The notes under the pieces are model-generated. The model had not been told where the DNA came from. It was given only the letters and a program-made list of their open reading frames with translations, and did no database searches. A stretch of DNA of 64,000 bases from a virus, in IMG/VR virus record IMGVR_UViG_3300020122_000058, positions 1 through 64,000 of that record. The stretch is one strand, 5' to 3'. Both the position numbers and the translations under genes were made by a program. Positions 1 through 64,000 of this stretch are shown piece by piece (position 1 is the stretch's first letter; the number at the start of each line of letters is the position of its first letter).

Positions 1-93
1 ACCGAAATGGAAGCACTCGCCGCACGCGGCCCTGCCATGGGTGAAGGCAGCGTGATGGAGTTCTTCACAGTCATCTTTGAGGATGTGATATGA
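1..93 (+). CDS. hypothetical protein, C-terminal fragment
   Basis: Frame 1 is open from nt 1 to TGA at 91-93. The stop overlaps the next start (ATATGA), matching the tight packing downstream. Confidence 0.4.
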   Translation, partial: TEMEALAARGPAMGEGSVMEFFTVIFEDVI

Positions 94-257
94 ATGATCT
101 GCTTGAACGAGCGCGTAAGCTGGCTGAGGAAGCCAGCGACCCGATCCTGAACCGGGGTGACCATGATACCTGCCGCATGGTAGGTGAACTGGCCAAGCTT
201 CTTCTCAGAGCGTGCGAACGCCTTGAGAGTCTTGAATATCAAATCAGAGGGGAATGA
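90..257 (+). CDS. hypothetical small protein (55 aa)
   Basis: I translated ATG 90 to TGA 255-257 by hand with no internal stop (MNDLLERARKLAEEASDP...). Both ends overlap neighbours (ATGA). It falls below the ORF-track size cut-off. Confidence 0.5.
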   Translation: MNDLLERARKLAEEASDPILNRGDHDTCRMVGELAKLLLRACERLESLEYQIRGE

Positions 258-448
258 CCATGCAATACTTCGTTTCATACCGGATACCGGTGCGTGAGTT
301 TCGCGAGGAAGAACGCACCGTCATCAAAGGGTGGCGCAGGCAGTACACGTTTCTGCAAGCGTGCAGCAAGGCCGGGGCCGTAGCGCTGGTCAAGCGCTTC
401 GTGCCGGTGGCCAGCAATATCAAGGTGGAGGCTACGGATGCCGAATGA
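254..448 (+). CDS. hypothetical protein (64 aa)
   Basis: ORF track. The ATG overlaps the preceding stop (ATGA). No recognisable motif. Confidence 0.5.
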   Translation: MTMQYFVSYRIPVREFREEERTVIKGWRRQYTFLQACSKAGAVALVKRFVPVASNIKVEATDAE

Positions 449-689
449 TCTTACCGTTGAGCAGTGGAGTCTGCTGCGCTGGCTGAGCGCCGAAGAGTAC
501 AGCCAGTACGGAGAATGCCACGGCGCTAATCTTGATGTGCTGCTGGAACGTGGCTTGGCCAAGGTGGTGGAAGATCCTGCCGCTCAAGCCGGGTTCATCG
601 CTCAGGGCCGCAGCAAGATGTTTCAAGCAGTTACACTCACAGATGCGGGACTCAAGCTGTTGAAGGAGGGTAGCCATGACCAAACTTGA
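438..689 (+). CDS. hypothetical protein (83 aa)
   Basis: ORF track. It overlaps neighbours by a few nt on both sides, and codon usage is like its neighbours. Confidence 0.55.
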   Translation: MPNDLTVEQWSLLRWLSAEEYSQYGECHGANLDVLLERGLAKVVEDPAAQAGFIAQGRSKMFQAVTLTDAGLKLLKEGSHDQT

Positions 690-1197
690 CAAGCCCGCCT
701 ACGGCACTCCCTGCAACGGTTGCGGGGCGTGCTGCGTCACTGCCTTATGCCCGCTGGGGGTGCATGTGCTTGGGGCGCAGCCGGGGCCGTGCCCCGCCCT
801 GGAAGACGCTGGGCCGATGTTTGGGTGTGGGCTGGTTGCCCACCCTGAGCGCTATGCCCCGGTACTGGCAGCCCGCCATGGGCGTGAGGCGTTGCAGCAG
901 GCCGCTGCCTACCTAGTGGGGGTGGGCAGCGGTTGCGACGCACGGCTGGCCAGTGAGCCTGAGAACCTTGCCTTCAAGCGCGGCATACAGCGCAAGGCGC
1001 AGGAAGAATGGATTGCCGCTGCAATCGCCAAAAAACATATGGGGTGCATCATGAGCGTTCAAGAAGCAGCGGGCTACATCGTTGTCGGTCTTGTGATACT
1101 GGCACTGCTGGTGCTGGTGGCAACCATGCCGATGTGCCCAACCGGTTCTTCGCCTGTGTTCAACGGACAATGGGAGTGCAGCTATGGAGAGAACTGA
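676..1197 (+). CDS. YkgJ/UPF0153-like Cys-cluster (Zn/Fe-chelating) protein with C-terminal TM helix
   Basis: 173 aa. The N-terminal CNGCGACC (CxxCxxCC) motif plus further Cys is typical of the YkgJ-type domain. The C-terminal hydrophobic helix is IVVGLVILALLVLVA. Confidence 0.55.
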   Translation: MTKLDKPAYGTPCNGCGACCVTALCPLGVHVLGAQPGPCPALEDAGPMFGCGLVAHPERYAPVLAARHGREALQQAAAYLVGVGSGCDARLASEPENLAFKRGIQRKAQEEWIAAAIAKKHMGCIMSVQEAAGYIVVGLVILALLVLVATMPMCPTGSSPVFNGQWECSYGEN

Positions 1198-1519
1198 AGC
1201 ATTGGCGCGCGCTGAGCGCGACCAGAAGATCGCCGACTATCCAGGGTGCCAGCTTGGCTTCCTGCAATGTCGGTCTCAGACATGCGCGTGCAATGGACTG
1301 AGGCCATGCCGCGCATTCATCCGTGCACGCGCGGACATGTATCTCAACGACAGCTTTTCTATGTGGGAGATGCAGAACGCGTCGGAGATAGGGTGGGACA
1401 AGAACGCACCCATCACACTGCCACGCATCTCAGCAGAGCAGCGTTGGGCTCTCTGGGAGTTTGCATATGTGCTGGCGGTGTTTGCGCTGTCGCTGTGGTA
1501 CTGGGGCACGCACCCATGA
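1184..1519 (+). CDS. Cys-rich membrane-anchored hypothetical protein
   Basis: 111 aa. It has a Cys-rich segment (CQLGFLQCRSQTCACNGLRPC) and a C-terminal TM helix (WALWEFAYVLAVFALSLWYW). Confidence 0.5.
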   Translation: MERTEALARAERDQKIADYPGCQLGFLQCRSQTCACNGLRPCRAFIRARADMYLNDSFSMWEMQNASEIGWDKNAPITLPRISAEQRWALWEFAYVLAVFALSLWYWGTHP

Positions 1520-1917
1520 TCACGCTGGTGTGTGGTGGGCGGACGTTCGGCGATGAGAAACTTGTTTTCTCATCGTTGGATGCACTCGAGTTGGCGTTCG
1601 CTGTGCAGTTGATTGTGGTCCAGGGTGGTGCCCACGGCGCTGACAAGCTGGGCTGGAAGTGGGCCATGGTGCGCGGGCGCAAGAACTTCACAGAGCATGC
1701 TGAGTGGCGCAAGTACGGGCGCAGCGCTGGCCCAAAGCGCAACACAAGGATGCTTGAACTATACAAGCCCAAGCTGGCAGTCGCATTTCCGGGCGGGGCT
1801 GGCACGGCAGATATGGTGCGTAAGGCCACGGCGGCAGGCGTGGCAGTGTGGAAGCCTGCTGAAGAAGGGCTGGTGGCCTTTCTTATGACTCATGAAATCA
1901 AACCAACAGGAGACTGA
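1516..1917 (+). CDS. DUF2493-like SLOG (LOG/DprA-like Rossmann) family protein
   Basis: 133 aa from ATG 1516, which overlaps the upstream stop (ATGA). The motifs MITLVCGGRTF, VVQGGAHGADKLG, SAGPKRNTRML and AFPGGAGTADMV match my recollection of DUF2493. The 1246 start in the track is an out-of-context extension. Confidence 0.7.
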   Translation: MITLVCGGRTFGDEKLVFSSLDALELAFAVQLIVVQGGAHGADKLGWKWAMVRGRKNFTEHAEWRKYGRSAGPKRNTRMLELYKPKLAVAFPGGAGTADMVRKATAAGVAVWKPAEEGLVAFLMTHEIKPTGD

Positions 1918-1918
1918 T

Positions 1919-2293
1919 ATGAAGAAGATGATCACGATTGCGCTCGGCCTTTGTGTGCTGGGCGGTTGCAGTGCACCGCGTGTGGATGAGTTCGGCTACC
2001 AGCGCCACTCGTTCTTCTACGACACGGACTACATGGAGCCAGCCAAGCACATCACGTTTGATGATGCAGCGCAATTGGCTGCATGGTGCACAAGCAAGCT
2101 GGGACACATCAGCTACGATGGCCTCGGCTGTGCCAGCGATGACGGCGGGCTGGTCACCGAGGACTGCACGGAGGCCAACGTGGCTGGCATGCCTGCCGAC
2201 AGGCTGGTGGCTCTCACGCGCTGGATGGACGGCATCTGCCGGGGCTGGCGTGACAAGTGGACCACCACCGCCATCAGCAGCACGCACTGGTAA
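1919..2293 (+). CDS. lipoprotein, function unknown
   Basis: 124 aa from ATG 1919. MKKMITIALGLCVLGGC is a lipoprotein signal with lipobox LGGC. Confidence 0.65.
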   Translation: MKKMITIALGLCVLGGCSAPRVDEFGYQRHSFFYDTDYMEPAKHITFDDAAQLAAWCTSKLGHISYDGLGCASDDGGLVTEDCTEANVAGMPADRLVALTRWMDGICRGWRDKWTTTAISSTHW

Positions 2294-2314
2294 GCGGCTG
2301 GCGTAGGGTTCCCC

Positions 2315-2349
2315 AAGGCCCCGGCTCACCACCGGGGCCTTTTCTTTTA
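2315..2349. terminator. bidirectional rho-independent terminator
   Basis: Stem aaggccccgg (2315-2324) pairs with ccggggcctt (2332-2341) around a 7-nt loop, followed by ttcttttat. It sits between convergent genes ending at 2293 (+) and 2347 (-). Confidence 0.7.
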
Positions 2350-2808
2350 TGCGCGCCACTTGCCGTTCTCATCATAGCCGGGCTTAAGCACCTTCTCTTT
2401 CTGCGCCGTGCCCTGCGTGATGAAGTCAGATACTTCAGCGGCCATGGCCACGCGCACCTTGTCCATCTCTGCCAGAAACTTGGTGCGGGTGGCTTCCAGT
2501 TCAGCGCTTACCTGCTTGCGCAGCGCATTCAACTGGGCAGCCATGTTCTTCTTGAATTCATTGTGGCGCGTCAGAGCATTCTTGGTGCTTGCACCTGCGG
2601 CCTGTATCTCTGCAGGCCCGCCCTTGGGGCCAACCACCTTTGGGCTGCGCCATACGCGCTCGCCTTCTGCGTTGGCCTCCACTACGATGATTGGGCCTGG
2701 AGGGTCTTTGAAATTCAGCAGCGCTTTCTCTGCTGATTCGCGCGTGGTGTTTGCTGGCAGCGTCTGAAGGAATACACCGCCTTTTAAGGGGAGAATGTGG
2801 AAGGGCAT
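2347..2808 (-). CDS. hypothetical protein with coiled-coil C-half (lone minus-strand gene)
   Basis: 153 aa from ATG 2808 (MPFHILPLKGG...); an alternative start lies at 2853. The C-terminal half is heptad-like (NEFKKNMAAQLNALRKQVSAELEATRTKFLAEMDKV). The terminator lies just downstream. Confidence 0.5.
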   Translation of the reverse strand: MPFHILPLKGGVFLQTLPANTTRESAEKALLNFKDPPGPIIVVEANAEGERVWRSPKVVGPKGGPAEIQAAGASTKNALTRHNEFKKNMAAQLNALRKQVSAELEATRTKFLAEMDKVRVAMAAEVSDFITQGTAQKEKVLKPGYDENGKWRA

Positions 2809-2954
2809 ATGACAACCTTTCATGAGTGTGGGTGCCCAAAGGGCGCACAACATGCGCGACTAACTTTGAGACACAGGCAGTTTGCTAGGCCGCGCTGGGA
2901 ACGGCAACGTAGTGGGTGCATGGCTGTATGGGGGCATGGCTGCGGCGCAAGCCG

Positions 2955-3060
2955 TACTATTTTACTATTACCCCTTTGAAAGTTGAAAATATATATCAAG
3001 TTAAGCACGCCATTGTTTTGGCTACGAAATTCAGAATCAGAATGGACGTTTGAAAGTTGA
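2955..3060. promoter_or_regulatory. A/T-rich intergenic core with 12-bp direct repeats (candidate divergent promoter and/or packaging-site region)
   Basis: tttgaaagttga occurs at 2975-2986 and again at 3049-3060. A tandem cagaatcagaat lies at 3032-3043. This is the only long non-coding stretch, and it sits just upstream of the small terminase gene. Confidence 0.3.
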
Positions 3061-3316
3061 GCAGTTGCGTGCACGTTGGGCGCTTTGCTGGCGTTTCTGA
3101 GCGGCTGGTGCGTGCGTTTGGGCATTGTGCAGCGGGCGCAGTGTGAGTTGGACCCATTGTTGGCTTTTGCACTGGAGTGGCTGTGGCACGCTGTGAAAGC
3201 CCCCAGTTGCCAAAGGCGGCACGCTGCCCCTATAAGTCCGACCGCGCCCGTACTGCGTTCAGCGGCCACCTGGAGCGCTTTGGTTTCTTTCCAAATCTGC
3301 AGAAGAAGATCATCTC

Positions 3317-3757
3317 ATGGCGAGAGGAGGTTCGCGTCCGAACGGAGGACGCAAAGTCGGGACACTGAACGGCACCACCAGACAGATGGCGGTGTCTGCG
3401 TTCAAGACAGCAGGTCTTCTCCCGATTGAAGTCATGGCGAAGAACATGACGTTCTGGTTCCATGAAGCCGAGAAGATCGGCAAGGAATTGCAGAAGTTGA
3501 TCGTTGACATTGAAGATCCTGAAGACCGCAGGGAATTCATCGCGATGGTCAATCGCTTCATGGACTTCCGTCAGCGCGCGCAGGAGTGTGCAGTTGATGC
3601 AGCACCCTACGTGCATCCGCGTTTCGCGGCCATTGAGTTCATGAATGAAGATAGCATTGATGCACACCGCAAGGCGCTTGAAGAAGCCAGCGCAGCCGGT
3701 AAGAGCGTGAAGGAAATGGCAGAGGGTTATGCAGGACTCGTCAGCCCGCCTGCTTAA
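3317..3757 (+). CDS. terS: terminase small subunit
   Basis: 146 aa, immediately upstream of and overlapping the large terminase. The basic N-terminus (MARGGSRPNGGRKVG) and the AAPYVHPRFAA motif recur in small terminases I know. Confidence 0.65.
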   Translation: MARGGSRPNGGRKVGTLNGTTRQMAVSAFKTAGLLPIEVMAKNMTFWFHEAEKIGKELQKLIVDIEDPEDRREFIAMVNRFMDFRQRAQECAVDAAPYVHPRFAAIEFMNEDSIDAHRKALEEASAAGKSVKEMAEGYAGLVSPPA

Positions 3758-5483
3758 AGCCCCTTGGGCACCGTTCCCCGCTGAGGAATACAGGTGGCCT
3801 TTCAAGGACTACGTGAGGCCTGGAGAAGGAACGTGGCCTCCTGATTACCGCGCTGTGTACCGGTGGCGCATGCTTATGCTGGATAGGTACAAGCATGATC
3901 CGGCCTGCTTGGTCGGCGCTGTGGAGTACTACCGGCAGCCTGAGCACTACATTGATTTCGTCAACCACTGGGTGGACACCTACGATCCGCGCAATGCCGT
4001 TGATCCCAATCTGCCAACGCGCTTGCCGCTTATCACGTTTGAAAAGCAGGCGCAGCTATTCACGTTCCTGAATGAGTGCGAGCGTGACCAAGTCGGCGGT
4101 GCTGTTGACAAAGCACGCGACACCGGCGTTACGTGGCTGTGCTGCTCATTCAGCGTGTGCAAGTGGCTGTTCAGCGACGGCAGCAGCATAGGCTGGGGCA
4201 GTCGCAAGCAAGATCTGGTCGACAAGCTGGGTGTGCCTGACAGCATCTTTGAGAAGATGCGGCGCATCATCTTCGGCACTCCGCGCGTGTTCTGGCCGGA
4301 GCATTTCTATCCTGACAAGCACATGACGTTCATGCGCATTGTCAACCCGCAAAACGATGCAACGATTACCGGTGAGGCCGGTGATGACATCGGTCGTGGC
4401 GGCAGAAAGTCCATCTACTTCAAGGACGAGTCTGCGCACTACGAGCATCCTGAGTCCATTGAAGCAGCGCTAAGTGAAAACACCAACGTGCAGATTGACA
4501 TCAGCACACACAAGGGCGTTGGCACCGTGTTCTATCGCAAGATCCAGGCAGGCCAAGTGTGGTCGCCGGGTTGCGATTTGCCCAAGGGCATGACGCGTGT
4601 GTTTCCGTTTGAGTGGCGTGACCATCCAGCGAAGACGCAGGAATGGCACGATACCAAGGAACAGAAGGCCAAGGACGAGGGCCTGCTGCACCTGTTCAGA
4701 CAAGAAGTTGACCGCGATGCGTCTGCCAGCTTGGCGGGCATCATCATCAACGCTGAATGGGTGGAAGCCGCCGTTGATGCACATCTGAAGCTGAAGATGA
4801 ACATCACAGGCGGATGGTCAGGCAGCCTGGACGTTGCAGATGAAGGCGGTGACCTGAACGCGCTGACGTTCCGCAAGGGCATCTTGCTCTCCTACGCTGA
4901 AGACTGGGGCGAAGGAGACACCGGCGCTACGGCACGCAAGGCCATCACCACGGCGCAGAACTTTCGGCCCGTCACCATTCAGTATGACTGCGTGGGTGTG
5001 GGCGCTGGCGTGAAGTCCGAATACAACAGACTGAAGCAGGAACAGAAACTGCCGCAGGGCATCTTGCTCAGTCCGTGGGATGCAGGCATGGGGCCGCTGA
5101 ACCCGGAAGCGCGGTTGATCAGCGGCGATGTCAACACGCCGTTGATCAAGGACTACTTCGCGAATGTCAAGGCGCAAGGCTGGTGGCATCTGTCACAGCG
5201 CTTCTATCGCACATATCGTGCGGTGAAGGAAGGGATCAAGTCGTACAAGGATTCTGAGCTCATCTCTCTTGACTCTAAGCTGGCACGCCTGCCGCAGATC
5301 AAGAGAGAACTGAGCCAGCCTGTTTGGGCTTACACCGGTGATCTGAAATTGCTGGTGGACAAGAAGCCGGAGGGTGCGCGTAGCCCCAACTTCGGTGACT
5401 CAATCATGATGAATTATCACCCGATGAAACTGCAAGTCGTCTTCACTGAGGCGATGGTGCGGGAAAGCGCGGTGAAGAGATGA
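3729..5483 (+). CDS. terL: terminase large subunit
   Basis: 584 aa, located between the small terminase and the portal. It has a deviant Walker-A-like KARDTGVT, and the size and two-domain layout are typical of TerL. Confidence 0.8.
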   Translation: MQDSSARLLKAPWAPFPAEEYRWPFKDYVRPGEGTWPPDYRAVYRWRMLMLDRYKHDPACLVGAVEYYRQPEHYIDFVNHWVDTYDPRNAVDPNLPTRLPLITFEKQAQLFTFLNECERDQVGGAVDKARDTGVTWLCCSFSVCKWLFSDGSSIGWGSRKQDLVDKLGVPDSIFEKMRRIIFGTPRVFWPEHFYPDKHMTFMRIVNPQNDATITGEAGDDIGRGGRKSIYFKDESAHYEHPESIEAALSENTNVQIDISTHKGVGTVFYRKIQAGQVWSPGCDLPKGMTRVFPFEWRDHPAKTQEWHDTKEQKAKDEGLLHLFRQEVDRDASASLAGIIINAEWVEAAVDAHLKLKMNITGGWSGSLDVADEGGDLNALTFRKGILLSYAEDWGEGDTGATARKAITTAQNFRPVTIQYDCVGVGAGVKSEYNRLKQEQKLPQGILLSPWDAGMGPLNPEARLISGDVNTPLIKDYFANVKAQGWWHLSQRFYRTYRAVKEGIKSYKDSELISLDSKLARLPQIKRELSQPVWAYTGDLKLLVDKKPEGARSPNFGDSIMMNYHPMKLQVVFTEAMVRESAVKR

Positions 5484-5550
5484 TGTTGGGGTAACGTCTG
5501 CGCCCTTGCATCTGCATCCAATGCAGACACTCATTCGGAGCTAGAACCCG

Positions 5551-5700
5551 ATGAACAAAGACGAACTTACAAAACACGTTGAAGCTCTTGCCGCGAAGGC
5601 CGCAGGACAAGGCGACTCAGGAGATGCGATGCGCTTTGCGCAAGCCGCGCTGAACGTCGCGAATGCCTTGGCTACTTTGCAGGCTAACGACAAGAGCTGA
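5551..5700 (+). CDS. hypothetical small protein (49 aa)
   Basis: Hand-translated as MNKDELTKHVEALAAKAAGQGDSGDAMRFAQAALNVANALATLQANDKS. It fills the terminase-portal gap and is below the track cut-off. Confidence 0.45.
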   Translation: MNKDELTKHVEALAAKAAGQGDSGDAMRFAQAALNVANALATLQANDKS

Positions 5701-5793
5701 GAGATGAAGCGCAGGTTGGTATTACTCTCCTTGGTGTGCCCCCCTTCCTCGGCCGGTGGACCAGCCTGCGCTTCTGCCTTACAGGTGCAATGA

Positions 5794-7482
5794 ATGATCG
5801 TTGACTGGCTTGCCCGCAAGTATGGCTATGTGCCCAAGCGCGAAGCCGTGTCACAAGATCTCCGTGCTGATCTGCCGGTGGCACCGCCGTCTGCGAAGAA
5901 GACGATAAACTGGCCAGCGGTCGGCGATCAGTCACGGCCCAAGCTGCACCCGAAAGTGAAGGTGAAGGATCTCACGCTGGCCACATTGGTGAAGGTGGCA
6001 ACGCCACCGCCTGGAGTGCTGCCCGCAGGTACCGAACTACCTGCACCCGTCATCAACGGCATCAAGTTCGCGATGGATGCGGACCCCGGCCAATTCCAGA
6101 CATGGTATGGCCAATCATACGGCAGCTACGCATTCATAGAGGGCTACACGTTCCTCGGCTATCCGTACTTGGCGCAACTTTCACAGATCACGGAGTACCG
6201 GCTTGTCAGCGGTACGCTTGCGGAAGAAGTCACGCGCAAGTGGATCACTGTCAAGTCTCGCCAAGATGAAACGGAAAAACAGAAGCACAACGGTTCGTTG
6301 CCGGAAGGCTATGAGTCAAAGGCCGAACGCATCCAGGAACTGAACGATGAGATGGAGCGCCTTGGCGTAAAGGCTGCGTTCAGGACGTTGGTGGAGCAAG
6401 ACGGCTACTTCGGTCGTAGCCACTTGTACATTGACACCGGTCAGACTGAAGAGCGCGACGAGCTAATCACTGATATCGGTGACGGTGATGAAGTCAGCGA
6501 GCAAAAAATACAGAAAGGCAGCCTGCGCGCGCTGAAGACCGTGGAAGCTGTGTGGACGTACCCCAACATCTACAACAGCTACGATCCGCTCAGTGACAAA
6601 TGGTACAGGCCAGACATCTGGTACGTGATGGGCAAGCAGATCCATCGCAGCCGCCTGCTGACCATGGTAGCGCGCCCGGTGCCTGATCTGTACAAGCCCG
6701 CGTTCAGCTTTGGTGGCTTGTCCCTAAGCCAGATGGTGAAGCCGTATGTTGATAACTGGCTGCAGACGCGTCAGTCCGTCAACGACATCATCCACTCGTT
6801 CAGCATAATGGTGCTGCTCACAGACATGGCTTCCTTCCTTCAGGATGGCAGCACGGCGCAGTTGACCCACCGTCTCAATATGTTCACCAACTATCGTGAT
6901 AACTCCGGTGTGTTTGCGCTGAGCAAGACGGAAGAAGATTTCAAGAACGTTGCCGCCCCCTTGGGCACGTTAGACCATCTTCAGGCCCAAGCCCAGGAGC
7001 ATATCTGCTCCGCCGCTCAGCAACCGCTGGTGAAGTACACCGGTATCTCGCCCAGCGGGTTGAATGCATCGGGTGAGACTGAACTGAAGGTGTATGACGA
7101 TCGCATCCATGCGTTCCAGGAGTCGGTGGTTGATAAGCCGCTTGGCATCGTATTCAAGATGATCCAGATCAGCATGTGGGGCAAGGTGGACAAGGATCTC
7201 TACTACGAATTCAACCCGCTCCGTGAAATGACGGAGAAGGAGAAGTCTGAGATCGAGAAGAATGAAGCCGATGCAGACAGCACCCGCATTGAAGCAGGTG
7301 TGCTTGATCCTTTGGATGCACGCATCGCGATCGCCAAGAAACCTGATGGCCGCTACTCTGGCATCAACGTGAACGAAGTTCCGCAGATCACTGAACCGCT
7401 ACCCGGCAATATCAAGGAACGGGTGGACGAGGACGAGGATGAAGCGGAGACTGTGGACAAGCCTGAGAAGGAAGCAGCATGA
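5794..7482 (+). CDS. portal protein
   Basis: 562 aa, the next large gene after the terminase. It has an acidic C-terminal tail (DEDEDEAETVDKPEKEAA) and resembles DUF1073-type portals by recollection. Confidence 0.75.
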   Translation: MIVDWLARKYGYVPKREAVSQDLRADLPVAPPSAKKTINWPAVGDQSRPKLHPKVKVKDLTLATLVKVATPPPGVLPAGTELPAPVINGIKFAMDADPGQFQTWYGQSYGSYAFIEGYTFLGYPYLAQLSQITEYRLVSGTLAEEVTRKWITVKSRQDETEKQKHNGSLPEGYESKAERIQELNDEMERLGVKAAFRTLVEQDGYFGRSHLYIDTGQTEERDELITDIGDGDEVSEQKIQKGSLRALKTVEAVWTYPNIYNSYDPLSDKWYRPDIWYVMGKQIHRSRLLTMVARPVPDLYKPAFSFGGLSLSQMVKPYVDNWLQTRQSVNDIIHSFSIMVLLTDMASFLQDGSTAQLTHRLNMFTNYRDNSGVFALSKTEEDFKNVAAPLGTLDHLQAQAQEHICSAAQQPLVKYTGISPSGLNASGETELKVYDDRIHAFQESVVDKPLGIVFKMIQISMWGKVDKDLYYEFNPLREMTEKEKSEIEKNEADADSTRIEAGVLDPLDARIAIAKKPDGRYSGINVNEVPQITEPLPGNIKERVDEDEDEAETVDKPEKEAA

Positions 7483-7595
7483 TCACCGGAACGCAGATCA
7501 TTGAATGGCTTGCATGGGGCTTCTTCATGGGGCTTGGTTGGTCGGTGGCCACGTGGCTGGTCAACATGCTGCTGAGCAAGAAGTCCAATGGCTGA
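7479..7595 (+). CDS. small membrane protein (38 aa)
   Basis: The ATG overlaps the portal stop (ATGA). MITGTQIIEWLAWGFFMGLGWSVATWLVNMLLSKKSNG is hydrophobic. Its end overlaps the next start. Confidence 0.45.
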   Translation: MITGTQIIEWLAWGFFMGLGWSVATWLVNMLLSKKSNG

Positions 7596-7992
7596 GAACA
7601 CGCATGACATTCTAGGCCAGATCGTGCAGACCGTGCGGTGCAAACCCGGTTGGACTTTCCGTCTGAAGGATGAAGAAGGTGCGCTGCGCCTTGTGATCAC
7701 AGTGAACGGCTTTGACTCTTCCATGCCGGAAGATGATGTGCCGTTCACCGTCAGTCACTACTTTCCGGTGCCCACTGCCACCTACAACGAACGCTCATGG
7801 AGACGGTGGGTGTTTGAAATGTGCCGCCGCGTGGAAAACCATGAGCTAGGCGAATGGTTCCGTATCGGTGCTGAAAGGCCATTCGCACCGTTGCACGGCC
7901 CCGGTGAAGATCCTTATACGGTGCATGAGTATCGTTCAATGAAGGATCAGTTGACCACGCAGAACGGCTCTATCAGGGAGCCGTATGAGTAA
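7588..7992 (+). CDS. hypothetical protein (134 aa)
   Basis: ORF track. It lies in the operon between the portal and the MuF-like gene. No motif recognised. Confidence 0.6.
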   Translation: MAENTHDILGQIVQTVRCKPGWTFRLKDEEGALRLVITVNGFDSSMPEDDVPFTVSHYFPVPTATYNERSWRRWVFEMCRRVENHELGEWFRIGAERPFAPLHGPGEDPYTVHEYRSMKDQLTTQNGSIREPYE

Positions 7993-8791
7993 CCGCAAGC
8001 CGCGCCCAAAGCTGCGCACGCTTGCGCCGGTGAGGCCCAGTGTGGGCTTCCAGATGATCATTCAGCGCGCGCTGGAAGACATCATCAAGCGCATGCATGA
8101 CAGCACCATGTACTGGGTGCGTGCTGCGTATCGTGCTAATGAGCCTGAGATCGCTCAAGATGAATTGCCTGCTGTAGCGCTGAAGCGTGCGTTGGCGCGG
8201 CTCAGTCGCCGCTGGCAGAAGAACATTGACGGAGCCGCGCCGGAGTTGGCGAAGTATTTCGCGACCAGCATCAACAAGCGCAGCAGCAAGCGCCTTGGCA
8301 GCATTCTGAAGAACCATGGGCTGACTGTGGAGTTCAAGATGACGAGACCCATGCGTGACGTGATGAACGCCACCATCCAGGAGCAGGTGGGGCTGATCAA
8401 GTCCATTCCGCAGCAATACTTCAAGGCTGTGGAAGGTGCCGTCATGCGTAGCGTGGCAGCAGGCCGTGATCTTGGAGATCTGAGCAAGAAGCTGGAGAAC
8501 ACTTACGGCGTCACCAAGCGCCGCGCAGCGTTCATCGCGTTGGACCAGAACAACAAGGCCACTGCCAGCATGACGCGCGTGCGCCAACTTGAGGCTGGTC
8601 TTGAAGAGGCCATCTGGCTGCATTCGCATGGCGGCAAGACACCGCGCAAGCGGCATCTTGCGTACAACGGTAAGCGCTACAACATCGCCAAGGGTGCACC
8701 GGTCGGCGATAACAATGGCAACTATGTGCACCCTGGAGAAGAAGTCGGTTGCCGCTGTGTACCAAAGCCAATCGTTCCGGGGTTTGCATGA
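7985..8791 (+). CDS. head morphogenesis protein (Mu F / SPP1 gp7-like)
   Basis: 268 aa. The C-terminal WLHSHGGKTPRKRHLAYNGKRY ... HPGEEVGCRCVPKP is the characteristic MuF-domain ending. Its position after the portal fits. Confidence 0.8.
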   Translation: MSNRKPRPKLRTLAPVRPSVGFQMIIQRALEDIIKRMHDSTMYWVRAAYRANEPEIAQDELPAVALKRALARLSRRWQKNIDGAAPELAKYFATSINKRSSKRLGSILKNHGLTVEFKMTRPMRDVMNATIQEQVGLIKSIPQQYFKAVEGAVMRSVAAGRDLGDLSKKLENTYGVTKRRAAFIALDQNNKATASMTRVRQLEAGLEEAIWLHSHGGKTPRKRHLAYNGKRYNIAKGAPVGDNNGNYVHPGEEVGCRCVPKPIVPGFA

Positions 8792-9114
8792 GTGGACCAG
8801 CCGATCCTGCACCACAGCACGTGATTGATGCGATCCTGTTCCAGTACCGCCGCAATGTGAAGACGCGCAAGATCGCGAAAGACAACGGTGTGAAGCTGGG
8901 CACGGTCACGTACTACATTCGCAAATTCATAAAGCGCGAAGAGGCACGGCGCTCCACGTTCATCGGCTTCAGTCGTGGCCGACATAGCAGCGCAGAGTCT
9001 TTTGAACATGTCGCGCCGTACAAGGCACCGCCGCACAAGCGTCCACGCACCGGCTCTGCCAGCGGTTTCATACGTCCTTTGGATTACGCCAAACTCACGG
9101 GGAGGAAAGCATGA
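8788..9114 (+). CDS. putative HTH DNA-binding protein
   Basis: 108 aa from ATG 8788 (ATGA overlap). The KTRKIAKDNGVKLGTVTYYIRKF segment looks like a helix-turn-helix. The C-half is basic. Confidence 0.45.
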   Translation: MSGPADPAPQHVIDAILFQYRRNVKTRKIAKDNGVKLGTVTYYIRKFIKREEARRSTFIGFSRGRHSSAESFEHVAPYKAPPHKRPRTGSASGFIRPLDYAKLTGRKA

Positions 9115-9263
9115 GTCAAGATGATCTTGTCTTCTTTACGCTGCTCGCATTCGCAAGCTGCATCGGGTTGCTGATGCTGTACCGCGTTGCCGAAGACTGG
9201 TGGCTGACGCGCCGTCGCAATCATGAGCTCGCCGTGCGTGAGCGCACCTTCAGGAGTTTCTGA
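9111..9263 (+). CDS. small membrane protein (50 aa)
   Basis: ATGA overlap at the start. MSQDDLVFFTLLAFASCIGLLMLY is a TM helix followed by a basic tail. It ends at TGA 9261-9263, which overlaps the next ATG. Confidence 0.45.
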   Translation: MSQDDLVFFTLLAFASCIGLLMLYRVAEDWWLTRRRNHELAVRERTFRSF

Positions 9264-9448
9264 TGGAAGGCAAAAGCGAAGTTGAGATGGCAGGCCAGTT
9301 GAAGATGGAAGCGCGCGGCCTGCTTGATCAGTTGTGCATAGTCATGAACAAGGCGCGGGCGCAGGGCATGATCCTGAATTGGAACATCTCTCCCAACCCG
9401 CTCGGCATGGCCGAAGTGCAGACTGTCACGGTGATGAAACCGCTGTGA
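9263..9448 (+). CDS. hypothetical protein (61 aa)
   Basis: ORF track, translationally coupled on both sides. Confidence 0.45.
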   Translation: MEGKSEVEMAGQLKMEARGLLDQLCIVMNKARAQGMILNWNISPNPLGMAEVQTVTVMKPL

Positions 9449-9618
9449 GCCGTAGCACTGTCAAGTTAACCGGTGATCCCTGCAAGAAGTGCAAAGGGCG
9501 TACCTATTATCGTGACGGAAGATGTGTCCGGTGTGTCGCCATACGGGCTAACAACATGCGAATTCGTGTTCGGGCTGCGGTCAGAGAAGCAATCCGAAGT
9601 CAAGGGAAACCGCTATGA
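9445..9618 (+). CDS. zinc-ribbon protein (57 aa)
   Basis: GTG 9445 overlaps the upstream stop (GTGA). Two CxxC pairs are present (CKKCKG ... CVRCV). Confidence 0.45.
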   Translation: MSRSTVKLTGDPCKKCKGRTYYRDGRCVRCVAIRANNMRIRVRAAVREAIRSQGKPL

Positions 9619-9824
9619 GCGCCAACATGAAATTCAATCGTCAGCGCATGCTGATGGGTGGTGCATATCGTCCCGAAGACATCATGAAGGTGCCAGTGGT
9701 ATTCAAGAACCCTGAGCCGAAGGTAGGCGAGTCGTATTCGCCCACTGCCAACGGCATCTTCGGCACGGGTGGCGTGGGCGCAGCACCAAACGAAGAAGAA
9801 ATCCTAAGGAGTCTGAAGAAATGA
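9615..9824 (+). CDS. hypothetical protein (69 aa)
   Basis: ORF track, with ATGA-type coupling at both ends. Confidence 0.5.
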   Translation: MSANMKFNRQRMLMGGAYRPEDIMKVPVVFKNPEPKVGESYSPTANGIFGTGGVGAAPNEEEILRSLKK

Positions 9825-10189
9825 AGTTCAGCTTCGCGCAGATCAGCATTGTCCTCGGCGTCCTTCTCTCCGGTGGGACGCTGGCTGCCAGCTTGGGCTA
9901 TTCGTGGCCCTGGACTACGGCCCAAGCTGGGGTTGCGATCGACACACGTGAACAGCAGCATTACCGTACCACGGAACAGCAGTTCAAGATCACTGAGAAG
10001 CAAATCGGTGATCTGAGTAACGCCGTTTCTGAGGTGAACATGAATACCAAGGAGATCGTGCTGCTGCAGAAGCGGCAAGCTGCGGTGAACGCGTTGAACG
10101 GTCTCAAGAAGGGTTCACCGGCGTATGTGCTGATCTCTGGCCAGCTTGCCGAGATTGATCACCAATTGAAACAGATGGGTCGCCAATGA
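9821..10189 (+). CDS. N-terminally anchored coiled-coil protein
   Basis: 122 aa. It has a hydrophobic N-terminus (FAQISIVLGVLLSGGTLAASLG) followed by heptad-like sequence. Confidence 0.5.
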   Translation: MKFSFAQISIVLGVLLSGGTLAASLGYSWPWTTAQAGVAIDTREQQHYRTTEQQFKITEKQIGDLSNAVSEVNMNTKEIVLLQKRQAAVNALNGLKKGSPAYVLISGQLAEIDHQLKQMGRQ

Positions 10190-10422
10190 AAACGAAGCAC
10201 TTCGAGGATTTTGCGGTGCACACGCTGCACCATCGTGGCCCGATGACCACGGAAGATCTGCATGCGCATTTCCGCAATGCTGGCAACGGTGATATGGCCG
10301 ACGGCAATATCTCGGATTACACCATGCACGAGCAGGTGCTTCACGATGCCACCGTGAAGATCGGCGATGAAGAAATGAAGCGTTTCGTAAAGGTGGGCAA
10401 CCTATGGAACCTGAACAAGTAG
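10186..10422 (+). CDS. hypothetical protein (78 aa)
   Basis: ORF track, with a coupled start. Confidence 0.5.
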   Translation: MKTKHFEDFAVHTLHHRGPMTTEDLHAHFRNAGNGDMADGNISDYTMHEQVLHDATVKIGDEEMKRFVKVGNLWNLNK

Positions 10423-10673
10423 ATCCGCGCGCTGCGCAAGAGATGATGATCCTGGACTCATTGCCGAAGCGCCTGCAACGGTTCGCTGATCGCGAAAGCA
10501 GGTACGGGGTGAGTGCTGGTGAACTTCTTCTATTTTACCAGCGCTTCAACTGGGACGTGGATGCCACGTTGCAGTTCTTCCGGAATGCAGAAAACAACCT
10601 GACAGCCGCCATCAGAGCAGATCTGGTGAAGTTCGGCCCGCAGGTAGCGAGGTCCATCCGCCGTGCCGCTTGA
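10404..10673 (+). CDS. hypothetical protein (89 aa; start uncertain)
   Basis: ORF track. An alternative start lies at the internal MMILDSL. Confidence 0.45.
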   Translation: MEPEQVDPRAAQEMMILDSLPKRLQRFADRESRYGVSAGELLLFYQRFNWDVDATLQFFRNAENNLTAAIRADLVKFGPQVARSIRRAA

Positions 10674-13101
10674 TCCAGGGTCTTCTGAGAAGGCCATCAG
10701 CCACAACATCGCAGAACTGAAACGTGCGGGCCACCCCACAGATCAGGCTGCGGCCATCGCCTACAAGCAGGCGGGCAAGGACGCTGCGCTCCGTTGTGGT
10801 ACCGCGCTTGACGGTGAAGTCAAAGGCGGTGCCGCTGGCGTGATGCTGATGAATGGCGACGGCAAGATGCTGTTCATCCGCCGCAGTCAAGACGAGAAGA
10901 ATTATGCGGGATACTGGGCGCTGCCCGGTGGCGGTGTTAACACCGGAGAAAGCCACGAGCAGGCGGCTGATCGCGAAGCTACGGAAGAAGTCGGCTACAA
11001 GCCCAACGGTGCGAAGAAGGTTCTGGACCGTGCCCTCACTCCCTTGGGCATTGACTTCCGCACCTTCGTTGCTGGCTGTGATGAATTCACACCGACGCTG
11101 AACCCTGAGCATGATGCGTACACGTGGGCCGATCCTATCAAGCCGCCCAGCCCCTTGCACCCCGGCGTTGAGAAGACGCTGAAAGACCGTGTTGGCGTGA
11201 CGCGCGACATGGATCCTGCGGAATGGGAGCAGATGCGTAGCGCGTTCGTGAAGTGGACGCGCGAGGAAGAGCGTGAGCCGGAGCATGCTGAAGACACTGG
11301 TTCTCACAAGAATGAATTCGTGACGAAGCGTCGCATGGCATGGCATGCAAAGCGCATGGCAGAGCTACAGGGCCAAGGTAAGAGTCGTGAAGAGGCTTCG
11401 CGGCAGGCCATGAAGGAAGCCCAGCAGCAAGACTTCAACTCTGAATGGTTGGAGTACAAGCGTGCGCGTTTCGGCAATAGCGCTGAGGACAGTAGGAAAG
11501 ATGATCTTCGCCGTAAGGCCCTGGAGTACAGGGACCGTGCACAGCAGTTGCACCGGCAGGGTGATCACAGACAGGCCCGTGATCTAGAGGACATGGCCAA
11601 GAATCTGGAACACCGCGCTAGCATGGCTTCAGATCAACGCATTGCTCTTGACTACAATTGTCGCATCGCCCTGGACAAGAACAGTCAGCGCTTCGTGGAC
11701 AAGGATGGGCACCTGCACGTCAAGCACAACCCCATCACCAAGGCCAACGTCGGCGAGTACTATGGCCATGAGATTCCTGAAGAGGACGTGAACGGTCAGC
11801 CGCTGCATCTTGAACCCAATCGGCGTTACCGCTTGCTGCGTCATCCTGATGAATTGGCCAAGGGTGCGCATACGCTCAACGGCAAGCCGTTGCTGATCGT
11901 GCATCAGCCGGTGTCACCTGACGCGCACCCGCACCACAAGACGGTCGGTAGCGTTGGCACCACGGCAGAATGGGATGAACCGTATATCTACAACGACTTG
12001 ACGGTGTGGACCGGTGAAGGTCTGGACGCCATCAACTCCAACAAACAGAAACAGCTTTCCGCGGGTTACAGGTACAAGCCTGAAATGACTCCCGGAACAT
12101 ATCTCGGTACGCCGTATGATGGCATCATGCGCGATATTGAGTTTAACCACGTGGCCCTCGTGGAAGAAGGCAGGGCAGGAGCCGACGTTGTTGTCGGTGA
12201 CAGTGTTCCGAAACCGAAGAACGGAGAAGTATTCATGAAGCCTAATGCAGTATTGACACGGAAAGCGCTCTTCGCGGCTGGCGCTGTCTCTGCCTACCTT
12301 TTGCCGCGCATGGCGCAGGACTCCAGGGTTGATATCACGCCTTGGTTCCGTGGCGTCACTGCGACCAACTTCGCAACGCACGTTCCGAAGATCCTGTCGC
12401 GCGCTGAAAAGCTGAAGCTCGCGAAAGACGCCAACATCGACGACCTGGAAGATCTGCTCGACATGGTCGCCGAGAAGGACGTCGCCGAGGGCGCCGACAC
12501 CGACCCTTCCTCTGGCCTGCCGATGAATGCGGCGGAGATGGAGAAGAAGGCCAAGGACGCTGCGGCCGAGGAAGAAGAGAAGAAGGCCAAGGATCGCAAG
12601 GCACGCGACGAGAAAGGCAAGGAGTTTCTCAAGAGCAAACTCTCTGCCGAAGACATGGCCGCGTACGACGAAATGATGGGCGAAGCCGAAGACGAATCGG
12701 CGGAAGAGAACGGCGAAGGAAAGCCCGCAGCCAAGGACAAGCACGGCATGGACTCTGTGCCGCGCTCGGAAATGGAAAAGGCCATCGCCGAAGCGACGAA
12801 GAATTCCGTCAAGCTGGCCAACGACATTGCAGCGGCACGTGAGTACGTACAGCCGTATGTCGGCAAGCTGGCCATGGACAGCGCCACGTGCCCGGAGGAC
12901 ATTTACAAGGCGGCACTCGGCATTCTGAAAGTGACCACGGACGGTATCCATCCTTCCGCGTTCAAGACCATCCTCGGCATGCAACCGAAGAAGGACCGTG
13001 CCGCACCTGCACCCCGCATCGCGGCGGACGCTTCTGTGACCAAGAAAGGGTTCACGGAGCGTTTCGGGGATTCGCTCGATCACATCGTCGTGAGCGCTTG
13101 A
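10663..13101 (+). CDS. NUDIX hydrolase fused to head scaffold/prohead-protease-like protein (DUF2213-like) with acidic/Lys-rich C-region
   Basis: 812 aa. A perfect NUDIX box, GGGVNTGESHEQAADREATEEVGY, lies at nt 10927-10998. The middle region (DKDGHLHVKHNPITKANVGEYYGHEIPE ... LLRHPDELAKGAHTLNGKPLLIVH) resembles DUF2213/XkdF-like proteins that precede DUF2184 capsids. The C-terminal part is a charged scaffold-like stretch (EEEEKKAKDRKARDEKGKE). Confidence 0.7.
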   Translation: MPLDPGSSEKAISHNIAELKRAGHPTDQAAAIAYKQAGKDAALRCGTALDGEVKGGAAGVMLMNGDGKMLFIRRSQDEKNYAGYWALPGGGVNTGESHEQAADREATEEVGYKPNGAKKVLDRALTPLGIDFRTFVAGCDEFTPTLNPEHDAYTWADPIKPPSPLHPGVEKTLKDRVGVTRDMDPAEWEQMRSAFVKWTREEEREPEHAEDTGSHKNEFVTKRRMAWHAKRMAELQGQGKSREEASRQAMKEAQQQDFNSEWLEYKRARFGNSAEDSRKDDLRRKALEYRDRAQQLHRQGDHRQARDLEDMAKNLEHRASMASDQRIALDYNCRIALDKNSQRFVDKDGHLHVKHNPITKANVGEYYGHEIPEEDVNGQPLHLEPNRRYRLLRHPDELAKGAHTLNGKPLLIVHQPVSPDAHPHHKTVGSVGTTAEWDEPYIYNDLTVWTGEGLDAINSNKQKQLSAGYRYKPEMTPGTYLGTPYDGIMRDIEFNHVALVEEGRAGADVVVGDSVPKPKNGEVFMKPNAVLTRKALFAAGAVSAYLLPRMAQDSRVDITPWFRGVTATNFATHVPKILSRAEKLKLAKDANIDDLEDLLDMVAEKDVAEGADTDPSSGLPMNAAEMEKKAKDAAAEEEEKKAKDRKARDEKGKEFLKSKLSAEDMAAYDEMMGEAEDESAEENGEGKPAAKDKHGMDSVPRSEMEKAIAEATKNSVKLANDIAAAREYVQPYVGKLAMDSATCPEDIYKAALGILKVTTDGIHPSAFKTILGMQPKKDRAAPAPRIAADASVTKKGFTERFGDSLDHIVVSA

Positions 13102-13133
13102 GCAACATCTGAAACCAAAAAGGAACTGAAGCA

Positions 13134-14102
13134 ATGCCTGGAGATTTTCAGGGACAAGTGAATGTTGCTCAGGCACCGGCAGCAATCGGTGACTGGGCTT
13201 CCAAGAATCCCCGCGACTTCTATGACGCCGGTCCCGGCGGTCTGGTTGCTGGGCCGAACGGCTGTCTCGTCGGCCACTTCGCTTGGGCAACTGCCCCGGT
13301 GGATGGTGACGGCGCTGCCAGCGTTGTCAGCAGCACTGGCTTCGGACTGCCGTCTGGCTTCGTGCACCGGCAGCAGCAGGGTCTGATCATCAACTATCTG
13401 GCGTCGTCTGGTCTGACGGTGCAACCCGGCTTCGGCGTTGCGCTCACGATCAAAGGCGATCTCTGGGTGGTGAACAACGGTTCAGGACAAGCCACGCCGG
13501 GGATGAAAGCCTATGCCAACTTCGCGGATGGTTCCGTGACGTTCGCAGCGGCTGGTTCTCCCACTGCGGGCGGCACGTCCACAGCGTCAACTGTCGCGGC
13601 TGGCACCAGCAGCTTCACGGCGTCCATCACGGGCGCAGTGATGCAGGTGACGGCTGTTGGTTCCGGTACGATCTACCCCGGCACTACGATCAGCGGCACC
13701 AGCGTCACCAGCGGCAACCAAGTGGTCTCGCAGATCACGCCGTTGCTGGTTGGTGAAACGACGGGTGGCATTGGCCGGTACAACGTCAGCATCGGCGAGC
13801 AGTCCGTTGCTGCCGGTACCACCATCAGCGGCACCTACGGTCTTCTCACGATCGGCGGCACCGTTGGCGGCACGCCGTATCAGGTTGGCCAGTCCATCAG
13901 CGGCACCAACGTGGTGGCGGGTACCAGCATCCGCGCCAATGGCACCGGCACGGGCGGTGCAGGCACTTACATCGTGGACAACAACACGGTCGTCAGTTCC
14001 ACTGCCATCAACTCGCAGACCAACGTCGAAACGAAATACTACGCGCGCTCTTCCGGTCTCGCCGGTGAGCTCGTGAAAATTTCGCCCACTACGCTGGCAT
14101 AA
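13134..14102 (+). CDS. capsid decoration/cement-like protein carrying two copies of the shared ~55-aa module
   Basis: 322 aa, between the scaffold and the major capsid gene. The N-terminus (FQGQVNVAQAPAAIGDWASKNPRDFY) resembles cement (Gp24-like) proteins by recollection. The C-half carries repeats ending in GTGGAGTYIV. Confidence 0.5.
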   Translation: MPGDFQGQVNVAQAPAAIGDWASKNPRDFYDAGPGGLVAGPNGCLVGHFAWATAPVDGDGAASVVSSTGFGLPSGFVHRQQQGLIINYLASSGLTVQPGFGVALTIKGDLWVVNNGSGQATPGMKAYANFADGSVTFAAAGSPTAGGTSTASTVAAGTSSFTASITGAVMQVTAVGSGTIYPGTTISGTSVTSGNQVVSQITPLLVGETTGGIGRYNVSIGEQSVAAGTTISGTYGLLTIGGTVGGTPYQVGQSISGTNVVAGTSIRANGTGTGGAGTYIVDNNTVVSSTAINSQTNVETKYYARSSGLAGELVKISPTTLA

Positions 14103-14115
14103 GGAGAACGCATCA

Positions 14116-15234
14116 ATGCCTGCATTCAAGTTCAATGACCTCTCCTCGGCGATGACAGCGTGGGAAGAAGATCGCGCCCAGCTTGCTCGTCGTGGTCTGG
14201 TTCTCGAAAACGTCGTTGCCTACCTTCCGGATGAATTCCGTCACAACTACGACGGCGCAATCCGCATGGCACTCGACGCACAGCCTGCAATGTCCACTGC
14301 GCAAAACTCGGCGCTTCCGACGATGCTGACGAGCTACATCGATCCGGAAGTGACGCGTATCATCTTCTCGCTCAACAAGATCGCCAAGATCGCCGGTGAA
14401 GAGAAGAAGGGCGATTGGACGATGGACACGGCGCTGTTCCCGCTCGTGGAACACACCGGTGAAACATCGGCGTATGACGACTACGCTGAGAACGGTTCCA
14501 CCGGCGCGAACGTCAACTGGCCCCAGCGTCAGAACTTCCGGTATCAGACGATGCAGGAATGGGGCGAGTTGGAATTGGAGCGGATGGGCCTCTCCAAACT
14601 CAACTGGGTCGGCGAGCAGGATCAAGCCTGCGCTCTGACCATGAACAAGTACGAAAATCTCGGCTACGCGTTCGGTATCGCTGGGCTGCAGAACTACGGC
14701 TTGCTCAACGATCCCAACCTGCCTGCCAGCATCACGCCAGCGCCCAAGGCATGGGGCGGCAGCAAATGGGTGAACAACGGCGTCGTCGTTGCCACTGCCA
14801 ACGAAATCTTCACCGACATTCAGTCGCTCGTCCTCCAGGCTGTGAACCAGTCCGGCGGCACGGTGACCGAAGAAGATCAGTGCAAGCTGGCGATGGCACC
14901 TGTCGTGAAAGTGGCCATGACGCAGACCAACTCGTTCGGTGTGAACGTGCGTGCGCTGCTGAAGGAAAACTTCCCCGGTCTGGAAGTCGTGGACGCAGTG
15001 CAGTACGGCGTCCTCAATTCCACCAACCCGCAGGGCATCGCGGCTGGCAATCTGGTGCAGTTGATCTTTGACCGCGTGGAAGGGCAGAAGACCGCCCGCT
15101 GTGCGTTCAGCGAGAAGATGCGCAAGCACAAGATCATCCAGGCTACTTCGTCCTGGAAGAACAAGGTGTCCGGCGCATTGTGGGGGACGGTCATCAAGCA
15201 GCCGTTCGCCATTTCGTCCATGCTCGGCGTCTGA
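14116..15234 (+). CDS. major capsid protein (DUF2184/XkdG-like)
   Basis: 372 aa with a strong RBS (aaggag). It follows the scaffold and decoration genes and is followed by a terminator hairpin. The sequence resembles the DUF2184 capsid family by recollection. Confidence 0.75.
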   Translation: MPAFKFNDLSSAMTAWEEDRAQLARRGLVLENVVAYLPDEFRHNYDGAIRMALDAQPAMSTAQNSALPTMLTSYIDPEVTRIIFSLNKIAKIAGEEKKGDWTMDTALFPLVEHTGETSAYDDYAENGSTGANVNWPQRQNFRYQTMQEWGELELERMGLSKLNWVGEQDQACALTMNKYENLGYAFGIAGLQNYGLLNDPNLPASITPAPKAWGGSKWVNNGVVVATANEIFTDIQSLVLQAVNQSGGTVTEEDQCKLAMAPVVKVAMTQTNSFGVNVRALLKENFPGLEVVDAVQYGVLNSTNPQGIAAGNLVQLIFDRVEGQKTARCAFSEKMRKHKIIQATSSWKNKVSGALWGTVIKQPFAISSMLGV

Positions 15235-15253
15235 ACCGGAACGGTTCTCAAAG

Positions 15254-15278
15254 CCCACGCGGAGGAGCGCGTGGGTTT
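15254..15278 (+). terminator. stem-loop after major capsid gene (attenuating terminator)
   Basis: cccacgcg (15254-15261) pairs with cgcgtggg (15268-15275) around the loop gaggag, followed by ttt. Confidence 0.45.
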
Positions 15279-15303
15279 GCATAACCGCTCAACGGAGGAA
15301 CCC

Positions 15304-15813
15304 ATGGCGGACGTACAGCAGCAGCAGGCCCAGCCCAAGGCATCAGCGCCGAAGACTGGTACAGACACGGTGACGGTGGCGCTGAAGCACCCTACCGGCA
15401 TCACGATTGAGCGCTTCGAGAAGATGCCGATTACGGAAGACGTGGTCGGTGGCGGCAAGCGAGAAACGTTCGTCTTCAAGCCGACCGGCGAACGCTTCAC
15501 GATCAACGGCAATGAAGCACCCGTCGGCAAGACGCTGCCGTTTGAAATGTCCAACGGCTACGCGCTCACGCCGGGTGTGCCGCGCGATCTGTGGGAGCAT
15601 TGGCTTGCGCACCACAAGGATAGTCCGTTGGTTGTCAACGGTCTGATCTATGCCAGCGACAGTCGTGGCCGAATTGAAGGCGCGACGAAGGAAGGCATTG
15701 ACAGGCGCACTGGGCTGGAGCGCCTTTCCGTGAAAGACGATCCGCGCACGCCGAAGCATCGCACGCGCAGCGGCAAGTTCGAAGACGTGATGCAGCCGTT
15801 CGTGAAAGACTGA
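15304..15813 (+). CDS. hypothetical head-module protein
   Basis: 169 aa from ATG 15304, preceded by the RBS ggagga (MADVQQQQAQPK...). The 15271 start in the track lies inside the hairpin. Confidence 0.6.
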   Translation: MADVQQQQAQPKASAPKTGTDTVTVALKHPTGITIERFEKMPITEDVVGGGKRETFVFKPTGERFTINGNEAPVGKTLPFEMSNGYALTPGVPRDLWEHWLAHHKDSPLVVNGLIYASDSRGRIEGATKEGIDRRTGLERLSVKDDPRTPKHRTRSGKFEDVMQPFVKD

Positions 15814-15814
15814 C

Positions 15815-16252
15815 ATGTCCAGCGCAGGCGCAGTTACATTTAATTATGCTGCGTGGATAGCACGCTATCCTGAGTTCACGGCTGTGACGCAGCCAACGGC
15901 TCAGATGTACTTTGACGAGGCCACGTTGTACTGCGCCAACGTGGTCGGTCTTGTCAAGACCACTGCACAGCTTTCGGTGTTTCTGAACATGGTGACGGCG
16001 CACATCGCGGCGCTGGCAGCACGCGTGGCAGCGGCGGGGAATAACCCCAGTGCGCCTCCTGGGCGCATCAGCAGCGCAACGGAAGGTTCTGTCACTGCCA
16101 ATTTTGAAGTGGTGGGTGTTCCTGGATCCAAGGATTGGTTTGACCAGACTATCTACGGTCAAGCCTTCTGGCAGGCCACGCTGCGTTACCGCCTGAGCCA
16201 ATATGTCGTTGGCCCCGGTGGACGTGTGCCGCGTCGTGGAAGACTTTGCTGA
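15815..16252 (+). CDS. head-tail connector protein (DUF4054-like)
   Basis: 145 aa. FNYAAWIARYPEFTAV ... MYFDEATLYC matches the DUF4054 N-terminal pattern by recollection. The position fits. Confidence 0.55.
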   Translation: MSSAGAVTFNYAAWIARYPEFTAVTQPTAQMYFDEATLYCANVVGLVKTTAQLSVFLNMVTAHIAALAARVAAAGNNPSAPPGRISSATEGSVTANFEVVGVPGSKDWFDQTIYGQAFWQATLRYRLSQYVVGPGGRVPRRGRLC

Positions 16253-16695
16253 TGGCCACTGTACGAGGAGGCACCAAGTTTGAAGCAGCCCTCAAGTCTC
16301 TGGCGGAGAAGCTGAAGAAAGCAAAGGTGGTGCGTGTCGGTTTTCTTGAAGATGCCACGTATCCTGACGGTACGAAAGTCGCTCTCGTTGCGGCAACCCA
16401 GAACTTCGGTGCCCCCAAGCGGAAAATTCCTCCGCGTCCGTTCTTCTCCAACATGGTGGAAGAACGTCAGAAAGAATGGCCCAAGGCGCTGGCGACAAAT
16501 TTGAAGAACAACGGGTATGACGCTGCGAAGGCGCTGGATCTGGTTGGATTCGGCATTGAAGGCCAACTCAGACAGTCTATCCAGCAAACCAATGAGCCGC
16601 CGTTGAAAGCGGCCACGGTGAAACGGAAGGGCTTCAACAAGCCCCTCATTGATACTAGTCACATGATCAACAGCGTCGACCACGAGGTCGAATAA
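16252..16695 (+). CDS. HK97 gp10-like head-tail/neck protein
   Basis: 147 aa from ATG 16252, which overlaps the upstream TGA. The ending KRKGFNKPLIDTSHMINSVDHEV resembles the gp10-family PLxDTG motif. Confidence 0.5.
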   Translation: MATVRGGTKFEAALKSLAEKLKKAKVVRVGFLEDATYPDGTKVALVAATQNFGAPKRKIPPRPFFSNMVEERQKEWPKALATNLKNNGYDAAKALDLVGFGIEGQLRQSIQQTNEPPLKAATVKRKGFNKPLIDTSHMINSVDHEVE

Positions 16696-16704
16696 GGAGA
16701 AGTC

Positions 16705-17736
16705 ATGAACGCTCTTACAGCATCTCTTTTCAGTTCTGCGGTTGGTGATCTTCCTGGCTTCTCTGCGCTGGCAGCGTTGGCAGGTCTGGATGCAGCACCG
16801 ACCAACACAAACATCACCACTGCTGGCAACGGCACTCTGACTGCGGCTGCCATCGTCGGTGGGCTCATCACGCGCACTGGCCCGACCGGCGCTTACACCG
16901 ATACCACGGACACTGCGGCTGCGATCGTTGCCGCTGCCGGTGGTGTATTCACCTCTGGGCAGATCATCACGTTCACCGTGAAGAATTCTGTTGGGTTCAC
17001 ACAGACGATCAACGGCGGCACCGGCGTCACGATGCCTGCAAACAATATCGTCGGTCCGTTGCAGGAAGCCACGTTTGAAGCAACCGTCGGCGGTACCGCT
17101 GCGGCACCGACTCTCACGGTAACGCATGTCGGCACTACTTCCATTTCCATGGCACCCTCCGTCACTGCGCCTGTATCAACAGCGCTCAACACGGTCGGCG
17201 CTGGCACTATCACAGCGGCAGGCATCAACGGCGGCATCACGGCGCGCGGCGGTTCACAGGCCAACGCTGCATTCACGGATACCACGGATACCGCAGCCAA
17301 CATCGTCGCTGGCAATCCTGCATTGATCGGCAAGGTGGGCGCTTCTTTCCTCTACGCATACCAGAACACCACCAACGCGAACGCCACGTTGCAGGGCGGC
17401 ACCGGCGTTACTGTTTCAGGCGTCACAGTGGTGCCAGGAAACTGCACCGCGCTGTTCCTCGTTACGCAGACTGCGGCCAACACCATCACGATGGTCGGTT
17501 TGCTTGTCACGCATCCCAGTGCGCCGAACGGAACGTTCGTGGCCAACGGTGCCACTGCGGTGGTCGTCGCTGATACGCGTCTCACCGCCAATTCTGTGAT
17601 CGTGTTCACGATGAAAACTGTGGGCGGCACGCCTGCCGGTGCGCCGTTCCTCTCTGCAGCAACGCCGGGCACCGGCTTCTCGGTGAAAGCCGCAGCCGGT
17701 GACACCAGCACCTACAACTACATCATCCTGAACTAA
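16705..17736 (+). CDS. T/A/G-rich structural protein with internal tandem duplication
   Basis: 343 aa. Two related halves each contain TDTTDTAA[AN]IVA ... GGTGVT[MV]. No family recognised. Confidence 0.6.
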   Translation: MNALTASLFSSAVGDLPGFSALAALAGLDAAPTNTNITTAGNGTLTAAAIVGGLITRTGPTGAYTDTTDTAAAIVAAAGGVFTSGQIITFTVKNSVGFTQTINGGTGVTMPANNIVGPLQEATFEATVGGTAAAPTLTVTHVGTTSISMAPSVTAPVSTALNTVGAGTITAAGINGGITARGGSQANAAFTDTTDTAANIVAGNPALIGKVGASFLYAYQNTTNANATLQGGTGVTVSGVTVVPGNCTALFLVTQTAANTITMVGLLVTHPSAPNGTFVANGATAVVVADTRLTANSVIVFTMKTVGGTPAGAPFLSAATPGTGFSVKAAAGDTSTYNYIILN

Positions 17737-17737
17737 G

Positions 17738-18112
17738 ATGAACCTGCACGGGTTGGTCTCAGGCTTGATTGGTGTCATCAATCCGTTTGAGACCATCACG
17801 TACAATCAGAGTTCGGGATCCGAAACAGTGAGAAGCGGTAAGCGTACCCCAGAGTATGCCGCTTCCGTCAGCATAGTAGCGCAAGTTCAACCGTTGAACG
17901 CGAAGGATCTCACCCAAGTAGCAGGCTTAAATCTTCAGGGTGAATTCAAGAAGTTCTGGTTCAACGGCGAGGCCTTTGACACCGTACGCAAATTCCTGAA
18001 GGGCGGCGATATCATCGTGCGCCCAAAGGATGGTACCACGTGGCTCACCACCCAAGTGGTGGAGCAGTGGCCTGATTGGTGCAGCATCATCGGCACGCTG
18101 CAAAACGGTTGA
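17738..18112 (+). CDS. head-tail adaptor/head-closure-like protein
   Basis: 124 aa. The C-terminal KGGDIIVRPKDGTTWLTTQVVEQW resembles the head-tail joining family ending. The position fits. Confidence 0.4.
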   Translation: MNLHGLVSGLIGVINPFETITYNQSSGSETVRSGKRTPEYAASVSIVAQVQPLNAKDLTQVAGLNLQGEFKKFWFNGEAFDTVRKFLKGGDIIVRPKDGTTWLTTQVVEQWPDWCSIIGTLQNG

Positions 18113-18122
18113 GGAGACAAGC

Positions 18123-18512
18123 ATGAAACACAAGATCATCGGCGCTGCTGTTGCGCTGGCGCTCTGCCTTGGGCAGCGTGCCTTCGCGCAAGTTGCGCCT
18201 CCGCAGCCGCCCGGTACGCCTGCACTCGCAGGGTTCGTGACGGTCAGCGTTACCAACAGTGCATCTGCCGGTGCGGCTCTGCCTGGATCAACGCAGGCAT
18301 TTCCGGCTCTGACGCTGAAGAATTCCGGAACAAAGGATGCGTTCTGCGCGTTCGGAGGATCTGGCGTAGCAGCCACCACCAGCAGCACACCGATCCGCTC
18401 TGGTGATCATGTGAATATGTGGGCAGGCACCGGCACCTATGTGTCCTGTATCACAGGCGGCACGGACACTACGACTGTGACTGTGTATCAGGCGAACGGA
18501 CCGGTGATGTAA
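18123..18512 (+). CDS. secreted-type protein, stand-alone copy of the fibre N-terminal domain
   Basis: 129 aa from ATG 18123 (RBS gaggag). The signal peptide is MKHKIIGAAVALALCLGQRAFA/QV. The mature part is paralogous to residues about 25-130 of the next gene. Confidence 0.65.
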   Translation: MKHKIIGAAVALALCLGQRAFAQVAPPQPPGTPALAGFVTVSVTNSASAGAALPGSTQAFPALTLKNSGTKDAFCAFGGSGVAATTSSTPIRSGDHVNMWAGTGTYVSCITGGTDTTTVTVYQANGPVM

Positions 18513-21500
18513 TGCTCAAGAAACTTCTTGCCGCTGCGCTTTTCCTGCTGGCCATTCCGGCAGCGGCGCAGCAACTTCCCATCCCGCCTACGGCAGCGCT
18601 CGCACCCGGTGTGCAGCCGGTTATCAACGTCACCAATGCCACCGGCACTGCGCCTGTGCAGCTTCCGGCCTCCACGGTGCCGTACCCCGCTGTCACGTTG
18701 CTGAATTCCGGTAACAAGGACGCCTACTGCGCTCTCGGCGGGCCTGGAGTGGTGGCAACCACAAGTTCCCCGCCGCTGCGGGCTGGTACCAGCCTGCCGC
18801 TGCTGGCGCAGGGGAACGGCTACGTGGCGTGCGTTACGGCAAGCACCGATACCACCACCGTCACGGTGTATCAGGCCACAGGGGCTCTCAGCCTGCGCAC
18901 GCAGGGCAGCAGCGGGGGTGGCGGCAGCGGCGGTATTACCCAACTGACAACCGACGTATCTGCGAGTGGACCGGGAACAGCCGTCGCTACGGTCAACTCC
19001 TACAATGGCGGCACCACCTTCGGGACTGCGGCTCACCAAAACGTAAGCGCGTTCCTGCAACCTTCCAACAATCTCTCTGACGTTGGCAGCGCATCTACTT
19101 CGCGCACCAACCTTGGCTTGGGAACGGCTGCAACGCAGAACGTATCTGCATTTCTGCAGCCATCCAACAATCTGTCAGATGTGCTGAGCGCATCTACTTC
19201 GCGCACCAATCTTGGTCTTGGCACCGCTGCCACGCAGAACGTGAGTGCGTTCCTGCAACCATCCAACAATCTGTCGGATGTGAGCAGCGTTTCAACGTCA
19301 CGCACCAATCTTGGTCTCGGCACTGCCGCGCTCGTCAACACCGGTACCACGTCAGGCACCGTTCCTCTCCTGGACACCAACGGCAATCTCGCGGCCAATC
19401 AGTCTGGCAATGCTTGCGCCTTGGGCTCAGTGTACCGGATTGATTTCTGCGATGACTTTCATCGCCCCAACACTTCAACAGGTGTGATCGGTACTCCGCC
19501 CAACGGCGTGGCCTACAATCTGGTGAACGCCAGCGGTGGAGCAGATACTCTCAGCCAGATCATCAGCAACACCTGGACCCAACAGCAGTCGAATCTGCCT
19601 GTCGGTACTTCAGCCTCGTACGCCTACCAATCATTCAATTATCAGGCCAACCACTTCGGTGGCTGCTTCGTGTGGAATTCAACCGGTCAGGCTGGAGCGG
19701 ATAGCTCGCCTGCGGTGGCTTCTACCGTCAGTTCGGCAGGTACGTTCACCTCTGTTGCTGTGCACGTGGTGCCCACCCGTACCAATTTGCAGATCGGCTA
19801 CTTCCTGAGTGGTGTGCTTACACCGGTGTCGGGTTCTCCGATTACGCTGCCGTTCACCATCGCAGTTGGCCAACAAGTTTGCCTAGACATCGTGGTGGAT
19901 GCCGGTATGATCCGGTATTCCTACGCAGGTGTCTCCGGAACGCTGTACAACAAGAACATCAGCAACATCCAGCTAGGCAACAAAGTCTTCTGGGAATTGT
20001 TCAACAACGTTCAGAACCCGGCCAATATCCCGGCGTGGACAGCCGCTTGGGCTGGCAATGCGCTCACTGGCGTGCCCAGCGCGGCAGACAACGTGATTGC
20101 CGCGTACCATTTTGATAGCGGCCTGAACGATGCTACTGGCAACGGTAACACGCTCACTGGCGTGAATAGCCCCACCTTCGTGGTGCCAGGACAGGTAGGC
20201 GGTGCGCTCAATCTTGTAGCTGCATCTTCTCAGAAGGCGACTCTTGCCTCAAATACTGATGTTCAGCTTGGCAATTCTGACTGGACCATTTCAGGATGGG
20301 TCAAGTTCAACTCATTGCCTGCGTCTGGTCATTTCATGGCTATCGTTGATAAATCCACAGGGGCCAATGCGCTTGAGAATACCATCTATGTAGTGAATGC
20401 GGCTGGCACCACAACCTTCAGCGCGGAAGCAAGCCAGGATGGCACCCAAACCAATGCGAAGAACGTAGCGGATAGCACTCCGCTTTCCACCGGCACTTGG
20501 TATTACTTTGAAGAACGCTACAATTCTATTGGAGCAGGTCTGCTGACGTTGCAGATCAACAACGGTACCAACAGGAATGTCGTTCTTTCCGGAAACTTCA
20601 ACGGTACCGGCACGTTCACCGTTGGTTACAGCCCATGGCTCAACGCGTCAGTCGCCAACCCGTATCTTGATGGTCAGGTGGATGAGCTAACCATCTTCAA
20701 GACGCCCCCTGGAATGGGAGGCAATCTCAGCGTTCAGAAACAGAACCAAGTGTACAACGATGGTCGTGGTACCGCGTGGCCCTTGGGCGGTGTTCCGCCT
20801 GCGCTGGCCAATGCAGTCTCCACCACCGGCACGCCTGCCACCGGTAATCTGACCAAGTTCTCAGGTGCGACCACCATCACCAACGGTGATCTGTCAGGGG
20901 ATTGCACCACCACCGGCACGCTTGCCATTACCTGTACCAAGACCAACGGTGTGTCCTTCGCTACCAGCGCCACGACGGACACTACCAATGCCAGCAATAT
21001 CTCCAGCGGCACGCTTGCTGCGGCACGCGGCGGTGCAGGCACAATCACAGGAGCGCTCAAGGGCAACGGTGCTGGCCTTGTGAGCCAAGCAGCCTGCGCA
21101 GATCTGTCAAACGCGGCAGCGTCCTGTTCCACGGATGCTACGAATGCGTCCAACATTTCGTCAGGCTCCTTGGCGATCGGGCGCTTTCCTGCCATTGCTG
21201 CTGACAGCACATTCCTGAATGCTACAGGCAGCAGCGCTGCACCAACTGCGGTGGCGTTTCCGTCCTGTTCCACAGGCACAAGCGCGCTCACGTACAACAC
21301 GACCACGCATGCGCTTGGATGCAATAGCATCTCTGGTGGTGGTCTTACTGTGGGAACGACGACTATAGCTTCAGGAACGGCTGGTGGTCTTCTCTATGAT
21401 AGCGGCCCCGGCACGCTCCAGGAGGATAGCGGCCTCACGCGCCCAGGACCGGGACAGATAAGCCATGCAACTGGTTCTCTCTCGGCGAATGGTCCAGTGC

Positions 21501-22138
21501 TGAACTTCACGACAACATGGAACAATTCAGGAGTCGCATTCAAGGCGATCACCGGAACAATCACGAATACGGCGAGCGCAGCGGGTTCTTACGTCATCGA
21601 TATCCTCAACGGAACAAATCACGTTCTTACGATGGATCCGACGAACGTCATGTATCTTGGAGATAGCGGTGGCGTCTCCAAGATTTGTTCTGACTCTTCT
21701 GGCGCTATCTCAACGACGACTTGTACTGTTTGGCAGACGAATGGAGCAATCTCCTTCTACTCAAACGGCAATGGCGGCTTTCAGGTAGGCAGCTACTTTG
21801 CCACTGGTACTAACCGAACGCCTATCGGTTGGGCTAACATCGCGAATATCGGTCCGACAACGTCTGCAGCCGATACAGCCTTCTCACGTGACGCTGCTAA
21901 AGTTGTTGATCTTGGAAACGGCACACAGGCAGATAAGACCGGGCAACTCAATCTCACGACGATCGGTCTTCAAGGTGTGACAGTGGCTTCTCTTCCTGGA
22001 ACACCTGCTGCTGGGATGGTTGCCTACGTCAGTGATGCAAACGCAGCTTGCTCTGCAGGAACAACTCCGACGGGTGGCGGCTCAACAAAATGCTTCGTTG
22101 GCTACAACGGCACTGCATGGAAGGAATTTGGAATATGA
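18512..22138 (+). CDS. giant fibre-like protein (1208 aa): signal peptide, duplicated N-domain, 3x33-aa fibre repeats, LamG-like lectin domain
   Basis: It starts at ATG 18512 (TAATG overlap) with MLKKLLAAALFLLAIPAAA/QQ. After a GGGGSGG linker it carries three NVSAFLQPSNNLSDV..S.STSRTNLGLGTAA repeats. The LamG-like region runs AYHFDSGLNDATGNGNTLTG ... WTISGWVKF ... LDGQVDELTIF. Confidence 0.75.
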   Translation: MLKKLLAAALFLLAIPAAAQQLPIPPTAALAPGVQPVINVTNATGTAPVQLPASTVPYPAVTLLNSGNKDAYCALGGPGVVATTSSPPLRAGTSLPLLAQGNGYVACVTASTDTTTVTVYQATGALSLRTQGSSGGGGSGGITQLTTDVSASGPGTAVATVNSYNGGTTFGTAAHQNVSAFLQPSNNLSDVGSASTSRTNLGLGTAATQNVSAFLQPSNNLSDVLSASTSRTNLGLGTAATQNVSAFLQPSNNLSDVSSVSTSRTNLGLGTAALVNTGTTSGTVPLLDTNGNLAANQSGNACALGSVYRIDFCDDFHRPNTSTGVIGTPPNGVAYNLVNASGGADTLSQIISNTWTQQQSNLPVGTSASYAYQSFNYQANHFGGCFVWNSTGQAGADSSPAVASTVSSAGTFTSVAVHVVPTRTNLQIGYFLSGVLTPVSGSPITLPFTIAVGQQVCLDIVVDAGMIRYSYAGVSGTLYNKNISNIQLGNKVFWELFNNVQNPANIPAWTAAWAGNALTGVPSAADNVIAAYHFDSGLNDATGNGNTLTGVNSPTFVVPGQVGGALNLVAASSQKATLASNTDVQLGNSDWTISGWVKFNSLPASGHFMAIVDKSTGANALENTIYVVNAAGTTTFSAEASQDGTQTNAKNVADSTPLSTGTWYYFEERYNSIGAGLLTLQINNGTNRNVVLSGNFNGTGTFTVGYSPWLNASVANPYLDGQVDELTIFKTPPGMGGNLSVQKQNQVYNDGRGTAWPLGGVPPALANAVSTTGTPATGNLTKFSGATTITNGDLSGDCTTTGTLAITCTKTNGVSFATSATTDTTNASNISSGTLAAARGGAGTITGALKGNGAGLVSQAACADLSNAAASCSTDATNASNISSGSLAIGRFPAIAADSTFLNATGSSAAPTAVAFPSCSTGTSALTYNTTTHALGCNSISGGGLTVGTTTIASGTAGGLLYDSGPGTLQEDSGLTRPGPGQISHATGSLSANGPVLNFTTTWNNSGVAFKAITGTITNTASAAGSYVIDILNGTNHVLTMDPTNVMYLGDSGGVSKICSDSSGAISTTTCTVWQTNGAISFYSNGNGGFQVGSYFATGTNRTPIGWANIANIGPTTSAADTAFSRDAAKVVDLGNGTQADKTGQLNLTTIGLQGVTVASLPGTPAAGMVAYVSDANAACSAGTTPTGGGSTKCFVGYNGTAWKEFGI
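19037..19333 (+). repeat. 3 x 99-bp in-frame tandem repeat (fibre collar repeats)
   Basis: The units lie at 19037-19135, 19136-19234 and 19235-19333. They are read directly from the DNA and encode the 33-aa repeats. Confidence 0.85.
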
Positions 22139-22509
22139 AGAACCTGTTCAGGGCCGTTGCCCTTGGGTTTTGTTTCTGGGCTGCGCTTCACGCTGATGCC
22201 TTAGCGGCAACGTCTTCTCCTGGAACAACCGGACTTTCGCTCAGTGAAACTGATGCAACCACATCTACGCCGATTACGTATTTTTCAATCGTGAGCGCAA
22301 ATCTGAACACGGTTGATGGAACGACATCTATCATAGTATGCGGGTACGTCAGTCAGGCAGTTGCTGTGGCCAACCCGCGCGGCGGCTGTATCACTAGCCG
22401 CACACTCACGGCAAATGTCATTCCGACTGGAGATTTGCTGTTGGCCGCGTACAGCAAACTGCTGACGCTTCCGGAATTCTCTGGTGCCGTGCAAGTCGGC
22501 ACTCCCTAG
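22135..22509 (+). CDS. secreted-type protein (124 aa)
   Basis: ATG 22135 overlaps the fibre stop (ATGA). The signal peptide is MKNLFRAVALGFCFWAALHADALA/AT. Confidence 0.6.
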   Translation: MKNLFRAVALGFCFWAALHADALAATSSPGTTGLSLSETDATTSTPITYFSIVSANLNTVDGTTSIIVCGYVSQAVAVANPRGGCITSRTLTANVIPTGDLLLAAYSKLLTLPEFSGAVQVGTP

Positions 22510-22533
22510 TTCACCAAGCGCAAAGGAGGAACC

Positions 22534-22809
22534 ATGCGCATTTTGAAGATGACGGCATTCGCCGTCTTGTTGGCCACCGCAGCCACAGCGGAAACCAAGC
22601 CAGCGGCACCACCGCAGGAGCCTACCACGACGATGGAGGTCACCATGCAAGATCTCCAGATATTCTCCACGCAACTCAGCTCTGCCGGTGCGCAGTGTGA
22701 TGCAGGCAATCAGTTCGCCTGTCTTCTCACGAACCCGAATGTGCGCGGTCCGCTGTTGAACAAGATCAACGCGGCGGCCCAGGAGCTTCAGAAGAAGGCG
22801 AAGAAATAA
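22534..22809 (+). CDS. secreted-type protein (91 aa)
   Basis: The signal peptide is MRILKMTAFAVLLATAATA/ET. The mature part has two Cys and a Lys-rich end. Confidence 0.6.
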   Translation: MRILKMTAFAVLLATAATAETKPAAPPQEPTTTMEVTMQDLQIFSTQLSSAGAQCDAGNQFACLLTNPNVRGPLLNKINAAAQELQKKAKK

Positions 22810-22810
22810 C

Positions 22811-23215
22811 GTGGCTGCAACCGTCGTCAAATATGCTCTGGACGCAAATACAGAGCAACCGTTCCCAACCCTGTGGTATGACGACGGCTCTGGCAATCTG
22901 AAGCAGGTCGTTGAGAACGTCAACAATCTGCCCAGCGGGATCACGCCGGTCACAGGGCAATTCACGCAGACCGGCGTGAGCGCCAGCTTCACTCCCATTC
23001 CGGGACGTGGGTTCAACGTCACCATCTGGGGTAATTGGCAGGGTGCGCTCCAGTTGAACCGTTCGTTTGACGGCGGTACCACCTGGATACCGGTGGATAC
23101 TTCGCTCATTCAGAACGTGAGCAAGGTGTACGTTGAACCAGAAGCCGGTGTGATGTATCAGCTTGACTGCACTGGCTTTGTGAACGGACCAGTCAACTAC
23201 CGTATCAGTCAGTAA
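22811..23215 (+). CDS. hypothetical tail/neck-module protein (GTG start)
   Basis: 134 aa, from GTG 22811 one nt after the upstream stop. The composition is beta-rich. Confidence 0.55.
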   Translation: MAATVVKYALDANTEQPFPTLWYDDGSGNLKQVVENVNNLPSGITPVTGQFTQTGVSASFTPIPGRGFNVTIWGNWQGALQLNRSFDGGTTWIPVDTSLIQNVSKVYVEPEAGVMYQLDCTGFVNGPVNYRISQ

Positions 23216-23216
23216 G

Positions 23217-23987
23217 ATGCCAGGAACACCGTGGTTCTGGTTTGGTGGCGTTGCTGAAGGCGCAGGCATTGCCTCGCTCGTGCCTTCACAGGACGACATT
23301 CAGATCGTACTGCGTGACTTTCTGCTTGCCATCTGTCCCGGCGTTGAAGTGGTGGAAGGCTGGGACAACCGCGTACCAGAACCAAAGGGGGACAACTACA
23401 TCGTTTTCTGGCCGATCAGGCGCAAGCGCTTGGCCACGAACTACGATAAGACCGTAGATGCGGCTTTCATCGGCAGCATCAACGGCAATGTGCTGACCAT
23501 CACGGAAGTGCTGGCTGGCAGGCTTGATGCGCAGGCCCAGCTTTATGGGTTGAACATCGTGCCGGGTACCACGGTGGTTGCCATGATCTCCGGCGAAGGC
23601 GGAGTAGGCACTTACCAATTGGACAAAGCCCAGAACCTTGGGCCTACGATCATTCAGACCGGCACACAGGAATTCACTCAGTCAACGGACGTTACGTTCC
23701 AGATTGAGCCGCACGGTCCCAAGGCCGCAGACATGGCGCAAACGATCTCAACCATGTTCAGGGATAATTATGCCTTTGAGTTCTTTGAAGAACGCGAGGC
23801 AGATATCTATCCTCTACATGCTGATGATCCAAACTTCGTGCCATTCCAGAACGATCAGAACCAAGTAGAATTCCGGTGGATCGTAATGGCCCACGTGCAA
23901 GCAGATCAGACCAACAAGTTCCCGCAGCAGTTCATGACAGCGATTGAGGTCAACCTCATCGAAGTGGACACAACCTACAGAGGATAG
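23217..23987 (+). CDS. tail terminator/sheath-proximal protein with one inserted copy of the shared module
   Basis: 256 aa, directly upstream of the sheath gene. The insert is SINGNVLTITEVLAGRLDAQAQLYGLNIVPGTTVVAMISGEGGVGTYQL. Confidence 0.45.
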   Translation: MPGTPWFWFGGVAEGAGIASLVPSQDDIQIVLRDFLLAICPGVEVVEGWDNRVPEPKGDNYIVFWPIRRKRLATNYDKTVDAAFIGSINGNVLTITEVLAGRLDAQAQLYGLNIVPGTTVVAMISGEGGVGTYQLDKAQNLGPTIIQTGTQEFTQSTDVTFQIEPHGPKAADMAQTISTMFRDNYAFEFFEEREADIYPLHADDPNFVPFQNDQNQVEFRWIVMAHVQADQTNKFPQQFMTAIEVNLIEVDTTYRG

Positions 23988-23988
23988 A

Positions 23989-25959
23989 ATGACGACAATC
24001 CCAGTTTCTCCGAATATCATTCAGGTCAACCCGTCAGTCCTCTCTGCTGGAGGGGCTGGCATCGCGTTGACCGGCATGGTGTGTTCTTCAAGCACGCGTG
24101 TCCCTGTGGGCACGGTGCAGAATTTCGCCAGCCAACCGGCGGTGGCTGCGTACTTCGGCGTGAACAGTCCTCAGGCCGCGTTTGCCACCGTGTATTTCAA
24201 TGGCTTTGACAACAAGACGCAGGCTCCGGCCAGCTTGTTGTACACCCAATTCAACATGAACGCGGTGGCAGCCTATGAGCGTGGCGCTTCACAGACCGGC
24301 ACGCTGGCAGCGTTGCAGCAACTCAGCGGCACGTTCTCAGCCATTGTGGATGGCTATACCTGGAACGCTGGCTCAGTCAATCTTTCAACCGCCACGTCCT
24401 TCTCCAACGCTGCGTCTCTCATTCAGACAGCGCTGGTGGGTTCACCGCCTGCGGTGGCGTCCGTCACCGGCAGCATCGCGGCTGGCACGGCGTCCGTCAC
24501 CGCCAGCATAGCGGGCAATGTGATGTACGTCACAGCGTTGGCGAGCGGTACCGTGCACCGTGGCATGGCAATCACCGGTACAGGAGTCTCAGCCAATACG
24601 GTGGTGGATGGCCAACTCAGCGGCACGGCGGGCGGCATCGGTACCTACGCGGTCAACAACTCACAGATCGTTGCTTCCACCACCATTTCTGGAACCTACG
24701 GCATTCTCACGGTGACGGCGGTTTCTTCAGGCGCTCTCGCTGTTGGGCAAACTGTCACAGGCTCTGGTGTTACGGCTGGCACCATCATTACGGAACTTGG
24801 CAGCGGCACAGGCGGCAACGGCACGTACTATGTGAACTTGACGCAGACAGCAACTTCTACGACTATCACCGGTTCCGGCACCGCACCCACGGTCACCTTT
24901 GATGCCACGGCCTCTGCATTCGTCGTGACGTCAGGTATTCGTGGCGCTGCTTCTACCATGGCGTTCTCTACCGGTACTCTGGCCACGGCGCTGGGTATGA
25001 CCAGCACCACCGGCGCGGTGCTGAGCCAAGGTGCAGCACCGCAGACGCCGTCTGGCTTCATGGCCACGCTCACGGCTCTCACGCAGGCGTTTGCCACGTT
25101 CTCCACGGACTTTGATCCGGACGGTGGCCCCGGCACCATCACTCAGAAGCTGGCCTTCTCACAGTGGACCAGTCAGCAGAACAAGCGCTACGCTTACGTC
25201 GGCTGGGATACGGATCCCAATCCTACGACCACGCTGCCCGCAACTGGCAGCTTCGGCTACGCGTTGCAGACCAACCTGTACGACGGCACCATCCCGGTCT
25301 GGGAACCTTCAGACCTGTATCACGAAGCCTTCGTGATGGGTATGGCTGCCAGCATCAACTGGAATGCCAAGGGCGGGCGCATCACGCTGGCATTCAAGTC
25401 ACAGTCTGGTCTCACCGCTGGCGTCTCCACGCAGCAGGCCGCAACCAACTTGGCTGGCAACCCGCAAGCCGCAGGCAGCTTCGGCAACGGGTACAATTTC
25501 TATGGCGCATACGCCACCGCCCTGACGCCGTACAACTGGTTCCAGCGCGGCACGATCTCTGGCAGCTACACGTGGGCTGACACCTACCTGAACCAGATCT
25601 GGTTGAACCAGCAGATTATCGCTGCGGAAGCTACGCTTCTTTCTCAGGTCAACAGCGTTCCGTTCAACAGCACAGGCTATACGCTGATCCAGGAGTCTCT
25701 CTCCGGGGTCATTGCTGCGGCGCTGAATAACGGTGTGATCGTGGCAGGCGTCACACTGTCTGCAACGCAGGCTGCACAGGTGAACTTGGCAGCAGGCCTC
25801 AGCATCGCTTCCACGCTCCAGCAGCAGGGCTGGTATCTCCAGGTTCTGCCCGCAACACCTGCCCAGAGGCAGGCACGCGGTACACCGCCCATCAACTTCT
25901 GGTACTGCGATGGCGGTTCCATCCAGTGCATCAGCTTGGGCTCCGTCGTTCTCCAGTAA
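23989..25959 (+). CDS. tail sheath protein (DUF3383-like) with two inserted copies of the shared module
   Basis: 656 aa from ATG 23989, immediately upstream of a tube-like gene. It resembles DUF3383 sheaths by recollection. The inserts end in GTAGGIGTYAV and GTGGNGTYYV. Confidence 0.7.
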   Translation: MTTIPVSPNIIQVNPSVLSAGGAGIALTGMVCSSSTRVPVGTVQNFASQPAVAAYFGVNSPQAAFATVYFNGFDNKTQAPASLLYTQFNMNAVAAYERGASQTGTLAALQQLSGTFSAIVDGYTWNAGSVNLSTATSFSNAASLIQTALVGSPPAVASVTGSIAAGTASVTASIAGNVMYVTALASGTVHRGMAITGTGVSANTVVDGQLSGTAGGIGTYAVNNSQIVASTTISGTYGILTVTAVSSGALAVGQTVTGSGVTAGTIITELGSGTGGNGTYYVNLTQTATSTTITGSGTAPTVTFDATASAFVVTSGIRGAASTMAFSTGTLATALGMTSTTGAVLSQGAAPQTPSGFMATLTALTQAFATFSTDFDPDGGPGTITQKLAFSQWTSQQNKRYAYVGWDTDPNPTTTLPATGSFGYALQTNLYDGTIPVWEPSDLYHEAFVMGMAASINWNAKGGRITLAFKSQSGLTAGVSTQQAATNLAGNPQAAGSFGNGYNFYGAYATALTPYNWFQRGTISGSYTWADTYLNQIWLNQQIIAAEATLLSQVNSVPFNSTGYTLIQESLSGVIAAALNNGVIVAGVTLSATQAAQVNLAAGLSIASTLQQQGWYLQVLPATPAQRQARGTPPINFWYCDGGSIQCISLGSVVLQ

Positions 25960-25974
25960 AGGAAGGAAATCAGA

Positions 25975-26403
25975 ATGTCGCTTACTTCAGCAACGGCCCA
26001 GTTGATGCTCAGTGTGACTGGGCTCTTCACAAGCCCACAGCAGCTTCAGCAATTCGATGCGGATGACATCTTCAACTCTGAGCAAGTGAAGATCGCAGAA
26101 ACCCGCATGGGTGTGGACGGTATTCTGTCCGCCGGTCTCGTCTTCAACGAGAAGGTGATGAATATCGTGCTGGCGTCCAACTCGCCTTCCATCGCGGTGT
26201 TCAACTCATGGATCGCCGCCATGAAAGCGCAGGGAGAAGTCCTGCCGGGAAGCATGACGGTGCTGATCAAAGGCATCGGTATCAAATTCAGTTGCCCGAA
26301 AGGGTTTCTGACCGACTATCCACCGTTCCCCGACCTGAAGAAACTGGTCGGTCCGCAGAAGTTCACGCTGCGCTGGGAAGACGTGGTGCCGTCGCCGGTC
26401 TAA
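25975..26403 (+). CDS. tail tube protein (DUF3277-like)
   Basis: 142 aa with the RBS aaggaagg. It sits in the canonical position after the sheath. Confidence 0.65.
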   Translation: MSLTSATAQLMLSVTGLFTSPQQLQQFDADDIFNSEQVKIAETRMGVDGILSAGLVFNEKVMNIVLASNSPSIAVFNSWIAAMKAQGEVLPGSMTVLIKGIGIKFSCPKGFLTDYPPFPDLKKLVGPQKFTLRWEDVVPSPV

Positions 26404-26432
26404 GTTCCACATTCTCGCTATGGGAGGAGCCA

Positions 26433-26909
26433 ATGCGAGCCACGAAAGAATACACGGTAGAACTGAACAACAGGGACAAGGGTAAAACCTTTATCCTGAC
26501 AGAGTGGCCTGCCACCACAGCGGAACGCTGGGCCAACCGCGCAATCATCGCGGTGGGTAATTCAGGCGCGAAGATAGACCATGTGCAAGGCATGGGCGTC
26601 AACGGCGTAGCCATCCTCGGCTTCAAGGCATTGTTCGGCATACAGGAGGGCGTTGCCCTTACTCTGCTTGACGAGTTGATGCTTTGCGTCAAGAAGAAAG
26701 AGGAAGCTGCGCCGGATGGGCGTGATCTGGTTGAAGATGACATTGAAGAAGTCACGACCAGATGGCGCATCAAACAGGAGGTCTTCGCCCTCCATACGGG
26801 TTTTTCGTGGGCCGAGATCGAGCGAATATTGATCTCGGCCATTACCCCACGTCCCGAAGACTCATCGAATACCCCTCCCACATCCCCAGAACAATCGGCT
26901 TCGTCATAG
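26433..26909 (+). CDS. tail assembly chaperone (short, zero-frame product)
   Basis: 158 aa with the RBS gggaggag. It lies between the tube and the tape measure and has an acidic C-half. Confidence 0.7.
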   Translation: MRATKEYTVELNNRDKGKTFILTEWPATTAERWANRAIIAVGNSGAKIDHVQGMGVNGVAILGFKALFGIQEGVALTLLDELMLCVKKKEEAAPDGRDLVEDDIEEVTTRWRIKQEVFALHTGFSWAEIERILISAITPRPEDSSNTPPTSPEQSASS

Positions 26910-27034
26910 CCTCTGAAAGGGCGACGCTGGTGGAACTGGACACACACCTTGGTGTGCGAGATCTCTACGATATCATTGACATGATACTCGTTGACTCGCA
27001 TAATCGTCGCGTGCTGCAACAAGAGAACAAATAA
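26433..27034 (+). CDS. tail assembly chaperone, -1 frameshift fusion product (~200 aa)
   Basis: The slippery heptamer G GGT TTT lies at 26798-26804 in the zero frame. The -1 frame is open to TAA 27032-27034, which overlaps the tape-measure ATG. The new C-terminus is ATLVELDTHLGVRDLYDIIDMILVDSHNRR. Confidence 0.6.
26798..26804 (+). promoter_or_regulatory. programmed -1 ribosomal frameshift slippery site GGGTTTT
   Basis: It has the X XXY YYZ pattern in the correct phase (codons GGT TTT of ...HTGFS...). Confidence 0.55.
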
Positions 27035-28887
27035 TGGCTGAAGCCACCGTCATTGACTCTCTTGTGGTTGAACTGGGGCTAGACCCTTCGAAACTTGACG
27101 CGCAGCAGAAGCGCGCGGTTGACGCGTTTAAGAAAGCACAAGAAGCTGGCAAGAAAGCCGGTCAAGAGATTGAAGAGCGCGCAGCCAAGGCGGCAGAGGG
27201 TCTAGAGAAGATTGCCAAAGCGGCATTCGGTGTGTTCGCCGCGTTTACTGCTGGGCGCGGTATTCGTGACTTCGTTGAGGGTATGATAGAAGTCAATTCT
27301 GAACTTGGCCGCTCTGCGAAGAACATTGACTCCAATGCTCAGATCCTTTCGCAATGGCGCGGTGCAGCCACGCAGGTGGGCGGCACTGCACAGGCTACTA
27401 CAGCCAGCATCGCAGGGCTGGTGGGCCAGTTTGAGATGTTCTCAATCACTGGCAATTCTTCCGTCATTCCATATTTCCGCGCCCTTGGCGTGCACATCTC
27501 TGACGCAGAGGGCCGCATGCGGCCCTTCAACGATATCATGCTCGAATTGGCTGACAGGTTCAGCCACATGGATCGTGCACGTGCAAACGTATTCGGTCAG
27601 CAGCTTGGTCTAGATCAAGGCACCATCAACTTGCTTCTCCAGGGGCGGCAAGCTGTGCAGGCCATGCTGGAAGCGCAGAAGCGGTACGCACCGACAGACA
27701 AGGATATAGCAGCCGCCACCAAGATGCAGGCGGAGCTCGCCAAGCTGCAACAGGCCAGCACTCGCTTGGGCATTACGCTCCTCACGGAAGCCACGCCTGC
27801 CATAGACAAGGTGGCCACGTTGCTCAACAACCTTGCTGACTGGCTACAGGCGCATCCAACGGTGCTTACAGCAATCGCCATCGGGCTTGGGGCTATAGGC
27901 ACTGCGATCACTGTCGGGCTTTCAGTTTCTGCTCTCAGCGTGGCGGCAACTGGTCTCGCTACCGTGACTTCTGCCGTTGCCTCTCTTGGGTTCACGATGC
28001 TGTTCACCCCATTCGGGTGGTTCTTGCTCAGCATTGCTGCCATTGTTTATGCCTTCACGCATTGGCGCGATATCATGAAGGAGGTCAAATCCCTCTGGGA
28101 AGATCTTACGACAAAAGCTGGCGCTCAGAGACGTGCTGCAAGCTACGCAGCACAGCAGCGTGCAATACATGATCGTGAGCATGGCATCTGGCATCCCATC
28201 AGTTGGTACAAGGATCACGACGAAAAACAGGCCGCGGTTGCCAAACAAGTCCAGAATCTTTCCCCGAGAACGAAAGCCCTGTTGACAGACATTGCAGGCG
28301 GAGAGTCAGGCGGTCAGTACAATGTGATGTACGGCGGAAGCACGTTCTCATCGTATGCGGATCATCCAAACATTCCGCATCTCATCACTTCAGGACCGAA
28401 CGTAGGCAAGTATTCCACCGCTGCTGGCAAGTACCAATTCACCCACGAGACATGGAAAGAGGCTCAGAAAGCCCTTGGCCTGAAGGACTTCAGTCCAGCA
28501 AGCCAAGACAAGGCAGCGATGTGGGTCGCAGCGCGGGATTATCTGAGCAGGACTGGACGTGATCTGAACAAGGATCTCCAGTCTAATGACCCTCATACGC
28601 TGGCAATGATCGGTCGCGCTCTTGCGCCTACCTGGACATCTCTTCCTGGAGGGATAGAGTCTTCTCAATCTTCACAGCATTTTGTATCTTCGCTTACCGG
28701 CGCACCGGCAGCCGCAATGGCTGCGTCTGGTGGTGCTGGCGGTCAAGGCGGTAAGCGCTCAATCACCATTGGTAACATTAGCGTGGATGCTTCCAACGCC
28801 AAGGATGCCGCTGAGACTTGGCAGGATACTGGTAAGGCGATTGATAACTTTGACGTAGCACTGCAAGCGAACGGAGGCCCCGCGTGA
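27034..28887 (+). CDS. tape measure protein with C-terminal lambda-R-like (GH104) lytic transglycosylase domain
   Basis: 617 aa with central TM-like helices. Its C-terminal domain lines up with lambda R as I remember it: GGESGGQYNVMYGGSTFSSYADHP with GGELFTDYSDHP, STAAGKYQF...LGLKDFSPASQD with STGAGRYQL...LGLKDFSPKSQD, and TWTSLPGG with IWASLPGA. Confidence 0.8.
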   Translation: MAEATVIDSLVVELGLDPSKLDAQQKRAVDAFKKAQEAGKKAGQEIEERAAKAAEGLEKIAKAAFGVFAAFTAGRGIRDFVEGMIEVNSELGRSAKNIDSNAQILSQWRGAATQVGGTAQATTASIAGLVGQFEMFSITGNSSVIPYFRALGVHISDAEGRMRPFNDIMLELADRFSHMDRARANVFGQQLGLDQGTINLLLQGRQAVQAMLEAQKRYAPTDKDIAAATKMQAELAKLQQASTRLGITLLTEATPAIDKVATLLNNLADWLQAHPTVLTAIAIGLGAIGTAITVGLSVSALSVAATGLATVTSAVASLGFTMLFTPFGWFLLSIAAIVYAFTHWRDIMKEVKSLWEDLTTKAGAQRRAASYAAQQRAIHDREHGIWHPISWYKDHDEKQAAVAKQVQNLSPRTKALLTDIAGGESGGQYNVMYGGSTFSSYADHPNIPHLITSGPNVGKYSTAAGKYQFTHETWKEAQKALGLKDFSPASQDKAAMWVAARDYLSRTGRDLNKDLQSNDPHTLAMIGRALAPTWTSLPGGIESSQSSQHFVSSLTGAPAAAMAASGGAGGQGGKRSITIGNISVDASNAKDAAETWQDTGKAIDNFDVALQANGGPA

Positions 28888-29564
28888 CAACGTTCCCCGG
28901 CTTGCCCCCACTTGCGCCTGAAGACCAGCCGCCTGACGCGCCGGATCAACAGGGAGACGATACTGTAAATCCACCCTCAGATCCCAATTCTCCTCAATGG
29001 GGTCTGTACAAGGATGGCGAAGCAGTGATTGTTGCGGACTCGGTAACTGCCGTTCATCTGCGCCCTACTTCTCAGATCTCTGACTATCCTGTGGAAGAAG
29101 GTGGTTTTCAGTCGTACGACAAGGTGCAACTTCCTCTGACAGGGGTGTTCAGGTTTACGACTGGCGGTTCTGTCTCTGATCGCGCTGATATGCTGGACTC
29201 AATAGAAGATGCCAAGCAATCACTTGATCTGTACGACTTCGTAATGCCTGAGAAGACGTATCCAAACGTCAATGTCACTGATTATGATCTGAGCCGTGCC
29301 AACACAGACTCAGGCCTCCTGTCAGTAGACGTTTCAGTTGAAGAAGTGCGTTCCACGGTGGTGGCGGCTTTCTCAAAATCGGCAGCACCAAATTCCAAGT
29401 CCATAACCAATGCCAAGACACCCACAGCGAATGACTCTCAGTCTGGTGGTACAGTGGCACCGGGGCTCACTACGGCTACGCAAGACACCGCCTTAGCCAA
29501 CACGTACTTCCCTGGACCTCCTGATCCCTCGCCTCTTGGGCAGCCTTACGTGGCGGGGCACTGA
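28884..29564 (+). CDS. tail/baseplate protein
   Basis: 226 aa from GTG 28884 (GTGA overlap). It has a Pro/Asp-rich N-terminus. The motif ISDYPVEEGGFQSYDKVQLPL is common in proteins that follow tape measures. Confidence 0.5.
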   Translation: MTTFPGLPPLAPEDQPPDAPDQQGDDTVNPPSDPNSPQWGLYKDGEAVIVADSVTAVHLRPTSQISDYPVEEGGFQSYDKVQLPLTGVFRFTTGGSVSDRADMLDSIEDAKQSLDLYDFVMPEKTYPNVNVTDYDLSRANTDSGLLSVDVSVEEVRSTVVAAFSKSAAPNSKSITNAKTPTANDSQSGGTVAPGLTTATQDTALANTYFPGPPDPSPLGQPYVAGH

Positions 29565-29884
29565 TGGCCCAGACCATTCCAGTACAGGCGGTGCCAAACC
29601 AGACGCTGAGCCTTACACTCAATGATCAAGCAGTCACGTTGAACATCTACCAGAAGAGCTCAGGTCTCTACATGGATGTGCTGGTGAACAACACAGACGT
29701 GATCGTTGGCGGTGTCATCTGTCAAAACCTGAACCGAATTGTGCGCGATCTGTATCTTGGCTTCACCGGTGATTTCTCGTGGTTTGACAACCAAGGCAAT
29801 TCGGATCCTGAGTACACAGGCATCGGAGATCGTTGGACGCTTCTTTACCTGGAACCCGCTGACTTGCCGCCGGGTGCTGGCTGA
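29564..29884 (+). CDS. tail/baseplate assembly protein
   Basis: 106 aa with TGATG coupling at both ends. Confidence 0.5.
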   Translation: MAQTIPVQAVPNQTLSLTLNDQAVTLNIYQKSSGLYMDVLVNNTDVIVGGVICQNLNRIVRDLYLGFTGDFSWFDNQGNSDPEYTGIGDRWTLLYLEPADLPPGAG

Positions 29885-30783
29885 TGGCTGACAGCTTCAC
29901 TGCCAAGCGCCTGCGGTTCACCTTCACCTTGGGCCATGGCCAATTCGGCGCTGATGGTTCTGACACGTTGATGGTCAGCGAAGTGCGTTCTGCCGTGCAC
30001 GTTGAATATGCGGGCGGCGGAGTTATGCCGAAGGCTTCTGCGAAGATCTTCGGAATGAAGCAAGATCAGATGAATGCGCTTTCTACATTGGGGCAGGTGG
30101 CTACCACGTGGCGTCGTAACCTTGTGACCATAGAAGCAGGGGAAGAAGGTGGTGCCTTCTCTCAAGTGTTTACTGGTGTCATCGTCAACGGATACGGCGA
30201 TTATGCCCAGATGCCGAAACCACCGTTCATCGTTGATGCTGCCGGTGGTTTCACAGATCAGCTGATGCCGCCGAAAAATGGACAGACCAGTTATGTCGGG
30301 GCCACAGACGTGGCCACGATGCTCGCCAACTTGGCAGATCAATGCGATCCACCGTTGAAGTTCGAGAACAACGGTGTCAACCGTGTGCTAACGAATCCGT
30401 ACTATGCTGGCAGCCCTCGTCAACAGATCAGACAGATCGTTGAAGATGCAGGAATTGAATGGAACAGCGGTGAGAAAGGTATTCTGGCAATTTGGGAACC
30501 AGGACAATTCCGCACAGGTATGATCCCTCTTATTGCACCACCGCCTGAAGGCTCAATGATTGGCTATCCTGCGTTCTTCAGTCAGGGCATTACCGTGCGC
30601 AATATCTATAATCCGAATGTGCGCCAAGGCGGCAAGGTACAGGTGAAGAGTTCTCTGCCAGCAGCCAATCAGGTATGGGGCGTTACGCGCGTGGATTATG
30701 ATCTGGAAGCCATGATGCCCAAGGGGCGATGGGATATGACTATCTGGGCGGCACCGCCCGGTTTCACGATTGTGCCAACATGA
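29884..30783 (+). CDS. baseplate hub-like protein
   Basis: 299 aa, placed before the V-like spike gene. The call rests on gene order only. Confidence 0.4.
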   Translation: MADSFTAKRLRFTFTLGHGQFGADGSDTLMVSEVRSAVHVEYAGGGVMPKASAKIFGMKQDQMNALSTLGQVATTWRRNLVTIEAGEEGGAFSQVFTGVIVNGYGDYAQMPKPPFIVDAAGGFTDQLMPPKNGQTSYVGATDVATMLANLADQCDPPLKFENNGVNRVLTNPYYAGSPRQQIRQIVEDAGIEWNSGEKGILAIWEPGQFRTGMIPLIAPPPEGSMIGYPAFFSQGITVRNIYNPNVRQGGKVQVKSSLPAANQVWGVTRVDYDLEAMMPKGRWDMTIWAAPPGFTIVPT

Positions 30784-31496
30784 GCTCAGCAGGCAAAGGG
30801 TATCCGGGGCAGGCTGGCACCGGCAGCGGCAACACGCGTTCTTCAGCGATGTTGTTTCTCGTCAAGCAGATGCTGCGCTTGGTGCAGACAGCGACCATCG
30901 TGCAGGTGAAGGCAGTAAAAGGCGGAGGACTTGATTACCCGGCAGAGGTGAATGTGCTGCCACTTGTGAACCTTCAAGATGGCATCGGAACCATTTCCAA
31001 ACATGGTATCGTGAATGGCCTGCCGTGCTGGCGCTTGCAAGGTGGCGACAACAGCATCATCTGCGATCCGGTTATCAACGATATTGGCATCGCGATATTC
31101 GCGAGCCGCGATATCAGTTCCGTGAAAAACAACAAGGCGCAATCAAACCCCGGCTCTCGGCGCATCTTCAGTTGGGCTGATGGAATGTACCTTGGCGGCA
31201 TTTTGAATGCCGCGCCGGTACAGTACGTCTGGTTCAAGTCTGACGGCATACAGCTAGTTGACAAGAACGGTAACACAATCACGTTGAATGCCACCGGTAT
31301 GGATCTGGTGGATAAGAACACGAACGAAATCAAAACAGACAGCGGCGGTATCCACATCAACGGTGTTCTATTCGCTCGTGATCAAAGCATAACCAACGCC
31401 AAGAACATCACGACTCAGAGCAGCATTGATCTCAACACCCATGTTCATACCGGTGTCACAACTGGTGGCGGCAACACAGGAGGACCCACAGGATGA
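30780..31496 (+). CDS. baseplate spike protein (gpV / Mu gp45-like)
   Basis: 238 aa from ATG 30780 (ATGA overlap). It has an OB-like N-half (IVQVKAVKGGG ... LPLVNLQDG) and a C-terminal HxH apex motif (NTHVHTGV). Confidence 0.6.
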   Translation: MSSAGKGYPGQAGTGSGNTRSSAMLFLVKQMLRLVQTATIVQVKAVKGGGLDYPAEVNVLPLVNLQDGIGTISKHGIVNGLPCWRLQGGDNSIICDPVINDIGIAIFASRDISSVKNNKAQSNPGSRRIFSWADGMYLGGILNAAPVQYVWFKSDGIQLVDKNGNTITLNATGMDLVDKNTNEIKTDSGGIHINGVLFARDQSITNAKNITTQSSIDLNTHVHTGVTTGGGNTGGPTG

Positions 31497-31843
31497 GCGC
31501 CTCTCTGTATCTAGTGCCCAGCACGTGGGATCTAACGGCGGATCTAAACGGCAATATCGCGATCGCCAATGATCCGTATGCTACTGCGCAGGACGTTGCA
31601 TGCGCTGTGAAGCTGTTTCTTGGCGGCTTGTACTACGATATCACGCAGGGCATTCCGTGGGATACAATCCTCGGTAAGTTGCCCCCTATCGGTTATGTGC
31701 GCTCGAAAATCGTTGATGCCGCCATGACGGTGCCCAACGTAGCGACGGCGCAAGCATTCTTCTCGTCCTTCTCTAACAGGGCAATCGCAGGGCAGGTTGT
31801 CTGCACTACCAAAACCGGCCAACGAATTGTCGTGAGCTTCTGA
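31493..31843 (+). CDS. baseplate wedge protein (gp25/W-like)
   Basis: 116 aa, located between the V-like and J-like genes. Confidence 0.45.
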   Translation: MSASLYLVPSTWDLTADLNGNIAIANDPYATAQDVACAVKLFLGGLYYDITQGIPWDTILGKLPPIGYVRSKIVDAAMTVPNVATAQAFFSSFSNRAIAGQVVCTTKTGQRIVVSF

Positions 31844-33291
31844 TGACCATCCAGACAAACGTTCCAGCGATTACGTTTTCGCCGACCGGCTTTGTGCCGC
31901 CTCCCACGTCTTCTGTGTTGTCAGGAGTCCAGGAGGATATGCAGTTTGCCTTCGGCGGGAAACTGAATTTCACTACGACTTCAGGGAGCGTCACCAACTC
32001 AACGCCTCAGGCACAGCTTTGTGATAGCCTTACAGCCATCATTGATAACAACAACCAAGGCTTCTGCAATCTTACGGCGCTGATGGATCCAGCGTATTCA
32101 TACGGACGCTGGCAAGATGGCATTGGGCGCATCTACTTCATCACGCGTTTCCCGGCGCTGCCGACTGTTATCTCAGTGTCGTGCATCGGTGCTCAGGGAG
32201 TGCAGATACCAACTGGCGCTCTGATTGAAGATAGTTCCGGCTTTGAGTACACATGCACAGAGGGCGGCACCATTCCGGCTTCAGGGAATGTGACGTTGAA
32301 TTTTGCCAACACCCAAGTTGGCCCCAACCCTATCCCGGAAAGCAATTCAGTTTCCATCGTGCAGGTCATCAACGGCTGGGATGCCGTTACCTGTACGGGC
32401 GGCACCATAGGTCAAAATGAGGAGAACCGTTCGCAGTTTGAGCAGCGCCGCGCTGCCACTGTTGATCAGAATGCCTTTGGGCCTATCGGACCGGTTATCG
32501 GTGCAGTGTCCAAGGTTCCAGGCATCGTGGATTACTTCGGGTACGACAACGGTACCAGCACAACGGTCGCAGTGAACGGCGTCAATATTCCGCCTAATTC
32601 AATGTATATCTGTGTGGCTCCTGGATCTGCAACGAATGCTTCAGTGGCGCAGGCAATCTTCTCTAAGAAAGCGCCGGGGTGTTCTACGTTCGGTAGCACC
32701 AATGCTGTGGCGTATGACAATAATCCTCTCTACACCGCGCCAGTGCCGTACACGATCAATTTCCAGATCGCGACATTCTTGCAGATACTGGTGCAGGTAA
32801 ATCTCGTGGCTGGCCCCACGGTGCCCTCTGATGCAGCCACGCAGGTGCAGAACCAGATCATTGCCGCTTTTGCGGGTTCCGTGGCTGGCGTGCCGCGTGC
32901 GCGTATCAATTCGCTTCTGCTGGCTGATAATCTTGCATCAGCCATCCGCGCGCTCGGCACATGGGTAAAGCTGCGCTCCCTGTACTTGGGTTCAAACAAC
33001 AGCCCAGGAGCAACCTTCAACGCGACTATTGCTGGCACGGCGCTGACTGTGACGGGTGGATTGACTGGCACCATAGCCATAGGTCAGACCATCTCTGATG
33101 CCGGTGGCGTTATCCCAGAGGGCACCACCATCGTCAGCGGCAGCGGTACTTCTTGGGTCATCAGCCAGCCTGTTACCATAGGCTCGCCGACGGCAATAAC
33201 GGCTGCGGTGGCAAGCCTGTCTCAGTTGCAGGTGCAGGCCAATCAGGAACCTGAAGCGGTGGCAGCCAACATTCAGGTCAATGTGACATGA
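31843..33291 (+). CDS. baseplate J-like protein with one C-terminal copy of the shared module
   Basis: 482 aa; size and order fit. The C-terminal insert is ATIAGTALTVTGGLTGTIAIGQTISDAGGVIPEGTTIVSGSGTSWVIS. Confidence 0.6.
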   Translation: MTIQTNVPAITFSPTGFVPPPTSSVLSGVQEDMQFAFGGKLNFTTTSGSVTNSTPQAQLCDSLTAIIDNNNQGFCNLTALMDPAYSYGRWQDGIGRIYFITRFPALPTVISVSCIGAQGVQIPTGALIEDSSGFEYTCTEGGTIPASGNVTLNFANTQVGPNPIPESNSVSIVQVINGWDAVTCTGGTIGQNEENRSQFEQRRAATVDQNAFGPIGPVIGAVSKVPGIVDYFGYDNGTSTTVAVNGVNIPPNSMYICVAPGSATNASVAQAIFSKKAPGCSTFGSTNAVAYDNNPLYTAPVPYTINFQIATFLQILVQVNLVAGPTVPSDAATQVQNQIIAAFAGSVAGVPRARINSLLLADNLASAIRALGTWVKLRSLYLGSNNSPGATFNATIAGTALTVTGGLTGTIAIGQTISDAGGVIPEGTTIVSGSGTSWVISQPVTIGSPTAITAAVASLSQLQVQANQEPEAVAANIQVNVT

Positions 33292-33959
33292 CCGAGAGCG
33301 GACCTCCGTATCCACCGGCACCTGCGGCTGGTTCCAATGCCATCGGTATATTCCAGATTGGCATCAGCCCGATCGGCAGTATCTCTCCGTTCAACATCTG
33401 GGATACCGTCAATCCTGAATATGCCAACAGTCCTGTCATCACTTCGCTTATTGAAAGTTGGTTTGATGCGCTAGACCTGACACAAGTCACGGATCAATTC
33501 TACGATGACATGTGGAATATCGCCACTGCTGTTGGATACGGGTTGGACGTATGGGGACGCATCGTAGGTGTAAGCCGTGTTCTGAATATCGCTGCTGGCT
33601 CGTATTTCGGCTTTGAAGAAGCTGTTTCTGGTGGTGGTATTTCTGGCTTCAACCAGTCTCCATTCTTTTCTGGAGAGACAACCACAACCAACTTCGTACT
33701 CTCTGATGAGAATTACCGGCAGCTTATTCTGGCTAAAGCCGCGTACAACATCTGTGATGGTTCCATTCCTTCTATCAACGCCATCCTGATGAACCTGTTT
33801 GGTACTTCCGGTCAGTGCTACGTAACTGACAACGGCGGCATGTCAATGACGTACACGTTCAACTTTCAGCCGACGCTTCTGCAACTGGCCATCATCTATC
33901 AGTCTGGCGTACTGCCAAAGCCCGCCGGAGTAGAAGCTACGGTCATCATCAACCCGTGA
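33288..33959 (+). CDS. baseplate/tail-fibre-proximal protein (DUF2612-like)
   Basis: 223 aa. The LDVWGRIVGVSRVL motif is typical of DUF2612 by recollection. It follows the J-like gene. Confidence 0.55.
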   Translation: MTESGPPYPPAPAAGSNAIGIFQIGISPIGSISPFNIWDTVNPEYANSPVITSLIESWFDALDLTQVTDQFYDDMWNIATAVGYGLDVWGRIVGVSRVLNIAAGSYFGFEEAVSGGGISGFNQSPFFSGETTTTNFVLSDENYRQLILAKAAYNICDGSIPSINAILMNLFGTSGQCYVTDNGGMSMTYTFNFQPTLLQLAIIYQSGVLPKPAGVEATVIINP

Positions 33960-33967
33960 GGAAATCC

Positions 33968-35428
33968 ATGAAGAAACTTATCTCTGCGTTCTTGGCGCTC
34001 TGCGCTCTGTGCGCGCCTGCAAGCGCGTTGAACCAGACGGACATACCGGCAAAGTTCCCGATCACGTGGGGTGCTAACGCCGGGCCTTCATTCATTCGCA
34101 GCATTCCGGTGACTTCTCAGATCGGTATCCAGAATGGTGCTGCATCTCTCACTGACGGTTTCCCTCCGCTGACGTTCACGCCGGTTTCTGCTGGTGGCGT
34201 CCCGCCCTTTGGGCAGGACATGAATGGCATCCTCAACCAGCTTTCTGCATGGGGTCAATGGCAAAACGCTGGCGGACCGGTGCAGTACGATGCCAGCTTC
34301 GCAGCGACTGCCGGTGGCTATCCCAAGGGCGCGGTGCTTTCTGCAACCAGCTTCGGCAATTTCTGGGTCAGTACGGTGGATGGTAACACGTCCAATCCGG
34401 ACACAGGCGGTGCCAACTGGGTTGGCTTCTCACCGGTGTATCAGTACGCACTTGACACTGGTACCGCCAACGCTGGCTCTGTGACGTTGCCGATTACGAT
34501 CACAGCGCTTTCCCAAATTACCGGCAGACCGATCACAGTCAAGAAGATCAGTCAGAGCAACACCGGAGCGTACACGCTTACCATCAACACGTTCTCTGCT
34601 TCTGTGCGGCATATTGACGGCACCGCGCTGAACAGCGGTGATCTCCCGGCGAGCGGCCCCTTCACAGTCGTGTACGACGGCACTAACCTGTATCTTCAGT
34701 CTCCGGTGCAAGCCTCTGTTCTTGGCACGGCTGCTACCAAGAATGCGACGGATAACACGCAGACCAAAGTGGCTTCTGTCAAAGGCACTATCACGTCCAC
34801 TCATCTTGCTGTGTTCCTGGACAGCAACGGTACTATCGGAGATGCCGGTTCTGCCTTGGGCAGTTATCTCCAGGCACCGAACAATCTTTCTGATCTGGCC
34901 TCTGTTTCAACGGCACGCACCAATCTTGGTCTTGGCGCTACGGCTACGCTGAATGTCGGCACTGGGCTTTCTTCTGGCTCCGGCAATCTGAACATCGCTA
35001 CGAACGGCGTTACCAACTCTCTTCTCGCCCAAGCACCTGCGAACACTCTCAAGGGAAACAACACAGGCTCAACAGCCAATGATGCAGATCTGACAGTCGC
35101 CCAAGTGAAGGCGATGGTCGGCGGCACTGCGGCGCAGATCTTCTACGGCACTGTTTCCGGAACGACTCTTACACCAGTCTATACGCTTGGCGGTGTTTCA
35201 TGCTCGCGTGTCAGCACCGGCATCTATTCATGCAATCTTGGTTCCACTCCGCTGGTGGTTGGCAACGGTACGATCACCGGCAGCTTCCCCGGCGCAACTT
35301 CTCAGCGTGATTGGTATTGGCTGACACCGGGGCCATTCTCGGCCAATCAGACTGGCGTTCAGGCTCAGTTCCAGAATGCCTCAAACAACAATACCGATCC
35401 CTCTGATGTTCTTCTCATCTTCTACTGA
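33968..35428 (+). CDS. tail fibre protein 1 with signal-peptide-like N-terminus
   Basis: 486 aa from ATG 33968 (RBS gagga). The N-terminus reads MKKLISAFLALCALCAPASA/LN. The conserved fibre N-region is GFPPLTF...GGVPPFGQDMNGILNQLS. One NNLSDLASVSTARTNLGLG collar repeat is present. Confidence 0.7.
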   Translation: MKKLISAFLALCALCAPASALNQTDIPAKFPITWGANAGPSFIRSIPVTSQIGIQNGAASLTDGFPPLTFTPVSAGGVPPFGQDMNGILNQLSAWGQWQNAGGPVQYDASFAATAGGYPKGAVLSATSFGNFWVSTVDGNTSNPDTGGANWVGFSPVYQYALDTGTANAGSVTLPITITALSQITGRPITVKKISQSNTGAYTLTINTFSASVRHIDGTALNSGDLPASGPFTVVYDGTNLYLQSPVQASVLGTAATKNATDNTQTKVASVKGTITSTHLAVFLDSNGTIGDAGSALGSYLQAPNNLSDLASVSTARTNLGLGATATLNVGTGLSSGSGNLNIATNGVTNSLLAQAPANTLKGNNTGSTANDADLTVAQVKAMVGGTAAQIFYGTVSGTTLTPVYTLGGVSCSRVSTGIYSCNLGSTPLVVGNGTITGSFPGATSQRDWYWLTPGPFSANQTGVQAQFQNASNNNTDPSDVLLIFY

Positions 35429-35437
35429 GGTCTAGTT

Positions 35438-37672
35438 ATGCTGAAGCGAATTCTGTTTCCCATCCTCGCGCTGCTGGCGCTGGCTGCACCTGCTGCGGCT
35501 GCGCCGTGTCCTTGGCCATTTTCATACGGCCAAGTGCTAACGACGGCGCAGTGGAATTACTGTGTCGGCTTGGCGGTGAATGCTCTGCCAACTTCCGGTG
35601 GATCCATGACGGGGCCGCTCATCACGGCTCCATCAACCATCAACGGTGCGGGGTTTAACATTCCTGCTGGCATTGCGCCCACAGCGCCGAATAACGGAGA
35701 TATGTACGACACGCTCTCCGGTCTATTCGCGTATGTGAACGGTCAGTGGGTTGGTCCGTTCCCCGGTACGTCAGCCACCAAGGGTCTCGGTACCAGCGTG
35801 AATGACCCTGGAACTGGAAACCTGGAAGCACTGATACCAGTGCAGACAGTGACGGGTGCCAGCAAGACCTACACTACTGCTGATCTCTTCAAGCGCACGC
35901 GGCGCACAAATTCTGGCTCAGCGATGTCGGACACGTTGCCAGCCGCAGGCACTACTGGTTTGGCAAACGGTACGACAATCCAGATCGCAAACTCTGATGC
36001 CACTGCCGTTGACACCATCACGGCAGGTGCTGGTACCACGATCGGCAGCGGCAGCACTTATTCTCTCATCGCTTCGCGCTCAGTCTGGTTCACCTATGAT
36101 CTGGCGAATACGGCATGGCGCTCTGTCGCTGACACCACGTCAACCGTCAGCGGTCCCGCTTCCTCTGTGAACAATGACATCGTCACTTTCAGCGGCACTT
36201 CCGGCCTGCTGATCCAGGACTCCGGTCAAGTGATGCCTAGCGGAACACTGGTGGCCACTTCAACAGGTTCACCGGCGAAAGGAGACGTGCTGTACTACAA
36301 CGGCACCAACTGGACAGATCTTCCCGCTGGTACTTCTGGCTTCTTCCTTGAGACGCTCGGTGCGGGTGCCAACCCGGCATGGGCCGCAGCGGCAGGCGGC
36401 TCTGGTTGCACCATCTCCGGCGGTTCGCAGTTTCAGATCATCGTGAACAACGGTTCAAGCGGCTGTTCTTCCTCTGCCAATGGTTCACTCCAGGTTGGTG
36501 CATTGACGCTGGGTGCTTCCGGCACCTTGGGCTCAGTGAGCATGGGCAACGCCACGAGCGGCACTGTGAAAGTGCAGCCTGTTACCGGAGCGCTTGGTTC
36601 CTCCGTGGTTTCTCTACCAGCCGTTACCGGTACTGCACTGGTCACCACCACTGCTTCTCCGGCGCAGGGCGATATTGAATACTTCAACGGCACCAACTGG
36701 GTTTCTCTTGCTGCCGGTACTTCTGGTCAAGTGTTGAAGACAAACGGTGCAGGTGCAAACCCTGCATGGACTGCGGCAGCTTCTGGCTGTACCATAGTCG
36801 GCGGTTCAGTGAACAACCCAATCACGAACAACGGCTCTAGCGGTTGCCAGAACGACACGTCTGCCACGCTCAACGCAGGTGCGCTTGCTTTGGGCTCATC
36901 CGGCGTAGCTGGCTCTGTGGCCATGGGCAACGCAACAAGCGGCACCGTTACCGTGCAGCCTGTGACTGGTGCGCTTGGCTCCGTGACGGCAAGCCTGCCT
37001 GCCAACACCGGCACCGTTGCTGAGCTCAATCTGGCCCAAACATGGACGGCGGTGCAGTCGCATAACTCCGGCAATCTTGCGCTTAATGGCGCAACGTCTG
37101 GCTCGCTGACCGTGAATTGCACAGCAACATGCGGCAGCAACACCGCAACGTTCCCAGCCAACACCGGCACCGTTGCTGAGCTCAATCTGGCCCAAACGTG
37201 GACGGCTGCGCAATCATTCAATAGCAGCACGTTGAAAGTCAATGGTTCTACTTCAGGAACCATGACGGTCAATTGTGCTGCCACATGCGGCAGCAACACC
37301 ATGACGTTGCCAGCCGTGACGGACACGGTGGCAGTGCTGGGCACAGCCGATCAGACCGTATCCGGTGGTGCCAATCTTACGGCATTCAGCATCGGCACGG
37401 TTAGCTCTGGCACCACCACCATTGACTGCGGTAAGAACGCCGTTCAATATCTCACCAACGGTGGGGCATTCACATTCGCTGCACCCAGCAATGATGGGGC
37501 CTGCGTGGTTCTGGTGACGAACAACGGAACGGCTGGCACCATTACTTTCTCCGGCTTCTCAGTCGGCTCCAACACTGGTGACGCATTGACGACCACGAAT
37601 ACCAACAAGTTCATGATCTCAGTGCTGCGCATCAACGGCACTGCCACTTACACAGTGAAGGCCCTCCAATGA
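35438..37672 (+). CDS. tail fibre protein 2 with signal-peptide-like N-terminus and nested internal repeats
   Basis: 744 aa. The N-terminus reads MLKRILFPILALLALAAPAAA/AP. It contains two ~125-aa repeats followed by two 52-aa repeats. Confidence 0.7.
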   Translation: MLKRILFPILALLALAAPAAAAPCPWPFSYGQVLTTAQWNYCVGLAVNALPTSGGSMTGPLITAPSTINGAGFNIPAGIAPTAPNNGDMYDTLSGLFAYVNGQWVGPFPGTSATKGLGTSVNDPGTGNLEALIPVQTVTGASKTYTTADLFKRTRRTNSGSAMSDTLPAAGTTGLANGTTIQIANSDATAVDTITAGAGTTIGSGSTYSLIASRSVWFTYDLANTAWRSVADTTSTVSGPASSVNNDIVTFSGTSGLLIQDSGQVMPSGTLVATSTGSPAKGDVLYYNGTNWTDLPAGTSGFFLETLGAGANPAWAAAAGGSGCTISGGSQFQIIVNNGSSGCSSSANGSLQVGALTLGASGTLGSVSMGNATSGTVKVQPVTGALGSSVVSLPAVTGTALVTTTASPAQGDIEYFNGTNWVSLAAGTSGQVLKTNGAGANPAWTAAASGCTIVGGSVNNPITNNGSSGCQNDTSATLNAGALALGSSGVAGSVAMGNATSGTVTVQPVTGALGSVTASLPANTGTVAELNLAQTWTAVQSHNSGNLALNGATSGSLTVNCTATCGSNTATFPANTGTVAELNLAQTWTAAQSFNSSTLKVNGSTSGTMTVNCAATCGSNTMTLPAVTDTVAVLGTADQTVSGGANLTAFSIGTVSSGTTTIDCGKNAVQYLTNGGAFTFAAPSNDGACVVLVTNNGTAGTITFSGFSVGSNTGDALTTTNTNKFMISVLRINGTATYTVKALQ
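37001..37312 (+). repeat. 2 x 156-bp in-frame tandem duplication in fibre 2
   Basis: The units start at 37001 and 37157. Their first 50 nt differ at one base (gccaacaccggcaccgttgctgagctcaatctggcccaaac[a/g]tggacggc), and the rest has diverged. Confidence 0.8.
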
Positions 37673-38421
37673 GATATCTCTGCGCTCTTCTAGCGTGGCT
37701 GTTGCTCTCTGCGTTTACGGCTACGAATGTCGGCACTAACGCAAACACTTCAGGAGCGACGCTCGCTGTCACACTTGGCAGCGGTGTCACAGGCTCTTCC
37801 ACGACGTGGATATGGGTTTGCGTGGACGAGCATACTTCTTCTCTCACGATTGGACCTATCGCAGACAGTAGAAGCAACACCTATCACGCATTTCAAAACA
37901 ACACGCTGACCAACAACAATGCGACTTTGTTCTACGCCAACGTCGCGACCAGCCTGATAGCTGGTGACACCATCACTTTCACCAAGGCAGTTTCTGGTGA
38001 TCGTGCTGCGATGTCGGTGTTGGTTGTTTCTCCAGGTGTTGATCCTGGAATAGCTGGCAATTCTGCGGGAGGTAACGCCACCGGCACCAGTTCAACTCCC
38101 AGCGCCCAGATAGGCGTGAACGCGGGGCCTTCTCCGCCGTGGTACCTGATCGGCTGTATCGGCACAGGTGGCAATGCGGGAACATTCACGCAGGCACTAT
38201 CCCCGGCAGCGTGGTCTGTGCCGTTCAACGAAGCCAAGTCTGGCACCACAAGTAGTGACGCCAGAGTTGACGGTGGTTTCCTCAGCATCACGAGTCCCTC
38301 TTTCCCGAACTACGCTCCCACATTTTCAGTCTCCGTTCCTTGGATTGATGTTGGTTCGGGAGTCAAGCAATTCGTACCCGGCACTGGCGGTTTCATCTTT
38401 AACCCGAATGTGATCCCATGA
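37669..38421 (+). CDS. secreted-type protein downstream of fibres (250 aa)
   Basis: ATGA overlap at the start. The N-terminus MRYLCALLAWLLLSAFTATNVG is signal-like. The rest is beta-rich and Ser/Thr/Gly/Asn-rich. Confidence 0.6.
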   Translation: MRYLCALLAWLLLSAFTATNVGTNANTSGATLAVTLGSGVTGSSTTWIWVCVDEHTSSLTIGPIADSRSNTYHAFQNNTLTNNNATLFYANVATSLIAGDTITFTKAVSGDRAAMSVLVVSPGVDPGIAGNSAGGNATGTSSTPSAQIGVNAGPSPPWYLIGCIGTGGNAGTFTQALSPAAWSVPFNEAKSGTTSSDARVDGGFLSITSPSFPNYAPTFSVSVPWIDVGSGVKQFVPGTGGFIFNPNVIP

Positions 38422-38909
38422 TCATCTCAGACGTGTTGCTTAACAATGCGCTGGCCATCGCATGCCCCTTCGTGCAGAAGTGGGAAGCGTTCAAGTCGCA
38501 TCCGTATCTGTGCCCGACAGGGCACTGGACGATCGGCTTCGGTTCCACGAGCTATCCAGACGGCACGTCTGTGACACAGCACGACGCACCCATCTCGCTC
38601 AGCACTGCAATCGAGATGGCGGTGAATGGCATGCGTAAGGAGGCCGGTCAGATCTCGTTCACACGCGTGCCCACGGCGCATCAACTCGCGGCCATCCTGG
38701 CATTCGCATACAATGTGGGTGCACACGGTGCGGATCACTCCACGCTGATGCACTTGTTCAACCAAGGTTTTGTGAACGCGGCTGCGGCGCACTTCATGGA
38801 CTGGGACAAGGGTCGTGACAAGAACGGCACCCTCATTGTGATAAATGGCTTGCTGAACCGGCGCATGGCAGAAAGCGCCATGTTCCAAACGCCGGACAGC
38901 GCCCCGTGA
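38418..38909 (+). CDS. endolysin, T4-lysozyme (GH24) family
   Basis: 163 aa. WEAFKSHPYLCPTGHWTIGFG fits the catalytic E-x8-(D/C)-x5-T triad. NGLLNRRMAESAMF is the typical ending. Confidence 0.8.
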   Translation: MIISDVLLNNALAIACPFVQKWEAFKSHPYLCPTGHWTIGFGSTSYPDGTSVTQHDAPISLSTAIEMAVNGMRKEAGQISFTRVPTAHQLAAILAFAYNVGAHGADHSTLMHLFNQGFVNAAAAHFMDWDKGRDKNGTLIVINGLLNRRMAESAMFQTPDSAP

Positions 38910-39325
38910 GGCGCTTGGCGTTGGCACTGCCTGTGCTGCTGTGCGGCTGCGCAGGGCTGCCAGATTACAAACCCTACGTGGTCGTAGCCGATGCCCCGCA
39001 GTACCAGCGGGATGACGCCTATTGCCGCCACGTGGCAGCCCTTGACCCTAACAGCGGGCTCTCTACAGGGGCAATCGCAGGGCAGGGCGGCAAAGGTGCC
39101 GCCAGCAATCTACCGGCAAGCCTGCCCGCTATGGGAACCAGTACCAAGGGCATGAATTGGTTCGTCATTTTGTTTGGCGCTATCGGCGGCAGCTTGGGTG
39201 AAGTGTCTGAAGAGCTACACGTCACCGACGTGCGCCAGCAACGCATCTTCTTGAAGTGCTTGGACAAGATCACTGAACGGGATCGGTCAGGTCTTGTCGT
39301 TGAACCAGAACCGATCCAGCAATAA
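38906..39325 (+). CDS. lipoprotein with Gly-zipper hydrophobic segment (lysis-cassette associated)
   Basis: 139 aa with a GTG start (GTGA overlap). MRRLALALPVLLCGC has the lipobox LLCGC. An internal segment reads WFVILFGAIGGSLG. Confidence 0.55.
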   Translation: MRRLALALPVLLCGCAGLPDYKPYVVVADAPQYQRDDAYCRHVAALDPNSGLSTGAIAGQGGKGAASNLPASLPAMGTSTKGMNWFVILFGAIGGSLGEVSEELHVTDVRQQRIFLKCLDKITERDRSGLVVEPEPIQQ

Positions 39326-39336
39326 GGAGGACTACC

Positions 39337-39705
39337 GTGGATTTCATTCTCAAAGCAATGCGTGCCGCCTTGAACAACGGCCTGCTCCGCGCCAAGATCC
39401 TTGGCGCTCTTCGTCATCTCGCGACTGCGGGCGGCGGAGCCATCGTTACACTCGCTATCCCTTTTCTGCTTTCACACGGCTTCACAGCGCAAGACGCCAC
39501 CACGTATGGTGACGCTGCCGGTGGACTTGCGGTGGGCTTCATCATGCTCGTCGGCGGTGCGACCCTTTCATGGGTTGACAAGAACAAGGTTGACGTTCAA
39601 CTTCAGACGGCGGCTGCCACCAGTATGATCGTGCCGGTGCCGGGTGTGCTGAAGGTGCCTTCCGCCGATCAAGTGATCGCAGATGCAAAGGCGGGGAAGT
39701 TCTGA
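39337..39705 (+). CDS. holin-like membrane protein
   Basis: 122 aa from GTG 39337, preceded by the RBS aaggagg. It has two hydrophobic helices (GGAIVTLAIPFLLSHGF and GGLAVGFIMLVGGATLSW). It is adjacent to the endolysin. Confidence 0.55.
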   Translation: MDFILKAMRAALNNGLLRAKILGALRHLATAGGGAIVTLAIPFLLSHGFTAQDATTYGDAAGGLAVGFIMLVGGATLSWVDKNKVDVQLQTAAATSMIVPVPGVLKVPSADQVIADAKAGKF

Positions 39706-39995
39706 TGCGTGAAGTCAAGACTGCCCTCTTTGGGCTTGCTGGCATGCTCTTGGTTGGCCTTGGAGACGCCGCATGCACGGAAAACAAACCGATCCCGCCA
39801 CCGCCTGAACTCAACAGCTTCATCTTCCAACCGACGCAGGTGCCGCCGTGCCCTGCGCCGGTAAAGTACGACCCCAGCTTCATCGCTAAGCTTGGGAATG
39901 AAATGGATCAACTCAAACATCAAGGAGGATACGCGGAAATTCTACAAGCCATTCAAGACTATCGCGCGCAACGTAAAGCACAGGGCGTGCCGTAG
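39705..39995 (+). CDS. spanin-like Pro-rich envelope protein
   Basis: 96 aa. It has a hydrophobic N-terminus ending in GLGDAAC and then a Pro-rich stretch (KPIPPPPELN ... PPCPAP). It is the last gene of the lysis cassette. Confidence 0.4.
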   Translation: MREVKTALFGLAGMLLVGLGDAACTENKPIPPPPELNSFIFQPTQVPPCPAPVKYDPSFIAKLGNEMDQLKHQGGYAEILQAIQDYRAQRKAQGVP

Positions 39996-39998
39996 CGG

Positions 39999-40071
39999 TC
40001 CAGGCCCAAGGGCATCCGCTAGGCGGTGCTCCTCCCATCTCTCTGCGGATGAGTGGACCCTTGGGCCTGGA
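39999..40071 (+). other. long imperfect stem-loop after lysis cassette
   Basis: tccaggcccaaggg (39999-40012) pairs with cccttgggcctgga (40058-40071). An inner pair joins catccgc (40013-40019) to gcggatg (40045-40051). There is no U-tail. Confidence 0.4.
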
Positions 40072-40116
40072 GCCGGTGCGGCACAACTTGCACCTAACCC
40101 CTTAAGGAGGATTACC

Positions 40117-40512
40117 ATGACTACCGAAGACAAGAAGACACCGACAGCAGCAGCACCGGTGCAGCATGAAGACTTCTTTCAGCAGGTCGGAGACGAACTG
40201 ATGAAGGCATGGGCCGACGTCGAATGGTTCGGCAAGGAAGTCGTCACTGAACTTGAAACCGTTGCCGAGAAGGAACTTGCGGCTGTGAAGGCCGCAATCG
40301 TTTCGGTCGGCGGCGAATTCGTGCCCAAGCAGTTGGCGCTGATCCACGGCTGGGTCTCGGACTTCAAGGCGAAGGTTGGCAACAACGCCAACCCGTTTGC
40401 TGCGGCCGAGTACTGCGTGGGGCAGGATGCCGTGCAGGAAGTGCAGTTCATCAACGGCGAACTCAGCGTCGGCCTTCAGGCTGTCGCCGCCGCGTTCCTG
40501 AACTCGATCTAA
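40117..40512 (+). CDS. hypothetical protein (131 aa)
   Basis: ATG 40117 is preceded by the RBS aaggagg (MTTEDKKTPTAAAP...). The 39892 start in the track would read through the stem-loop. Confidence 0.6.
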   Translation: MTTEDKKTPTAAAPVQHEDFFQQVGDELMKAWADVEWFGKEVVTELETVAEKELAAVKAAIVSVGGEFVPKQLALIHGWVSDFKAKVGNNANPFAAAEYCVGQDAVQEVQFINGELSVGLQAVAAAFLNSI

Positions 40513-40523
40513 AGCGAAAGGAA

Positions 40524-40549
40524 GGGAGAGCGTGGGTGGCCGCTCTCCC
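40524..40549 (+). terminator. rho-independent-type terminator
   Basis: gggagagcg (40524-40532) pairs with cgctctccc (40541-40549) around an 8-nt loop, followed by gactttctt. Confidence 0.5.
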
Positions 40550-40586
40550 GACTTTCTTATGTTCAACCGCAAACTCAGAAGAGACA

Positions 40587-41138
40587 ATGGAAGAGGCTCT
40601 CAGAAAGCGACTGGACGAAATTGCCGGGGTGGCACAGGCGGCTCTCAAAGTGGCTGAACAGGCAAAAGCAAATCAGGAGGCACATGAGGAGATTTGCCTT
40701 CTGATACGCAAAGGCCATGAAGAAGCGCAGAAGCGGAACGAACAGTTTCAAAGCACCATTCTGAATAAAGTAGAGGATGGGCTTAAGCTGGTACGCGAAT
40801 CGTTTCAAATATCACAGACAGATCAAGCTGCTGAGCATGATCGTCAGATGTCTGACTTCAACGTGCGACTTGGCAACTCAATCAAGACTACGATTGACAG
40901 CATCACAACTTCTGTGAACAGCATGAAGGACACGTTAACATTGTCTATCGGTGCCGTTTCAAATGCGATGGTAGTATTCTCAACAGCACAAACGCAGACC
41001 AATAAAGATTTGAATGAAGGCGTGCGTGCCGTTGACAATCGCATGTGGACTCTGGTAGTTGGCATAGGCGCTTCAGTGATCCTCACGCTGCTCGGAGCCC
41101 TCGGTGCGACAGTCACCAAGCTGATACACCTATGGTGA
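40587..41138 (+). CDS. tail-anchored coiled-coil protein (A/T-richer moron-like gene)
   Basis: 183 aa from ATG 40587 (MEEALRKRLDEIAG...). It has long heptad-like regions and a C-terminal TM helix (WTLVVGIGASVILTLLGALGA). Its codon usage is visibly richer in A/T than its neighbours. Confidence 0.55.
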   Translation: MEEALRKRLDEIAGVAQAALKVAEQAKANQEAHEEICLLIRKGHEEAQKRNEQFQSTILNKVEDGLKLVRESFQISQTDQAAEHDRQMSDFNVRLGNSIKTTIDSITTSVNSMKDTLTLSIGAVSNAMVVFSTAQTQTNKDLNEGVRAVDNRMWTLVVGIGASVILTLLGALGATVTKLIHLW

Positions 41139-41283
41139 GTCGTTGGCTGGGTCCTTAGTGAACCAAGGATCTGCACCAACTATCATGACTGAATGTCCCA
41201 GGATCGTAAGACCATAATATCCTGGGCCTTCCTGAAGCAACTCTTGCCACTTGCGCAGCGTTGCGGAGAACACTTCCAACCAC

Positions 41284-41994
41284 CTATTCATTCTTCCCAC
41301 CCCAGTACCCGTTCAGCCCATTCTTGAGGGCGTGCAGGGCAACACCCCTGTTGAGCGAATAGGCTTCATCTAGAAGCTCCGGGTACCAATCCTCCACCAC
41401 GATCTTCAGCACCACTGCCACCAGCCGCACTCTGGGTTTGTCAACCCATACCTGCTGGGCGCGCTCGTACCACGGCACGTAAGTGCTGCGGTAATGTTCT
41501 AGCAGATCTTCATCCATGGTTTCTATAGGGTGCAGAAACTGGCTGCGCTTGCCGCCTGCCATCAGGCTGCTTGAAGAAGAGCGACCCTTGGCGAATGCAT
41601 GCCATACCGACTTGATCTTCTCGGCAGCGGCTTCCTGATCTGCGGAAAGCCTGTCTGCCTTGTTGCGGTACTGCGCGATATGGGTGAGCGAATCCAGCTT
41701 GGGCGCTTTACCGGCGCAAGGTTGCTCCTTCAGTAGATCAACCAGCGCAAAGGTTTCCAGCGTGTCATGCCCAAAGCGGTTGAACGCTTCCTGGCGCAGC
41801 GTGAAAGCGAAGTTGGCCACGAATTCACGGCTGGCCTGCGTGCGGTTGTTCGTCTGAAGGTGATCTCTGCACATCTTGTGCACGAATTCCCACATCTTGT
41901 CAGTGAACAAGCACGGCAGCCCAACAGGCACCGGTGTCTTTTCAAGCGCCTTCACCAGTCGCTTCTCTGTGGATTGAATTTCCTTGCTACGCAT
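41284..41994 (-). CDS. hypothetical protein (236 aa)
   Basis: ORF track. It is the last gene of the minus-strand arm. No motif recognised. Confidence 0.6.
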   Translation of the reverse strand: MRSKEIQSTEKRLVKALEKTPVPVGLPCLFTDKMWEFVHKMCRDHLQTNNRTQASREFVANFAFTLRQEAFNRFGHDTLETFALVDLLKEQPCAGKAPKLDSLTHIAQYRNKADRLSADQEAAAEKIKSVWHAFAKGRSSSSSLMAGGKRSQFLHPIETMDEDLLEHYRSTYVPWYERAQQVWVDKPRVRLVAVVLKIVVEDWYPELLDEAYSLNRGVALHALKNGLNGYWGGKNE

Positions 41995-42865
41995 CGTCTT
42001 CCTCTATGTGCTGGCCTTTGCCCATTTCACCAGCGGTTTTCCATTTGCGTTCTCGGTTGATGGCCATCTTGGCGTTCACCGCTTCGCCAAGGTTGAAGCC
42101 CAGCACAGAACAGACTGCGAGCAGCATGATGTTGACATCAGCACATTCGCTCTTAATCTTCTCCAAGTTGTTTTCATGCAGGGCATCACCCAACTCTTTC
42201 AGTTCCACAGCAATACGGTCAAACACCACGCGCACGCTCTTGCACGGGCCAAAGGTGCGTAGCTGCCACGCGTAGATGCTGGCCTGCGTCTCCACGTTGG
42301 GGGCCAGCAGCCTAGCCAGCGCCTCGGCTGGCACCCTGTGAGCGGCGCTGGCCCCGTTTGGGGCTTCTACCAGTATGGTGGCCATGGGCACAGCCACCCG
42401 CTCCAGCACTCCAGGGGCCACGCGGTCTGACTGGGGTGCCCTGTGGTGGGGGCCAATCTGGTCGCGGTTGTGCATCGCCCGTGGGGGCTGCCGCAGGCTT
42501 GGCCCCGGCAGCAGTATCACGATCTCGCCGGGGCGCAGGGCGGCACGGCAGTCCGTGGTGGTGAACCCCGGCGTGATGCTGGCAACGGTGGGCCAGCTTT
42601 TATCAGAGATGGAAGCGCAGAGAACCGTGCCGTGCTTACGCTCTCTGACGCTGAGAAGATAGCCGGTGTCGAAGGGGCGCAACGCCAGCTTCTTATTCGT
42701 GATGTCAGGGAAGAAGCGCATGTTAGGCAGCACACTACGGATCTTGTCGTAGTGTTCATGTTCAAACTGCACGGTCAGACGCTGTTCTCCGCTGATTATA
42801 TCGGAGTGCAAATCCGTCTTACCGATGCGACAGTCTATGATCACCTCAGAACGCAGGTCTGTCAT
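41987..42865 (-). CDS. MazG-like nucleotide pyrophosphohydrolase fused to unknown ~160-aa N-terminal domain
   Basis: 292 aa. The C-terminal FDRIAVELKELGDALHENNLEKIKSECADVNIMLLAVCSVLGFNLGEAVNAKMAINRERKW is MazG-like (E..E...E..D helices). An in-frame internal Met (MATILVE) could also give a stand-alone MazG. Confidence 0.65.
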   Translation of the reverse strand: MTDLRSEVIIDCRIGKTDLHSDIISGEQRLTVQFEHEHYDKIRSVLPNMRFFPDITNKKLALRPFDTGYLLSVRERKHGTVLCASISDKSWPTVASITPGFTTTDCRAALRPGEIVILLPGPSLRQPPRAMHNRDQIGPHHRAPQSDRVAPGVLERVAVPMATILVEAPNGASAAHRVPAEALARLLAPNVETQASIYAWQLRTFGPCKSVRVVFDRIAVELKELGDALHENNLEKIKSECADVNIMLLAVCSVLGFNLGEAVNAKMAINRERKWKTAGEMGKGQHIEEDDA

Positions 42866-45263
42866 GTCCGTTTCCCAGCTTTGGTGGTTGTAGTTGATCG
42901 CCCCACTCTGTTTCTCCGTACAGCTTTTCCCAAGCCTTGCGTGCTTCGTTCAGCGCCGGTATTTCCCAGAAGTACGTGCGCCCTTCTACCTTGCGCATGA
43001 ACCCGTCGTTGGTAGGTTCTTCCCAGCTTGCCATCATCTGCACCGCGCGCAGCTTTGGGCATACCTTGCGCAAGAAGCGCCCCAGTGCCGTCTGATTGCC
43101 GCGCCGTGACACGTTGAAGCGCCGGGTGTACTCAACGTAATCGTCCACTAGCGCATCCTTGCGGATCTGCTCCATCCAGTCTTCAGTGCCGGTGCGCAAT
43201 AGGCGACCGTCTTCCAACTTCTGAAACCACCACTCCTCTTCTACGTTGAGCGAGAGCAGCTTCTGCTCTTGCAGCGCGGATGTCTGCGGTACTGCGCGCA
43301 CGTTGAAGCCGGAGATGTCAATAGTCTGGAGGTGATGCAGCAACGCTTCATAACCACCAGCTTCCATCTGTGCATCTATGGCCGCAAAGTATGCGGCGTC
43401 CTGCTTCTTGTCATCTGAAACGTCCAGCACAAAGTACCGGCGCTCATCGCCGCCTGCCGGTACAACGTGCTGGTCATTGGAAGACATGATCAGATGTATG
43501 AAGTTGGGTGCGCTTTCTGCATCCACACCCTTGGCTTCAATGGTCACCATTTCTTCCGTGATAAGTGTGTTAAGAATGCTTCGATGTTTTTTGTCCCCGG
43601 CGTAGAAAGCCTCATCCGCAAATAGCACGACACAGTCTCTGAGGTGGCTGTTGAAATTTCCCACCAGATGGCTACTGTTAGAGATGTGTAGAAAGTGCCT
43701 GCCGAACAGTGCACCAAATGTCTTAGCAGCTTTGCCTTTACCGGTGCCCCGTCCACCCCGTAGTACGATAGCCACTTCTCCAGGGCTGGCAGGATTTTGG
43801 ACGGCTCTCGCCATCCAGCGTATAAGATATTCGTAATGAGTTTTGTTTCCCCGGCACACATTGAGTTCAAGGTGTTCCAGGAATAATCCGCACTCTCCGG
43901 GCCGTTGCTCAAATGCAAATCCGCGCCACAGATTATATGCATTCTTCACCTCTCTGCCGGGGCTGAATACGATGGTTTCAAACTGTCGCCGTTGGGCATG
44001 CCCAAGCCACCACTTGCCGATGGCCATCATGATTGGCTTGCCTTCACTGTCTTGGCCAACCTTGATCAGCTTGTTCATGTAGCGGTTACGGAAGTCCTCA
44101 AACGATTGCCGTGTCAGTCGCGTGCGCCCAAGGAAGCTGGCGTCAGAGACTTCCTCCACCACGCGGCACTTGCCTCCGATGTTGCTGATCACTGCGTGCC
44201 GGTTGTTCAACTGGCTGAGCCAAGGATCAATGGAGTATTCCTTGGCGCGCGCCATCTGCCGCAGCGCGTACTTCTCAATGTTGGAGCCTTTATCCAATAC
44301 GCTGCTGCTTATGCCGTAGTCCTTGTCTGTGATAAGCGAGTAAATCACATCTTCAGGCACGTTCTGCCGGTACAGATTGCACAGTGCATCAAACAGCCAT
44401 GCGCTACGGCTGTTGTCACCTTCCTTGGTTTCCTCAGGGTGGAAGCCCTGCACCACAATGATCTTCACGCGGTCAGGCACTGACCACGCATCCAACTCGT
44501 TGATATCCTGGATGCGCTCTACGTTGCTGCTTACCTTGACGGTGGTGGCGTGCCCTGCTGGGCCGCTGTCATCCTTCAACTGCACAGGTGCAGCTTTGAT
44601 GAAGGCATTCAGCGGGTACACCAAGTCTTCAGCAAACTTGGTCACCTTTGCCAGTGCGGGCTTGCGGCCTTTCTTCTGCTTCTTGGCATCAGGGATATTG
44701 ATAGAACCCGGCAGCCGCAAAATGCGATCCACGTTGTGGCAGTTGTCACCTCCGAAGATCAACTCTAGCTGCACGTTGTACAGCTTGGCCTCTTCGTAGA
44801 TGGCTTCTTCACCGTTGATCTCTACCGGCTGGTCCAGTTTCCAGAATGCTTGGTAGCCACCGCCCGAGAACAGGATGACGCTTGGCGGCGGCACACCTTG
44901 CGGAAGCTTCTTGGTCAGCAATTCAAGGATACGCTCCAGTTCAGACTTCAGGTTCTCTGCCGCGTCTTCATCAGGCTTCGGCGGGCGCGCGTCTATGTCA
45001 ACGTGCAGCCAATTCATTGACTTGATGTTTTCGCGACTGGCCTTCTGGTTGAATTCGCGCATCACGGGGTTGATGCCGAAGTACAGATTGAATTTGCCGT
45101 TGCGCTCCTTGATCCAGGGTTCTAGATCAGCGAATGTTTCCTTCGTGAACAGCTTGCCCTGAATTGATTTCTTGTCAGGCTTGATCGCCGTAAGCGCCCA
45201 AGGGCCTTCCGGGTACATTCTGACCAGAAAATCTACGGCAGCTTTGGTATCTGGTGTGGGCAT
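42846..45263 (-). CDS. DNA primase / SF3 helicase fusion (RepB-prime/AEP-like N-domain plus D5/P4-type NTPase)
   Basis: 805 aa. The N-terminal LYFGINPV ... WLHVDIDARPP looks primase-like. The Walker A is VLRGGRGTGKGKAA and the Walker B-like motif is VVLFADEA. The size and layout are those of phage primase-helicases. Confidence 0.75.
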   Translation of the reverse strand: MPTPDTKAAVDFLVRMYPEGPWALTAIKPDKKSIQGKLFTKETFADLEPWIKERNGKFNLYFGINPVMREFNQKASRENIKSMNWLHVDIDARPPKPDEDAAENLKSELERILELLTKKLPQGVPPPSVILFSGGGYQAFWKLDQPVEINGEEAIYEEAKLYNVQLELIFGGDNCHNVDRILRLPGSINIPDAKKQKKGRKPALAKVTKFAEDLVYPLNAFIKAAPVQLKDDSGPAGHATTVKVSSNVERIQDINELDAWSVPDRVKIIVVQGFHPEETKEGDNSRSAWLFDALCNLYRQNVPEDVIYSLITDKDYGISSSVLDKGSNIEKYALRQMARAKEYSIDPWLSQLNNRHAVISNIGGKCRVVEEVSDASFLGRTRLTRQSFEDFRNRYMNKLIKVGQDSEGKPIMMAIGKWWLGHAQRRQFETIVFSPGREVKNAYNLWRGFAFEQRPGECGLFLEHLELNVCRGNKTHYEYLIRWMARAVQNPASPGEVAIVLRGGRGTGKGKAAKTFGALFGRHFLHISNSSHLVGNFNSHLRDCVVLFADEAFYAGDKKHRSILNTLITEEMVTIEAKGVDAESAPNFIHLIMSSNDQHVVPAGGDERRYFVLDVSDDKKQDAAYFAAIDAQMEAGGYEALLHHLQTIDISGFNVRAVPQTSALQEQKLLSLNVEEEWWFQKLEDGRLLRTGTEDWMEQIRKDALVDDYVEYTRRFNVSRRGNQTALGRFLRKVCPKLRAVQMMASWEEPTNDGFMRKVEGRTYFWEIPALNEARKAWEKLYGETEWGDQLQPPKLGNGHDRPAF

Positions 45264-45264
45264 C

Positions 45265-45582
45265 TTATTGCTCCCAATACCAGAGAAGATCGTCGCAGGA
45301 CTCTAGCCCAAGTTCCATCTTGTTCAGCCAGTACCGGCTGCATCCAAGAACCTTGGCCACCTGCAACTGCGTCTTGCCGCAACGCCTGCGCATGATCAAG
45401 CAGCGTTCATGCGATTTCAGACGTTCTACCGCTGGCACCGTCTTCACGGCAACGGTGCCTGCTTCCATAGCGCCATACGTATTGCGTGAGACGTTCAGCC
45501 TCTGCGCTGCTTGGGCTTGAGTCTCTCCTCTTCTCCTGCGATCAATGAGGAGGCATTCACAATCCGTGAGTTCGACAGACAT
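45265..45582 (-). CDS. tandem double HTH (XRE-like) DNA-binding protein
   Basis: 105 aa with two related segments: LLIDRRRRGETQAQAAQRLNVSRNTYGAMEAG and LIMRRRCGKTQLQVAKVLGCSRYWLNKMELG. Confidence 0.6.
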   Translation of the reverse strand: MSVELTDCECLLIDRRRRGETQAQAAQRLNVSRNTYGAMEAGTVAVKTVPAVERLKSHERCLIMRRRCGKTQLQVAKVLGCSRYWLNKMELGLESCDDLLWYWEQ

Positions 45583-45968
45583 GCGGTCAGCTCTTTTGCG
45601 ATGAGGCCGTTACGCCAATGTTTCAGGGCTTCTTTTTCAAGTACGATACGTGTAACGCGGCCAACGTACAGCGCTGCTCTATCACCAGAAAACAGCATCC
45701 ATTCATGGCCGATCTGCCAGAGCAGGAATACGTTGCCGCCCTGCGCCCAGCGACGCATATGCCAGACGCGCTGTTTCTGCGTGTAGTGAGGCAGCAGCAC
45801 GGGAGACTCGTTGGCATTCTCTGGCCAACGGCGCAGCCACTTCAACTCCAACCAGCCCTCAACATAGTTGATGTCCGGCGTGCCGGGGTGGCAAGGATTC
45901 TCTACGCGCACAGGATCTAGAGAGCGTACTGCTCTCCGCACCGTGTGCGCCATGGTGTGTTCTGACAT
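45495..45968 (-). CDS. PD-(D/E)xK nuclease (VRR-NUC-like)
   Basis: 157 aa. The motif GTPDINYVEGWLELKW has the form D...E-x-K. Its 3' end overlaps the next gene by 88 nt. Confidence 0.55.
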   Translation of the reverse strand: MSEHTMAHTVRRAVRSLDPVRVENPCHPGTPDINYVEGWLELKWLRRWPENANESPVLLPHYTQKQRVWHMRRWAQGGNVFLLWQIGHEWMLFSGDRAALYVGRVTRIVLEKEALKHWRNGLIAKELTACLSNSRIVNASSLIAGEEERLKPKQRRG

Positions 45969-46441
45969 CAGATTGCCCTTACCGGCACTTCAGGCTGATC
46001 CTGATAGCGCCCCTTGTACCCACGTGTGTGGCCATTCAATTCGTTGAACACCACCTGCGCGATGGGCATTCCCGGATGCAGTTGAAAGTGATCTTGGTGG
46101 CCCACGTACATCAACTCCAGCGTGATGTGACCGTACCATCCAGGCTCTAGCGTGGTGGTGGGCTGCCACAAGCCCAAGCGAACGAGCGTGGATTTGTTGT
46201 ACACGTGGGCGATCACGTCTGTCGGTATGAACACCTTCTCCAGACTGACAGCCAATTTCTGCACGAGCCTTGGCAGCGCTGCGATGCTTGAGTGATGATT
46301 GTGGCTCAGCCTGATATCGTAGCTGGCTTCACACAGGCCGTATGAAAGATCAAAGCCATCCACCTTGACGCGTTCCTTGGTCCAGATGGCTGGTTCAATC
46401 TTGATGCGCTTCTGAATTTCATCTGCTGTGAGACCGGACAT
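45968..46441 (-). CDS. dcd: dCTP deaminase / dUTPase-superfamily enzyme
   Basis: 157 aa. SYDIRL ... NKSTLVRLGLWQPTTTLEPGWYGHITLELMYVG ... LHPGMPIAQVVF lines up with E. coli Dcd (GRSSLARLGL ... IDPGWSGCIVLEF ... LRPGMLIGALSF). Confidence 0.75.
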   Translation of the reverse strand: MSGLTADEIQKRIKIEPAIWTKERVKVDGFDLSYGLCEASYDIRLSHNHHSSIAALPRLVQKLAVSLEKVFIPTDVIAHVYNKSTLVRLGLWQPTTTLEPGWYGHITLELMYVGHQDHFQLHPGMPIAQVVFNELNGHTRGYKGRYQDQPEVPVRAI

Positions 46442-46452
46442 TGGTTTCCTCT

Positions 46453-48477
46453 CTATGCCGCCTTTTTGACTTCGCCCCAGCTTGGGCCAACTTCCACGTC
46501 CACGCGGAAGGGCACCTTTGCCGGATACACAAACTGCATGATATTAGAGATCTCTCTTGCCTCTTTCACCTCTCCGACTGATGAGTTTAACTCATCGTGA
46601 ACTTGAAGTTGCAGGTAGTGCCCTGCCGCATCTACTTCTACCATCGCCTTCTTGACTTGGTCTGCGCTGCTGCCTTGGATCAAACGGTTCAGCGCCTTGT
46701 GCACCCAGTCATATCCGCCGTCACCAAGTTCAGGGAAGTGCAGGTGCCTTCCACCGATGGTGATAATGTAGCCGCGCTTGGTTGCCGTCTTGCTGACTTC
46801 TTTTGCCAGCTTGCGGATGAATGGGGCGCGATTGTCAAACGTATTCAGAATGCGTTGGCCTTCTTCACCGGCTGCTTCGTAGATATAGCGCTCAGGATAT
46901 TCACGCCCTGCCTTGTAGGCGTCAAACTTATTGGCGAAGTATTCCGTACGGCGCTCTCTACCGCGCCCGATCACAAGCGCCCAGCGAGTGGGAAGATTTA
47001 GATCATGACACAGCTTGGCACCGCCTTCGCCGTAGCACAGCCCAAGATAAATGCATTTGCACACATCACGTGCACGCTTGAATTCCTCCGGCGTCATGGC
47101 GTTGGCAGCGGCTTCGCCATGAATAAGCCGCGTCATAAAGTCGTGATTGTCCAGGTTTGGATTGTCGCAGTACGCTTGGCAGGCTTCAGCGCCACCCGGC
47201 AAATTTATGAGACCGGCAAAGTGTGTGGTCCAACGCGGCTCCTGCTGGCTGTAGTCGTTGCAATCCCATGTAGCCCCTGCCTCTGGAATGTAGATCTTGC
47301 GCCACATCTTGGCAAATTCATCACGTGCCGGTTGCTGCTGCATGTTGGGATGCACACAACTCAGGCGTCCGTACCGTGCGCCCTTGTGGTCTTGCCCATC
47401 CTCTGTCGCAGCACGCATCTGGTTGAAGCTGCAATGGATGCGGCCATTGGTCATGTACTTGCGGATGCTGGCTGCAAAGGTGGTACGCAGCTTGTTCACC
47501 TTGCGAGCGCGCGCAATTGCCTTAGCCACCGGGTGATTGATTTCACCAAGCACGTCCTTATCTATGTGCGGCTTGCCGATGCTGGTCACATCCAGCTTGA
47601 TGCCGATGGCGTGCAGCGCTGGTGCTAGAGCATCAGCCTTCCATACATTGCCGATGCCGATGTCATAGCCGGTTTCCTCCTTCACCAGCTTCAGCGCTTT
47701 GGCTTCTTCTGCGAAGGACCATGCTTCCACCTTGGTCAAGTGATCTTGGTCAATAAGTATGCCGCGCCTGCGCATGCGCACCAGCACGGGCGTCACCTGA
47801 GACTCCAGGTTGTAAATGTCCCACAGGTTGCGATCGTCTATGATGCGCTCTTGCCTGCGCAGCACTTGCAACGGGCGCTGAGTATCCACCTCACAGTATT
47901 GGCCAACGAAGCGACCGGGAAGCTGCCACAGGCCCTTCTTGTGGAAACTCTTCTTTTTCTTCTCCGTCTTGCTCAGATAGACGTTGGCTGCTTCCAGCAG
48001 CATCTTCTCATCTTTACCCGGCAAGCCATGCCGCGCGCAGATAGAGTCCAGGTCGTAGTCATCCTGCAATTCATCTATCAGAGGCTCCGCGATCTGCACA
48101 TCACGGAAGTATTTCACATTCTTGTATTCAATCTCCTCCTCTGACAGGTAATCCAAATCGTAGTCCAGCTTGGCCCCTACGATTTCCCCTTTGAATGCCT
48201 TCGCTTGGGCTTTCAGATAGCGCTTCACCTGCTTCAGATCTAGGTTGTCACCGCCCTGATGGCGCACCGGCAGGTAATGACTGGGGCCATCCTCAATGGT
48301 GAAACCAAAGCCCACCACGTAACCGCCACGGCGCACGCCGATGCCCAAGGTGCCAAGGCTTTCATCGCGCGTCTCTACGTCCACACAGACGCGCTTGGCT
48401 TCCCGCCAATTCGGCAGAGCCGACATGGCGGGAAGCTTCCAACTTGTCTCAGGCACGAAGAGCGGTAACTGGGTCAT
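46453..48477 (-). CDS. family A DNA polymerase with 3'-5' exonuclease domain
   Basis: 674 aa. The Exo I motif is CVDVETRD and the Pol motif C is LQVHDEL. The other palm and finger regions appear in the usual order. Confidence 0.85.
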   Translation of the reverse strand: MTQLPLFVPETSWKLPAMSALPNWREAKRVCVDVETRDESLGTLGIGVRRGGYVVGFGFTIEDGPSHYLPVRHQGGDNLDLKQVKRYLKAQAKAFKGEIVGAKLDYDLDYLSEEEIEYKNVKYFRDVQIAEPLIDELQDDYDLDSICARHGLPGKDEKMLLEAANVYLSKTEKKKKSFHKKGLWQLPGRFVGQYCEVDTQRPLQVLRRQERIIDDRNLWDIYNLESQVTPVLVRMRRRGILIDQDHLTKVEAWSFAEEAKALKLVKEETGYDIGIGNVWKADALAPALHAIGIKLDVTSIGKPHIDKDVLGEINHPVAKAIARARKVNKLRTTFAASIRKYMTNGRIHCSFNQMRAATEDGQDHKGARYGRLSCVHPNMQQQPARDEFAKMWRKIYIPEAGATWDCNDYSQQEPRWTTHFAGLINLPGGAEACQAYCDNPNLDNHDFMTRLIHGEAAANAMTPEEFKRARDVCKCIYLGLCYGEGGAKLCHDLNLPTRWALVIGRGRERRTEYFANKFDAYKAGREYPERYIYEAAGEEGQRILNTFDNRAPFIRKLAKEVSKTATKRGYIITIGGRHLHFPELGDGGYDWVHKALNRLIQGSSADQVKKAMVEVDAAGHYLQLQVHDELNSSVGEVKEAREISNIMQFVYPAKVPFRVDVEVGPSWGEVKKAA

Positions 48478-48896
48478 CAGAACGGGATCTTATCGTTCTC
48501 AGATTGTGCAGCGTCAATCAGAGAATAGATGGCGCTGCGTGCAACACCGAGATGGTCCAATGTTCGCCATGAAGCCAGTAGGCAGCATATCTCCTTCTCG
48601 GTATCGTTCAGATCATTGGCTCCTGCGTACACCGTGGTCACCAGAATGATCACCTGATCATTGAGCGCTGAACGATTTTTGCGACCATGCTTCTCCGCAT
48701 TGTCAATCAGCTTGTCAATGTAGTGCACGGCCTTTTCAAGACCCAGCACACCTTCTGGCTTCTTGCGCCACCGTGTCACGTACTTAGTGGCACACGCTTC
48801 ATGCCAGCCCATACCGATGTGATCCACCCAGTCCCAATGCTGGTAGTCACTGCGATAGTGGGTGCCCCCCACTTGTCTCTCATTCACCGCGTTCAT
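48477..48896 (-). CDS. DUF3310-like protein
   Basis: 139 aa from ATG 48896 (ATGA overlap). VGGTHYRSDYQHWDWV ... ATKYVTRWRKK resembles DUF3310 by recollection. Confidence 0.55.
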   Translation of the reverse strand: MNAVNERQVGGTHYRSDYQHWDWVDHIGMGWHEACATKYVTRWRKKPEGVLGLEKAVHYIDKLIDNAEKHGRKNRSALNDQVIILVTTVYAGANDLNDTEKEICCLLASWRTLDHLGVARSAIYSLIDAAQSENDKIPF

Positions 48897-49483
48897 GCTG
48901 TTGCTGCCTTGCCTGCTTCTGCGTTGCGGATGGCTTCGTGTTCTTCTGCCAGCGTGCGCCCTGTGTTGGGCACCACCTGCACGCACCGGTCGTCCCATAG
49001 CTCCATCATCAGCCAGTCCTTCACGTTGGTGATGGGCAGGGCGCGGCCGATCTCACGAAGACACCATTGCTCAATGGCATCGCGCACCGCTGCAAGATCA
49101 TGCGGTGTGCCGTCTTCATTCTTGTCCTTCTCGGTCACGCGCGCTGTGAAGATGCGCACGTCGCGCCCTTGGGCCAGCCATGCCTTGATGCGTGCCACCA
49201 TGACAGGGATCGGCTCGCCGATGTGGTAGGGGCCTTGCCACTTGGTGTAGATGGCAAGCGTTCCATCTAAGTCCACACCGATCCAACCGGCATGTTTCTG
49301 GATGAAGGGATCAAACTTGTTGCACTCATCTCCTTCATCTAATGAATGCGGTCCACACGAGCATTCCACATAATGCTCTCCGTCATCGTGTTGTTTCACG
49401 GTGTACACCTGTCCCTTCTTCAGACATAGCGCATCACCGGTGTACACGACTTCATCGTCTTTGCAGAATTTACTGACTGGCAT
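48893..49483 (-). CDS. HAD-superfamily phosphatase (nucleotidase-like) with small N-terminal domain
   Basis: 196 aa from ATG 49483 (RBS aaggag). The HAD motif I is GVDLDGTLA. A later segment reads VRIFTARV. Confidence 0.6.
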   Translation of the reverse strand: MPVSKFCKDDEVVYTGDALCLKKGQVYTVKQHDDGEHYVECSCGPHSLDEGDECNKFDPFIQKHAGWIGVDLDGTLAIYTKWQGPYHIGEPIPVMVARIKAWLAQGRDVRIFTARVTEKDKNEDGTPHDLAAVRDAIEQWCLREIGRALPITNVKDWLMMELWDDRCVQVVPNTGRTLAEEHEAIRNAEAGKAATA

Positions 49484-50051
49484 TGGTAGTCTCCTTTGGC
49501 ATATCAACAGCCCCCAGCTTGCGCAGCGCATCCGTTACCGCGAGGGCTTGAGTAACGGCATCATCAACGGCGCTGTGCTTCAACGGGTTTTCTGGCCACT
49601 GCACATCAGGGCACAACCAGAACAAGGTGCGCGTGTCACGAACGGCCTTGTAGCTCCAGGGGTAGCTCAGCTTCAGCTTCTTGAATGACCATTCCAAGAT
49701 CGGAATGTCAAACCCGGCACCGTGCGACCATACACATTGCACGTTCTGCCAGTTGCCCCGTTGCAGGTAGATGAGCGCATCACGCAGAGTCATCTGGCTA
49801 TCAGCCAAGAACGGTGCGCGTGCCTCATCAGATTGGCCCAGCCACCACCTGACGGCTGACCAGTCAATCTGCATACCGCTGTTCAGAGCAGAAGCAGGAT
49901 CAATGAAATACGAGAACTTGTGCTTGATGGGATCCACTGCTCCAGGCTGAAACAGGCAGCCGCCGATCTGCGTGATCACCGCGTCCGTGTTTGTGCTCAA
50001 TGTCTCCAGGTCAAGCATGACATGGAGTTCCTCGCTGCCTATCTTAAGCAC
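49470..50051 (-). CDS. DnaQ-like 3'-5' exonuclease
   Basis: 193 aa from GTG 50051, or 182 aa from ATG 50018. HVMLDLETLST is a DEDD Exo I motif. WSHGAGFDIPIL and H-x4-D (HSAVDD) follow. Confidence 0.65.
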   Translation of the reverse strand: MLKIGSEELHVMLDLETLSTNTDAVITQIGGCLFQPGAVDPIKHKFSYFIDPASALNSGMQIDWSAVRWWLGQSDEARAPFLADSQMTLRDALIYLQRGNWQNVQCVWSHGAGFDIPILEWSFKKLKLSYPWSYKAVRDTRTLFWLCPDVQWPENPLKHSAVDDAVTQALAVTDALRKLGAVDMPKETTNASQ

Positions 50052-51099
50052 TGGCTGCTCCTTTGGTCATACGCCAGTTGTCGTGACGACGGCTAAGCCA
50101 GCCCAAAGCAGCCGCGCGCCAATCGCAGGGCACGCAGTAGTCATCAAGGTAGGCCATGGGTTCGGTGTACTTGGCCTCACCCTTCACGGACTTGAACATC
50201 AGATGAGCCGTGAAGAGCGGCATGGCCAGCTTCGTGAAGAACTGAGTGTCGTACAGGCCACGCGCATCCTTCTTGAAGAATTCTTCAAGGTCATCGTGGA
50301 ACACGTCCACGCCTTCAGGGCCAATGAGCGGGAATGGTTCAACGTAACCCAAGCCGTACTGACACGGCGTGTCCAGCGCCGCGCGTTCCAGCAGCGGTTC
50401 CATCACTTCCAGATAGGCGTGATAGTTGTTAGACACGTGGTAGTAGATGCCCACCGGAACGCCGATGCGCGCTGCCATGTACTCCTGAAGAACGCTGAAG
50501 TGCACGGCGTTGGCACCGCACAGGCCCCAGATGAGATCGTTGCTGCGGCAACACACCGTCATATCCAGCGTGCCGCTTGGGCTGATGCCGAAGTAGATAT
50601 GAGTATTGCACGGCAAATCCTTGGAGTTGAGACCAAGATCGTGCGCAGGGTCCCACATGCCCACGACTGAACGGCGATCCGTAGGGTCGGCTTTCAGGCG
50701 TTCAGCTACGATGGCGAGCTGGTCAATGGGTGTTCCCAATACTTCTTCAGTGTCCTCGCTATGCGGCACAAACCAATTCTTCCACCTATACCCATACGCA
50801 CCGTTCAGCGTGACGCCATCATCACTGAACGTTTCCATGCGCTGCACAAACTGACGCACGAAGGCGACATCGTTGCGGCCTGCAAGCATCCACAGCGCTT
50901 CAAAGAAGTGGAAGAACGGGTTATCGTCGCGCCCGACGTGGAACAGCACGCGCTCCGTGGGGCGCTCAAAGATGGTGGTTACAGGGCCGCTCATCCTGAT
51001 CACAGGGCCGTTGCGGCTTTGGTTGCGCACGCCGTGCAGTTTCAACGCTTGGATGCCCTTGGGCAATGCTTCATGAACGTTACGAACTTGGATCTCCAT
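50044..51099 (-). CDS. thymidylate-synthase-fold enzyme (ThyA or dUMP hydroxymethylase)
   Basis: 351 aa. TS-family motifs appear in order: NPFFHFFEALWMLAG, DQLAIV, DRRSVVGMWDP, catalytic DLPCNTHIYF, CCRSNDLIWGLCGANAVHF and NNYHAY. An Asn aligns with the uracil-reading Asn of ThyA. Confidence 0.75.
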   Translation of the reverse strand: MEIQVRNVHEALPKGIQALKLHGVRNQSRNGPVIRMSGPVTTIFERPTERVLFHVGRDDNPFFHFFEALWMLAGRNDVAFVRQFVQRMETFSDDGVTLNGAYGYRWKNWFVPHSEDTEEVLGTPIDQLAIVAERLKADPTDRRSVVGMWDPAHDLGLNSKDLPCNTHIYFGISPSGTLDMTVCCRSNDLIWGLCGANAVHFSVLQEYMAARIGVPVGIYYHVSNNYHAYLEVMEPLLERAALDTPCQYGLGYVEPFPLIGPEGVDVFHDDLEEFFKKDARGLYDTQFFTKLAMPLFTAHLMFKSVKGEAKYTEPMAYLDDYCVPCDWRAAALGWLSRRHDNWRMTKGAASA

Positions 51100-51108
51100 A
51101 GGTTCCTC

Positions 51109-51297
51109 TCAGAGTTCAACTTCTAGATCAATGCGATCTGCACGTGTGGGATCCACAATGCCGACCAACCTTCCAGGCTTACGCAGGGCAGTTTCTACTT
51201 CCCTGCTGATGTCCAGCAATGCGGTGTTTCGCTTTTCTGGATCTCTGTGTTCCCCTTCTGTCTGCGCAGGGAAAATCATGATGGCTATGCGCATCAT
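51109..51297 (-). CDS. hypothetical protein (62 aa)
   Basis: ORF track, with a coupled start. Confidence 0.45.
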   Translation of the reverse strand: MMRIAIMIFPAQTEGEHRDPEKRNTALLDISREVETALRKPGRLVGIVDPTRADRIDLEVEL

Positions 51298-51761
51298 TCT
51301 CTTGCCTCCATGTGTACGTACACCCCTTCTTTCACGCGACGCAGCACACCGCTTTCAGACATGCGGAACATGATGGAGCGCACATCGTCTGTAGAAACCA
51401 GCCCCGTGCGCTTTTCCACATTCTTCTTGATTGCAGAGTAGGTAATTTCGCCTTTGACTTTGCCTATCTCCTCCCTGATAACGTCTGTCTTGCTCATTCT
51501 GCCGGTACTGATGCGCAAGTCATCAGTCTTGGGCATGAAGCTGCCGGTGTAGTTGAGCCGGTACAGGTCCACCAGCCCAGCGGCAGCGCGCAACCCGGCG
51601 CGCTCGGCTGGCATCTTCTCAGCAGCCAGCCTGAACATTCCGTTCAGGGCATCCAGCATCTTGACAATGCGGTTGCGCGAACAACGCTCTTCCAGCAGAA
51701 GCAGTATCTGCTCATCAGAAAGATGGAAGGCGCGGTGCGCCTCCAACGATGCCTTATCCAT
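51294..51761 (-). CDS. winged-helix DNA-binding-like protein
   Basis: 155 aa. The C-terminal ITYSAIKKNVEKRTGLVSTDDVRSIMFRMSESGVLRRVKEGVYV looks like a wHTH. Confidence 0.5.
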   Translation of the reverse strand: MDKASLEAHRAFHLSDEQILLLLEERCSRNRIVKMLDALNGMFRLAAEKMPAERAGLRAAAGLVDLYRLNYTGSFMPKTDDLRISTGRMSKTDVIREEIGKVKGEITYSAIKKNVEKRTGLVSTDDVRSIMFRMSESGVLRRVKEGVYVHMEARE

Positions 51762-52024
51762 CAGTAGAGATCCTTCTCCAACTCTGCACGGCGCTCAGCC
51801 GGTGCCGTTTCAACAATGCTGCGCGCCAGTACCCCAGCCGGGATCTGCAGAAGCGTGGACATTTCCGCCAGCAGAATACGGCGGCATGCCTTCAATGATT
51901 GATCCTTGACTGCCGGAACCGCCGTCAGTACAAGCTGCACCGCGATGCGCAGCATCTCTGCATGCGCCTTGCGTAGTTCAGCCTGTCTGTCTGCCGGTAG
52001 CGGGTTCAATTTGGCCACGTTCAT
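51761..52024 (-). CDS. hypothetical protein (87 aa)
   Basis: ORF track, coupled at both ends. Confidence 0.5.
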   Translation of the reverse strand: MNVAKLNPLPADRQAELRKAHAEMLRIAVQLVLTAVPAVKDQSLKACRRILLAEMSTLLQIPAGVLARSIVETAPAERRAELEKDLY

Positions 52025-52788
52025 TTGCCGTATGCCTTACGCCACTGCACCACGACGTCCTTGCGCTCGCCTTCCATGCCTTTCCATTCGGCCTTCTTGA
52101 CGCGCACAGATACGAAGTCAGGATGCAGTGCAGCCAGTCGTTCAGCGGAATAGTTCTGCGTCTCCAGGGTACGCCACAGACTGGCACCGCCTGCGCTATT
52201 GCTTGGGCTCGGGTTGATGCAGGCATCCACGTTCAGCCGGTTGGGGTGGCCCTTGCGCAGCAGTTGCAGGGTCATGTGGAAATCATCCATGCTGAACTTG
52301 TGGTTGACACCCTTGGTGAAATCACAGCCTGCCTTCAGCACTGCTTTTGGATTGTAGGCAAGCACATGCATCAGCCGCGTTACTTCCATGTGCGGGCCGG
52401 GGTGCTGCCAGTTCAAACTGCGGATGGTGATACCGGCGTGCGTGAACCCGCTTTTCACCCATTCCTCCAACAGCCCAAAGGCGGCTTCATGCTGCGGCAC
52501 CGTGATGGGCTTGATCTTGCGCTCCGCATCCTTGTAGAAGAAGTCCAGGTCATCATCAAGCATGACCAAGAACTTCTCGTTCTTGTTCTGCTCCAAGATC
52601 CATTGGCGTGTGGCTGCAATGCCCTTGGCATCTGTGCCGATGATCTTGGTGTTACGATGATGGAATTCGTAAGAACCAACTTCGCCTGTCGGCACGACAA
52701 GCGTAGTCAACTCTCTGAGACTGGACGGCAAATTCCGCAGGGTCTTCTGCGTGGATTTACGCCCCATGGTGGGTATGAATATGAGCAT
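52021..52788 (-). CDS. GT-A fold glycosyltransferase (candidate DNA-base glycosyltransferase)
   Basis: 255 aa with the RBS aaggag. It has an N-terminal beta-strand start (LIFIPTMGR) and a DxD motif (VMLDDDLDFF). It lies between the TS-fold gene and the 296-aa gene. Confidence 0.55.
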   Translation of the reverse strand: MLIFIPTMGRKSTQKTLRNLPSSLRELTTLVVPTGEVGSYEFHHRNTKIIGTDAKGIAATRQWILEQNKNEKFLVMLDDDLDFFYKDAERKIKPITVPQHEAAFGLLEEWVKSGFTHAGITIRSLNWQHPGPHMEVTRLMHVLAYNPKAVLKAGCDFTKGVNHKFSMDDFHMTLQLLRKGHPNRLNVDACINPSPSNSAGGASLWRTLETQNYSAERLAALHPDFVSVRVKKAEWKGMEGERKDVVVQWRKAYGK

Positions 52789-52799
52789 ATTGGTTCTCC

Positions 52800-53066
52800 T
52801 TATTGCGTCCGGCGCGGCAGTTCAGAGCGTGCTGCGGCCTGCACCTGCGGCTTCAGCACCTTGTATATCTTCGGCGGCTTGCGTTCCACCTTCATGGGAA
52901 ATGCGCTGCGGATCAGAGTAAGAATGTCAAACGTGAAGAAGTGCGCAAGCGTGCGCCCACGCGGCGCAGTGAATACAGACTTGAACATCTTGCGGCGCTG
53001 GCTGCCATCTCCGTGCAGGCCAGCGGCCATGTAGCGGCGGATGCGCAGTGGTTTGTAAACAGTCAT
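52800..53066 (-). CDS. small basic protein (88 aa)
   Basis: ORF track, with the RBS gagagga upstream of ATG 53066. It fills the gap between the GT gene and the 296-aa gene and is very Arg/Lys-rich. Confidence 0.45.
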   Translation of the reverse strand: MTVYKPLRIRRYMAAGLHGDGSQRRKMFKSVFTAPRGRTLAHFFTFDILTLIRSAFPMKVERKPPKIYKVLKPQVQAAARSELPRRTQ

Positions 53067-53068
53067 CG

Positions 53069-53959
53069 TTATCCTCTCTGGTGATACTGGCTGCGGGGTT
53101 TGCCTTCCTTTAGGCGGACGCGTTCGTACTTGTCAAATTCACAGAGCGTGAATTGAATATCGGTGGGTGCAAGCCAGCCCTTGTTCTTCCAGAAGCCAGC
53201 CTGCGCCGCATGAAGTTTCAGAAGATCCTTCAGCCCCACCTTTTTCAGGAGCTCAGGGTGCACCCTTGGGCTTTCACCGGAGAACACGCGCATCAGCCCA
53301 CGCTGCGCTCCAGGCCCAATGGGGGTCCAGTCTCCGTAGTCGCGTGGCCAGCTACCATCAATGTGGTCAGTGCGTTTCTTCGGCCAGAAGTTTGGAAAGA
53401 ACATGGTGTCCAGCGTGACTTCCTTGCCCATGAAGCCGCTGCCGCCAAAGCCCTGCACGTGTGAAAGCTGATCAAGAACAGATTCCCAGCTTCCTTTGCT
53501 CAGCCCCATCATGTTCTGCAATTTCTTGCGCGCTTCCCACACGCCCTTGATGAACATGTCCACCACCACGTCTTCCTTCGGCGCGCTGATGCCTTGGTTG
53601 GTGATAACGTAGGCACCCGTGAATACCTTCTGCCCTTGGCCAGCGCGCTCCTTGGCGACAGCCTTTAGATGCGCAGGCTTAAAGTCGTTCTGCCAGCCGA
53701 TGGCGGTGTAGTACTCTTCACTGCCGAAGTAGCGCGCAATGGCGCAGTTCAGCCAGATCAACTCTGGTGGTGCATCCGGATGACGCGCGTATATCTTCTT
53801 GAATTCCTGCGTTGTGCGATCATACTCGCGCCGCACGTTGGTGAACTTGTACGTCTGCAGAATTGGATCCTTGGTCCAGGGCCATGGCTTGCCAGCCGCC
53901 TTGGCAAGTCTGATCTGCTCACGCTCTGCAGCGTAAGCGTAGAATTCCTTCGCTCTCAT
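53069..53959 (-). CDS. all-alpha protein, possible alpha-glutamyl/putrescinyl-thymine pyrophosphorylase-like (aGPT-Pplase-like) DNA hypermodification enzyme
   Basis: 296 aa from ATG 53959 (ATGA overlap, RBS aagga). The N-terminal EREQIRLAKAAGKPWPWTKDPILQTYKFTNVRREYDRTTQ matches my recollection of that family. This is unverified. Confidence 0.4.
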   Translation of the reverse strand: MRAKEFYAYAAEREQIRLAKAAGKPWPWTKDPILQTYKFTNVRREYDRTTQEFKKIYARHPDAPPELIWLNCAIARYFGSEEYYTAIGWQNDFKPAHLKAVAKERAGQGQKVFTGAYVITNQGISAPKEDVVVDMFIKGVWEARKKLQNMMGLSKGSWESVLDQLSHVQGFGGSGFMGKEVTLDTMFFPNFWPKKRTDHIDGSWPRDYGDWTPIGPGAQRGLMRVFSGESPRVHPELLKKVGLKDLLKLHAAQAGFWKNKGWLAPTDIQFTLCEFDKYERVRLKEGKPRSQYHQRG

Positions 53960-54177
53960 ATCATTCCTTTTTCTTTGGAGATCCATTCAGATAATTCAAA
54001 ATGAGAGAAGACAACGCCGCTTTCACGGCATATCTCTTCGGCCATCTCTTCACGAGTGGTATCACCAAGCTGATCGTGCGGGATCCAGTATTCATCGCCC
54101 TCGTATCTCACGAGAACGGCTGTATCCGTTTCACGGATATACGTGACAGGTGCAAGTTCTACGTATGCGGCAGCCAT
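53956..54177 (-). CDS. hypothetical acidic protein (73 aa)
   Basis: ORF track. No motif recognised. Confidence 0.5.
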   Translation of the reverse strand: MAAAYVELAPVTYIRETDTAVLVRYEGDEYWIPHDQLGDTTREEMAEEICRESGVVFSHFELSEWISKEKGMI

Positions 54178-54271
54178 GCCCGCGCGCCCCTTTGCGTTGC
54201 CTTCGAACCGGCAAGGTTAAGCGCGTAGGCAAATGACAAGCAAACTCTTAAAAGGGGCTACGCACAGGCCC

Positions 54272-54559
54272 CTAGCGGCTCTGGCGCTTGCGGCGGTGCT
54301 TGGCAGCGCCCTTGGGCGCTAGAGTGGCTGCCACGTTGGTTACGTGCGTGCTGTTGCCGTGTGCATCCACCGCGTACACCATCGCTGGACGCCCGTTTGA
54401 GTGCTTGGCTGCCAGCGCTGCCGCAGCCGTGCACGCGGCCTGTAGAGTGGGCAGGCCATGCACGGCATCGTATTGTGCACGCCCCAGGAACATCGTTGCA
54501 GAGTAGCTGGCTGCGTTAGCCTGCACCGCTGCGTCTGCTTCTTGCCGGGTGTTGTGCAT
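54272..54559 (-). CDS. hypothetical protein (95 aa)
   Basis: ATG 54559 is preceded by the RBS ggaggg. The longer 54586 start would run into the upstream terminator hairpin. It is Ala-rich with a basic tail. Confidence 0.5.
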   Translation of the reverse strand: MHNTRQEADAAVQANAASYSATMFLGRAQYDAVHGLPTLQAACTAAAALAAKHSNGRPAMVYAVDAHGNSTHVTNVAATLAPKGAAKHRRKRQSR

Positions 54560-54572
54560 GGTCCCTCCAAAC

Positions 54573-54598
54573 AAAAAGGGCGGCATCGCTGCCGCCCT
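54573..54598 (-). terminator. rho-independent terminator (minus strand)
   Basis: On the minus strand, agggcggca-gcga-tgccgccct is followed by TTTTTG. It lies 27 nt after the stop at 54625. Confidence 0.65.
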
Positions 54599-54624
54599 CT
54601 TCGTCCTCCAGTTGTGCGGGCCGA

Positions 54625-54957
54625 TCAGCCGCTGATCTTGATGTGGCCCTGATTGACCCAGTAGCGCAGGTTGCCGCGCCCGTCCCAGTCCTTGGCAGCC
54701 GCCTTCTTCACGTAGTCGCCGACGGTCATGCCGTCCTTGAGTGCCGCGAACATGGTGTGCGCATTGGTGTTGGCGCGCGCCGGGTTGCCGTCCTTGGCCA
54801 AGATCTTGATCTTGGCGGTGTCGCTGTACGTGGCGCGACGGCCCGTGCTGGCCGACTTCGTCTTCTTCGCGGCCTTCTTGGCCTTTTTCTTCGCCGGTGC
54901 CTTGCGGGCCTTTTTCGCCTTTGTCTCCGTGATGACGGTATCGGTTGCTTCAGTCAT
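54625..54957 (-). CDS. histone H1-like Lys/Ala-rich DNA-binding protein
   Basis: 110 aa from ATG 54957 (RBS ggagga). The N-terminal tract is TKAKKARKAPAKKKAKKAAKKTKSAS, followed by a ~70-aa globular domain. Confidence 0.55.
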   Translation of the reverse strand: MTEATDTVITETKAKKARKAPAKKKAKKAAKKTKSASTGRRATYSDTAKIKILAKDGNPARANTNAHTMFAALKDGMTVGDYVKKAAAKDWDGRGNLRYWVNQGHIKISG

Positions 54958-55001
54958 GACAATTCCTCCAAACAAGGTTGAGGGCTAACGCCCGATGCGG
55001 A

Positions 55002-55020
55002 GCATTATCCCAGATAATGC
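55002..55020. promoter_or_regulatory. 19-bp palindrome upstream of the H1-like gene
   Basis: gcattatc-cca-gataatgc (8-bp perfect arms) lies 45-63 nt upstream of ATG 54957. Confidence 0.3.
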
Positions 55021-55059
55021 CTGAGAAAACAAACGGATGAAAAGCCCATGGATACTGGA

Positions 55060-56796
55060 TTAGTCAGCACAAGTTTTCCGGCCCATATCATCAATTGTGC
55101 AGGCTGCACCTTCAGGAACAGCCGTCAGCACGGCCCCGCGTTTGCAGTCTGTGCGGTACGTGGTGCAGCCCTTGGCACCGCCGTAGTAGGCATCCACATA
55201 AATCTTCTTGAATTCCTCCCAGTTGGTGCTGGGCGGCACGTTGCACGTCTTGCTGACGGCGCTGTCCACGTGCTTCTGGGCTGCCAGCAACACGGCGAGA
55301 TGCTCCTGCACTGTTACCTGATCTGCCGTCTTGCCCTTGGTGCCGTACACGCGATAGGCGTAATCAGGAAGTGTTTCAGTGCGTTCGCCTTCAAATTCAA
55401 TGACGGTGCGTTTCATCTCCAACGCGAACACCGGCTCAATGCCACCACTGATGTTATCTGCGCTGGTTGCAATGGTGCCGGTGGGCGCGATGCTTGTGAG
55501 ATGGCTGTTGCGGATGCCGTACTTGTAGATGAGTTCCTGCACATCTGCATCCAGGGTCTGAATGAATTTGCCCTGCATGTACTTGTCACGGTTGAACAGC
55601 TTGAACGGCCCCTTCTCCTTCGCAAGTAACGCGCTGGCACGGTAAGCCTCGTTCTTCAACGTGCTGAGGATGGTTTCTTCCACCGCAATGAATTCTTCAC
55701 TGCCGTATGGATGGCCCATGGTTTCAATCGCATTGGCCAAGCCTGCAACGCCCAAGCCGATGCGGCGCTTGGCCTTGGCTTCTTTTTCCTGCTCGTAGAG
55801 CGGGTAAATGGTGCGATCAATCACGTTGTCCATGGCGCGCACCACGTGCGGAATGTCCGCCTTAAACGCACCAAGGTTGTAGGCCCAATTATCGCTTTCA
55901 CCCTTCGTCAAGAACTGAGGAAGATTGAAACTGCCCAACAGGCACGCACCGAACGGAGGCAATGGCTGCTCGCCGCATGGGTTGGTCGCAGCGATGTATT
56001 CACAGTACCAGAGATTGTTCATCTGGTTGATGCGGTCAATGAACAGCACGCCGGGTTCTGCCCAATCCCAAGTTCCGCGCATCATGGCGTCCCACAATTC
56101 GCCGGGGTCAACGGTGTTGTAGGTTTCACCTTCCCACACCAGATCAAACGGCTTGCCTGTGCGCAGTGCTTCCATGAACGCATCGGTAACGCCGACGCTG
56201 AGATTGAAGCCGGTCAGCTTGTCTGCATTCTGTTTGACGTGAATGAATTCCATGATGTCGGGATGATCAATGCGCAGCACGCCCATCTGTGCGCCACGGC
56301 GGTGGCCGCTGCTGGCGATGGCTTGCCCGCCTGCGCTGTAGTAGCTCATCCACGCCACGGGGCCGCTGGACTTGCTCTGCAGCTTCTTGATGGTAGCGCC
56401 CCTTGGGCGCAAGGTGGACCAATCATAACCAATGCCACCGCCCATGCGCATGGTCTGCAACGCCTGCCCAGCACGGGATTGAATGCTGCCGTCACCATCC
56501 AGCAGAGTGTCCTCAATAATGCCGCTCACAAAACAGTTGAACGCAGTAACAGCGCGCGAGGAACCGACACCTGATTGCACGCGTCCGCCGGGTAGGAAAC
56601 GCATGCCAAGGTAGATATCGCGGAAGGCGTAGAAGTCTTCTTCCTTGTCCTTCAGCACATTCGCAAGTCTGTTGCCGACTTCGCGGAATGTTTCTCCAGG
56701 TCCACGGTATTTCTGCGCGTGAAGTTCATCGCAATAAGCAAGCTGAGGCCCAGCCATCTTGAATCCTTTGTTGACGGTTGTTGTGAGGGTAGGCAT
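55060..56796 (-). CDS. nrdJ: ribonucleotide reductase, class II (B12-dependent) type
   Basis: 578 aa from ATG 56796. The active-site motif is NPCGEQPLPPFGACLLGSFNL, and a C-terminal Cys pair is present (ACTIDDMGRKTC). No NrdB-like partner is seen in the window. Confidence 0.75.
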   Translation of the reverse strand: MPTLTTTVNKGFKMAGPQLAYCDELHAQKYRGPGETFREVGNRLANVLKDKEEDFYAFRDIYLGMRFLPGGRVQSGVGSSRAVTAFNCFVSGIIEDTLLDGDGSIQSRAGQALQTMRMGGGIGYDWSTLRPRGATIKKLQSKSSGPVAWMSYYSAGGQAIASSGHRRGAQMGVLRIDHPDIMEFIHVKQNADKLTGFNLSVGVTDAFMEALRTGKPFDLVWEGETYNTVDPGELWDAMMRGTWDWAEPGVLFIDRINQMNNLWYCEYIAATNPCGEQPLPPFGACLLGSFNLPQFLTKGESDNWAYNLGAFKADIPHVVRAMDNVIDRTIYPLYEQEKEAKAKRRIGLGVAGLANAIETMGHPYGSEEFIAVEETILSTLKNEAYRASALLAKEKGPFKLFNRDKYMQGKFIQTLDADVQELIYKYGIRNSHLTSIAPTGTIATSADNISGGIEPVFALEMKRTVIEFEGERTETLPDYAYRVYGTKGKTADQVTVQEHLAVLLAAQKHVDSAVSKTCNVPPSTNWEEFKKIYVDAYYGGAKGCTTYRTDCKRGAVLTAVPEGAACTIDDMGRKTCAD

Positions 56797-56797
56797 G

Positions 56798-57058
56798 TTA
56801 GGCACCTTTCGTAAGAGTGTTAAGCAGGGTACGCAGTTGCGCTGCCATTTGCTCAACCTGCTCAACTTGCTTAACCAGCAACGTGGGGCTTATGGCGCGG
56901 CGCACCAGTGCGCCTACGAGCTCGCCGTGTATGCGGCCCTGCAACGTGCAGATCTTGTCAAGCTGTGCAGCGATCACAGAAGATGGCAACGGAGCAGACT
57001 TACCGGGTGCGCCGGTCGGCTTCGGGCGTCTTGCTGCTTTCTTGACGCGGATGGTCAT
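56798..57058 (-). CDS. hypothetical basic protein (86 aa)
   Basis: ATG 57058 overlaps the upstream stop (ATGA). Confidence 0.45.
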   Translation of the reverse strand: MTIRVKKAARRPKPTGAPGKSAPLPSSVIAAQLDKICTLQGRIHGELVGALVRRAISPTLLVKQVEQVEQMAAQLRTLLNTLTKGA

Positions 57059-57420
57059 AGCTCGTAGCTCCACGTGCGCTTGGCGAAGCCGGGCCAGACG
57101 CGTGCAAACTCTTTCATGATGTCTTCACGTGGCAATCCTTTCTCAAGGAGTTCCACGTACAGAAGCTCCAAGCGGTCTGCAGTCAGACCGAGTTCAGTGA
57201 TGTACAGCGCGCTGAACTTGGGAAACACCAACACAGCTACGTGCACGGAGAATGCCGGAGGCGGAAGTGCCTTCACCACCATTTCCTTCAACTCTGCAAG
57301 CATATCTTGACGCATTGCTGGCGTCATCACCTTGCCGACGTATGGCGTCATGATTGCTTCCATAGGTCCCTGAAGATCAACGCCTCTGAAGAATACCTTG
57401 TATTCAGTGTCTGCAGTCAT
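57055..57420 (-). CDS. hypothetical protein (121 aa)
   Basis: ORF track. Confidence 0.55.
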   Translation of the reverse strand: MTADTEYKVFFRGVDLQGPMEAIMTPYVGKVMTPAMRQDMLAELKEMVVKALPPPAFSVHVAVLVFPKFSALYITELGLTADRLELLYVELLEKGLPREDIMKEFARVWPGFAKRTWSYEL

Positions 57421-57748
57421 ATCGGAAACTCCTGCCCTTCCTGGCTTGGTTTATTTCTCGCGGCACCATCTCCAAGTGCCATGGGTTCACGCATAGGGAA
57501 TTCTCGCATAGGTGATCCAGGTGCATGCCAGCAATCCACACCTGCCGGTAGATGGCGACGAATGAGAACTTGTGCGCGCGTACAACTTTGTCCCCAACTG
57601 AGAACGAGCCGTACCATTGCGTGTTTCCCTGCCCACGTGACTTGGCACCGCGCCATATCCAGCATTCCGTTTCCAGCGGGCCGCATTGCAGTACAATCTT
57701 CTGCGCGAAGCGTTCTATATCCTCCTGCGAGAATACGAACGACATCAC
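57404..57748 (-). CDS. HNH endonuclease (free-standing homing-endonuclease-like)
   Basis: 114 aa. The motif HLDHLCENSLCVNPWHLEMV is the H-N-H core. Confidence 0.75.
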   Translation of the reverse strand: MMSFVFSQEDIERFAQKIVLQCGPLETECWIWRGAKSRGQGNTQWYGSFSVGDKVVRAHKFSFVAIYRQVWIAGMHLDHLCENSLCVNPWHLEMVPREINQARKGRSFRYDCRH

Positions 57749-58992
57749 ATCCTCACTATCTTCACGCGCTTGGCTGCGCGTGTCAGGCCGGTGTATAGGT
57801 GCCGGTGCCGGTTCTCTCGGAACACATAGCTCTCATCAAAGAGCAACACGTTGTCCCACTGGCTGCCTTGGGCTTTGTGCACCGTCAGCGCACCGCCGTA
57901 GTCAAACTCCTGGGCATCCTTCTTGTGGTACCACGGCAGCTTCTCGCCGCGCTTTTCAAAGTAGTGCGTGTGGCTGGTCACGAAGATTGGTTTACCGCCT
58001 TCATCCTCAGGATGAAGGTGTAAACCAATGGTGCTGTCTGGTGTAGGGGTACCAGCTTCCACTACGAAATAGATCGCGCCGTTGAGCAGACCAACTTCGT
58101 GGTCATTGCGCAGACATACCAAGCGATCGCCCGTTACCGGCATCGTCTGGTATGGCTTGTCCTTGAACAGTTTCAGCTTGCGAAGCTTGACGTTGCTGTC
58201 TTTCCGTGTCTCATTCTTGCCGACAAGTATCTGATCTGCAGCGATTACATCTTCCAGATCAACTGCTTTCACTACCGACGACTCACCATAATTCCCAAGG
58301 TTCAACGATTTACCCTGCCGCACTTGGGCTGCCATCCACAGAATGGGATTGTCTTCAGCCTGCCGGTGTATCTCAGTCAGCTGAAAGTCAGGTTCACGAT
58401 TGGTGAAATAGCCGCAGCCGTACACAGGCGGCAACTGGAACGGATCGCCCAGGACGAGGACCTTCACTCCGAAGGATAGAAGGTCTCGTCCTAGTGGCTC
58501 ATCAACCATGGAAATCTCATCTACCACTGCCAGCTTTGAATTGCGCAAGGTGCTGTCAGGATTCAGCACAAACATCGGTGCCTTCAGCGCGTTCTCTTCA
58601 ATGCGGATCTCTTCGCGCAGCTTCTGCACCTTGGGCATTTCTTCCGGATCAAAGGTTGGATCGCCGTTTGACTCTGAGTGCAATTCATAGAGCATCTCAG
58701 CAAGACTCTCCTCCATCTCACGCAGTTTGGCCTTGGACTTGTCACGAGAAATGTAAATGCGTGAATGGATAGTGGTGGCGTCTGGGCAGCCCTTCTGGCG
58801 CATCACATAGGCTGCCTTGCCGGTGTAGCTCATGAAGTCTATCTGGCCTTCCACACCTGCTGCAAACTCTCGTGCAAGCGTGGTCTTGCCGGTGCCCGCA
58901 AACCCGGCAAGGTAGAACACCTGCTGGCTGGGGTCATGCAGCCATTCGCCGACGCGCTTCAGCGCTGTTTCTTGTTGAGGTGACCAGAGCAT
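57745..58992 (-). CDS. SF1 helicase (RecD/Dda-like)
   Basis: 415 aa. The Walker A is LAGFAGTGKTT and the Walker B is AVVDEISMV. The C-terminal ALTVHKAQGSQWDNV is a typical SF1 motif V/VI region. Confidence 0.8.
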   Translation of the reverse strand: MLWSPQQETALKRVGEWLHDPSQQVFYLAGFAGTGKTTLAREFAAGVEGQIDFMSYTGKAAYVMRQKGCPDATTIHSRIYISRDKSKAKLREMEESLAEMLYELHSESNGDPTFDPEEMPKVQKLREEIRIEENALKAPMFVLNPDSTLRNSKLAVVDEISMVDEPLGRDLLSFGVKVLVLGDPFQLPPVYGCGYFTNREPDFQLTEIHRQAEDNPILWMAAQVRQGKSLNLGNYGESSVVKAVDLEDVIAADQILVGKNETRKDSNVKLRKLKLFKDKPYQTMPVTGDRLVCLRNDHEVGLLNGAIYFVVEAGTPTPDSTIGLHLHPEDEGGKPIFVTSHTHYFEKRGEKLPWYHKKDAQEFDYGGALTVHKAQGSQWDNVLLFDESYVFRENRHRHLYTGLTRAAKRVKIVRM

Positions 58993-59318
58993 TATGAAGA
59001 GGCTTCCTTAACACGAAGATCGTGAACGACTGGATTATAGCCACGCGCTAACGCTAAGATCAGATCATACTGGTTCTTAATCTTCTCTGCATCTACCCAG
59101 AATTCTATTGGCGGCATGTCTTCTCCGCGCGCTGTCTTATAGCCGATAGACATGCGTTTGTAGAACACGCGCTCAATCTTCTCGCTGGCCAGTATGATAG
59201 GACTATTAGTGACGCTCACTTCACCTTGCACATGGGCGCTGGCAATTTCACCTTGACCTATGATCATATCTCCATCCAGTTTTCCACCAATGGCTAGGGC
59301 TCTCAATTCGTAATTCAT
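58992..59318 (-). CDS. hypothetical protein (108 aa)
   Basis: ATG 59318 has the RBS aaggaaag. The longer track start is unsupported. Confidence 0.5.
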   Translation of the reverse strand: MNYELRALAIGGKLDGDMIIGQGEIASAHVQGEVSVTNSPIILASEKIERVFYKRMSIGYKTARGEDMPPIEFWVDAEKIKNQYDLILALARGYNPVVHDLRVKEASS

Positions 59319-59527
59319 GACTTTCCTTTCGGTGCTTTCGGTATCGCTCTGCGTGGCTCCATGCTGGCCCAAGCAAACCACTGCTGAAACATCTCCGCGT
59401 GCGCATGACTGAATGTGGTTTCGCGTTGCAGCTTGGCACGCTGCAGAATGTGCGTGTCTATGTTCTTCGGCGGTGTCATGAAGTGCTTCTTCAAGCGCTC
59501 GTAGTACTCCGCCAGTTGCTTACTCAT
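59315..59527 (-). CDS. hypothetical protein (70 aa)
   Basis: ATG 59527 (MSKQLAEYYERLKKHF...). The longer track ORF overlaps the upstream gene in another frame. Confidence 0.45.
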   Translation of the reverse strand: MSKQLAEYYERLKKHFMTPPKNIDTHILQRAKLQRETTFSHAHAEMFQQWFAWASMEPRRAIPKAPKGKS

Positions 59528-59804
59528 TCTTAAACCCCGGCAGAAACTGCACGCCAACCGTGGCCACCAGCGCCGGACGCCACACATGGCCGCACTGTTG
59601 GCAGGCGTGCGTGTGATGCGGCTTTGTGGCGAATTCACTAACGTCAATGTGCCGCGTGTTGCACTCAGGGCACTTGAGCAGCATGGGGATGGGCTGTTGA
59701 AGTTCTCTGATGCGCTCATGTGCATTCGCAAGATCCACCTGCGCCCAGTGCAGCCGGTTGCGCGCTGACTTGGCTGTCAGCTTCTCAGGAGGCGTTGTCA
59801 TCAC
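59520..59804 (-). CDS. zinc-ribbon protein (94 aa)
   Basis: RBS gaggag. It has CPECN ... CQQCGH (two CxxC pairs). Confidence 0.5.
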   Translation of the reverse strand: MMTTPPEKLTAKSARNRLHWAQVDLANAHERIRELQQPIPMLLKCPECNTRHIDVSEFATKPHHTHACQQCGHVWRPALVATVGVQFLPGFKNE

Positions 59805-59967
59805 TCTTCTCCTCTACATACTGCACAGCGAAGAACCCTGGAGAACAGTAGTGACCCAGGAAATCGTACAGGCCCTGCGTCGGTAGCGGACCGGGTATGT
59901 CCGCTTCAATCCATTCGCCATCTGCGTTGGGCTGCGTCTTCGGTACTTGTTTGATGCGGTATTTCAT
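59785..59967 (-). CDS. hypothetical protein (60 aa)
   Basis: ATG 59967 overlaps the upstream stop (ATGA), with the RBS ggagg 8 nt upstream. Confidence 0.45.
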   Translation of the reverse strand: MKYRIKQVPKTQPNADGEWIEADIPGPLPTQGLYDFLGHYCSPGFFAVQYVEEKSDDNAS

Positions 59968-60380
59968 GTTGTAGGCCTCCACTCTGTAGGCATGTCTCCA
60001 TCATCGGTGCAGCGGTCACCTGCTACGGTACGCCAGCAGTGTTCGTCCTTCGGGCAGTTGTACGTGGCCACCGCAGGCTCGTACTCCCTGTCACGCTCAT
60101 ATCTGGCCAGCATCACGCGGTGCGGGTGCACTCCGTATCCACTTGGGCCGCGTAGCTCTACGAAGGTGCCGTCACGCGGAGCGGTGGCAAGGGGCTGCCA
60201 TGCCAGCGCTGCATCGTAGATACGTTCTGCCAACTTGCCATGAACACGTGCAGCGTGGCTGCATTGCCTGCGTGCATCGCCAAGTTGCTCCATGCAGATA
60301 GCAGCACAGGTGCCTTGGCCGGTTTCAAACTTACCACTCTTGCAGATTGCACGAGCGATTGGTTCCAGGTTCTTGGTCAT
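59964..60380 (-). CDS. DUF551-like protein
   Basis: 138 aa. WQPLATAPRDGTFVEL resembles the DUF551 core by recollection. Confidence 0.5.
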   Translation of the reverse strand: MTKNLEPIARAICKSGKFETGQGTCAAICMEQLGDARRQCSHAARVHGKLAERIYDAALAWQPLATAPRDGTFVELRGPSGYGVHPHRVMLARYERDREYEPAVATYNCPKDEHCWRTVAGDRCTDDGDMPTEWRPTT

Positions 60381-60401
60381 ATCTTCATCCTCTTAGAAAG
60401 A

Positions 60402-60439
60402 GTTTGGCCCCGCCGTGTTTGCACGCGGCGGGGCCAAAC
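60402..60439 (-). terminator. strong stem-loop terminator (minus strand)
   Basis: The 14-bp arms are gtttggccccgccg (60402-60415) and cggcggggccaaac (60426-60439). On the minus strand it is followed by TCTTTCT. It lies immediately after the stop at 60441. Confidence 0.65.
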
Positions 60440-60440
60440 A

Positions 60441-61295
60441 TTAGAACGGAGCCTTGCCGTCGCCCTCAGGGTCGGCGTCGGTGTCCACTTCACCGTCCAC
60501 GTGTTCACGCTGTTCGCTGGCTGCCTTGGCTTCGCCGCTGGCAACCATGTCACGCAAACGCCGTCCGGCATCCAGCAGATCGCTTTCCGTCCGCGGATCG
60601 ATCAGCGAGGACAGCATGTCCTTGCCGAACGGTGCGAAGACGAAGTTCGCGAACTTGCCCTTCTTGTTGCTGTCGGGGAACGACTGCAACAAGATGCGGT
60701 GTGCAAACAGAGGGGGACGCCCCTTCAGCATGTACATCGCGGTGAACCAGTTCTTGAACGGCTTGATCTTGGTGCCGGTGCAAGAAATAACGGCGAAGCC
60801 GTTCGGCATCTTGCCTTCTTCATCCAGGGTGTTGCCGTAGATGTAGTGCGTCTGAACGAGCTCGTTGCCGTTCTTCAGCTTCAGCTTGCCGAACTTCTTT
60901 TCGGCCGCTGCGATTGCATCCACCACCACCTTGGCGTCAGGCATGTGTCGGTCGACGATGCCGCCACCGTTGTCGCGCGGTGTCCATTCCACGTATGCGT
61001 CCTGACGGAAGCACGGTTGGAACGGCACGCCCGCCTTGACATTCTTGCGATCGTAGTTGGCGTCGTACAACACGCCGGTGACAGAGTTGAGCAACATGCC
61101 CGTCTTGCTGCCTTCCGGCTGGTGGTTCTCCACCTGCGGTGAATTGGCCTGGAGAAGCATCAGGAACGGGATCGTAAGATCCTTCGCCTTCGTGCCCTCA
61201 AAGCCTCCGCCTGCGTCGGCACCGTAGTCATGGACTGCGGTGCTGACGCCCGTTTCCTTCTTCACAACTTCCTTGTTCTCTTTGACCATTCTCAT
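60441..61295 (-). CDS. putative ssDNA-binding protein (acidic C-terminal tail)
   Basis: 284 aa (282 aa if it starts at the second ATG, 61289, which has better RBS spacing). It sits in the replication module. The acidic tail VDGEVDTDADPEGDGKAPF ends in Pro-Phe, as SSB tails do. The function is inferred only. Confidence 0.35.
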   Translation of the reverse strand: MRMVKENKEVVKKETGVSTAVHDYGADAGGGFEGTKAKDLTIPFLMLLQANSPQVENHQPEGSKTGMLLNSVTGVLYDANYDRKNVKAGVPFQPCFRQDAYVEWTPRDNGGGIVDRHMPDAKVVVDAIAAAEKKFGKLKLKNGNELVQTHYIYGNTLDEEGKMPNGFAVISCTGTKIKPFKNWFTAMYMLKGRPPLFAHRILLQSFPDSNKKGKFANFVFAPFGKDMLSSLIDPRTESDLLDAGRRLRDMVASGEAKAASEQREHVDGEVDTDADPEGDGKAPF

Positions 61296-61361
61296 TCTCC
61301 GTTAATGGCTGTACCGCTTTTATTTAAGCCACGTCGCGCGGTGGTGCCAAGAGTACGACGT

Positions 61362-61389
61362 ATTACTGAATGACGTGTCATTCAGTAAT
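61362..61389. promoter_or_regulatory. 28-bp palindrome (13-bp perfect arms)
   Basis: attactgaatgac-gt-gtcattcagtaat spans the stop codon of the 61378-61704 gene, upstream of the SSB-like gene. Confidence 0.45.
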
Positions 61390-61704
61390 CTTCATAACCG
61401 CTGCGGCATAGCGCAAATGTGCAGCGGTAAGTTTGTCTTTGGATTCTAGTCCCTCCAGTCTTATGCTGGAACGTATGGCATCTTGCGCAGAAATAATCCC
61501 CACGCGCTCTGCATCGGGTAGATCCACAAATCCCCCATGACGTTCTATCAACTTGGCGATAGGGGCTAGCGCTTTTTCTAATTCAGCTATGCGGTCTGCC
61601 GCCTGTTTCATGGTGATGAACGCCTGAGAGTGCTGTGTGATGCCTAGATTGGCAAAGCCAGCGAGTCTCTTCAAATCAGCTTTCAGGTTAGGAACAACTG
61701 CCAT
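61378..61704 (-). CDS. hypothetical protein (108 aa), A/T-richer cassette
   Basis: ORF track. Its composition is visibly lower in G+C than the flanks. Confidence 0.55.
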   Translation of the reverse strand: MAVVPNLKADLKRLAGFANLGITQHSQAFITMKQAADRIAELEKALAPIAKLIERHGGFVDLPDAERVGIISAQDAIRSSIRLEGLESKDKLTAAHLRYAAAVMKITE

Positions 61705-61706
61705 GG

Positions 61707-62159
61707 CTATTCCTCACTTCCAAATTTCAATGCCTTCACCATCATCACATCTCCCTGCTCAGAAGGTAGTCTGGCAATTTCTTTGAAGCCCCAATTCTTG
61801 GAATAGAAATCAGGTTTTCCAGTCATCAGAATTGCAGTATCGCAGATGGCTCTCATTTCCATAAGACACGCATTCACGATAGTTTTGCCGAAACCTCTCC
61901 TTTGCAAAAGCGGATGAACGTTTATCCAGGTCAACGCCCAGACATTCCAATCCATCCAGCTAGGCGCATATGCACCCAAGGCTTGAATTTCTCCGTCAAG
62001 CTCTAGCACCAAGAAATGCGGACGCCACGGCAAGTCAGAAAGCCCCATGTCCATTTCTATGAGACAATTCATTGCCACCATCTTGGTGTAATTAGCAGAG
62101 ACGATAGTCGCGCACTGCGCGATATCCTTACGTTCGAGCGGTCTGATCATTCTCCGCAC
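61707..62159 (-). CDS. GNAT family N-acetyltransferase
   Basis: 150 aa. Motif A is VHPLLQRRGFGKTIV. A later segment reads FYSKNWGFKE. It belongs to the A/T-richer cassette. Confidence 0.7.
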   Translation of the reverse strand: MRRMIRPLERKDIAQCATIVSANYTKMVAMNCLIEMDMGLSDLPWRPHFLVLELDGEIQALGAYAPSWMDWNVWALTWINVHPLLQRRGFGKTIVNACLMEMRAICDTAILMTGKPDFYSKNWGFKEIARLPSEQGDVMMVKALKFGSEE

Positions 62160-62680
62160 CCCAACCGTGCACCGCCCGTGCGCCCTTGGGCATCAGTCAT
62201 GGCGTAGAATTCCTTGAAGGACTTCCAGCCCTTTGGGCAGTGGAAGCCCCATTCACGCACACGCGGCCCAGTAACGAACAACGTCCAGCATCTTTCTGGA
62301 TCCCACACATTGTTGAGATCCATTTCATTGGCAAACAACTCCACCCGGTGGACAGCCCAAGGGCCGCGCACGATGAGGCCGGACCATTTACCTGCTTCAT
62401 GAACGGTGCGGCGCATCACACCGCCGTATCTGATGGTCTGCTCCTTGTACTTGCCGCACAGCAGAATGCTGAAGTTGAACAGCCATGGATGGTCGTGCAG
62501 CGCATCGTCTTCATCACTGCGCAGAAATTGGTGCAGATAGATGCTGAAGAATGGATTGCGTGGCACTACATACCAGCGGCGCAGGTATGGATTGTCCGGC
62601 TCGCCGTTGGTAATGACGAAATCAGGGCCACGCTTGGCGACGATGCTGGTCATCAGTTTCTGGTATAGCCATTTGATCAT
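62147..62680 (-). CDS. cupin-like hypothetical protein
   Basis: 177 aa from ATG 62680. YLRRWYVVPRNPFFSIYLHQFLRSDEDDALHDHPW is a recurring phage motif with a His cluster. Confidence 0.45.
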   Translation of the reverse strand: MIKWLYQKLMTSIVAKRGPDFVITNGEPDNPYLRRWYVVPRNPFFSIYLHQFLRSDEDDALHDHPWLFNFSILLCGKYKEQTIRYGGVMRRTVHEAGKWSGLIVRGPWAVHRVELFANEMDLNNVWDPERCWTLFVTGPRVREWGFHCPKGWKSFKEFYAMTDAQGRTGGARLGCGE

Positions 62681-63138
62681 TGTGCTACTCCTGTTCCTTT
62701 GCATGCTGCGCAGCGCAGCGTATCCACCATTCCTGTGCCTCCGCAGCCGGGGCATTCCACCACCATCACATCAGCAATGCCGATATCTGACTTGGCTTTG
62801 TGCCGCCTGCGCCACTCCTCAAGCGGAATGCGGCGCACGCGCGCAAATTCCGTCTCAGCAAGAGTATCCAGAGTGAAGTACGCGATCTCGTTCGCTGCCA
62901 GAGCCGCGTGCAATAGCTCCAGGGTTGCCGCGCACTGCGCCAACTCCTTCATGAGTGCACCGGCAGGGCGGCTGTACACACGTGCAGCCAGCCGCCCGAT
63001 CTCGTCTGCTGTGATGCCCTGCACCTGCCCCAGTTCAATGGCTTCCTCCACGAAGCGCAGAGCGCGCTCCTTGGGGTCCAATGCCAGCGGGCCGAAGGTG
63101 CTTACACACCACGCCAGGAATTCAGTTGCGCGTGTCAT
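62677..63138 (-). CDS. MazG-like (DUF550-type) NTP pyrophosphohydrolase fused to DnaJ-type zinc finger
   Basis: 153 aa. It has an N-terminal ERALRFVEEAIELGQ helix motif and two C-terminal CxxCxGxG motifs (CPGCGGTG and CAACKGTG). Confidence 0.55.
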   Translation of the reverse strand: MTRATEFLAWCVSTFGPLALDPKERALRFVEEAIELGQVQGITADEIGRLAARVYSRPAGALMKELAQCAATLELLHAALAANEIAYFTLDTLAETEFARVRRIPLEEWRRRHKAKSDIGIADVMVVECPGCGGTGMVDTLRCAACKGTGVAQ

Positions 63139-63322
63139 CTTTCTTTTCCTCCAAAATGGCCATCGTCAGCAGCACGAATGCCGCCACAAACCACACCAAG
63201 ATGATGAGATCGTCGTTACCGCTGCGTCTGAACGGCTTGCTGCTGCTTAACGCGAGCATGTGCCACATCAACACGCAGCCCAGCAGGTACAGGGCACCTG
63301 CAACTATCCAGCCGAACATCAT
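63122..63322 (-). CDS. small membrane protein (66 aa)
   Basis: ATG 63322 overlaps the stop of the upstream 52-aa ORF (ATGA). It has two hydrophobic helices. The track offers a longer 63370 start. Confidence 0.45.
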   Translation of the reverse strand: MMFGWIVAGALYLLGCVLMWHMLALSSSKPFRRSGNDDLIILVWFVAAFVLLTMAILEEKKDDTRN

Positions 63323-63477
63323 GACGCGTACCACCATGAAGCTGAGACGCCCACGAAAACATACCAGCATTCATCAGCAGCTTTAGCCCAGCGTCTCTTA
63401 CCCGTGAGAAGTTCATAGGAGAAAATACCTAGAAGCATACCAAGGAACACTAGAGCGTGTTTGGCTATGCTGGACAT
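63319..63477 (-). CDS. small membrane protein (52 aa)
   Basis: Hand-translated as MSSIAKHALVFLGMLLGIFSYELLTGKRRWAKAADECWYVFVGVSASWWYAS. It is below the track cut-off. Confidence 0.4.
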   Translation of the reverse strand: MSSIAKHALVFLGMLLGIFSYELLTGKRRWAKAADECWYVFVGVSASWWYAS

Positions 63478-64000
63478 TTCTTGCCCTCCTTCTTCTCAGG
63501 AATGCTCACCTCTGCCACCTTGCGGCGATGCACGCCGAACACTTCCAGCGGCAGGTTCAGCTTGCCCTCTTCCAGAATGTCCGTCACGGTCTTCTTCAGT
63601 GTGCCGGGGTGGATATTGCGGCTGACTTCGCTGTTCAACGGCTTCTTGCGCTTGAGCAGGTCACGCTGGAATTTCTTGGCCCATGCCTCATCGCCCTTAC
63701 CGAACTTGATCACGAATTGGCGCTTGATGATGTCGCCTAGCTTGTTCTTCTCCAGCCACGCGAACGCCTTGGGCTTGTTCTCCTCCTTGATGCTGGTGAA
63801 CACTTGCTCCTTCACCTCTATCATAAGGCCATCCGCTGTTGTGATCTTCAGCGAGTCGGCCTTCTCCATCAGATCAGGGATGATCTTCTCTTCCATCAGA
63901 GTGAGCCGATCAGTGGCCGCTTTCAATTCATCTTCCAGCTTGGCCACCACGGCACGCTGAGTGATGAGTTTCTGTGCGGCCTCACGTAATTGCCCAAGGA
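63465..64000 (-). CDS. coiled-coil protein, N-terminally truncated by window end
   Basis: The reading frame stays open upstream of the GTG at 63950 to nt 64000 (…LGQLREAAQKLITQRAV-VAKLEDELKAA…). No family assigned. Confidence 0.55.
   Translation of the reverse strand, partial: LGQLREAAQKLITQRAVVAKLEDELKAATDRLTLMEEKIIPDLMEKADSLKITTADGLMIEVKEQVFTSIKEENKPKAFAWLEKNKLGDIIKRQFVIKFGKGDEAWAKKFQRDLLKRKKPLNSEVSRNIHPGTLKKTVTDILEEGKLNLPLEVFGVHRRKVAEVSIPEKKEGKKCPA

What the first reader, a model, noticed from the sequence alone, without database searches (positions are those of the whole stretch)
18123..22809. Four consecutive neck-region proteins, including a 1208-aa fibre, carry textbook Sec signal peptides
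The four N-termini read as follows:
- MKHKIIGAAVALALCLGQRAFA/QV (18123)
- MLKKLLAAALFLLAIPAAA/QQ (18512)
- MKNLFRAVALGFCFWAALHADALA/AT (22135)
- MRILKMTAFAVLLATAATA/ET (22534)

Each has a basic n-region, an 11-14 residue hydrophobic core and a small-x-small cleavage motif. The genes are translationally coupled (TAATG, ATGA) into the connector-to-sheath operon. The large one carries phage fibre collar repeats and a LamG-like lectin domain, so they look like virion parts. Tailed-phage virions assemble in the cytoplasm, and exported virion components are not part of the established model.

One possibility is a set of exported, envelope- or surface-acting proteins hidden in a late structural operon. 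The other is an undescribed role for cleavable-looking leaders in fibre assembly.
Basis: partly seen in the sequence, partly recalled or inferred. Interest (0 to 1): 0.8.

Follow-up and report, generated by a model that had tools for sequence, protein, structure and literature searches.

The report
Phage fibres carrying Sec export leaders
In this uncultured tailed phage and many relatives, the fibre proteins, including the true baseplate tail fibre, start with bacterial export signals and carry paired cysteines, which suggests the fibres mature outside the cytoplasm and join the particle only at lysis, a route not in the textbook assembly model.

Summary
All four N-termini are present, sit behind good ribosome-binding sites or coupled stops, and fit Sec/SPase-I rules.

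- **Location.** The four genes lie in a slot between the neck collar and tail terminator genes. Cultured relatives have nothing there. Three uncultured relatives fill the same slot with different leader-bearing cargo.
- **More leaders.** Three further consecutive genes carry leaders: the canonical baseplate tail fibre (33968), a second fibre (35438) and a 250-aa protein (37669).
- **Tail-fibre family.** 33 of 119 members have a roughly 20-aa leader placed exactly ahead of the residue that is Met-1 in leaderless homologues. These fall into six leader-bearing groups on a tree.
- **Cysteines.** Leader forms have twice the cysteine density and mostly even counts. One cysteine pair occurs only together and only in leader forms.
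- **g129 and the g1208 N-terminus.** These are paralogues of a family of 349 clusters, about 94% of which carry leaders.

Best reading (confidence about 0.55): the fibres are Sec-exported, disulfide-bonded in the periplasm, and attached to cytoplasmic particles at or after holin action. The main rival is that they are exported proteins that never enter the virion. Nothing has been tested experimentally, and I found no published precedent for tailed phages.

The parts
17738..18112 (+). Neck collar protein (E217 gp28-like, phrog_1912). It forms the upstream border of the insertion slot.
   Evidence: In cultured relatives (phiE131 L001, Orisa03 L002) this gene is followed directly by the terminator.
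18123..18512 (+). g129. The leader is residues 1-22 (18123-18188). The mature protein is a 107-aa beta-jellyroll 'N-domain' with one covarying Cys pair.
18512..22138 (+). g1208 fibre. Its parts are:
- leader, residues 1-19 (18512-18568);
- N-domain paralogous to g129 (about 18569-18901);
- Gly linker;
- three collar repeats (about 19028-19384);
- Laminin_G_3 domain (about 20255-20704);
- distal region rich in paired cysteines.

The mature protein has 16 cysteines arranged in 8 close pairs.
22135..22509 (+). g124. The leader is residues 1-24 (22135-22206). The mature protein has 2 Cys. It is an orphan.
   Evidence: no homologue in any fetched locus
22534..22809 (+). g91. The leader is residues 1-19 (22534-22590). 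It is followed by a Pro-rich linker and a helical part with a Cys pair (CDAGNQFAC). It is an orphan.
22811..23215 (+). g134. It has no leader and 1 Cys. It is the last gene of the insert. A 39%-identical leaderless homologue lies in the fibre-accessory region of a Rhodovarius prophage.
23217..23987 (+). Tail terminator (Phage_tail_terminator_9). It forms the downstream border of the slot.
33968..35428 (+). Canonical baseplate tail fibre (phrog_12796), directly after the DUF2612/Phage_Wedge1 gene. It has a 20-aa leader (33968-34027). Homology to leaderless fibres starts at residue 21-25.
35438..37672 (+). Second fibre, 744 aa. The leader is residues 1-21 (35438-35500). A conserved YGQVLTTAQWN motif follows the leader. 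The mature protein has 12 Cys in 6 close pairs.
37669..38421 (+). g250. It has a leader-like N-terminus (MRYLCALLAWLLLSAFTA) and 2 mature Cys. It is the last gene before the endolysin.
38418..39705 (+). Lysis cassette: GH24 endolysin (38418-38909), lipoprotein with an internal hydrophobic segment (38906-39325), and a two-TMD holin-like protein (39337-39705). This is the proposed step at which the compartments mix.
   Evidence: The role in fibre attachment is inferred.

Best explanation
The four neck proteins belong to a set of seven fibre-module proteins in this phage that are made with genuine Sec-type, SPase-I-cleavable leaders.

**Proposed mechanism**
1. The fibre subunits are translocated unfolded into the periplasm.
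2. They fold and oligomerise there, with host Dsb enzymes forming their many intrachain disulfides.
3. They meet the fibreless head-tail particles, which were assembled in the cytoplasm, only when the holin and endolysin breach the inner membrane or in the lysate.
4. They then dock through conserved N-terminal attachment domains.

**Proposed roles in the neck slot**
- g1208 is a neck or whisker-type fibre. Its N-terminal jellyroll domain, duplicated as the free protein g129, is the conserved module of the slot and is probably the anchor.
- g124 and g91 are probably periplasmic accessory or assembly factors.
- The leaderless g134 may be a partner on the particle side.

**Shown**
- The leaders exist and are translated.
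- They are conserved in position but not in sequence.
- They have been gained or lost repeatedly.
- They covary with paired cysteines.
- The genes sit in structural slots.

**Inferred**
- Export actually occurs.
- The leaders are cleaved.
- Disulfides form.
- The proteins are incorporated into virions.
- Attachment happens at or after lysis.
For: **1. The canonical tail fibre has a leader.**
- phrog_12796 aligns from residue 21 of the protein to position 1 of the profile.
- Cultured-phage fibres align from residue 22-25.
- A GAGGAA Shine-Dalgarno sequence precedes the ATG at 33968, while none precedes the codon at the junction.

**2. Leader state across the tail-fibre family.**
- 32 of 118 classifiable database homologues carry a leader.
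- With the window protein included, that is 33 of 119 tips, in 6 maximal leader-bearing clades and at least 5 state changes on a neighbour-joining tree.
- Identity of the attachment domain between leader-bearing and leaderless forms is 0.58, against 0.60-0.64 within each class.
- In every context inspected, the leader-bearing fibre sits directly after Phage_Wedge1.

**3. Cysteines track the leader in that family.**
- Density is 1.16 versus 0.55 Cys per 100 aa.
- Even versus odd counts are 23:6 in leader forms and 24:50 in leaderless forms (Fisher p = 2e-5).
- Two positions in the attachment domain are Cys together in 16 leader forms, never singly, and never in the 86 leaderless forms (p = 4e-11).

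**4. Cysteine counts in this window and in L159.**
- All ten leader-bearing proteins have even mature counts: 2, 16, 2, 2, 2, 12 and 2 in the window, and 6, 8 and 30 in L159.
- The cysteines fall in close pairs.
- The leaderless collagen-like fibre in the same L159 slot has none.

**5. The N-domain family.**
- It has 349 representative clusters, always with the domain at the extreme N-terminus.
- About 94% carry leaders.
- Its two conserved Cys positions are both present in 15 members and both absent in 134, with no singletons.
- A rare leaderless member has 0 Cys and lies in the head-neck module of its phage.

**6. Synteny.** Collar, then a leader-bearing N-domain gene, then the terminator, is the order in four related phages: the window, L159, L163 and L165.

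**7. Enrichment by position.** Leader-like N-termini are frequent among genes downstream of the tail fibre (25 of 69 and 49 of 257). They are rare among tail and baseplate genes (19 of 490).

**8. No leaderless alternative.** In some relatives (L007/L023, L110), both fibre candidates next to the baseplate genes carry leaders. No leaderless alternative is visible in the stretch held.
Against: - There is no experimental evidence of any kind.
- No trained signal-peptide predictor could be run.
- The statistics are not corrected for phylogeny. For example, the sequences with the covarying pair appear to fall within one large leader-bearing clade.
- Cultured relatives all have leaderless fibres, so no virion proteome bears on the question.
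- Paired cysteines could in principle oxidise after release rather than in the periplasm.
- Attaching fibres only at lysis risks dilution. The step is kinetically unproven. No factor that promotes it was identified.
- g124 and g91 are orphans, so their roles are guesses.
- Leaderless cargo (g134, and the collagen-like fibre in L159) shares the slot, so export is not obligatory for genes in the slot.
Confidence: 0.55

Rival explanations
1. These are exported proteins that never enter the virion. They would act on the host envelope or surface during infection. Possible roles are receptor masking or superinfection exclusion, digestion of capsule or LPS from within, or decoys that stop progeny from sticking to debris. 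They would simply ride in the late operon, as lambda Lom and Bor, Cor, or T5 Llp do.
For: - The leaders look functional, and the paired cysteines fit a periplasmic or extracellular life.
- Cargo in the neck slot is highly variable between relatives.
- g124 and g91 are orphans.
- Cultured relatives do without any gene in this slot.
- Exported proteins in phage late operons are an established phenomenon (own knowledge).
Against: - The leader-bearing tail fibre keeps the conserved baseplate-attachment domain and the canonical slot after Wedge1.
- Some phages show no leaderless fibre in the stretch seen next to the baseplate genes.
- The N-domain gene is syntenically conserved in the neck module.
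- The genes are translationally coupled, and their G+C matches the surrounding sequence.
- g1208 carries virion-type collar repeats.
Confidence: 0.22
2. The hydrophobic N-terminus is not used for export of the mature protein. It might act on the cytoplasmic side as a transient membrane tether that concentrates fibre assembly at the inner membrane. It might be an uncleaved structural or oligomerisation helix. Export might also be inefficient, with the cytoplasmic fraction being the one that is assembled.
For: - This reading keeps the textbook cytoplasmic assembly model.
- The residue at +1 is always aliphatic (M, L or I, rarely A) and aligns with Met-1 of the leaderless forms. That could reflect a structural need at the N-terminus.
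Against: - The cores are only 11-13 residues and are followed by canonical A-x-A sites. That pattern is typical of cleaved signals, not of anchors.
- The leader sequences are not conserved, whereas the mature domains are 57-67% identical.
- The link between leader presence and paired, even-numbered cysteines is unexplained if folding is cytoplasmic.
Confidence: 0.13
3. The leaders are an annotation artefact or the result of dual initiation. The true start would lie downstream of the leader, for example the TTG at 34028. Alternatively, two isoforms would be made, and only the short cytoplasmic one would be structural.
For: - In the window, the codon at the predicted cleavage junction of the tail fibre is TTG.
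- In 7 of 17 IMG/VR leader-bearing loci it is ATG.
Against: - In the other loci the junction codon is CTC, CTA, ATC, ATA or GCC.
- No Shine-Dalgarno-like sequence precedes it in any locus, whereas clear ones precede the leader start codons.
- Non-coding DNA would not keep encoding a basic, then hydrophobic, then A-x-A peptide in dozens of diverged loci.
- The four neck leaders begin at coupled or Shine-Dalgarno-backed ATGs.
Confidence: 0.05

Closest known systems
Bdellovibrio bacteriovorus MAT (mosaic adhesive trimer) fibres (PMC10769870)
   Same: The architecture is the same. [quoted passage not shown] They show that such fibres can fold after Sec export.
   Different: They are encoded by a predatory bacterium and deployed on prey, not by a phage, and they are not part of a virion. 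Homology between the MAT N-domain and the N-domain described here was not tested, because no MAT N-terminal sequence was at hand.
Filamentous (Ff) phage g3p and g8p
   Same: These are virion proteins, including the receptor-binding protein, that are made with cleavable leaders. In g3p, disulfides form in the periplasm (own knowledge).
   Different: Ff virions are extruded through the envelope and assembled at the membrane without lysis. Here the particle is an icosahedral contractile-tailed phage with a holin-endolysin cassette. Its heads and tails must assemble in the cytoplasm.
Exported proteins in late operons of tailed phages: lambda Lom and Bor, Cor, T5 Llp
   Same: These are leader-bearing proteins encoded among or next to tail genes and expressed late or from the prophage (own knowledge).
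   Different: They are small outer-membrane proteins or lipoproteins with no fibre domains, and they are not structural. Here the leaders sit on bona fide fibre homologues and on a gene that is syntenically conserved in the neck module.
T4 long tail fibres and fibritin whiskers
   Same: In T4, fibres are built separately and added as the last step, and this step can be completed in vitro by mixing fibreless particles with fibres. T4 also has a neck-borne fibre encoded beside the neck genes (own knowledge). This shows that late attachment is mechanistically plausible.
   Different: T4 fibres are made and attached in the cytoplasm with cytoplasmic chaperones, and they have no leader. No sequence similarity to fibritin was found.
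Sec-dependent and SAR endolysins, and the T4 antiholin RI
   Same: These are phage late proteins that use the host Sec system with N-terminal signals (PMC8385771 and PMC8951688 were seen in the searches).
   Different: They are lysis proteins, not virion components.
Ena endospore-appendage pilins / DUF3992 (PDB 8pdz, 7a02, 9i0y) and SPbeta YomS (6i5o)
   Same: These were the best solved-structure matches to the AlphaFold model of the N-domain. They share a small beta-jellyroll fold, and the Ena proteins form disulfide-linked fibres.
   Different: The match is weak (TM about 0.5, 12-17% identity, E 3e-4), and cupins score almost as well. The Cys-bearing N-terminal connector of Ena pilins is not present in g129.

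Membership tests
Sec-type (SPase I) signal peptide | Basic n-region, an uncharged hydrophobic h-region of 7-15 residues, and small residues at -3 and -1 with no Pro at +1, all at the extreme N-terminus | tested here: met
   All four neck proteins meet the rule, as do 33968, 35438 and (less canonically) 37669. This was a rule-based scan. No trained predictor was available.
Sec-type (SPase I) signal peptide | Not a lipoprotein signal (no lipobox Cys at +1) and not a Tat signal (no twin arginine) | tested here: met
   The sequences show neither feature. In contrast, 1919 (LGGC) and 38906 (LCGC) do have lipoboxes.
Sec-type (SPase I) signal peptide | Across homologues, the physicochemical pattern is conserved but the sequence is not, and the leader ends at a fixed junction with the mature domain | tested here: met
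   Seen in 32 leader-bearing tail-fibre homologues, 17 IMG/VR loci and about 140 N-domain proteins.
Sec-type (SPase I) signal peptide | Actual translocation and cleavage | not testable with these tools
   This needs reporter fusions, fractionation or N-terminal mass spectrometry.
Baseplate tail fibre of Bcep781/E217-like myophages (phrog_12796) | A conserved N-terminal attachment domain and a position directly after the Baseplate_J and DUF2612/Phage_Wedge1 genes | tested here: met
   This applies to 33968-35428. The same position holds in L005, L007, L009 and L110.
Phage fibre with collar-type repeats (phrog_2282; PDB 9zd7 gp92) | Tandem repeats of the form ...NLSD..S.STSRTNLGLG... | tested here: met
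   g1208 residues about 173-291. One copy also occurs in the tail fibre at 33968.
Moron-type exported accessory gene (Lom/Bor/Cor/Llp-like) | An autonomous unit with its own promoter or terminator, atypical composition, patchy presence, and no structural-protein homology | tested here: not met
   The genes are translationally coupled. G+C is 0.55-0.59, like the flanks. The N-domain gene is syntenic in four phages. Fibre homology is present. Promoters and terminators were not scanned.
Bdellovibrio MAT fibre superfamily | Signal peptide, then a conserved beta-rich N-domain of about 130 aa, then a trimeric fibre, then a variable tip | tested here: inconclusive
   The architecture matches. Sequence or fold homology of the N-domains could not be tested.
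Ena / DUF3992 jellyroll pilins | A jellyroll fold plus a Cys-bearing N-terminal connector that cross-links subunits | tested here: inconclusive
   The fold match is weak. The Pro-rich N-terminal segment of g129 has no Cys, although some family members do have a CxxC there.
Virion component | Physical presence in purified particles | not testable with these tools
   No cultured relative carries these genes.

The most novel reading that the evidence does not exclude
A widespread, undescribed branch of tailed-phage morphogenesis may exist. In it, receptor-binding fibres at both neck and baseplate are exported by Sec and oxidatively folded by the host Dsb system in the periplasm. They are added to fibreless cytoplasmic particles only once the holin opens the inner membrane.

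This would make the host's Sec, LepB and Dsb machinery essential morphogenetic factors. It would also define a family of jellyroll 'anchor' domains (349 clusters) dedicated to these exported fibres.
Probability: 0.45. Interest if true: 0.9.

Novelty: new variant of a known kind. Interest (0 to 1): 0.8.

Why it matters
Every textbook scheme has tailed-phage particles, fibres included, built in the cytoplasm. If fibres in a broad set of environmental phages mature in the periplasm, several things follow.

- **Assembly model.** It gains an extracytoplasmic arm.
- **Host factors.** Secretion and disulfide machinery become host-range and resistance determinants.
- **Stability.** Disulfide-stapled receptor-binding proteins could explain environmental robustness.
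- **Annotation.** Pipelines that treat a signal peptide as evidence against 'structural protein' would systematically mislabel receptor-binding proteins.
- **Engineering.** People expressing such fibres would need periplasmic expression.

The idea can be tested directly, because one isolate genome, Bradyrhizobium oropedii Pear76, carries a prophage with two leader-bearing fibres.

Tried and rejected
**Close relatives of g1208**
- No match in cultured phages at the DNA level.
- No relative in IMG/VR.
- No relative in the metagenome scan.
- In the large protein database, only the collar repeats find homologues.
- As a result, leader conservation could not be tested on g1208 itself. I tested it instead on its N-domain and on the tail fibre.

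**The exact g1208 protein** is not on record for a contig look-up.

**g124 and g91**
- Neither has a homologue in any fetched locus.
- Neither resembles the small leader-bearing proteins found in other fibre modules.

**Dual initiation at the cleavage junction.** I considered this because the +1 residue is always M, L or I. I largely rejected it because the junction codons are often not start codons and no Shine-Dalgarno sequence precedes them.

**Wrong start or non-coding leader.** Rejected on recurrence across loci and on Shine-Dalgarno placement.

**Moron reading.** Weakened by synteny, translational coupling and matching composition.

**Structure prediction**
- A single-sequence AlphaFold run on g129 was uninformative (pLDDT 53).
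- The run backed by an alignment worked (pLDDT 93.5).

**Other negative results**
- The first N-domain alignment, A3, was too diverse for locus finding.
- Pfam found nothing in g129, g124, g91 or g134.
- No phage-encoded Dsb or signal peptidase turned up among the roughly 30 proteins scanned. This scan was not exhaustive.
- Six literature searches found no report of Sec leaders on fibres of tailed phages. Papers that looked promising dealt with lysis proteins instead.

Full report
**What the window is.** The 64-kb window is most of an uncultured contractile-tailed phage genome.

The late genes run on the + strand in this order:
- terminase (3729-5483) and portal (5794-7482);
- Mu-F-like protein (7985-8791) and a NUDIX/DUF2213 fusion (10663-13101);
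- cement or minor capsid protein (13134-14102) and major capsid protein (14116-15234);
- DUF4054 (15815-16252), Neck1 (16246-16695), a 343-aa protein (16705-17736) and an E217 gp28-like collar protein (17738-18112);
- the region in question;
- tail terminator (23217-23987), sheath (23989-25959), tube (25975-26403) and tape measure;
- baseplate genes (Baseplate_J at 31843-33291, DUF2612/Wedge1 at 33288-33959) and the fibre genes;
- endolysin (38418-38909), a lipoprotein and a holin-like protein.

Replication genes lie on the - strand from about 41 kb. The nearest cultured phages are 42-48-kb Bcep781/AB1/phiE131-like myoviruses, at no more than about 47-50% protein identity. Nothing matches at the DNA level.

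**Checking the observation.**
- The starts are credible. Strong Shine-Dalgarno sequences precede 18123 and 22534. TAATG and ATGA overlaps couple 18512 and 22135 to the genes before them.
- Each leader has a basic n-region, an uncharged core of 11-13 residues, and A-x-A before the predicted cut.
- None has a lipobox or a twin arginine.
- I could not run SignalP, so I applied one explicit rule to 88 gene calls. Ten were positive: the four neck genes in a row, three fibre-module genes in a row (33968, 35438, 37669), two lipoproteins (1919, 38906) and the gene at 9821.
- Such clustering has a probability of about 1.5e-4 under random placement.
- The collar repeats of the 1208-aa protein are real, and so is its LamG-like domain.

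**The neck genes occupy an insertion slot.**
- In cultured relatives, the collar gene is followed directly by the terminator.
- In the window, five genes lie between them: g129, g1208, g124 and g91, which all have leaders, and g134, which does not.
- g129 is a 48%-identical paralogue of residues 1-130 of g1208, leader included.

**The N-domain family.** A profile built from g129 and the g1208 N-terminus, searched against 1.84 billion representative proteins, found 349 clusters, 138 of them below 1e-10. In every case the domain sits at the extreme N-terminus.
- About 94% of the 149 listed members start with a Sec-like leader followed by a Pro-rich stretch.
- Members come in two forms, as in the window: free proteins of 102-141 aa, and the N-terminal domain of proteins of 200-1236 aa.
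- With a 37-sequence alignment, AlphaFold gives a confident beta-jellyroll (pLDDT 93.5).
- The best solved-structure matches are the disulfide-linked Ena endospore pilins and SPbeta YomS, but these are weak (TM about 0.5).
- Many small uncharacterised phage proteins match well (TM 0.7-0.85).

**The slot is conserved in relatives.** Three uncultured relatives, with core genes 35-55% identical, have the same order of collar, then a leader-bearing N-domain gene, then the terminator.
- **L163** (73.5 kb) has only a free 133-aa N-domain protein there.
- **L165** (71 kb) has a 246-aa N-domain protein plus a 690-aa leader-bearing protein that looks beta-helix-like by eye.
- **L159** (52.6 kb contig) has four genes: a 378-aa N-domain protein, a 275-aa leader protein, a leaderless collagen-like fibre and a 1072-aa leader protein.

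In other phages the N-domain heads the second fibre after the baseplate fibre (L158, L161). A rare leaderless, cysteine-free version lies in a head-neck module (L157). The N-domain is therefore a conserved module tied to a position in the genome, not a stray passenger gene.

**The key extension: the real tail fibre has a leader too.** The gene at 33968-35428 follows DUF2612/Wedge1 and matches the tail-fibre family phrog_12796. The match runs from protein residue 21 to profile position 1.
- Fibres of cultured phages align from residue 22-25.
- Residues 1-20 are MKKLISAFLALCALCAPASA, behind a GAGGAA Shine-Dalgarno sequence.
- Of 118 classifiable database homologues, 32 have such a leader. It ends exactly before the residue that is Met-1 in the 86 leaderless forms.
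- In IMG/VR, 17 of 80 loci carry the leader.
- In genomes, the prophage copies are mostly leaderless. An isolate, Bradyrhizobium oropedii Pear76, has a prophage with two leader-bearing fibres.
- Wherever I looked, the leader-bearing fibre sits in the canonical slot after Wedge1.
- On a neighbour-joining tree of the attachment domain, the leader-bearing forms fall into six maximal clades, with at least five state changes. The window belongs to a clade of eight.
- The attachment domain is as conserved between the two classes (0.58 identity) as within them (0.60-0.64).
- The leaders keep their physicochemical pattern but not their sequence, as signal peptides do.

**Cysteines track the leaders.** This is the strongest indirect evidence that the leaders really route the proteins to an oxidising compartment.
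- In the tail-fibre family, leader forms have 1.16 Cys per 100 aa against 0.55 in leaderless forms.
- Even versus odd counts are 23:6 in leader forms and 24:50 in leaderless forms (Fisher p = 2e-5).
- Two positions in the conserved attachment domain (QN-C and GG-C) are Cys together in 16 leader forms. They are never Cys singly, and never Cys in any of the 86 leaderless forms (p = 4e-11).
- In the N-domain family, the two conserved Cys positions are both present in 15 members and both absent in 134, with no singletons.
- In the window, the seven leader proteins have 2, 16, 2, 2, 2, 12 and 2 mature cysteines in close pairs. Other structural proteins have mixed parity and 0.71% Cys.
- In L159, the leader proteins have 6, 8 and 30 cysteines, while the leaderless collagen-like fibre in the same slot has none.
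- These tests are not corrected for shared ancestry.

**How general it is.**
- In loci of this tail-fibre family, leader-like N-termini are common among genes downstream of the tail fibre: 25 of 69 in leader-bearing loci and 49 of 257 in leaderless ones.
- They are rare among tail and baseplate genes (19 of 490).
- Unrelated phage contigs found through the collar repeats show the same habit. L003 even repeats the arrangement of a small N-domain protein followed by a long leader-bearing fibre. L004 is a different kind of myophage.

**Mechanism I think most likely (confidence about 0.55).**
1. The fibre subunits are exported by Sec.
2. They are cleaved by signal peptidase I.
3. They are folded and disulfide-bonded in the periplasm.
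4. They join fibreless particles when the holin-endolysin system merges the compartments, or in the lysate. They dock through the conserved tail-fibre attachment domain at the baseplate and, I infer, through the jellyroll N-domain at the neck.

Late, separate addition of fibres is known to work for T4, which I cite from my own knowledge. In the neck slot, g1208 would be a whisker-like fibre, g129 a free copy of its anchor, and g124 and g91 periplasmic helpers. All of this is inference from sequence.

**Rivals.**
- **Exported proteins that are not in the virion (0.22).** This remains possible, especially for the orphans. It fits poorly with the conserved attachment domain, the synteny, and the relatives in which every fibre candidate seen in the stretch next to the baseplate genes has a leader.
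- **A role for the hydrophobic N-terminus on the cytoplasmic side (0.13).** This does not explain the cysteine pattern.
- **Wrong or dual starts (0.05).** The junction codons (CTC, CTA, ATC, ATA, GCC in many loci) and the lack of any Shine-Dalgarno sequence before them argue against this.

**Comparison with what is known.** Six full-text searches found no report of Sec leaders on fibres of tailed phages.
- The closest architecture is the Bdellovibrio MAT fibre family. These are exported, phage-fibre-like trimers with a conserved beta-rich domain right after the signal peptide, and with disulphides in the tips (PMC10769870). I could not test homology to that family.
- Filamentous phage g3p and g8p are exported virion proteins, but they belong to an extrusion-type virus.
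- Lom, Bor, Cor and Llp are exported but are not structural.
- Sec-dependent and SAR endolysins use Sec but are lysis proteins.

I therefore file this as a new variant of a known kind: phage fibres with an export route. It has high interest and rests on purely computational support.

Noticed in passing
window 13134-14102 (aa ~222-308), 23217-23987 (aa ~75-146), 23989-25959 (aa ~160-300): The same Gly/Thr-rich beta domain of about 70 aa (phrog_21413 / phrog_38233) is inserted in three proteins: the capsid cement or minor capsid protein, the tail terminator and the sheath. The sheath is about 160 aa longer than in cultured relatives. In tblastn against relatives, these inserts cross-hit one another. 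One decoration domain therefore seems to be displayed on head, neck and tail.
   Followed up: partly
window 38906-39325: A lipoprotein (lipobox LLCGC) with an internal hydrophobic segment (MNWFVILFGAIGGSLG) lies between the endolysin and the holin-like gene. It may be a unimolecular or otherwise unusual spanin.
   Followed up: no
window 1919-2293: A second lipoprotein (VLGGC, 5 further Cys) lies upstream of the terminase, next to a YspA/SLOG-domain protein (1246-1917). It is a candidate envelope-acting accessory gene.
   Followed up: no
window 34028 and tail-fibre homologues (P0121-P0237; L012-L085): The residue just after the predicted cleavage site is always aliphatic (M, L or I, once A). 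It aligns with the initiator Met of the leaderless fibres. The codons there rule out a general second start. The conservation is otherwise unexplained and may reflect a structural need at the mature N-terminus.
   Followed up: yes
L159 11881-13167: A leaderless collagen-like fibre (Collagen repeats, 0 Cys) sits in the same collar-to-terminator slot, among three leader-bearing, Cys-rich proteins.
   Followed up: partly
L163 8986-9621 and L159 8954-9484: Another family of leader-bearing proteins (211 and 176 aa, homologous to each other) lies between Neck1 and the collar gene. The window has the leaderless 343-aa protein (16705-17736, with a K1-lyase_C-like C-terminus) in that place.
   Followed up: partly
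L003 13159-13944: A 261-aa protein in a cluster of leader-bearing fibres starts with a Tat-like motif (VNRRTLLKGAAASALF...AKA). Some fibre-module proteins may therefore use the Tat route.
   Followed up: no
N-domain family (P0241, P0251, P0278, P0281; alignment A3): Several free-standing N-domain proteins have a single conserved Cys (..AICGG..) instead of the covarying pair. Some others have a CxxC in the Pro-rich N-terminal segment. Given the weak fold match to disulfide-linked Ena pilins, intermolecular disulfides are conceivable.
   Followed up: no
window 10663-13101: A NUDIX hydrolase domain is fused to a DUF2213 (Pa193_gp24-like) head-morphogenesis protein. The same fusion occurs in relatives L163 and L165.
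   Followed up: no
L009 15968-16732; L049 17323-18078; L055; L063: Leader-bearing phages of the same tail-fibre family encode outer-membrane beta-barrel proteins (L009: Pfam OMP_b-brl). I judge these to be Omp25/RopB-like from the look of their N-termini. They lie just after the fibre genes and hint at hosts in the Rhizobiales.
   Followed up: no

Follow-up and report, generated by a model that had tools for sequence, protein, structure and literature searches.

The window analysed here, the whole stretch of 64,000 nucleotides, carries at 33968-38421 three consecutive genes, all on the + strand. These are fibre 1 (33968-35428; ATG at 33968 with AGGA 6 nt upstream), fibre 2 (35438-37672; ATG at 35438 with GAGG 7 nt upstream) and ORF250 (37669-38421; ATG at 37669 after GAAGG, sharing letters with the stop codon of fibre 2). 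The gene immediately before fibre 1 encodes a leaderless DUF2612/Phage_Wedge1 baseplate wedge protein (33288-33959, +; Pfam PF11041, E=9e-55), the presumed docking partner of fibre 1; the order of wedge gene and then fibre 1 is common to the window, to phages PE067 and NEB7, and to a related locus, L123. At the other end, ORF250 is translationally coupled both to fibre 2 (through an ATGA overlap) and to the gene for a phage lysozyme (38418-38909, +; Pfam PF00959, E=1e-24). The N-terminus of the lysozyme (MIISDVLLNNALAIACPF) has, by eye, no membrane-spanning or signal-like segment and was not flagged by our leader heuristic; it therefore fits a large-hole holin. The product of 39337-39705 (+) is a candidate holin, based on a weak match to the holin family of Pam3 gp28 (E=8.5e-4) that does not reach the curated cut-off. 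No near-identical DNA to the window was found among 50,697 phage records.

All three proteins begin with a leader, and our translation of the window gave the same letters for these N-termini as those read in the initial annotation. The predicted signal peptide of fibre 1, of the Sec/signal peptidase I type, comprises 20 residues (33968-34027, +; MKKLISAFLALCALCAPASA, followed by LNQT), that of fibre 2 comprises 21 (35438-35500, +; MLKRILFPILALLALAAPAAA, followed by APCP), and that of ORF250 about 15 (37669-37713, +; MRYLCALLAWLLLSA, followed by FTATNVG). The calls were made with a home-made heuristic for the n-, h- and c-regions plus inspection; the heuristic gave 3-5% false positives on control ORFs, and it miscalled two ORF250 relatives. 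Positively charged n-regions (MKK.., MLKR.., MR..) occur in the window leaders, the 8-residue Kyte-Doolittle means of the three h-regions are 2.7-3.1, and the AxA rule is satisfied in the c-regions of fibre 1 (ASA/L), fibre 2 (AAA/A) and ORF250 (LSA/F; the slash marks the predicted cut). Judged by this design, the three leaders are canonical signal peptides of the Sec/signal peptidase I type. Cleavage of ORF250 had been placed near residue 22; the site is probably after residue 15, because residue 2 of the leaderless homologues aligns with ORF250 residue 15, as it does for most of the 134 homologues.

Three other classes of leader were considered and rejected. As a lipoprotein signal, fibre 1 offers only LALC/CALC with Leu at -1, and there is no Cys of this kind in fibre 2 or ORF250; a conserved Cys is missing from the leaders of the fibre-1 family, so the lipobox [LVI][ASTVI][GAS]C is not matched. 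A Tat signal would call for the S/T-R-R-x-F-L-K motif, and RR is absent from the three window leaders; among 51 fibre-1 leaders it occurs in five, always without the motif. Finally, the leaders are Leu/Ala-rich, strongly hydrophobic and AxA-ended, as opposed to the weakly hydrophobic, uncleaved, Gly/Ala/Ser-rich helix of a signal-anchor-release (SAR) domain.

How widely are such leaders distributed in the window? The initial annotation had counted seven leader-bearing proteins, and the heuristic flags the same number: fibre 1, fibre 2, ORF250 and four proteins of the neck cluster, all on the + strand. The latter are a 129-aa protein (18123-18512), a 1208-aa fibre (18512-22138; PHROG 2282 tail fibre), a 124-aa protein (22135-22509) and a 91-aa protein (22534-22809); the last two each have two Cys in the mature part. 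The 129-aa protein is paralogous to the N-domain of the 1208-aa fibre (55% identity to residues 25-124, both Cys included). A Shine-Dalgarno sequence precedes the leader ATG in every one of the seven. The core proteins (terminase, portal, capsid, sheath, tube and tape measure) were not flagged, nor were the hub, the gpW/J-like protein and the DUF2612 wedge; for capsid, sheath, tube and the baseplate core, this had been claimed before. The claimed restriction of leaders to fibre-type proteins consequently holds with respect to the core of the virion, but not with respect to the window at large: two lipobox proteins (1919-2293, VLGGC; 38906-39325, LLCGC) and a proline-rich, spanin-like protein (39705-39995) begin with ordinary leader or lipoprotein sequences, and leaders are thus present outside the fibres too. 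Relatives of the neck fibre were not found on the viral contigs that carry fibre-1 relatives. A comparison across 99 non-redundant related loci gave leader-like starts for 3.5% (17/480) of the upstream tail and baseplate ORFs and for 24% (60/249) of the ORFs downstream of fibre 1 (p=1e-16), a difference that argues against chance.

Mature fibre 1 (34028-35428, +) is a baseplate-proximal tail fibre with a conserved N-domain (residues 21 to about 250; IP.KF...GFPPLT...GGVPP.G.DMNG...NPD.G..W), a fibre repeat and a C-terminal domain that contains one Cys pair (C412, C422). The N-domain is about 40% identical over about 220 aa to tail fibres of Burkholderia PE067/Bcep781-like and Xanthomonas NEB7 phages, and the PHROG 12796 tail fibre profile matches fibre 1 (E=6e-34) with its position 1 at residue 21. 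Alignments with cultured-phage homologues and with PHROG 12796 do not start before residue 21-25; the cultured starts MQANQIPT.. and MQSTGRPTKF.. align with A/LNQTDIPAKF of the window. Fibre 1 departs from the PHROG 12796 type in the 20-aa extension that precedes the conserved domain. Among cultured phages, no leader-bearing example was found: the alignments, in 173 records, all stop short of the leader, and two of the starts were checked directly. Single-sequence and profile structure searches found no solved structure covering the N-terminus; matches in the former were confined to the fibre-repeat region of a short tail fiber (gp92) chain, and for the N-terminus the latter returned only a marginal sub-motif in Acinetobacter tailspikes.

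Within the fibre-1 family, 51 of 205 unique N-domains carry a leader and 154 are leaderless; all eight members of the clade nearest to fibre 1 are leader-bearing, and the family tree calls for at least six gains or losses of the leader. The 51 unique leaders are 18-28 residues long. All have a net charge of +1 or +2 over the first eight residues, Ala and Leu make up 48% of their residues, and acidic residues appear in only two. Ala occupies position -3 in 49 of the 51, and Ala, Gly or Ser occupies -1 in every one. Identity among the leaders is 27%, compared with 61% in the next 40 mature residues. The residue at +1 is Leu, Met or Ile in 49 of the 51, encoded by codons that include the non-start codons ATC, ATA, CTC and CTA. 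Leaderless members have Gln, Leu or Lys at position 2, which implies that their initiator Met is retained. The predicted mature end would thus mimic the native, Met-bearing end, an arrangement that is sensible only if cleavage occurs there.

Mature fibre 2 (35501-37672, +) is predicted to be a modular distal fibre or spike that consists of an N-module (C-P..YGQVLT..QWN.C) and internally duplicated modules. The N-module is kept in more than 30 loci downstream of fibre 1, and leaderless relatives start right at the conserved motif (M..SPGW.YG.VPT). Isolate relatives of fibre 2 are named as pectate-lyase-superfamily or beta-strand-repeat proteins. Matches in cultured phages are confined to internal modules (the Paso T7-like fibre and the Pam5 tailspike) and leave the N-terminus uncovered, and a word-index database search with this N-terminus gave few matches.

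Mature ORF250 (37714-38421, +) is modelled as an all-beta module resembling minor tail proteins. In the AF2 model (pLDDT 85.7), the leader stands apart from the beta domain as a helix (residues 2-11) with lower pLDDT. Foldseek matched the model in BFVD to proteins of uncultured Caudovirales and to minor tail proteins of Mycobacterium and Gordonia phages (TM 0.55-0.73, probability 1.0); in the PDB it found no counterpart, only jelly-roll-like noise at TM 0.2-0.27. There was no match to Pfam or PHROG. The same domain serves as the N-terminal module of proteins of 400-1300 aa, one of which has a Gp77 fibre-tail adaptor domain at its end. About 12 of the 134 relatives have independently acquired leaders, one of which (P0241, SRRGLL) looks Tat-like; about 90% are leaderless.

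The initial annotation had proposed a comparison of homologue N-termini. In three unrelated families, most homologues start at the predicted mature start of the window protein; by alignment, the leaders are add-ons fused exactly at the native N-terminus. It had been considered that leaders might be absent from close homologues. In fact, the close relatives bear them and most of the distant ones do not, which marks the leader as a trait of lineages and not as noise. The other concern was that the leader might form a baseplate-attachment element, and the fibres of the cultured-phage family occupy the same slot without such a helix. A baseplate-attachment helix was accordingly rejected: the cultured members that were checked have no leader, and the leader is the least conserved segment of the protein.

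Leaders also tend to occur together. Locus L123 has five consecutive leader-bearing genes in its fibre region. Fibre 2 bears a leader in all eight loci in which fibre 1 does, versus 14 of 24 in which fibre 1 is leaderless. Leaders were found on 48% of the ORFs downstream of a leader-bearing fibre 1 and on 18% of those downstream of a leaderless one (p=3e-5), against an upstream background of 3.5%. In metagenomes, the trait is present in about 25% of the fibre-1 family and in most detected members of the fibre-2 family. Leader-bearing genes were also located in prophage-like regions of strains of Bradyrhizobium, Rhizobium and Labrys that can be cultured, which renders the trait directly testable. 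Among these strains are Bradyrhizobium oropedii Pear76 (locus L018, with leaders on fibre 1 and on fibre 2, the latter being WP_229184007.1), Rhizobium freirei PRF 81 (WP_004121286.1) and Labrys sp. La1.

The cysteines follow the leaders. The number of Cys in the mature part is even and non-zero in all seven leader-bearing window proteins, while the leaderless structural proteins comprise seven with even and 14 with odd counts. The 12 Cys of fibre 2 fall into six local pairs (spacings 18, 19, 19, 4, 4 and 25; permutation p=0.0014), and the 16 of the 1208-aa neck fibre into eight (p=0.0011); the two Cys of ORF250 are 112 residues apart, which makes them weak as evidence. Across loci, the ratio of even to odd counts is 48:19 for leader-bearing and 218:294 for leaderless proteins (p=7e-6), and a covarying Cys pair is present in 30 of 51 leader-bearing fibre-1 N-domains and in none of the 154 leaderless ones, a single Cys never being found; shared descent inflates these figures, since the fibre-1 pair has only about three origins. 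An analogous pair is found in 11 leader-bearing fibre-2 modules and in none of about 10 leaderless ones. The earlier proposal that the confinement of leaders to receptor-facing proteins is no coincidence and reflects a shared mechanism gains support from the design of the leaders, their co-occurrence and the paired cysteines; at the level of sequence, the restriction to fibre-side proteins points to such a mechanism.

What might this mechanism be? We propose that ordinary receptor-side proteins would each have acquired a cleavable Sec-type signal peptide in the lineage of the window phage. Late in infection, the unfolded fibre proteins would cross the inner membrane via host Sec, and signal peptidase I would cut after AxA to leave an N-terminus (L/M/I...) like the retained Met of leaderless fibres. 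In the oxidising periplasm, the exported proteins would fold, trimerise and form their local disulfides. Meanwhile, the leaderless heads, tails and baseplates would be put together in the cytoplasm, giving particles that lack fibres. Once the inner membrane is breached by the holin, cytoplasm and periplasm would merge, and the pre-made fibres could dock on baseplate and neck. The steps of this route differ in strength: export and cleavage are likely, oxidative folding in the periplasm is likely as well, and attachment after holin opening, a joining step that we infer, is speculative. Taken as a whole, from Sec export through to attachment to fibreless particles, we judge the route about equally likely to be right or wrong. 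Joining that is possible only after the holin merges the compartments would couple completion of the virion to lysis and make it dependent on host SecYEG, signal peptidase I and Dsb. In the 14 loci that have a leader on fibre 2 only, the two partners would sit in separate compartments until lysis; this pattern is compatible with the export model, but it demands efficient late joining. It counts against the model that virion disulfides can form after release without export, as a 2026 paper on disulfides in a siphovirus tail tube indicates. More tentatively still, and with somewhat less confidence than for the window phage itself, we suggest that Sec (occasionally Tat) export with late joining after holin opening may be a widespread and repeatedly evolved route in tailed phages of diderm hosts.

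Two other explanations were weighed, both of which we regard as unlikely. The first accepts export but holds that the proteins are not parts of the virion: they could mask or destroy receptors (for superinfection exclusion or for the protection of progeny from debris), or act as secreted depolymerases or adhesins. The pectate-lyase-superfamily relatives of fibre 2, the 14 loci with a leader on fibre 2 next to a leaderless fibre 1, and the position of ORF250 beside the lysis genes all favour this idea, as does the fact that no cultured-phage relative with proteomic evidence exists for fibre 2 or ORF250. Yet fibre 1 is the sole baseplate-proximal fibre gene found in the window, and it occupies the canonical post-wedge slot; were it not a virion protein, the phage would be left without a baseplate-proximal fibre. 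Fibre 2 keeps an adaptor-type N-module followed by variable distal parts, the usual design of a virion-attached fibre, and ORF250 has, in its model, the fold of a minor tail protein. Moreover, all three genes are translationally coupled within a late structural operon.

The second explanation, which we consider improbable to a similar degree, is that the leader is not used for translocation at all: it could tether the proteins to the cytoplasmic side of the membrane, serve as a pro-peptide that times assembly, or simply be ignored because Sec is overloaded or switched off in late infection. The tailed phages that have been studied all assemble in the cytoplasm as a rule, most members of the families function without a leader, and Sec export of trimeric fibres of 500-1200 aa, followed by re-entry, seems costly. 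A tether, however, needs neither a conserved AxA at the exact junction nor a +1 residue (L/M/I) that mimics Met. This explanation also leaves unaccounted for the even, locally paired and leader-restricted Cys pairs and the Tat-type signal on one ORF250 relative.

We consider it very unlikely that every gene gives rise to a pair of isoforms, one long and exported, the other a short leaderless virion form that starts internally at the ancestral Met codon. Fibre 1 has TTG (34028) as its first mature codon, where relatives often have ATG or CTG; but no Shine-Dalgarno sequence precedes the TTG, relatives also have the non-start codons ATC, ATA, CTC, CTA, GAG or GCC there, and no in-frame start codon lies from three codons before to six after the cleavage site in fibre 2, ORF250 or any of the four neck proteins. 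The notion that the leaders are chance or gene-calling artefacts (GC-rich hydrophobic N-termini or over-extended ORFs), for which the errors of the heuristic given above speak, is effectively refuted by the good Shine-Dalgarno sequences at the leader ATGs, by the presence of seven of seven leaders on fibre-type genes and none on core genes, and by the retention of the leader design across dozens of diverged homologues in three families.

Virions of tailed phages are taught to assemble wholly in the cytoplasm. The present analysis suggests that, in an uncultured tailed phage of 74 kb, fibres and fibre-like proteins are exported, and fold outside the cytoplasm, before becoming part of the virus. 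In a literature search that excluded most subscription journals, we found no description of signal peptides on tailed-phage fibres. If the proposal is true, the secretion and disulfide machinery of the host would constitute new host factors and open new routes to resistance, lysis would time infectivity, and disulfide-hardened fibres could suit harsh soil or acid habitats. There would be practical consequences as well: leader-bearing receptor-binding proteins would need to be produced either along an export route or, minus their leader, in oxidising strains, and signal-peptide predictions on fibre genes should not be discarded as false positives.

Among known systems, the closest are the fibres of Bcep781-like/PE067 Burkholderia, NEB7/OP2-like Xanthomonas and AP22-like Acinetobacter phages (PHROG 12796), which share the N-domain and post-wedge position of fibre 1; the latter lies in the setting of E217/XM1/Pam3-class tail modules. 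In PE067 and NEB7, Met directly precedes the conserved domain, whereas fibre 1 of the window and about a quarter of its uncultured relatives have a leader of 18-28 aa there, often with an extra Cys pair. An exported receptor-binding protein is familiar from Ff/M13: g3p has a Sec signal peptide, is cleaved by signal peptidase and forms periplasmic disulfides before it joins the virion. Ff virions, however, are extruded at the membrane, in which g3p is anchored by a C-terminal helix. The window phage is tailed, with terminase, portal, capsid, sheath, tube and contractile tail, and no hydrophobic C-terminal anchor was noticed on reading the sequences of fibre 1, fibre 2 and ORF250. The Sec-exported and SAR endolysins of tailed phages are late proteins that reach the periplasm via host Sec before lysis. 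They are lysis enzymes and not virion parts, and SAR domains are weakly hydrophobic, Gly/Ala-rich and uncleaved, in contrast to the Leu/Ala-rich window leaders with AxA. T5 Llp, an exported receptor-masking lipoprotein encoded beside the receptor-binding gene, is the model for proteins that are exported without joining the virion. It is of a small, lipobox-bearing type, whereas no lipobox is present in fibre 1, fibre 2 or ORF250, whose homologues are fibre and minor-tail modules. Finally, the long tail fibres of T4 have an assembly pathway of their own and are added, as the final step, to particles that are otherwise finished. They thus provide a precedent for late attachment in trans; in T4, however, both pathways are cytoplasmic, whereas the model proposed for the window phage would put a membrane between them until the holin triggers.

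The window is the major part of an uncultured myovirus, and a DNA search of 50,697 phage records returned no near-identical phage. On the + strand, its left arm encodes the terminase (3729–5483), the portal (5794–7482), the major capsid protein (14116–15234), a Mu-F-like protein, an XM1-gp53-type minor capsid protein, the neck cluster and neck terminator, the sheath, tube, tape measure and Dit-like protein, an E217-gp41-type hub and gpW/J-like proteins. The DUF2612 wedge (33288–33959) precedes fibre 1 (33968–35428), fibre 2 (35438–37672) and ORF250, a 250-aa protein (37669–38421); next on the same strand come genes for a lysozyme and a lipoprotein and a holin candidate with a weak Pam3-type match. 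Between the portal and capsid genes, in the usual slot for a prohead protease or scaffold, an unusual 812-aa fusion (10663–13101, + strand) combines DUF2213 with a NUDIX hydrolase domain at its N-terminus (E = 1e-16). A 343-aa protein (16705–17736, + strand), encoded between the neck cluster and the genes for head completion, weakly matches a scaffold PHROG and carries a K1-capsule-lyase domain at its C-terminus (E = 4e-10); the n/h/c heuristic found no signal peptide in its hydrophobic, uncharged N-terminus.

The initial annotation had described signal-peptide leaders on seven proteins and proposed a shared mechanism. Its readings of the N-termini of fibre 1, fibre 2 and ORF250 match ours exactly, and a simple n/h/c-region heuristic picks the same seven: these three and four neck-cluster proteins (18123–18512; 18512–22138, the 1208-aa neck fibre; 22135–22509; 22534–22809). 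The claim that core virion proteins have no leader held as well, as none of the capsid, tail or baseplate proteins is flagged. Also flagged are small membrane proteins and ordinary lipoproteins, the one at 38906 among them; leaders are thus not exclusive to fibres, yet they are missing from capsid, tail and baseplate. A Shine-Dalgarno sequence lies 6–8 nt 5′ of every leader-including ATG of fibre 1, fibre 2 and ORF250, and translation of ORF250 is coupled to that of both neighbouring genes. The 129-aa neck protein (18123–18512) is a paralogue of the neck fibre N-terminal domain (18512–19000, + strand), with 55% identity over 100 aa and both cysteines kept, and looks like a stand-alone copy of it. 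Away from the fibre clusters, lipoprotein- or signal-type N-termini occur on three + strand proteins with no Pfam or PHROG match: a 139-aa lipoprotein of the lysis cassette that overlaps the lysozyme stop (38906–39325; LLCGC/AG), a proline-rich, spanin-like 96-aa protein (39705–39995; ..GLGDAAC TENKPIPPPPE..) and a small lipoprotein-type protein near the left end of the window (1919–2293; VLGGC/SAP).

The route best supported by the sequences is one in which receptor-side proteins would be exported through Sec, signal peptidase I would remove their leaders, and oxidative folding would take place in the periplasm; leaderless heads, tails and baseplates would be assembled in the cytoplasm. Export as such is reasonably supported. 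How exported fibres would join particles is speculative: a holin may open the inner membrane, allowing the two to meet. The lysozyme N-terminus, judged by eye, has no membrane-spanning or signal-like segment and is consistent with a large-hole holin. The late attachment of separately assembled fibres in T4 is a precedent.

Fibre 1 is the baseplate-proximal fibre. Its residues 22–246 are ~40% identical to tail-fibre N-terminal domains of cultured phages (Burkholderia PE067/Bcep781-like, Xanthomonas NEB7-like and Acinetobacter phages); in PE067 and NEB7, the fibre gene directly follows the wedge gene. Fibre 2 has a modular build and is a distal fibre or a spike; its relatives in isolates are annotated as hypothetical, pectate-lyase-superfamily or beta-strand-repeat proteins. 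ORF250 is not chaperone-like. The leader forms a helix of its own in the AF2 model of ORF250 (pLDDT 85.7), which resembles proteins of uncultured Caudovirales and actinophage proteins annotated as minor tail proteins (TM 0.55–0.73); the domain is also N-terminal in far larger fibre-like proteins. The leader proteins might instead be exported but non-structural, acting in receptor masking or as depolymerases. This alternative is weakened by fibre 1 being the sole baseplate-fibre gene found in the window.

Alignments in three unrelated families show the leaders to be additions, joined to the proteins at a precise point. PHROG 12796 position 1 aligns at fibre 1 residue 21, the PE067 and NEB7 fibre starts (MQANQIPT.. 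and MQSTGRPTKF..) align to A/LNQTDIPAKF in the window, and alignments with 173 cultured-phage records all stop short of the fibre 1 leader. An exhaustive HMMER search gave 134 relatives of ORF250, mostly starting MA[IF]SVTNIGTN.., whose residue 2 aligns with ORF250 residue 15. The mature N-terminal module of fibre 2 (..YGQV[PL]T..QWN..F..KQD.LGYTP.N.AG.TM.G.L..) is found again in many loci, in genes that follow fibre 1; members without a leader begin at the motif (M..SPGW.YG.VPT), and leader-bearing members have AxA/Q[ST]SP.. there. The comparison of homologue N-termini suggested by the initial annotation thus places most of their starts at the window's predicted mature ends in all three families.

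The fibre-1 leaders look like genuine signal peptides. Protein and DNA searches yielded 205 unique fibre-1 N-domains, 51 of them with leaders of 18–28 aa (median 20). Net charge is +1 or +2 in all 51, acidic residues occur in two, Ala and Leu make up 48% of the composition, and Ala occupies −3 in 49/51 and Ala, Gly or Ser −1 in 51/51. Pairwise identity is 27% within the leaders vs. 61% in the following 40 residues; such constancy of design despite divergent sequence typifies functional signal peptides. At +1, 49 of the 51 have L, M or I. Leaderless members have Q, L or K at position 2 and, given the known specificity of methionine aminopeptidase, keep their Met; the predicted processed end would therefore mimic the native one. 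A neighbor-joining tree with a leaderless root implies at least six gains or losses of the leader. Independent leaders occur on ~12 of the 134 ORF250 relatives, one of them Tat-like: in P0241, a 266-aa relative, the twin-arginine (Tat) signal-like N-terminus MSLISRRGLLTSAAAIGAYAALP precedes the mature start ..ISVTSIGAVNNTS. If real, this signal would be a second export route on the ORF250 domain.

The cysteine patterns point to an oxidising compartment. Mature counts in the seven leader proteins are 2, 16, 2, 2, 2, 12 and 2, all even and non-zero; among the window's leaderless structural proteins, counts are even in seven, odd in 14 and zero in five. Across loci, the even:odd ratio is 48:19 for leader-bearing ORFs vs. 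218:294 for others (p = 7e-6). Fibre 2 has six local pairs (spacing 4–25 residues, one per repeated module) and the neck fibre eight, with a permutation p of ~0.001 each for such tight pairing. Within fibre 2 residues ~320–620 (36400–37350), two modules are each present as an internal duplicate (GSGCTISGG..NNGSSGC and LNLAQTWTA.QS.NS..L..NG.TSG..TVNC.ATCGSNT, each twice), every copy with its own Cys pair. In the fibre-1 N-domain, both cysteines of IGIQN-C-AAS and AGG-C-PPFG occur in 30 sequences, all leader-bearing; either occurs in 0/154 leaderless N-domains, and neither without the other among all 205. With only ~3 origins of this pair, the raw p of 1e-22 makes the cases look more independent than they are; yet each origin falls within a leader clade. 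The mirror image is a lone, unpaired Cys at alignment column 52, present in 17 leaderless and no leader-bearing members. An analogous pair flanking the fibre-2 motif (C-P...QW..C), which the window has, is found in 11 leader-bearing vs. 0 of ~10 leaderless members. Together, the AxA motif, the +1 residue and the cysteines weaken the alternative that the leader is a non-translocated tether or pro-peptide.

Production of dual isoforms from each gene is effectively excluded: +1 codons in fibre-1 relatives include ATC, ATA, CTC and CTA, so no internal start has been kept at the +1 site, and a Shine-Dalgarno sequence is lacking before the TTG that the window has there. That TTG, the first mature codon (34028–34030), aligns with the ATG of leaderless homologues, and relatives have ATG, CTG, TTG, ATC, ATA, CTC or CTA at this position. 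TTG, CTG, ATC and ATA are each one mutation from ATG; the +1 codon could be a relic of the ancestral start and also reflect constraint for a hydrophobic N-terminal residue.

The leader trait is genome-level. In L123, the closest relative locus (E217/Pam3-type tail module), the wedge gene is followed by a run of five genes that all have leaders, and the genes for tube, tape measure and baseplate have none. A 78-aa protein of L123 (12735–12971), encoded between two fibre-2 paralogues and leader-bearing like them, has zero Cys, an apparent coiled-coil stretch and no counterpart in the window, and could be a periplasmic assembly factor. Among 99 non-redundant loci, leader-like starts occur on 18% of downstream ORFs if fibre 1 is leaderless and on 48% if it bears a leader (p = 3e-5). 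Fibre 2 has a leader in 8/8 loci whose fibre 1 has one; the converse fails, 14 loci having a leader on fibre 2 without one on fibre 1, and the pattern is thus nested and distal-first. That the leaders are an artefact is effectively excluded by the Shine-Dalgarno sequences at their ATGs, their conserved design and the 3.5% of leader-like starts among upstream tail/baseplate ORFs of these loci.

Full-text literature searches turned up no account of tailed-phage fibres with signal peptides, and no leader-bearing example was seen among cultured phages; the assembly route, if confirmed, would be a new pathway. Only diderm hosts are assigned to related loci (Rhizobiales, Acetobacteraceae, Burkholderiaceae and Acidobacteriota), and the export idea is directly testable because culturable strains carry leader-bearing genes in related, prophage-like loci. 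The closest family, Bcep781/PE067-type fibres, shares the fibre-1 domain but lacks the leader. In function, the nearest parallels are the g3p of Ff phage, which has a Sec leader and periplasmic disulfides, although Ff assembly proceeds by extrusion, and Sec/SAR endolysins, which are exported late proteins but not parts of the virion.
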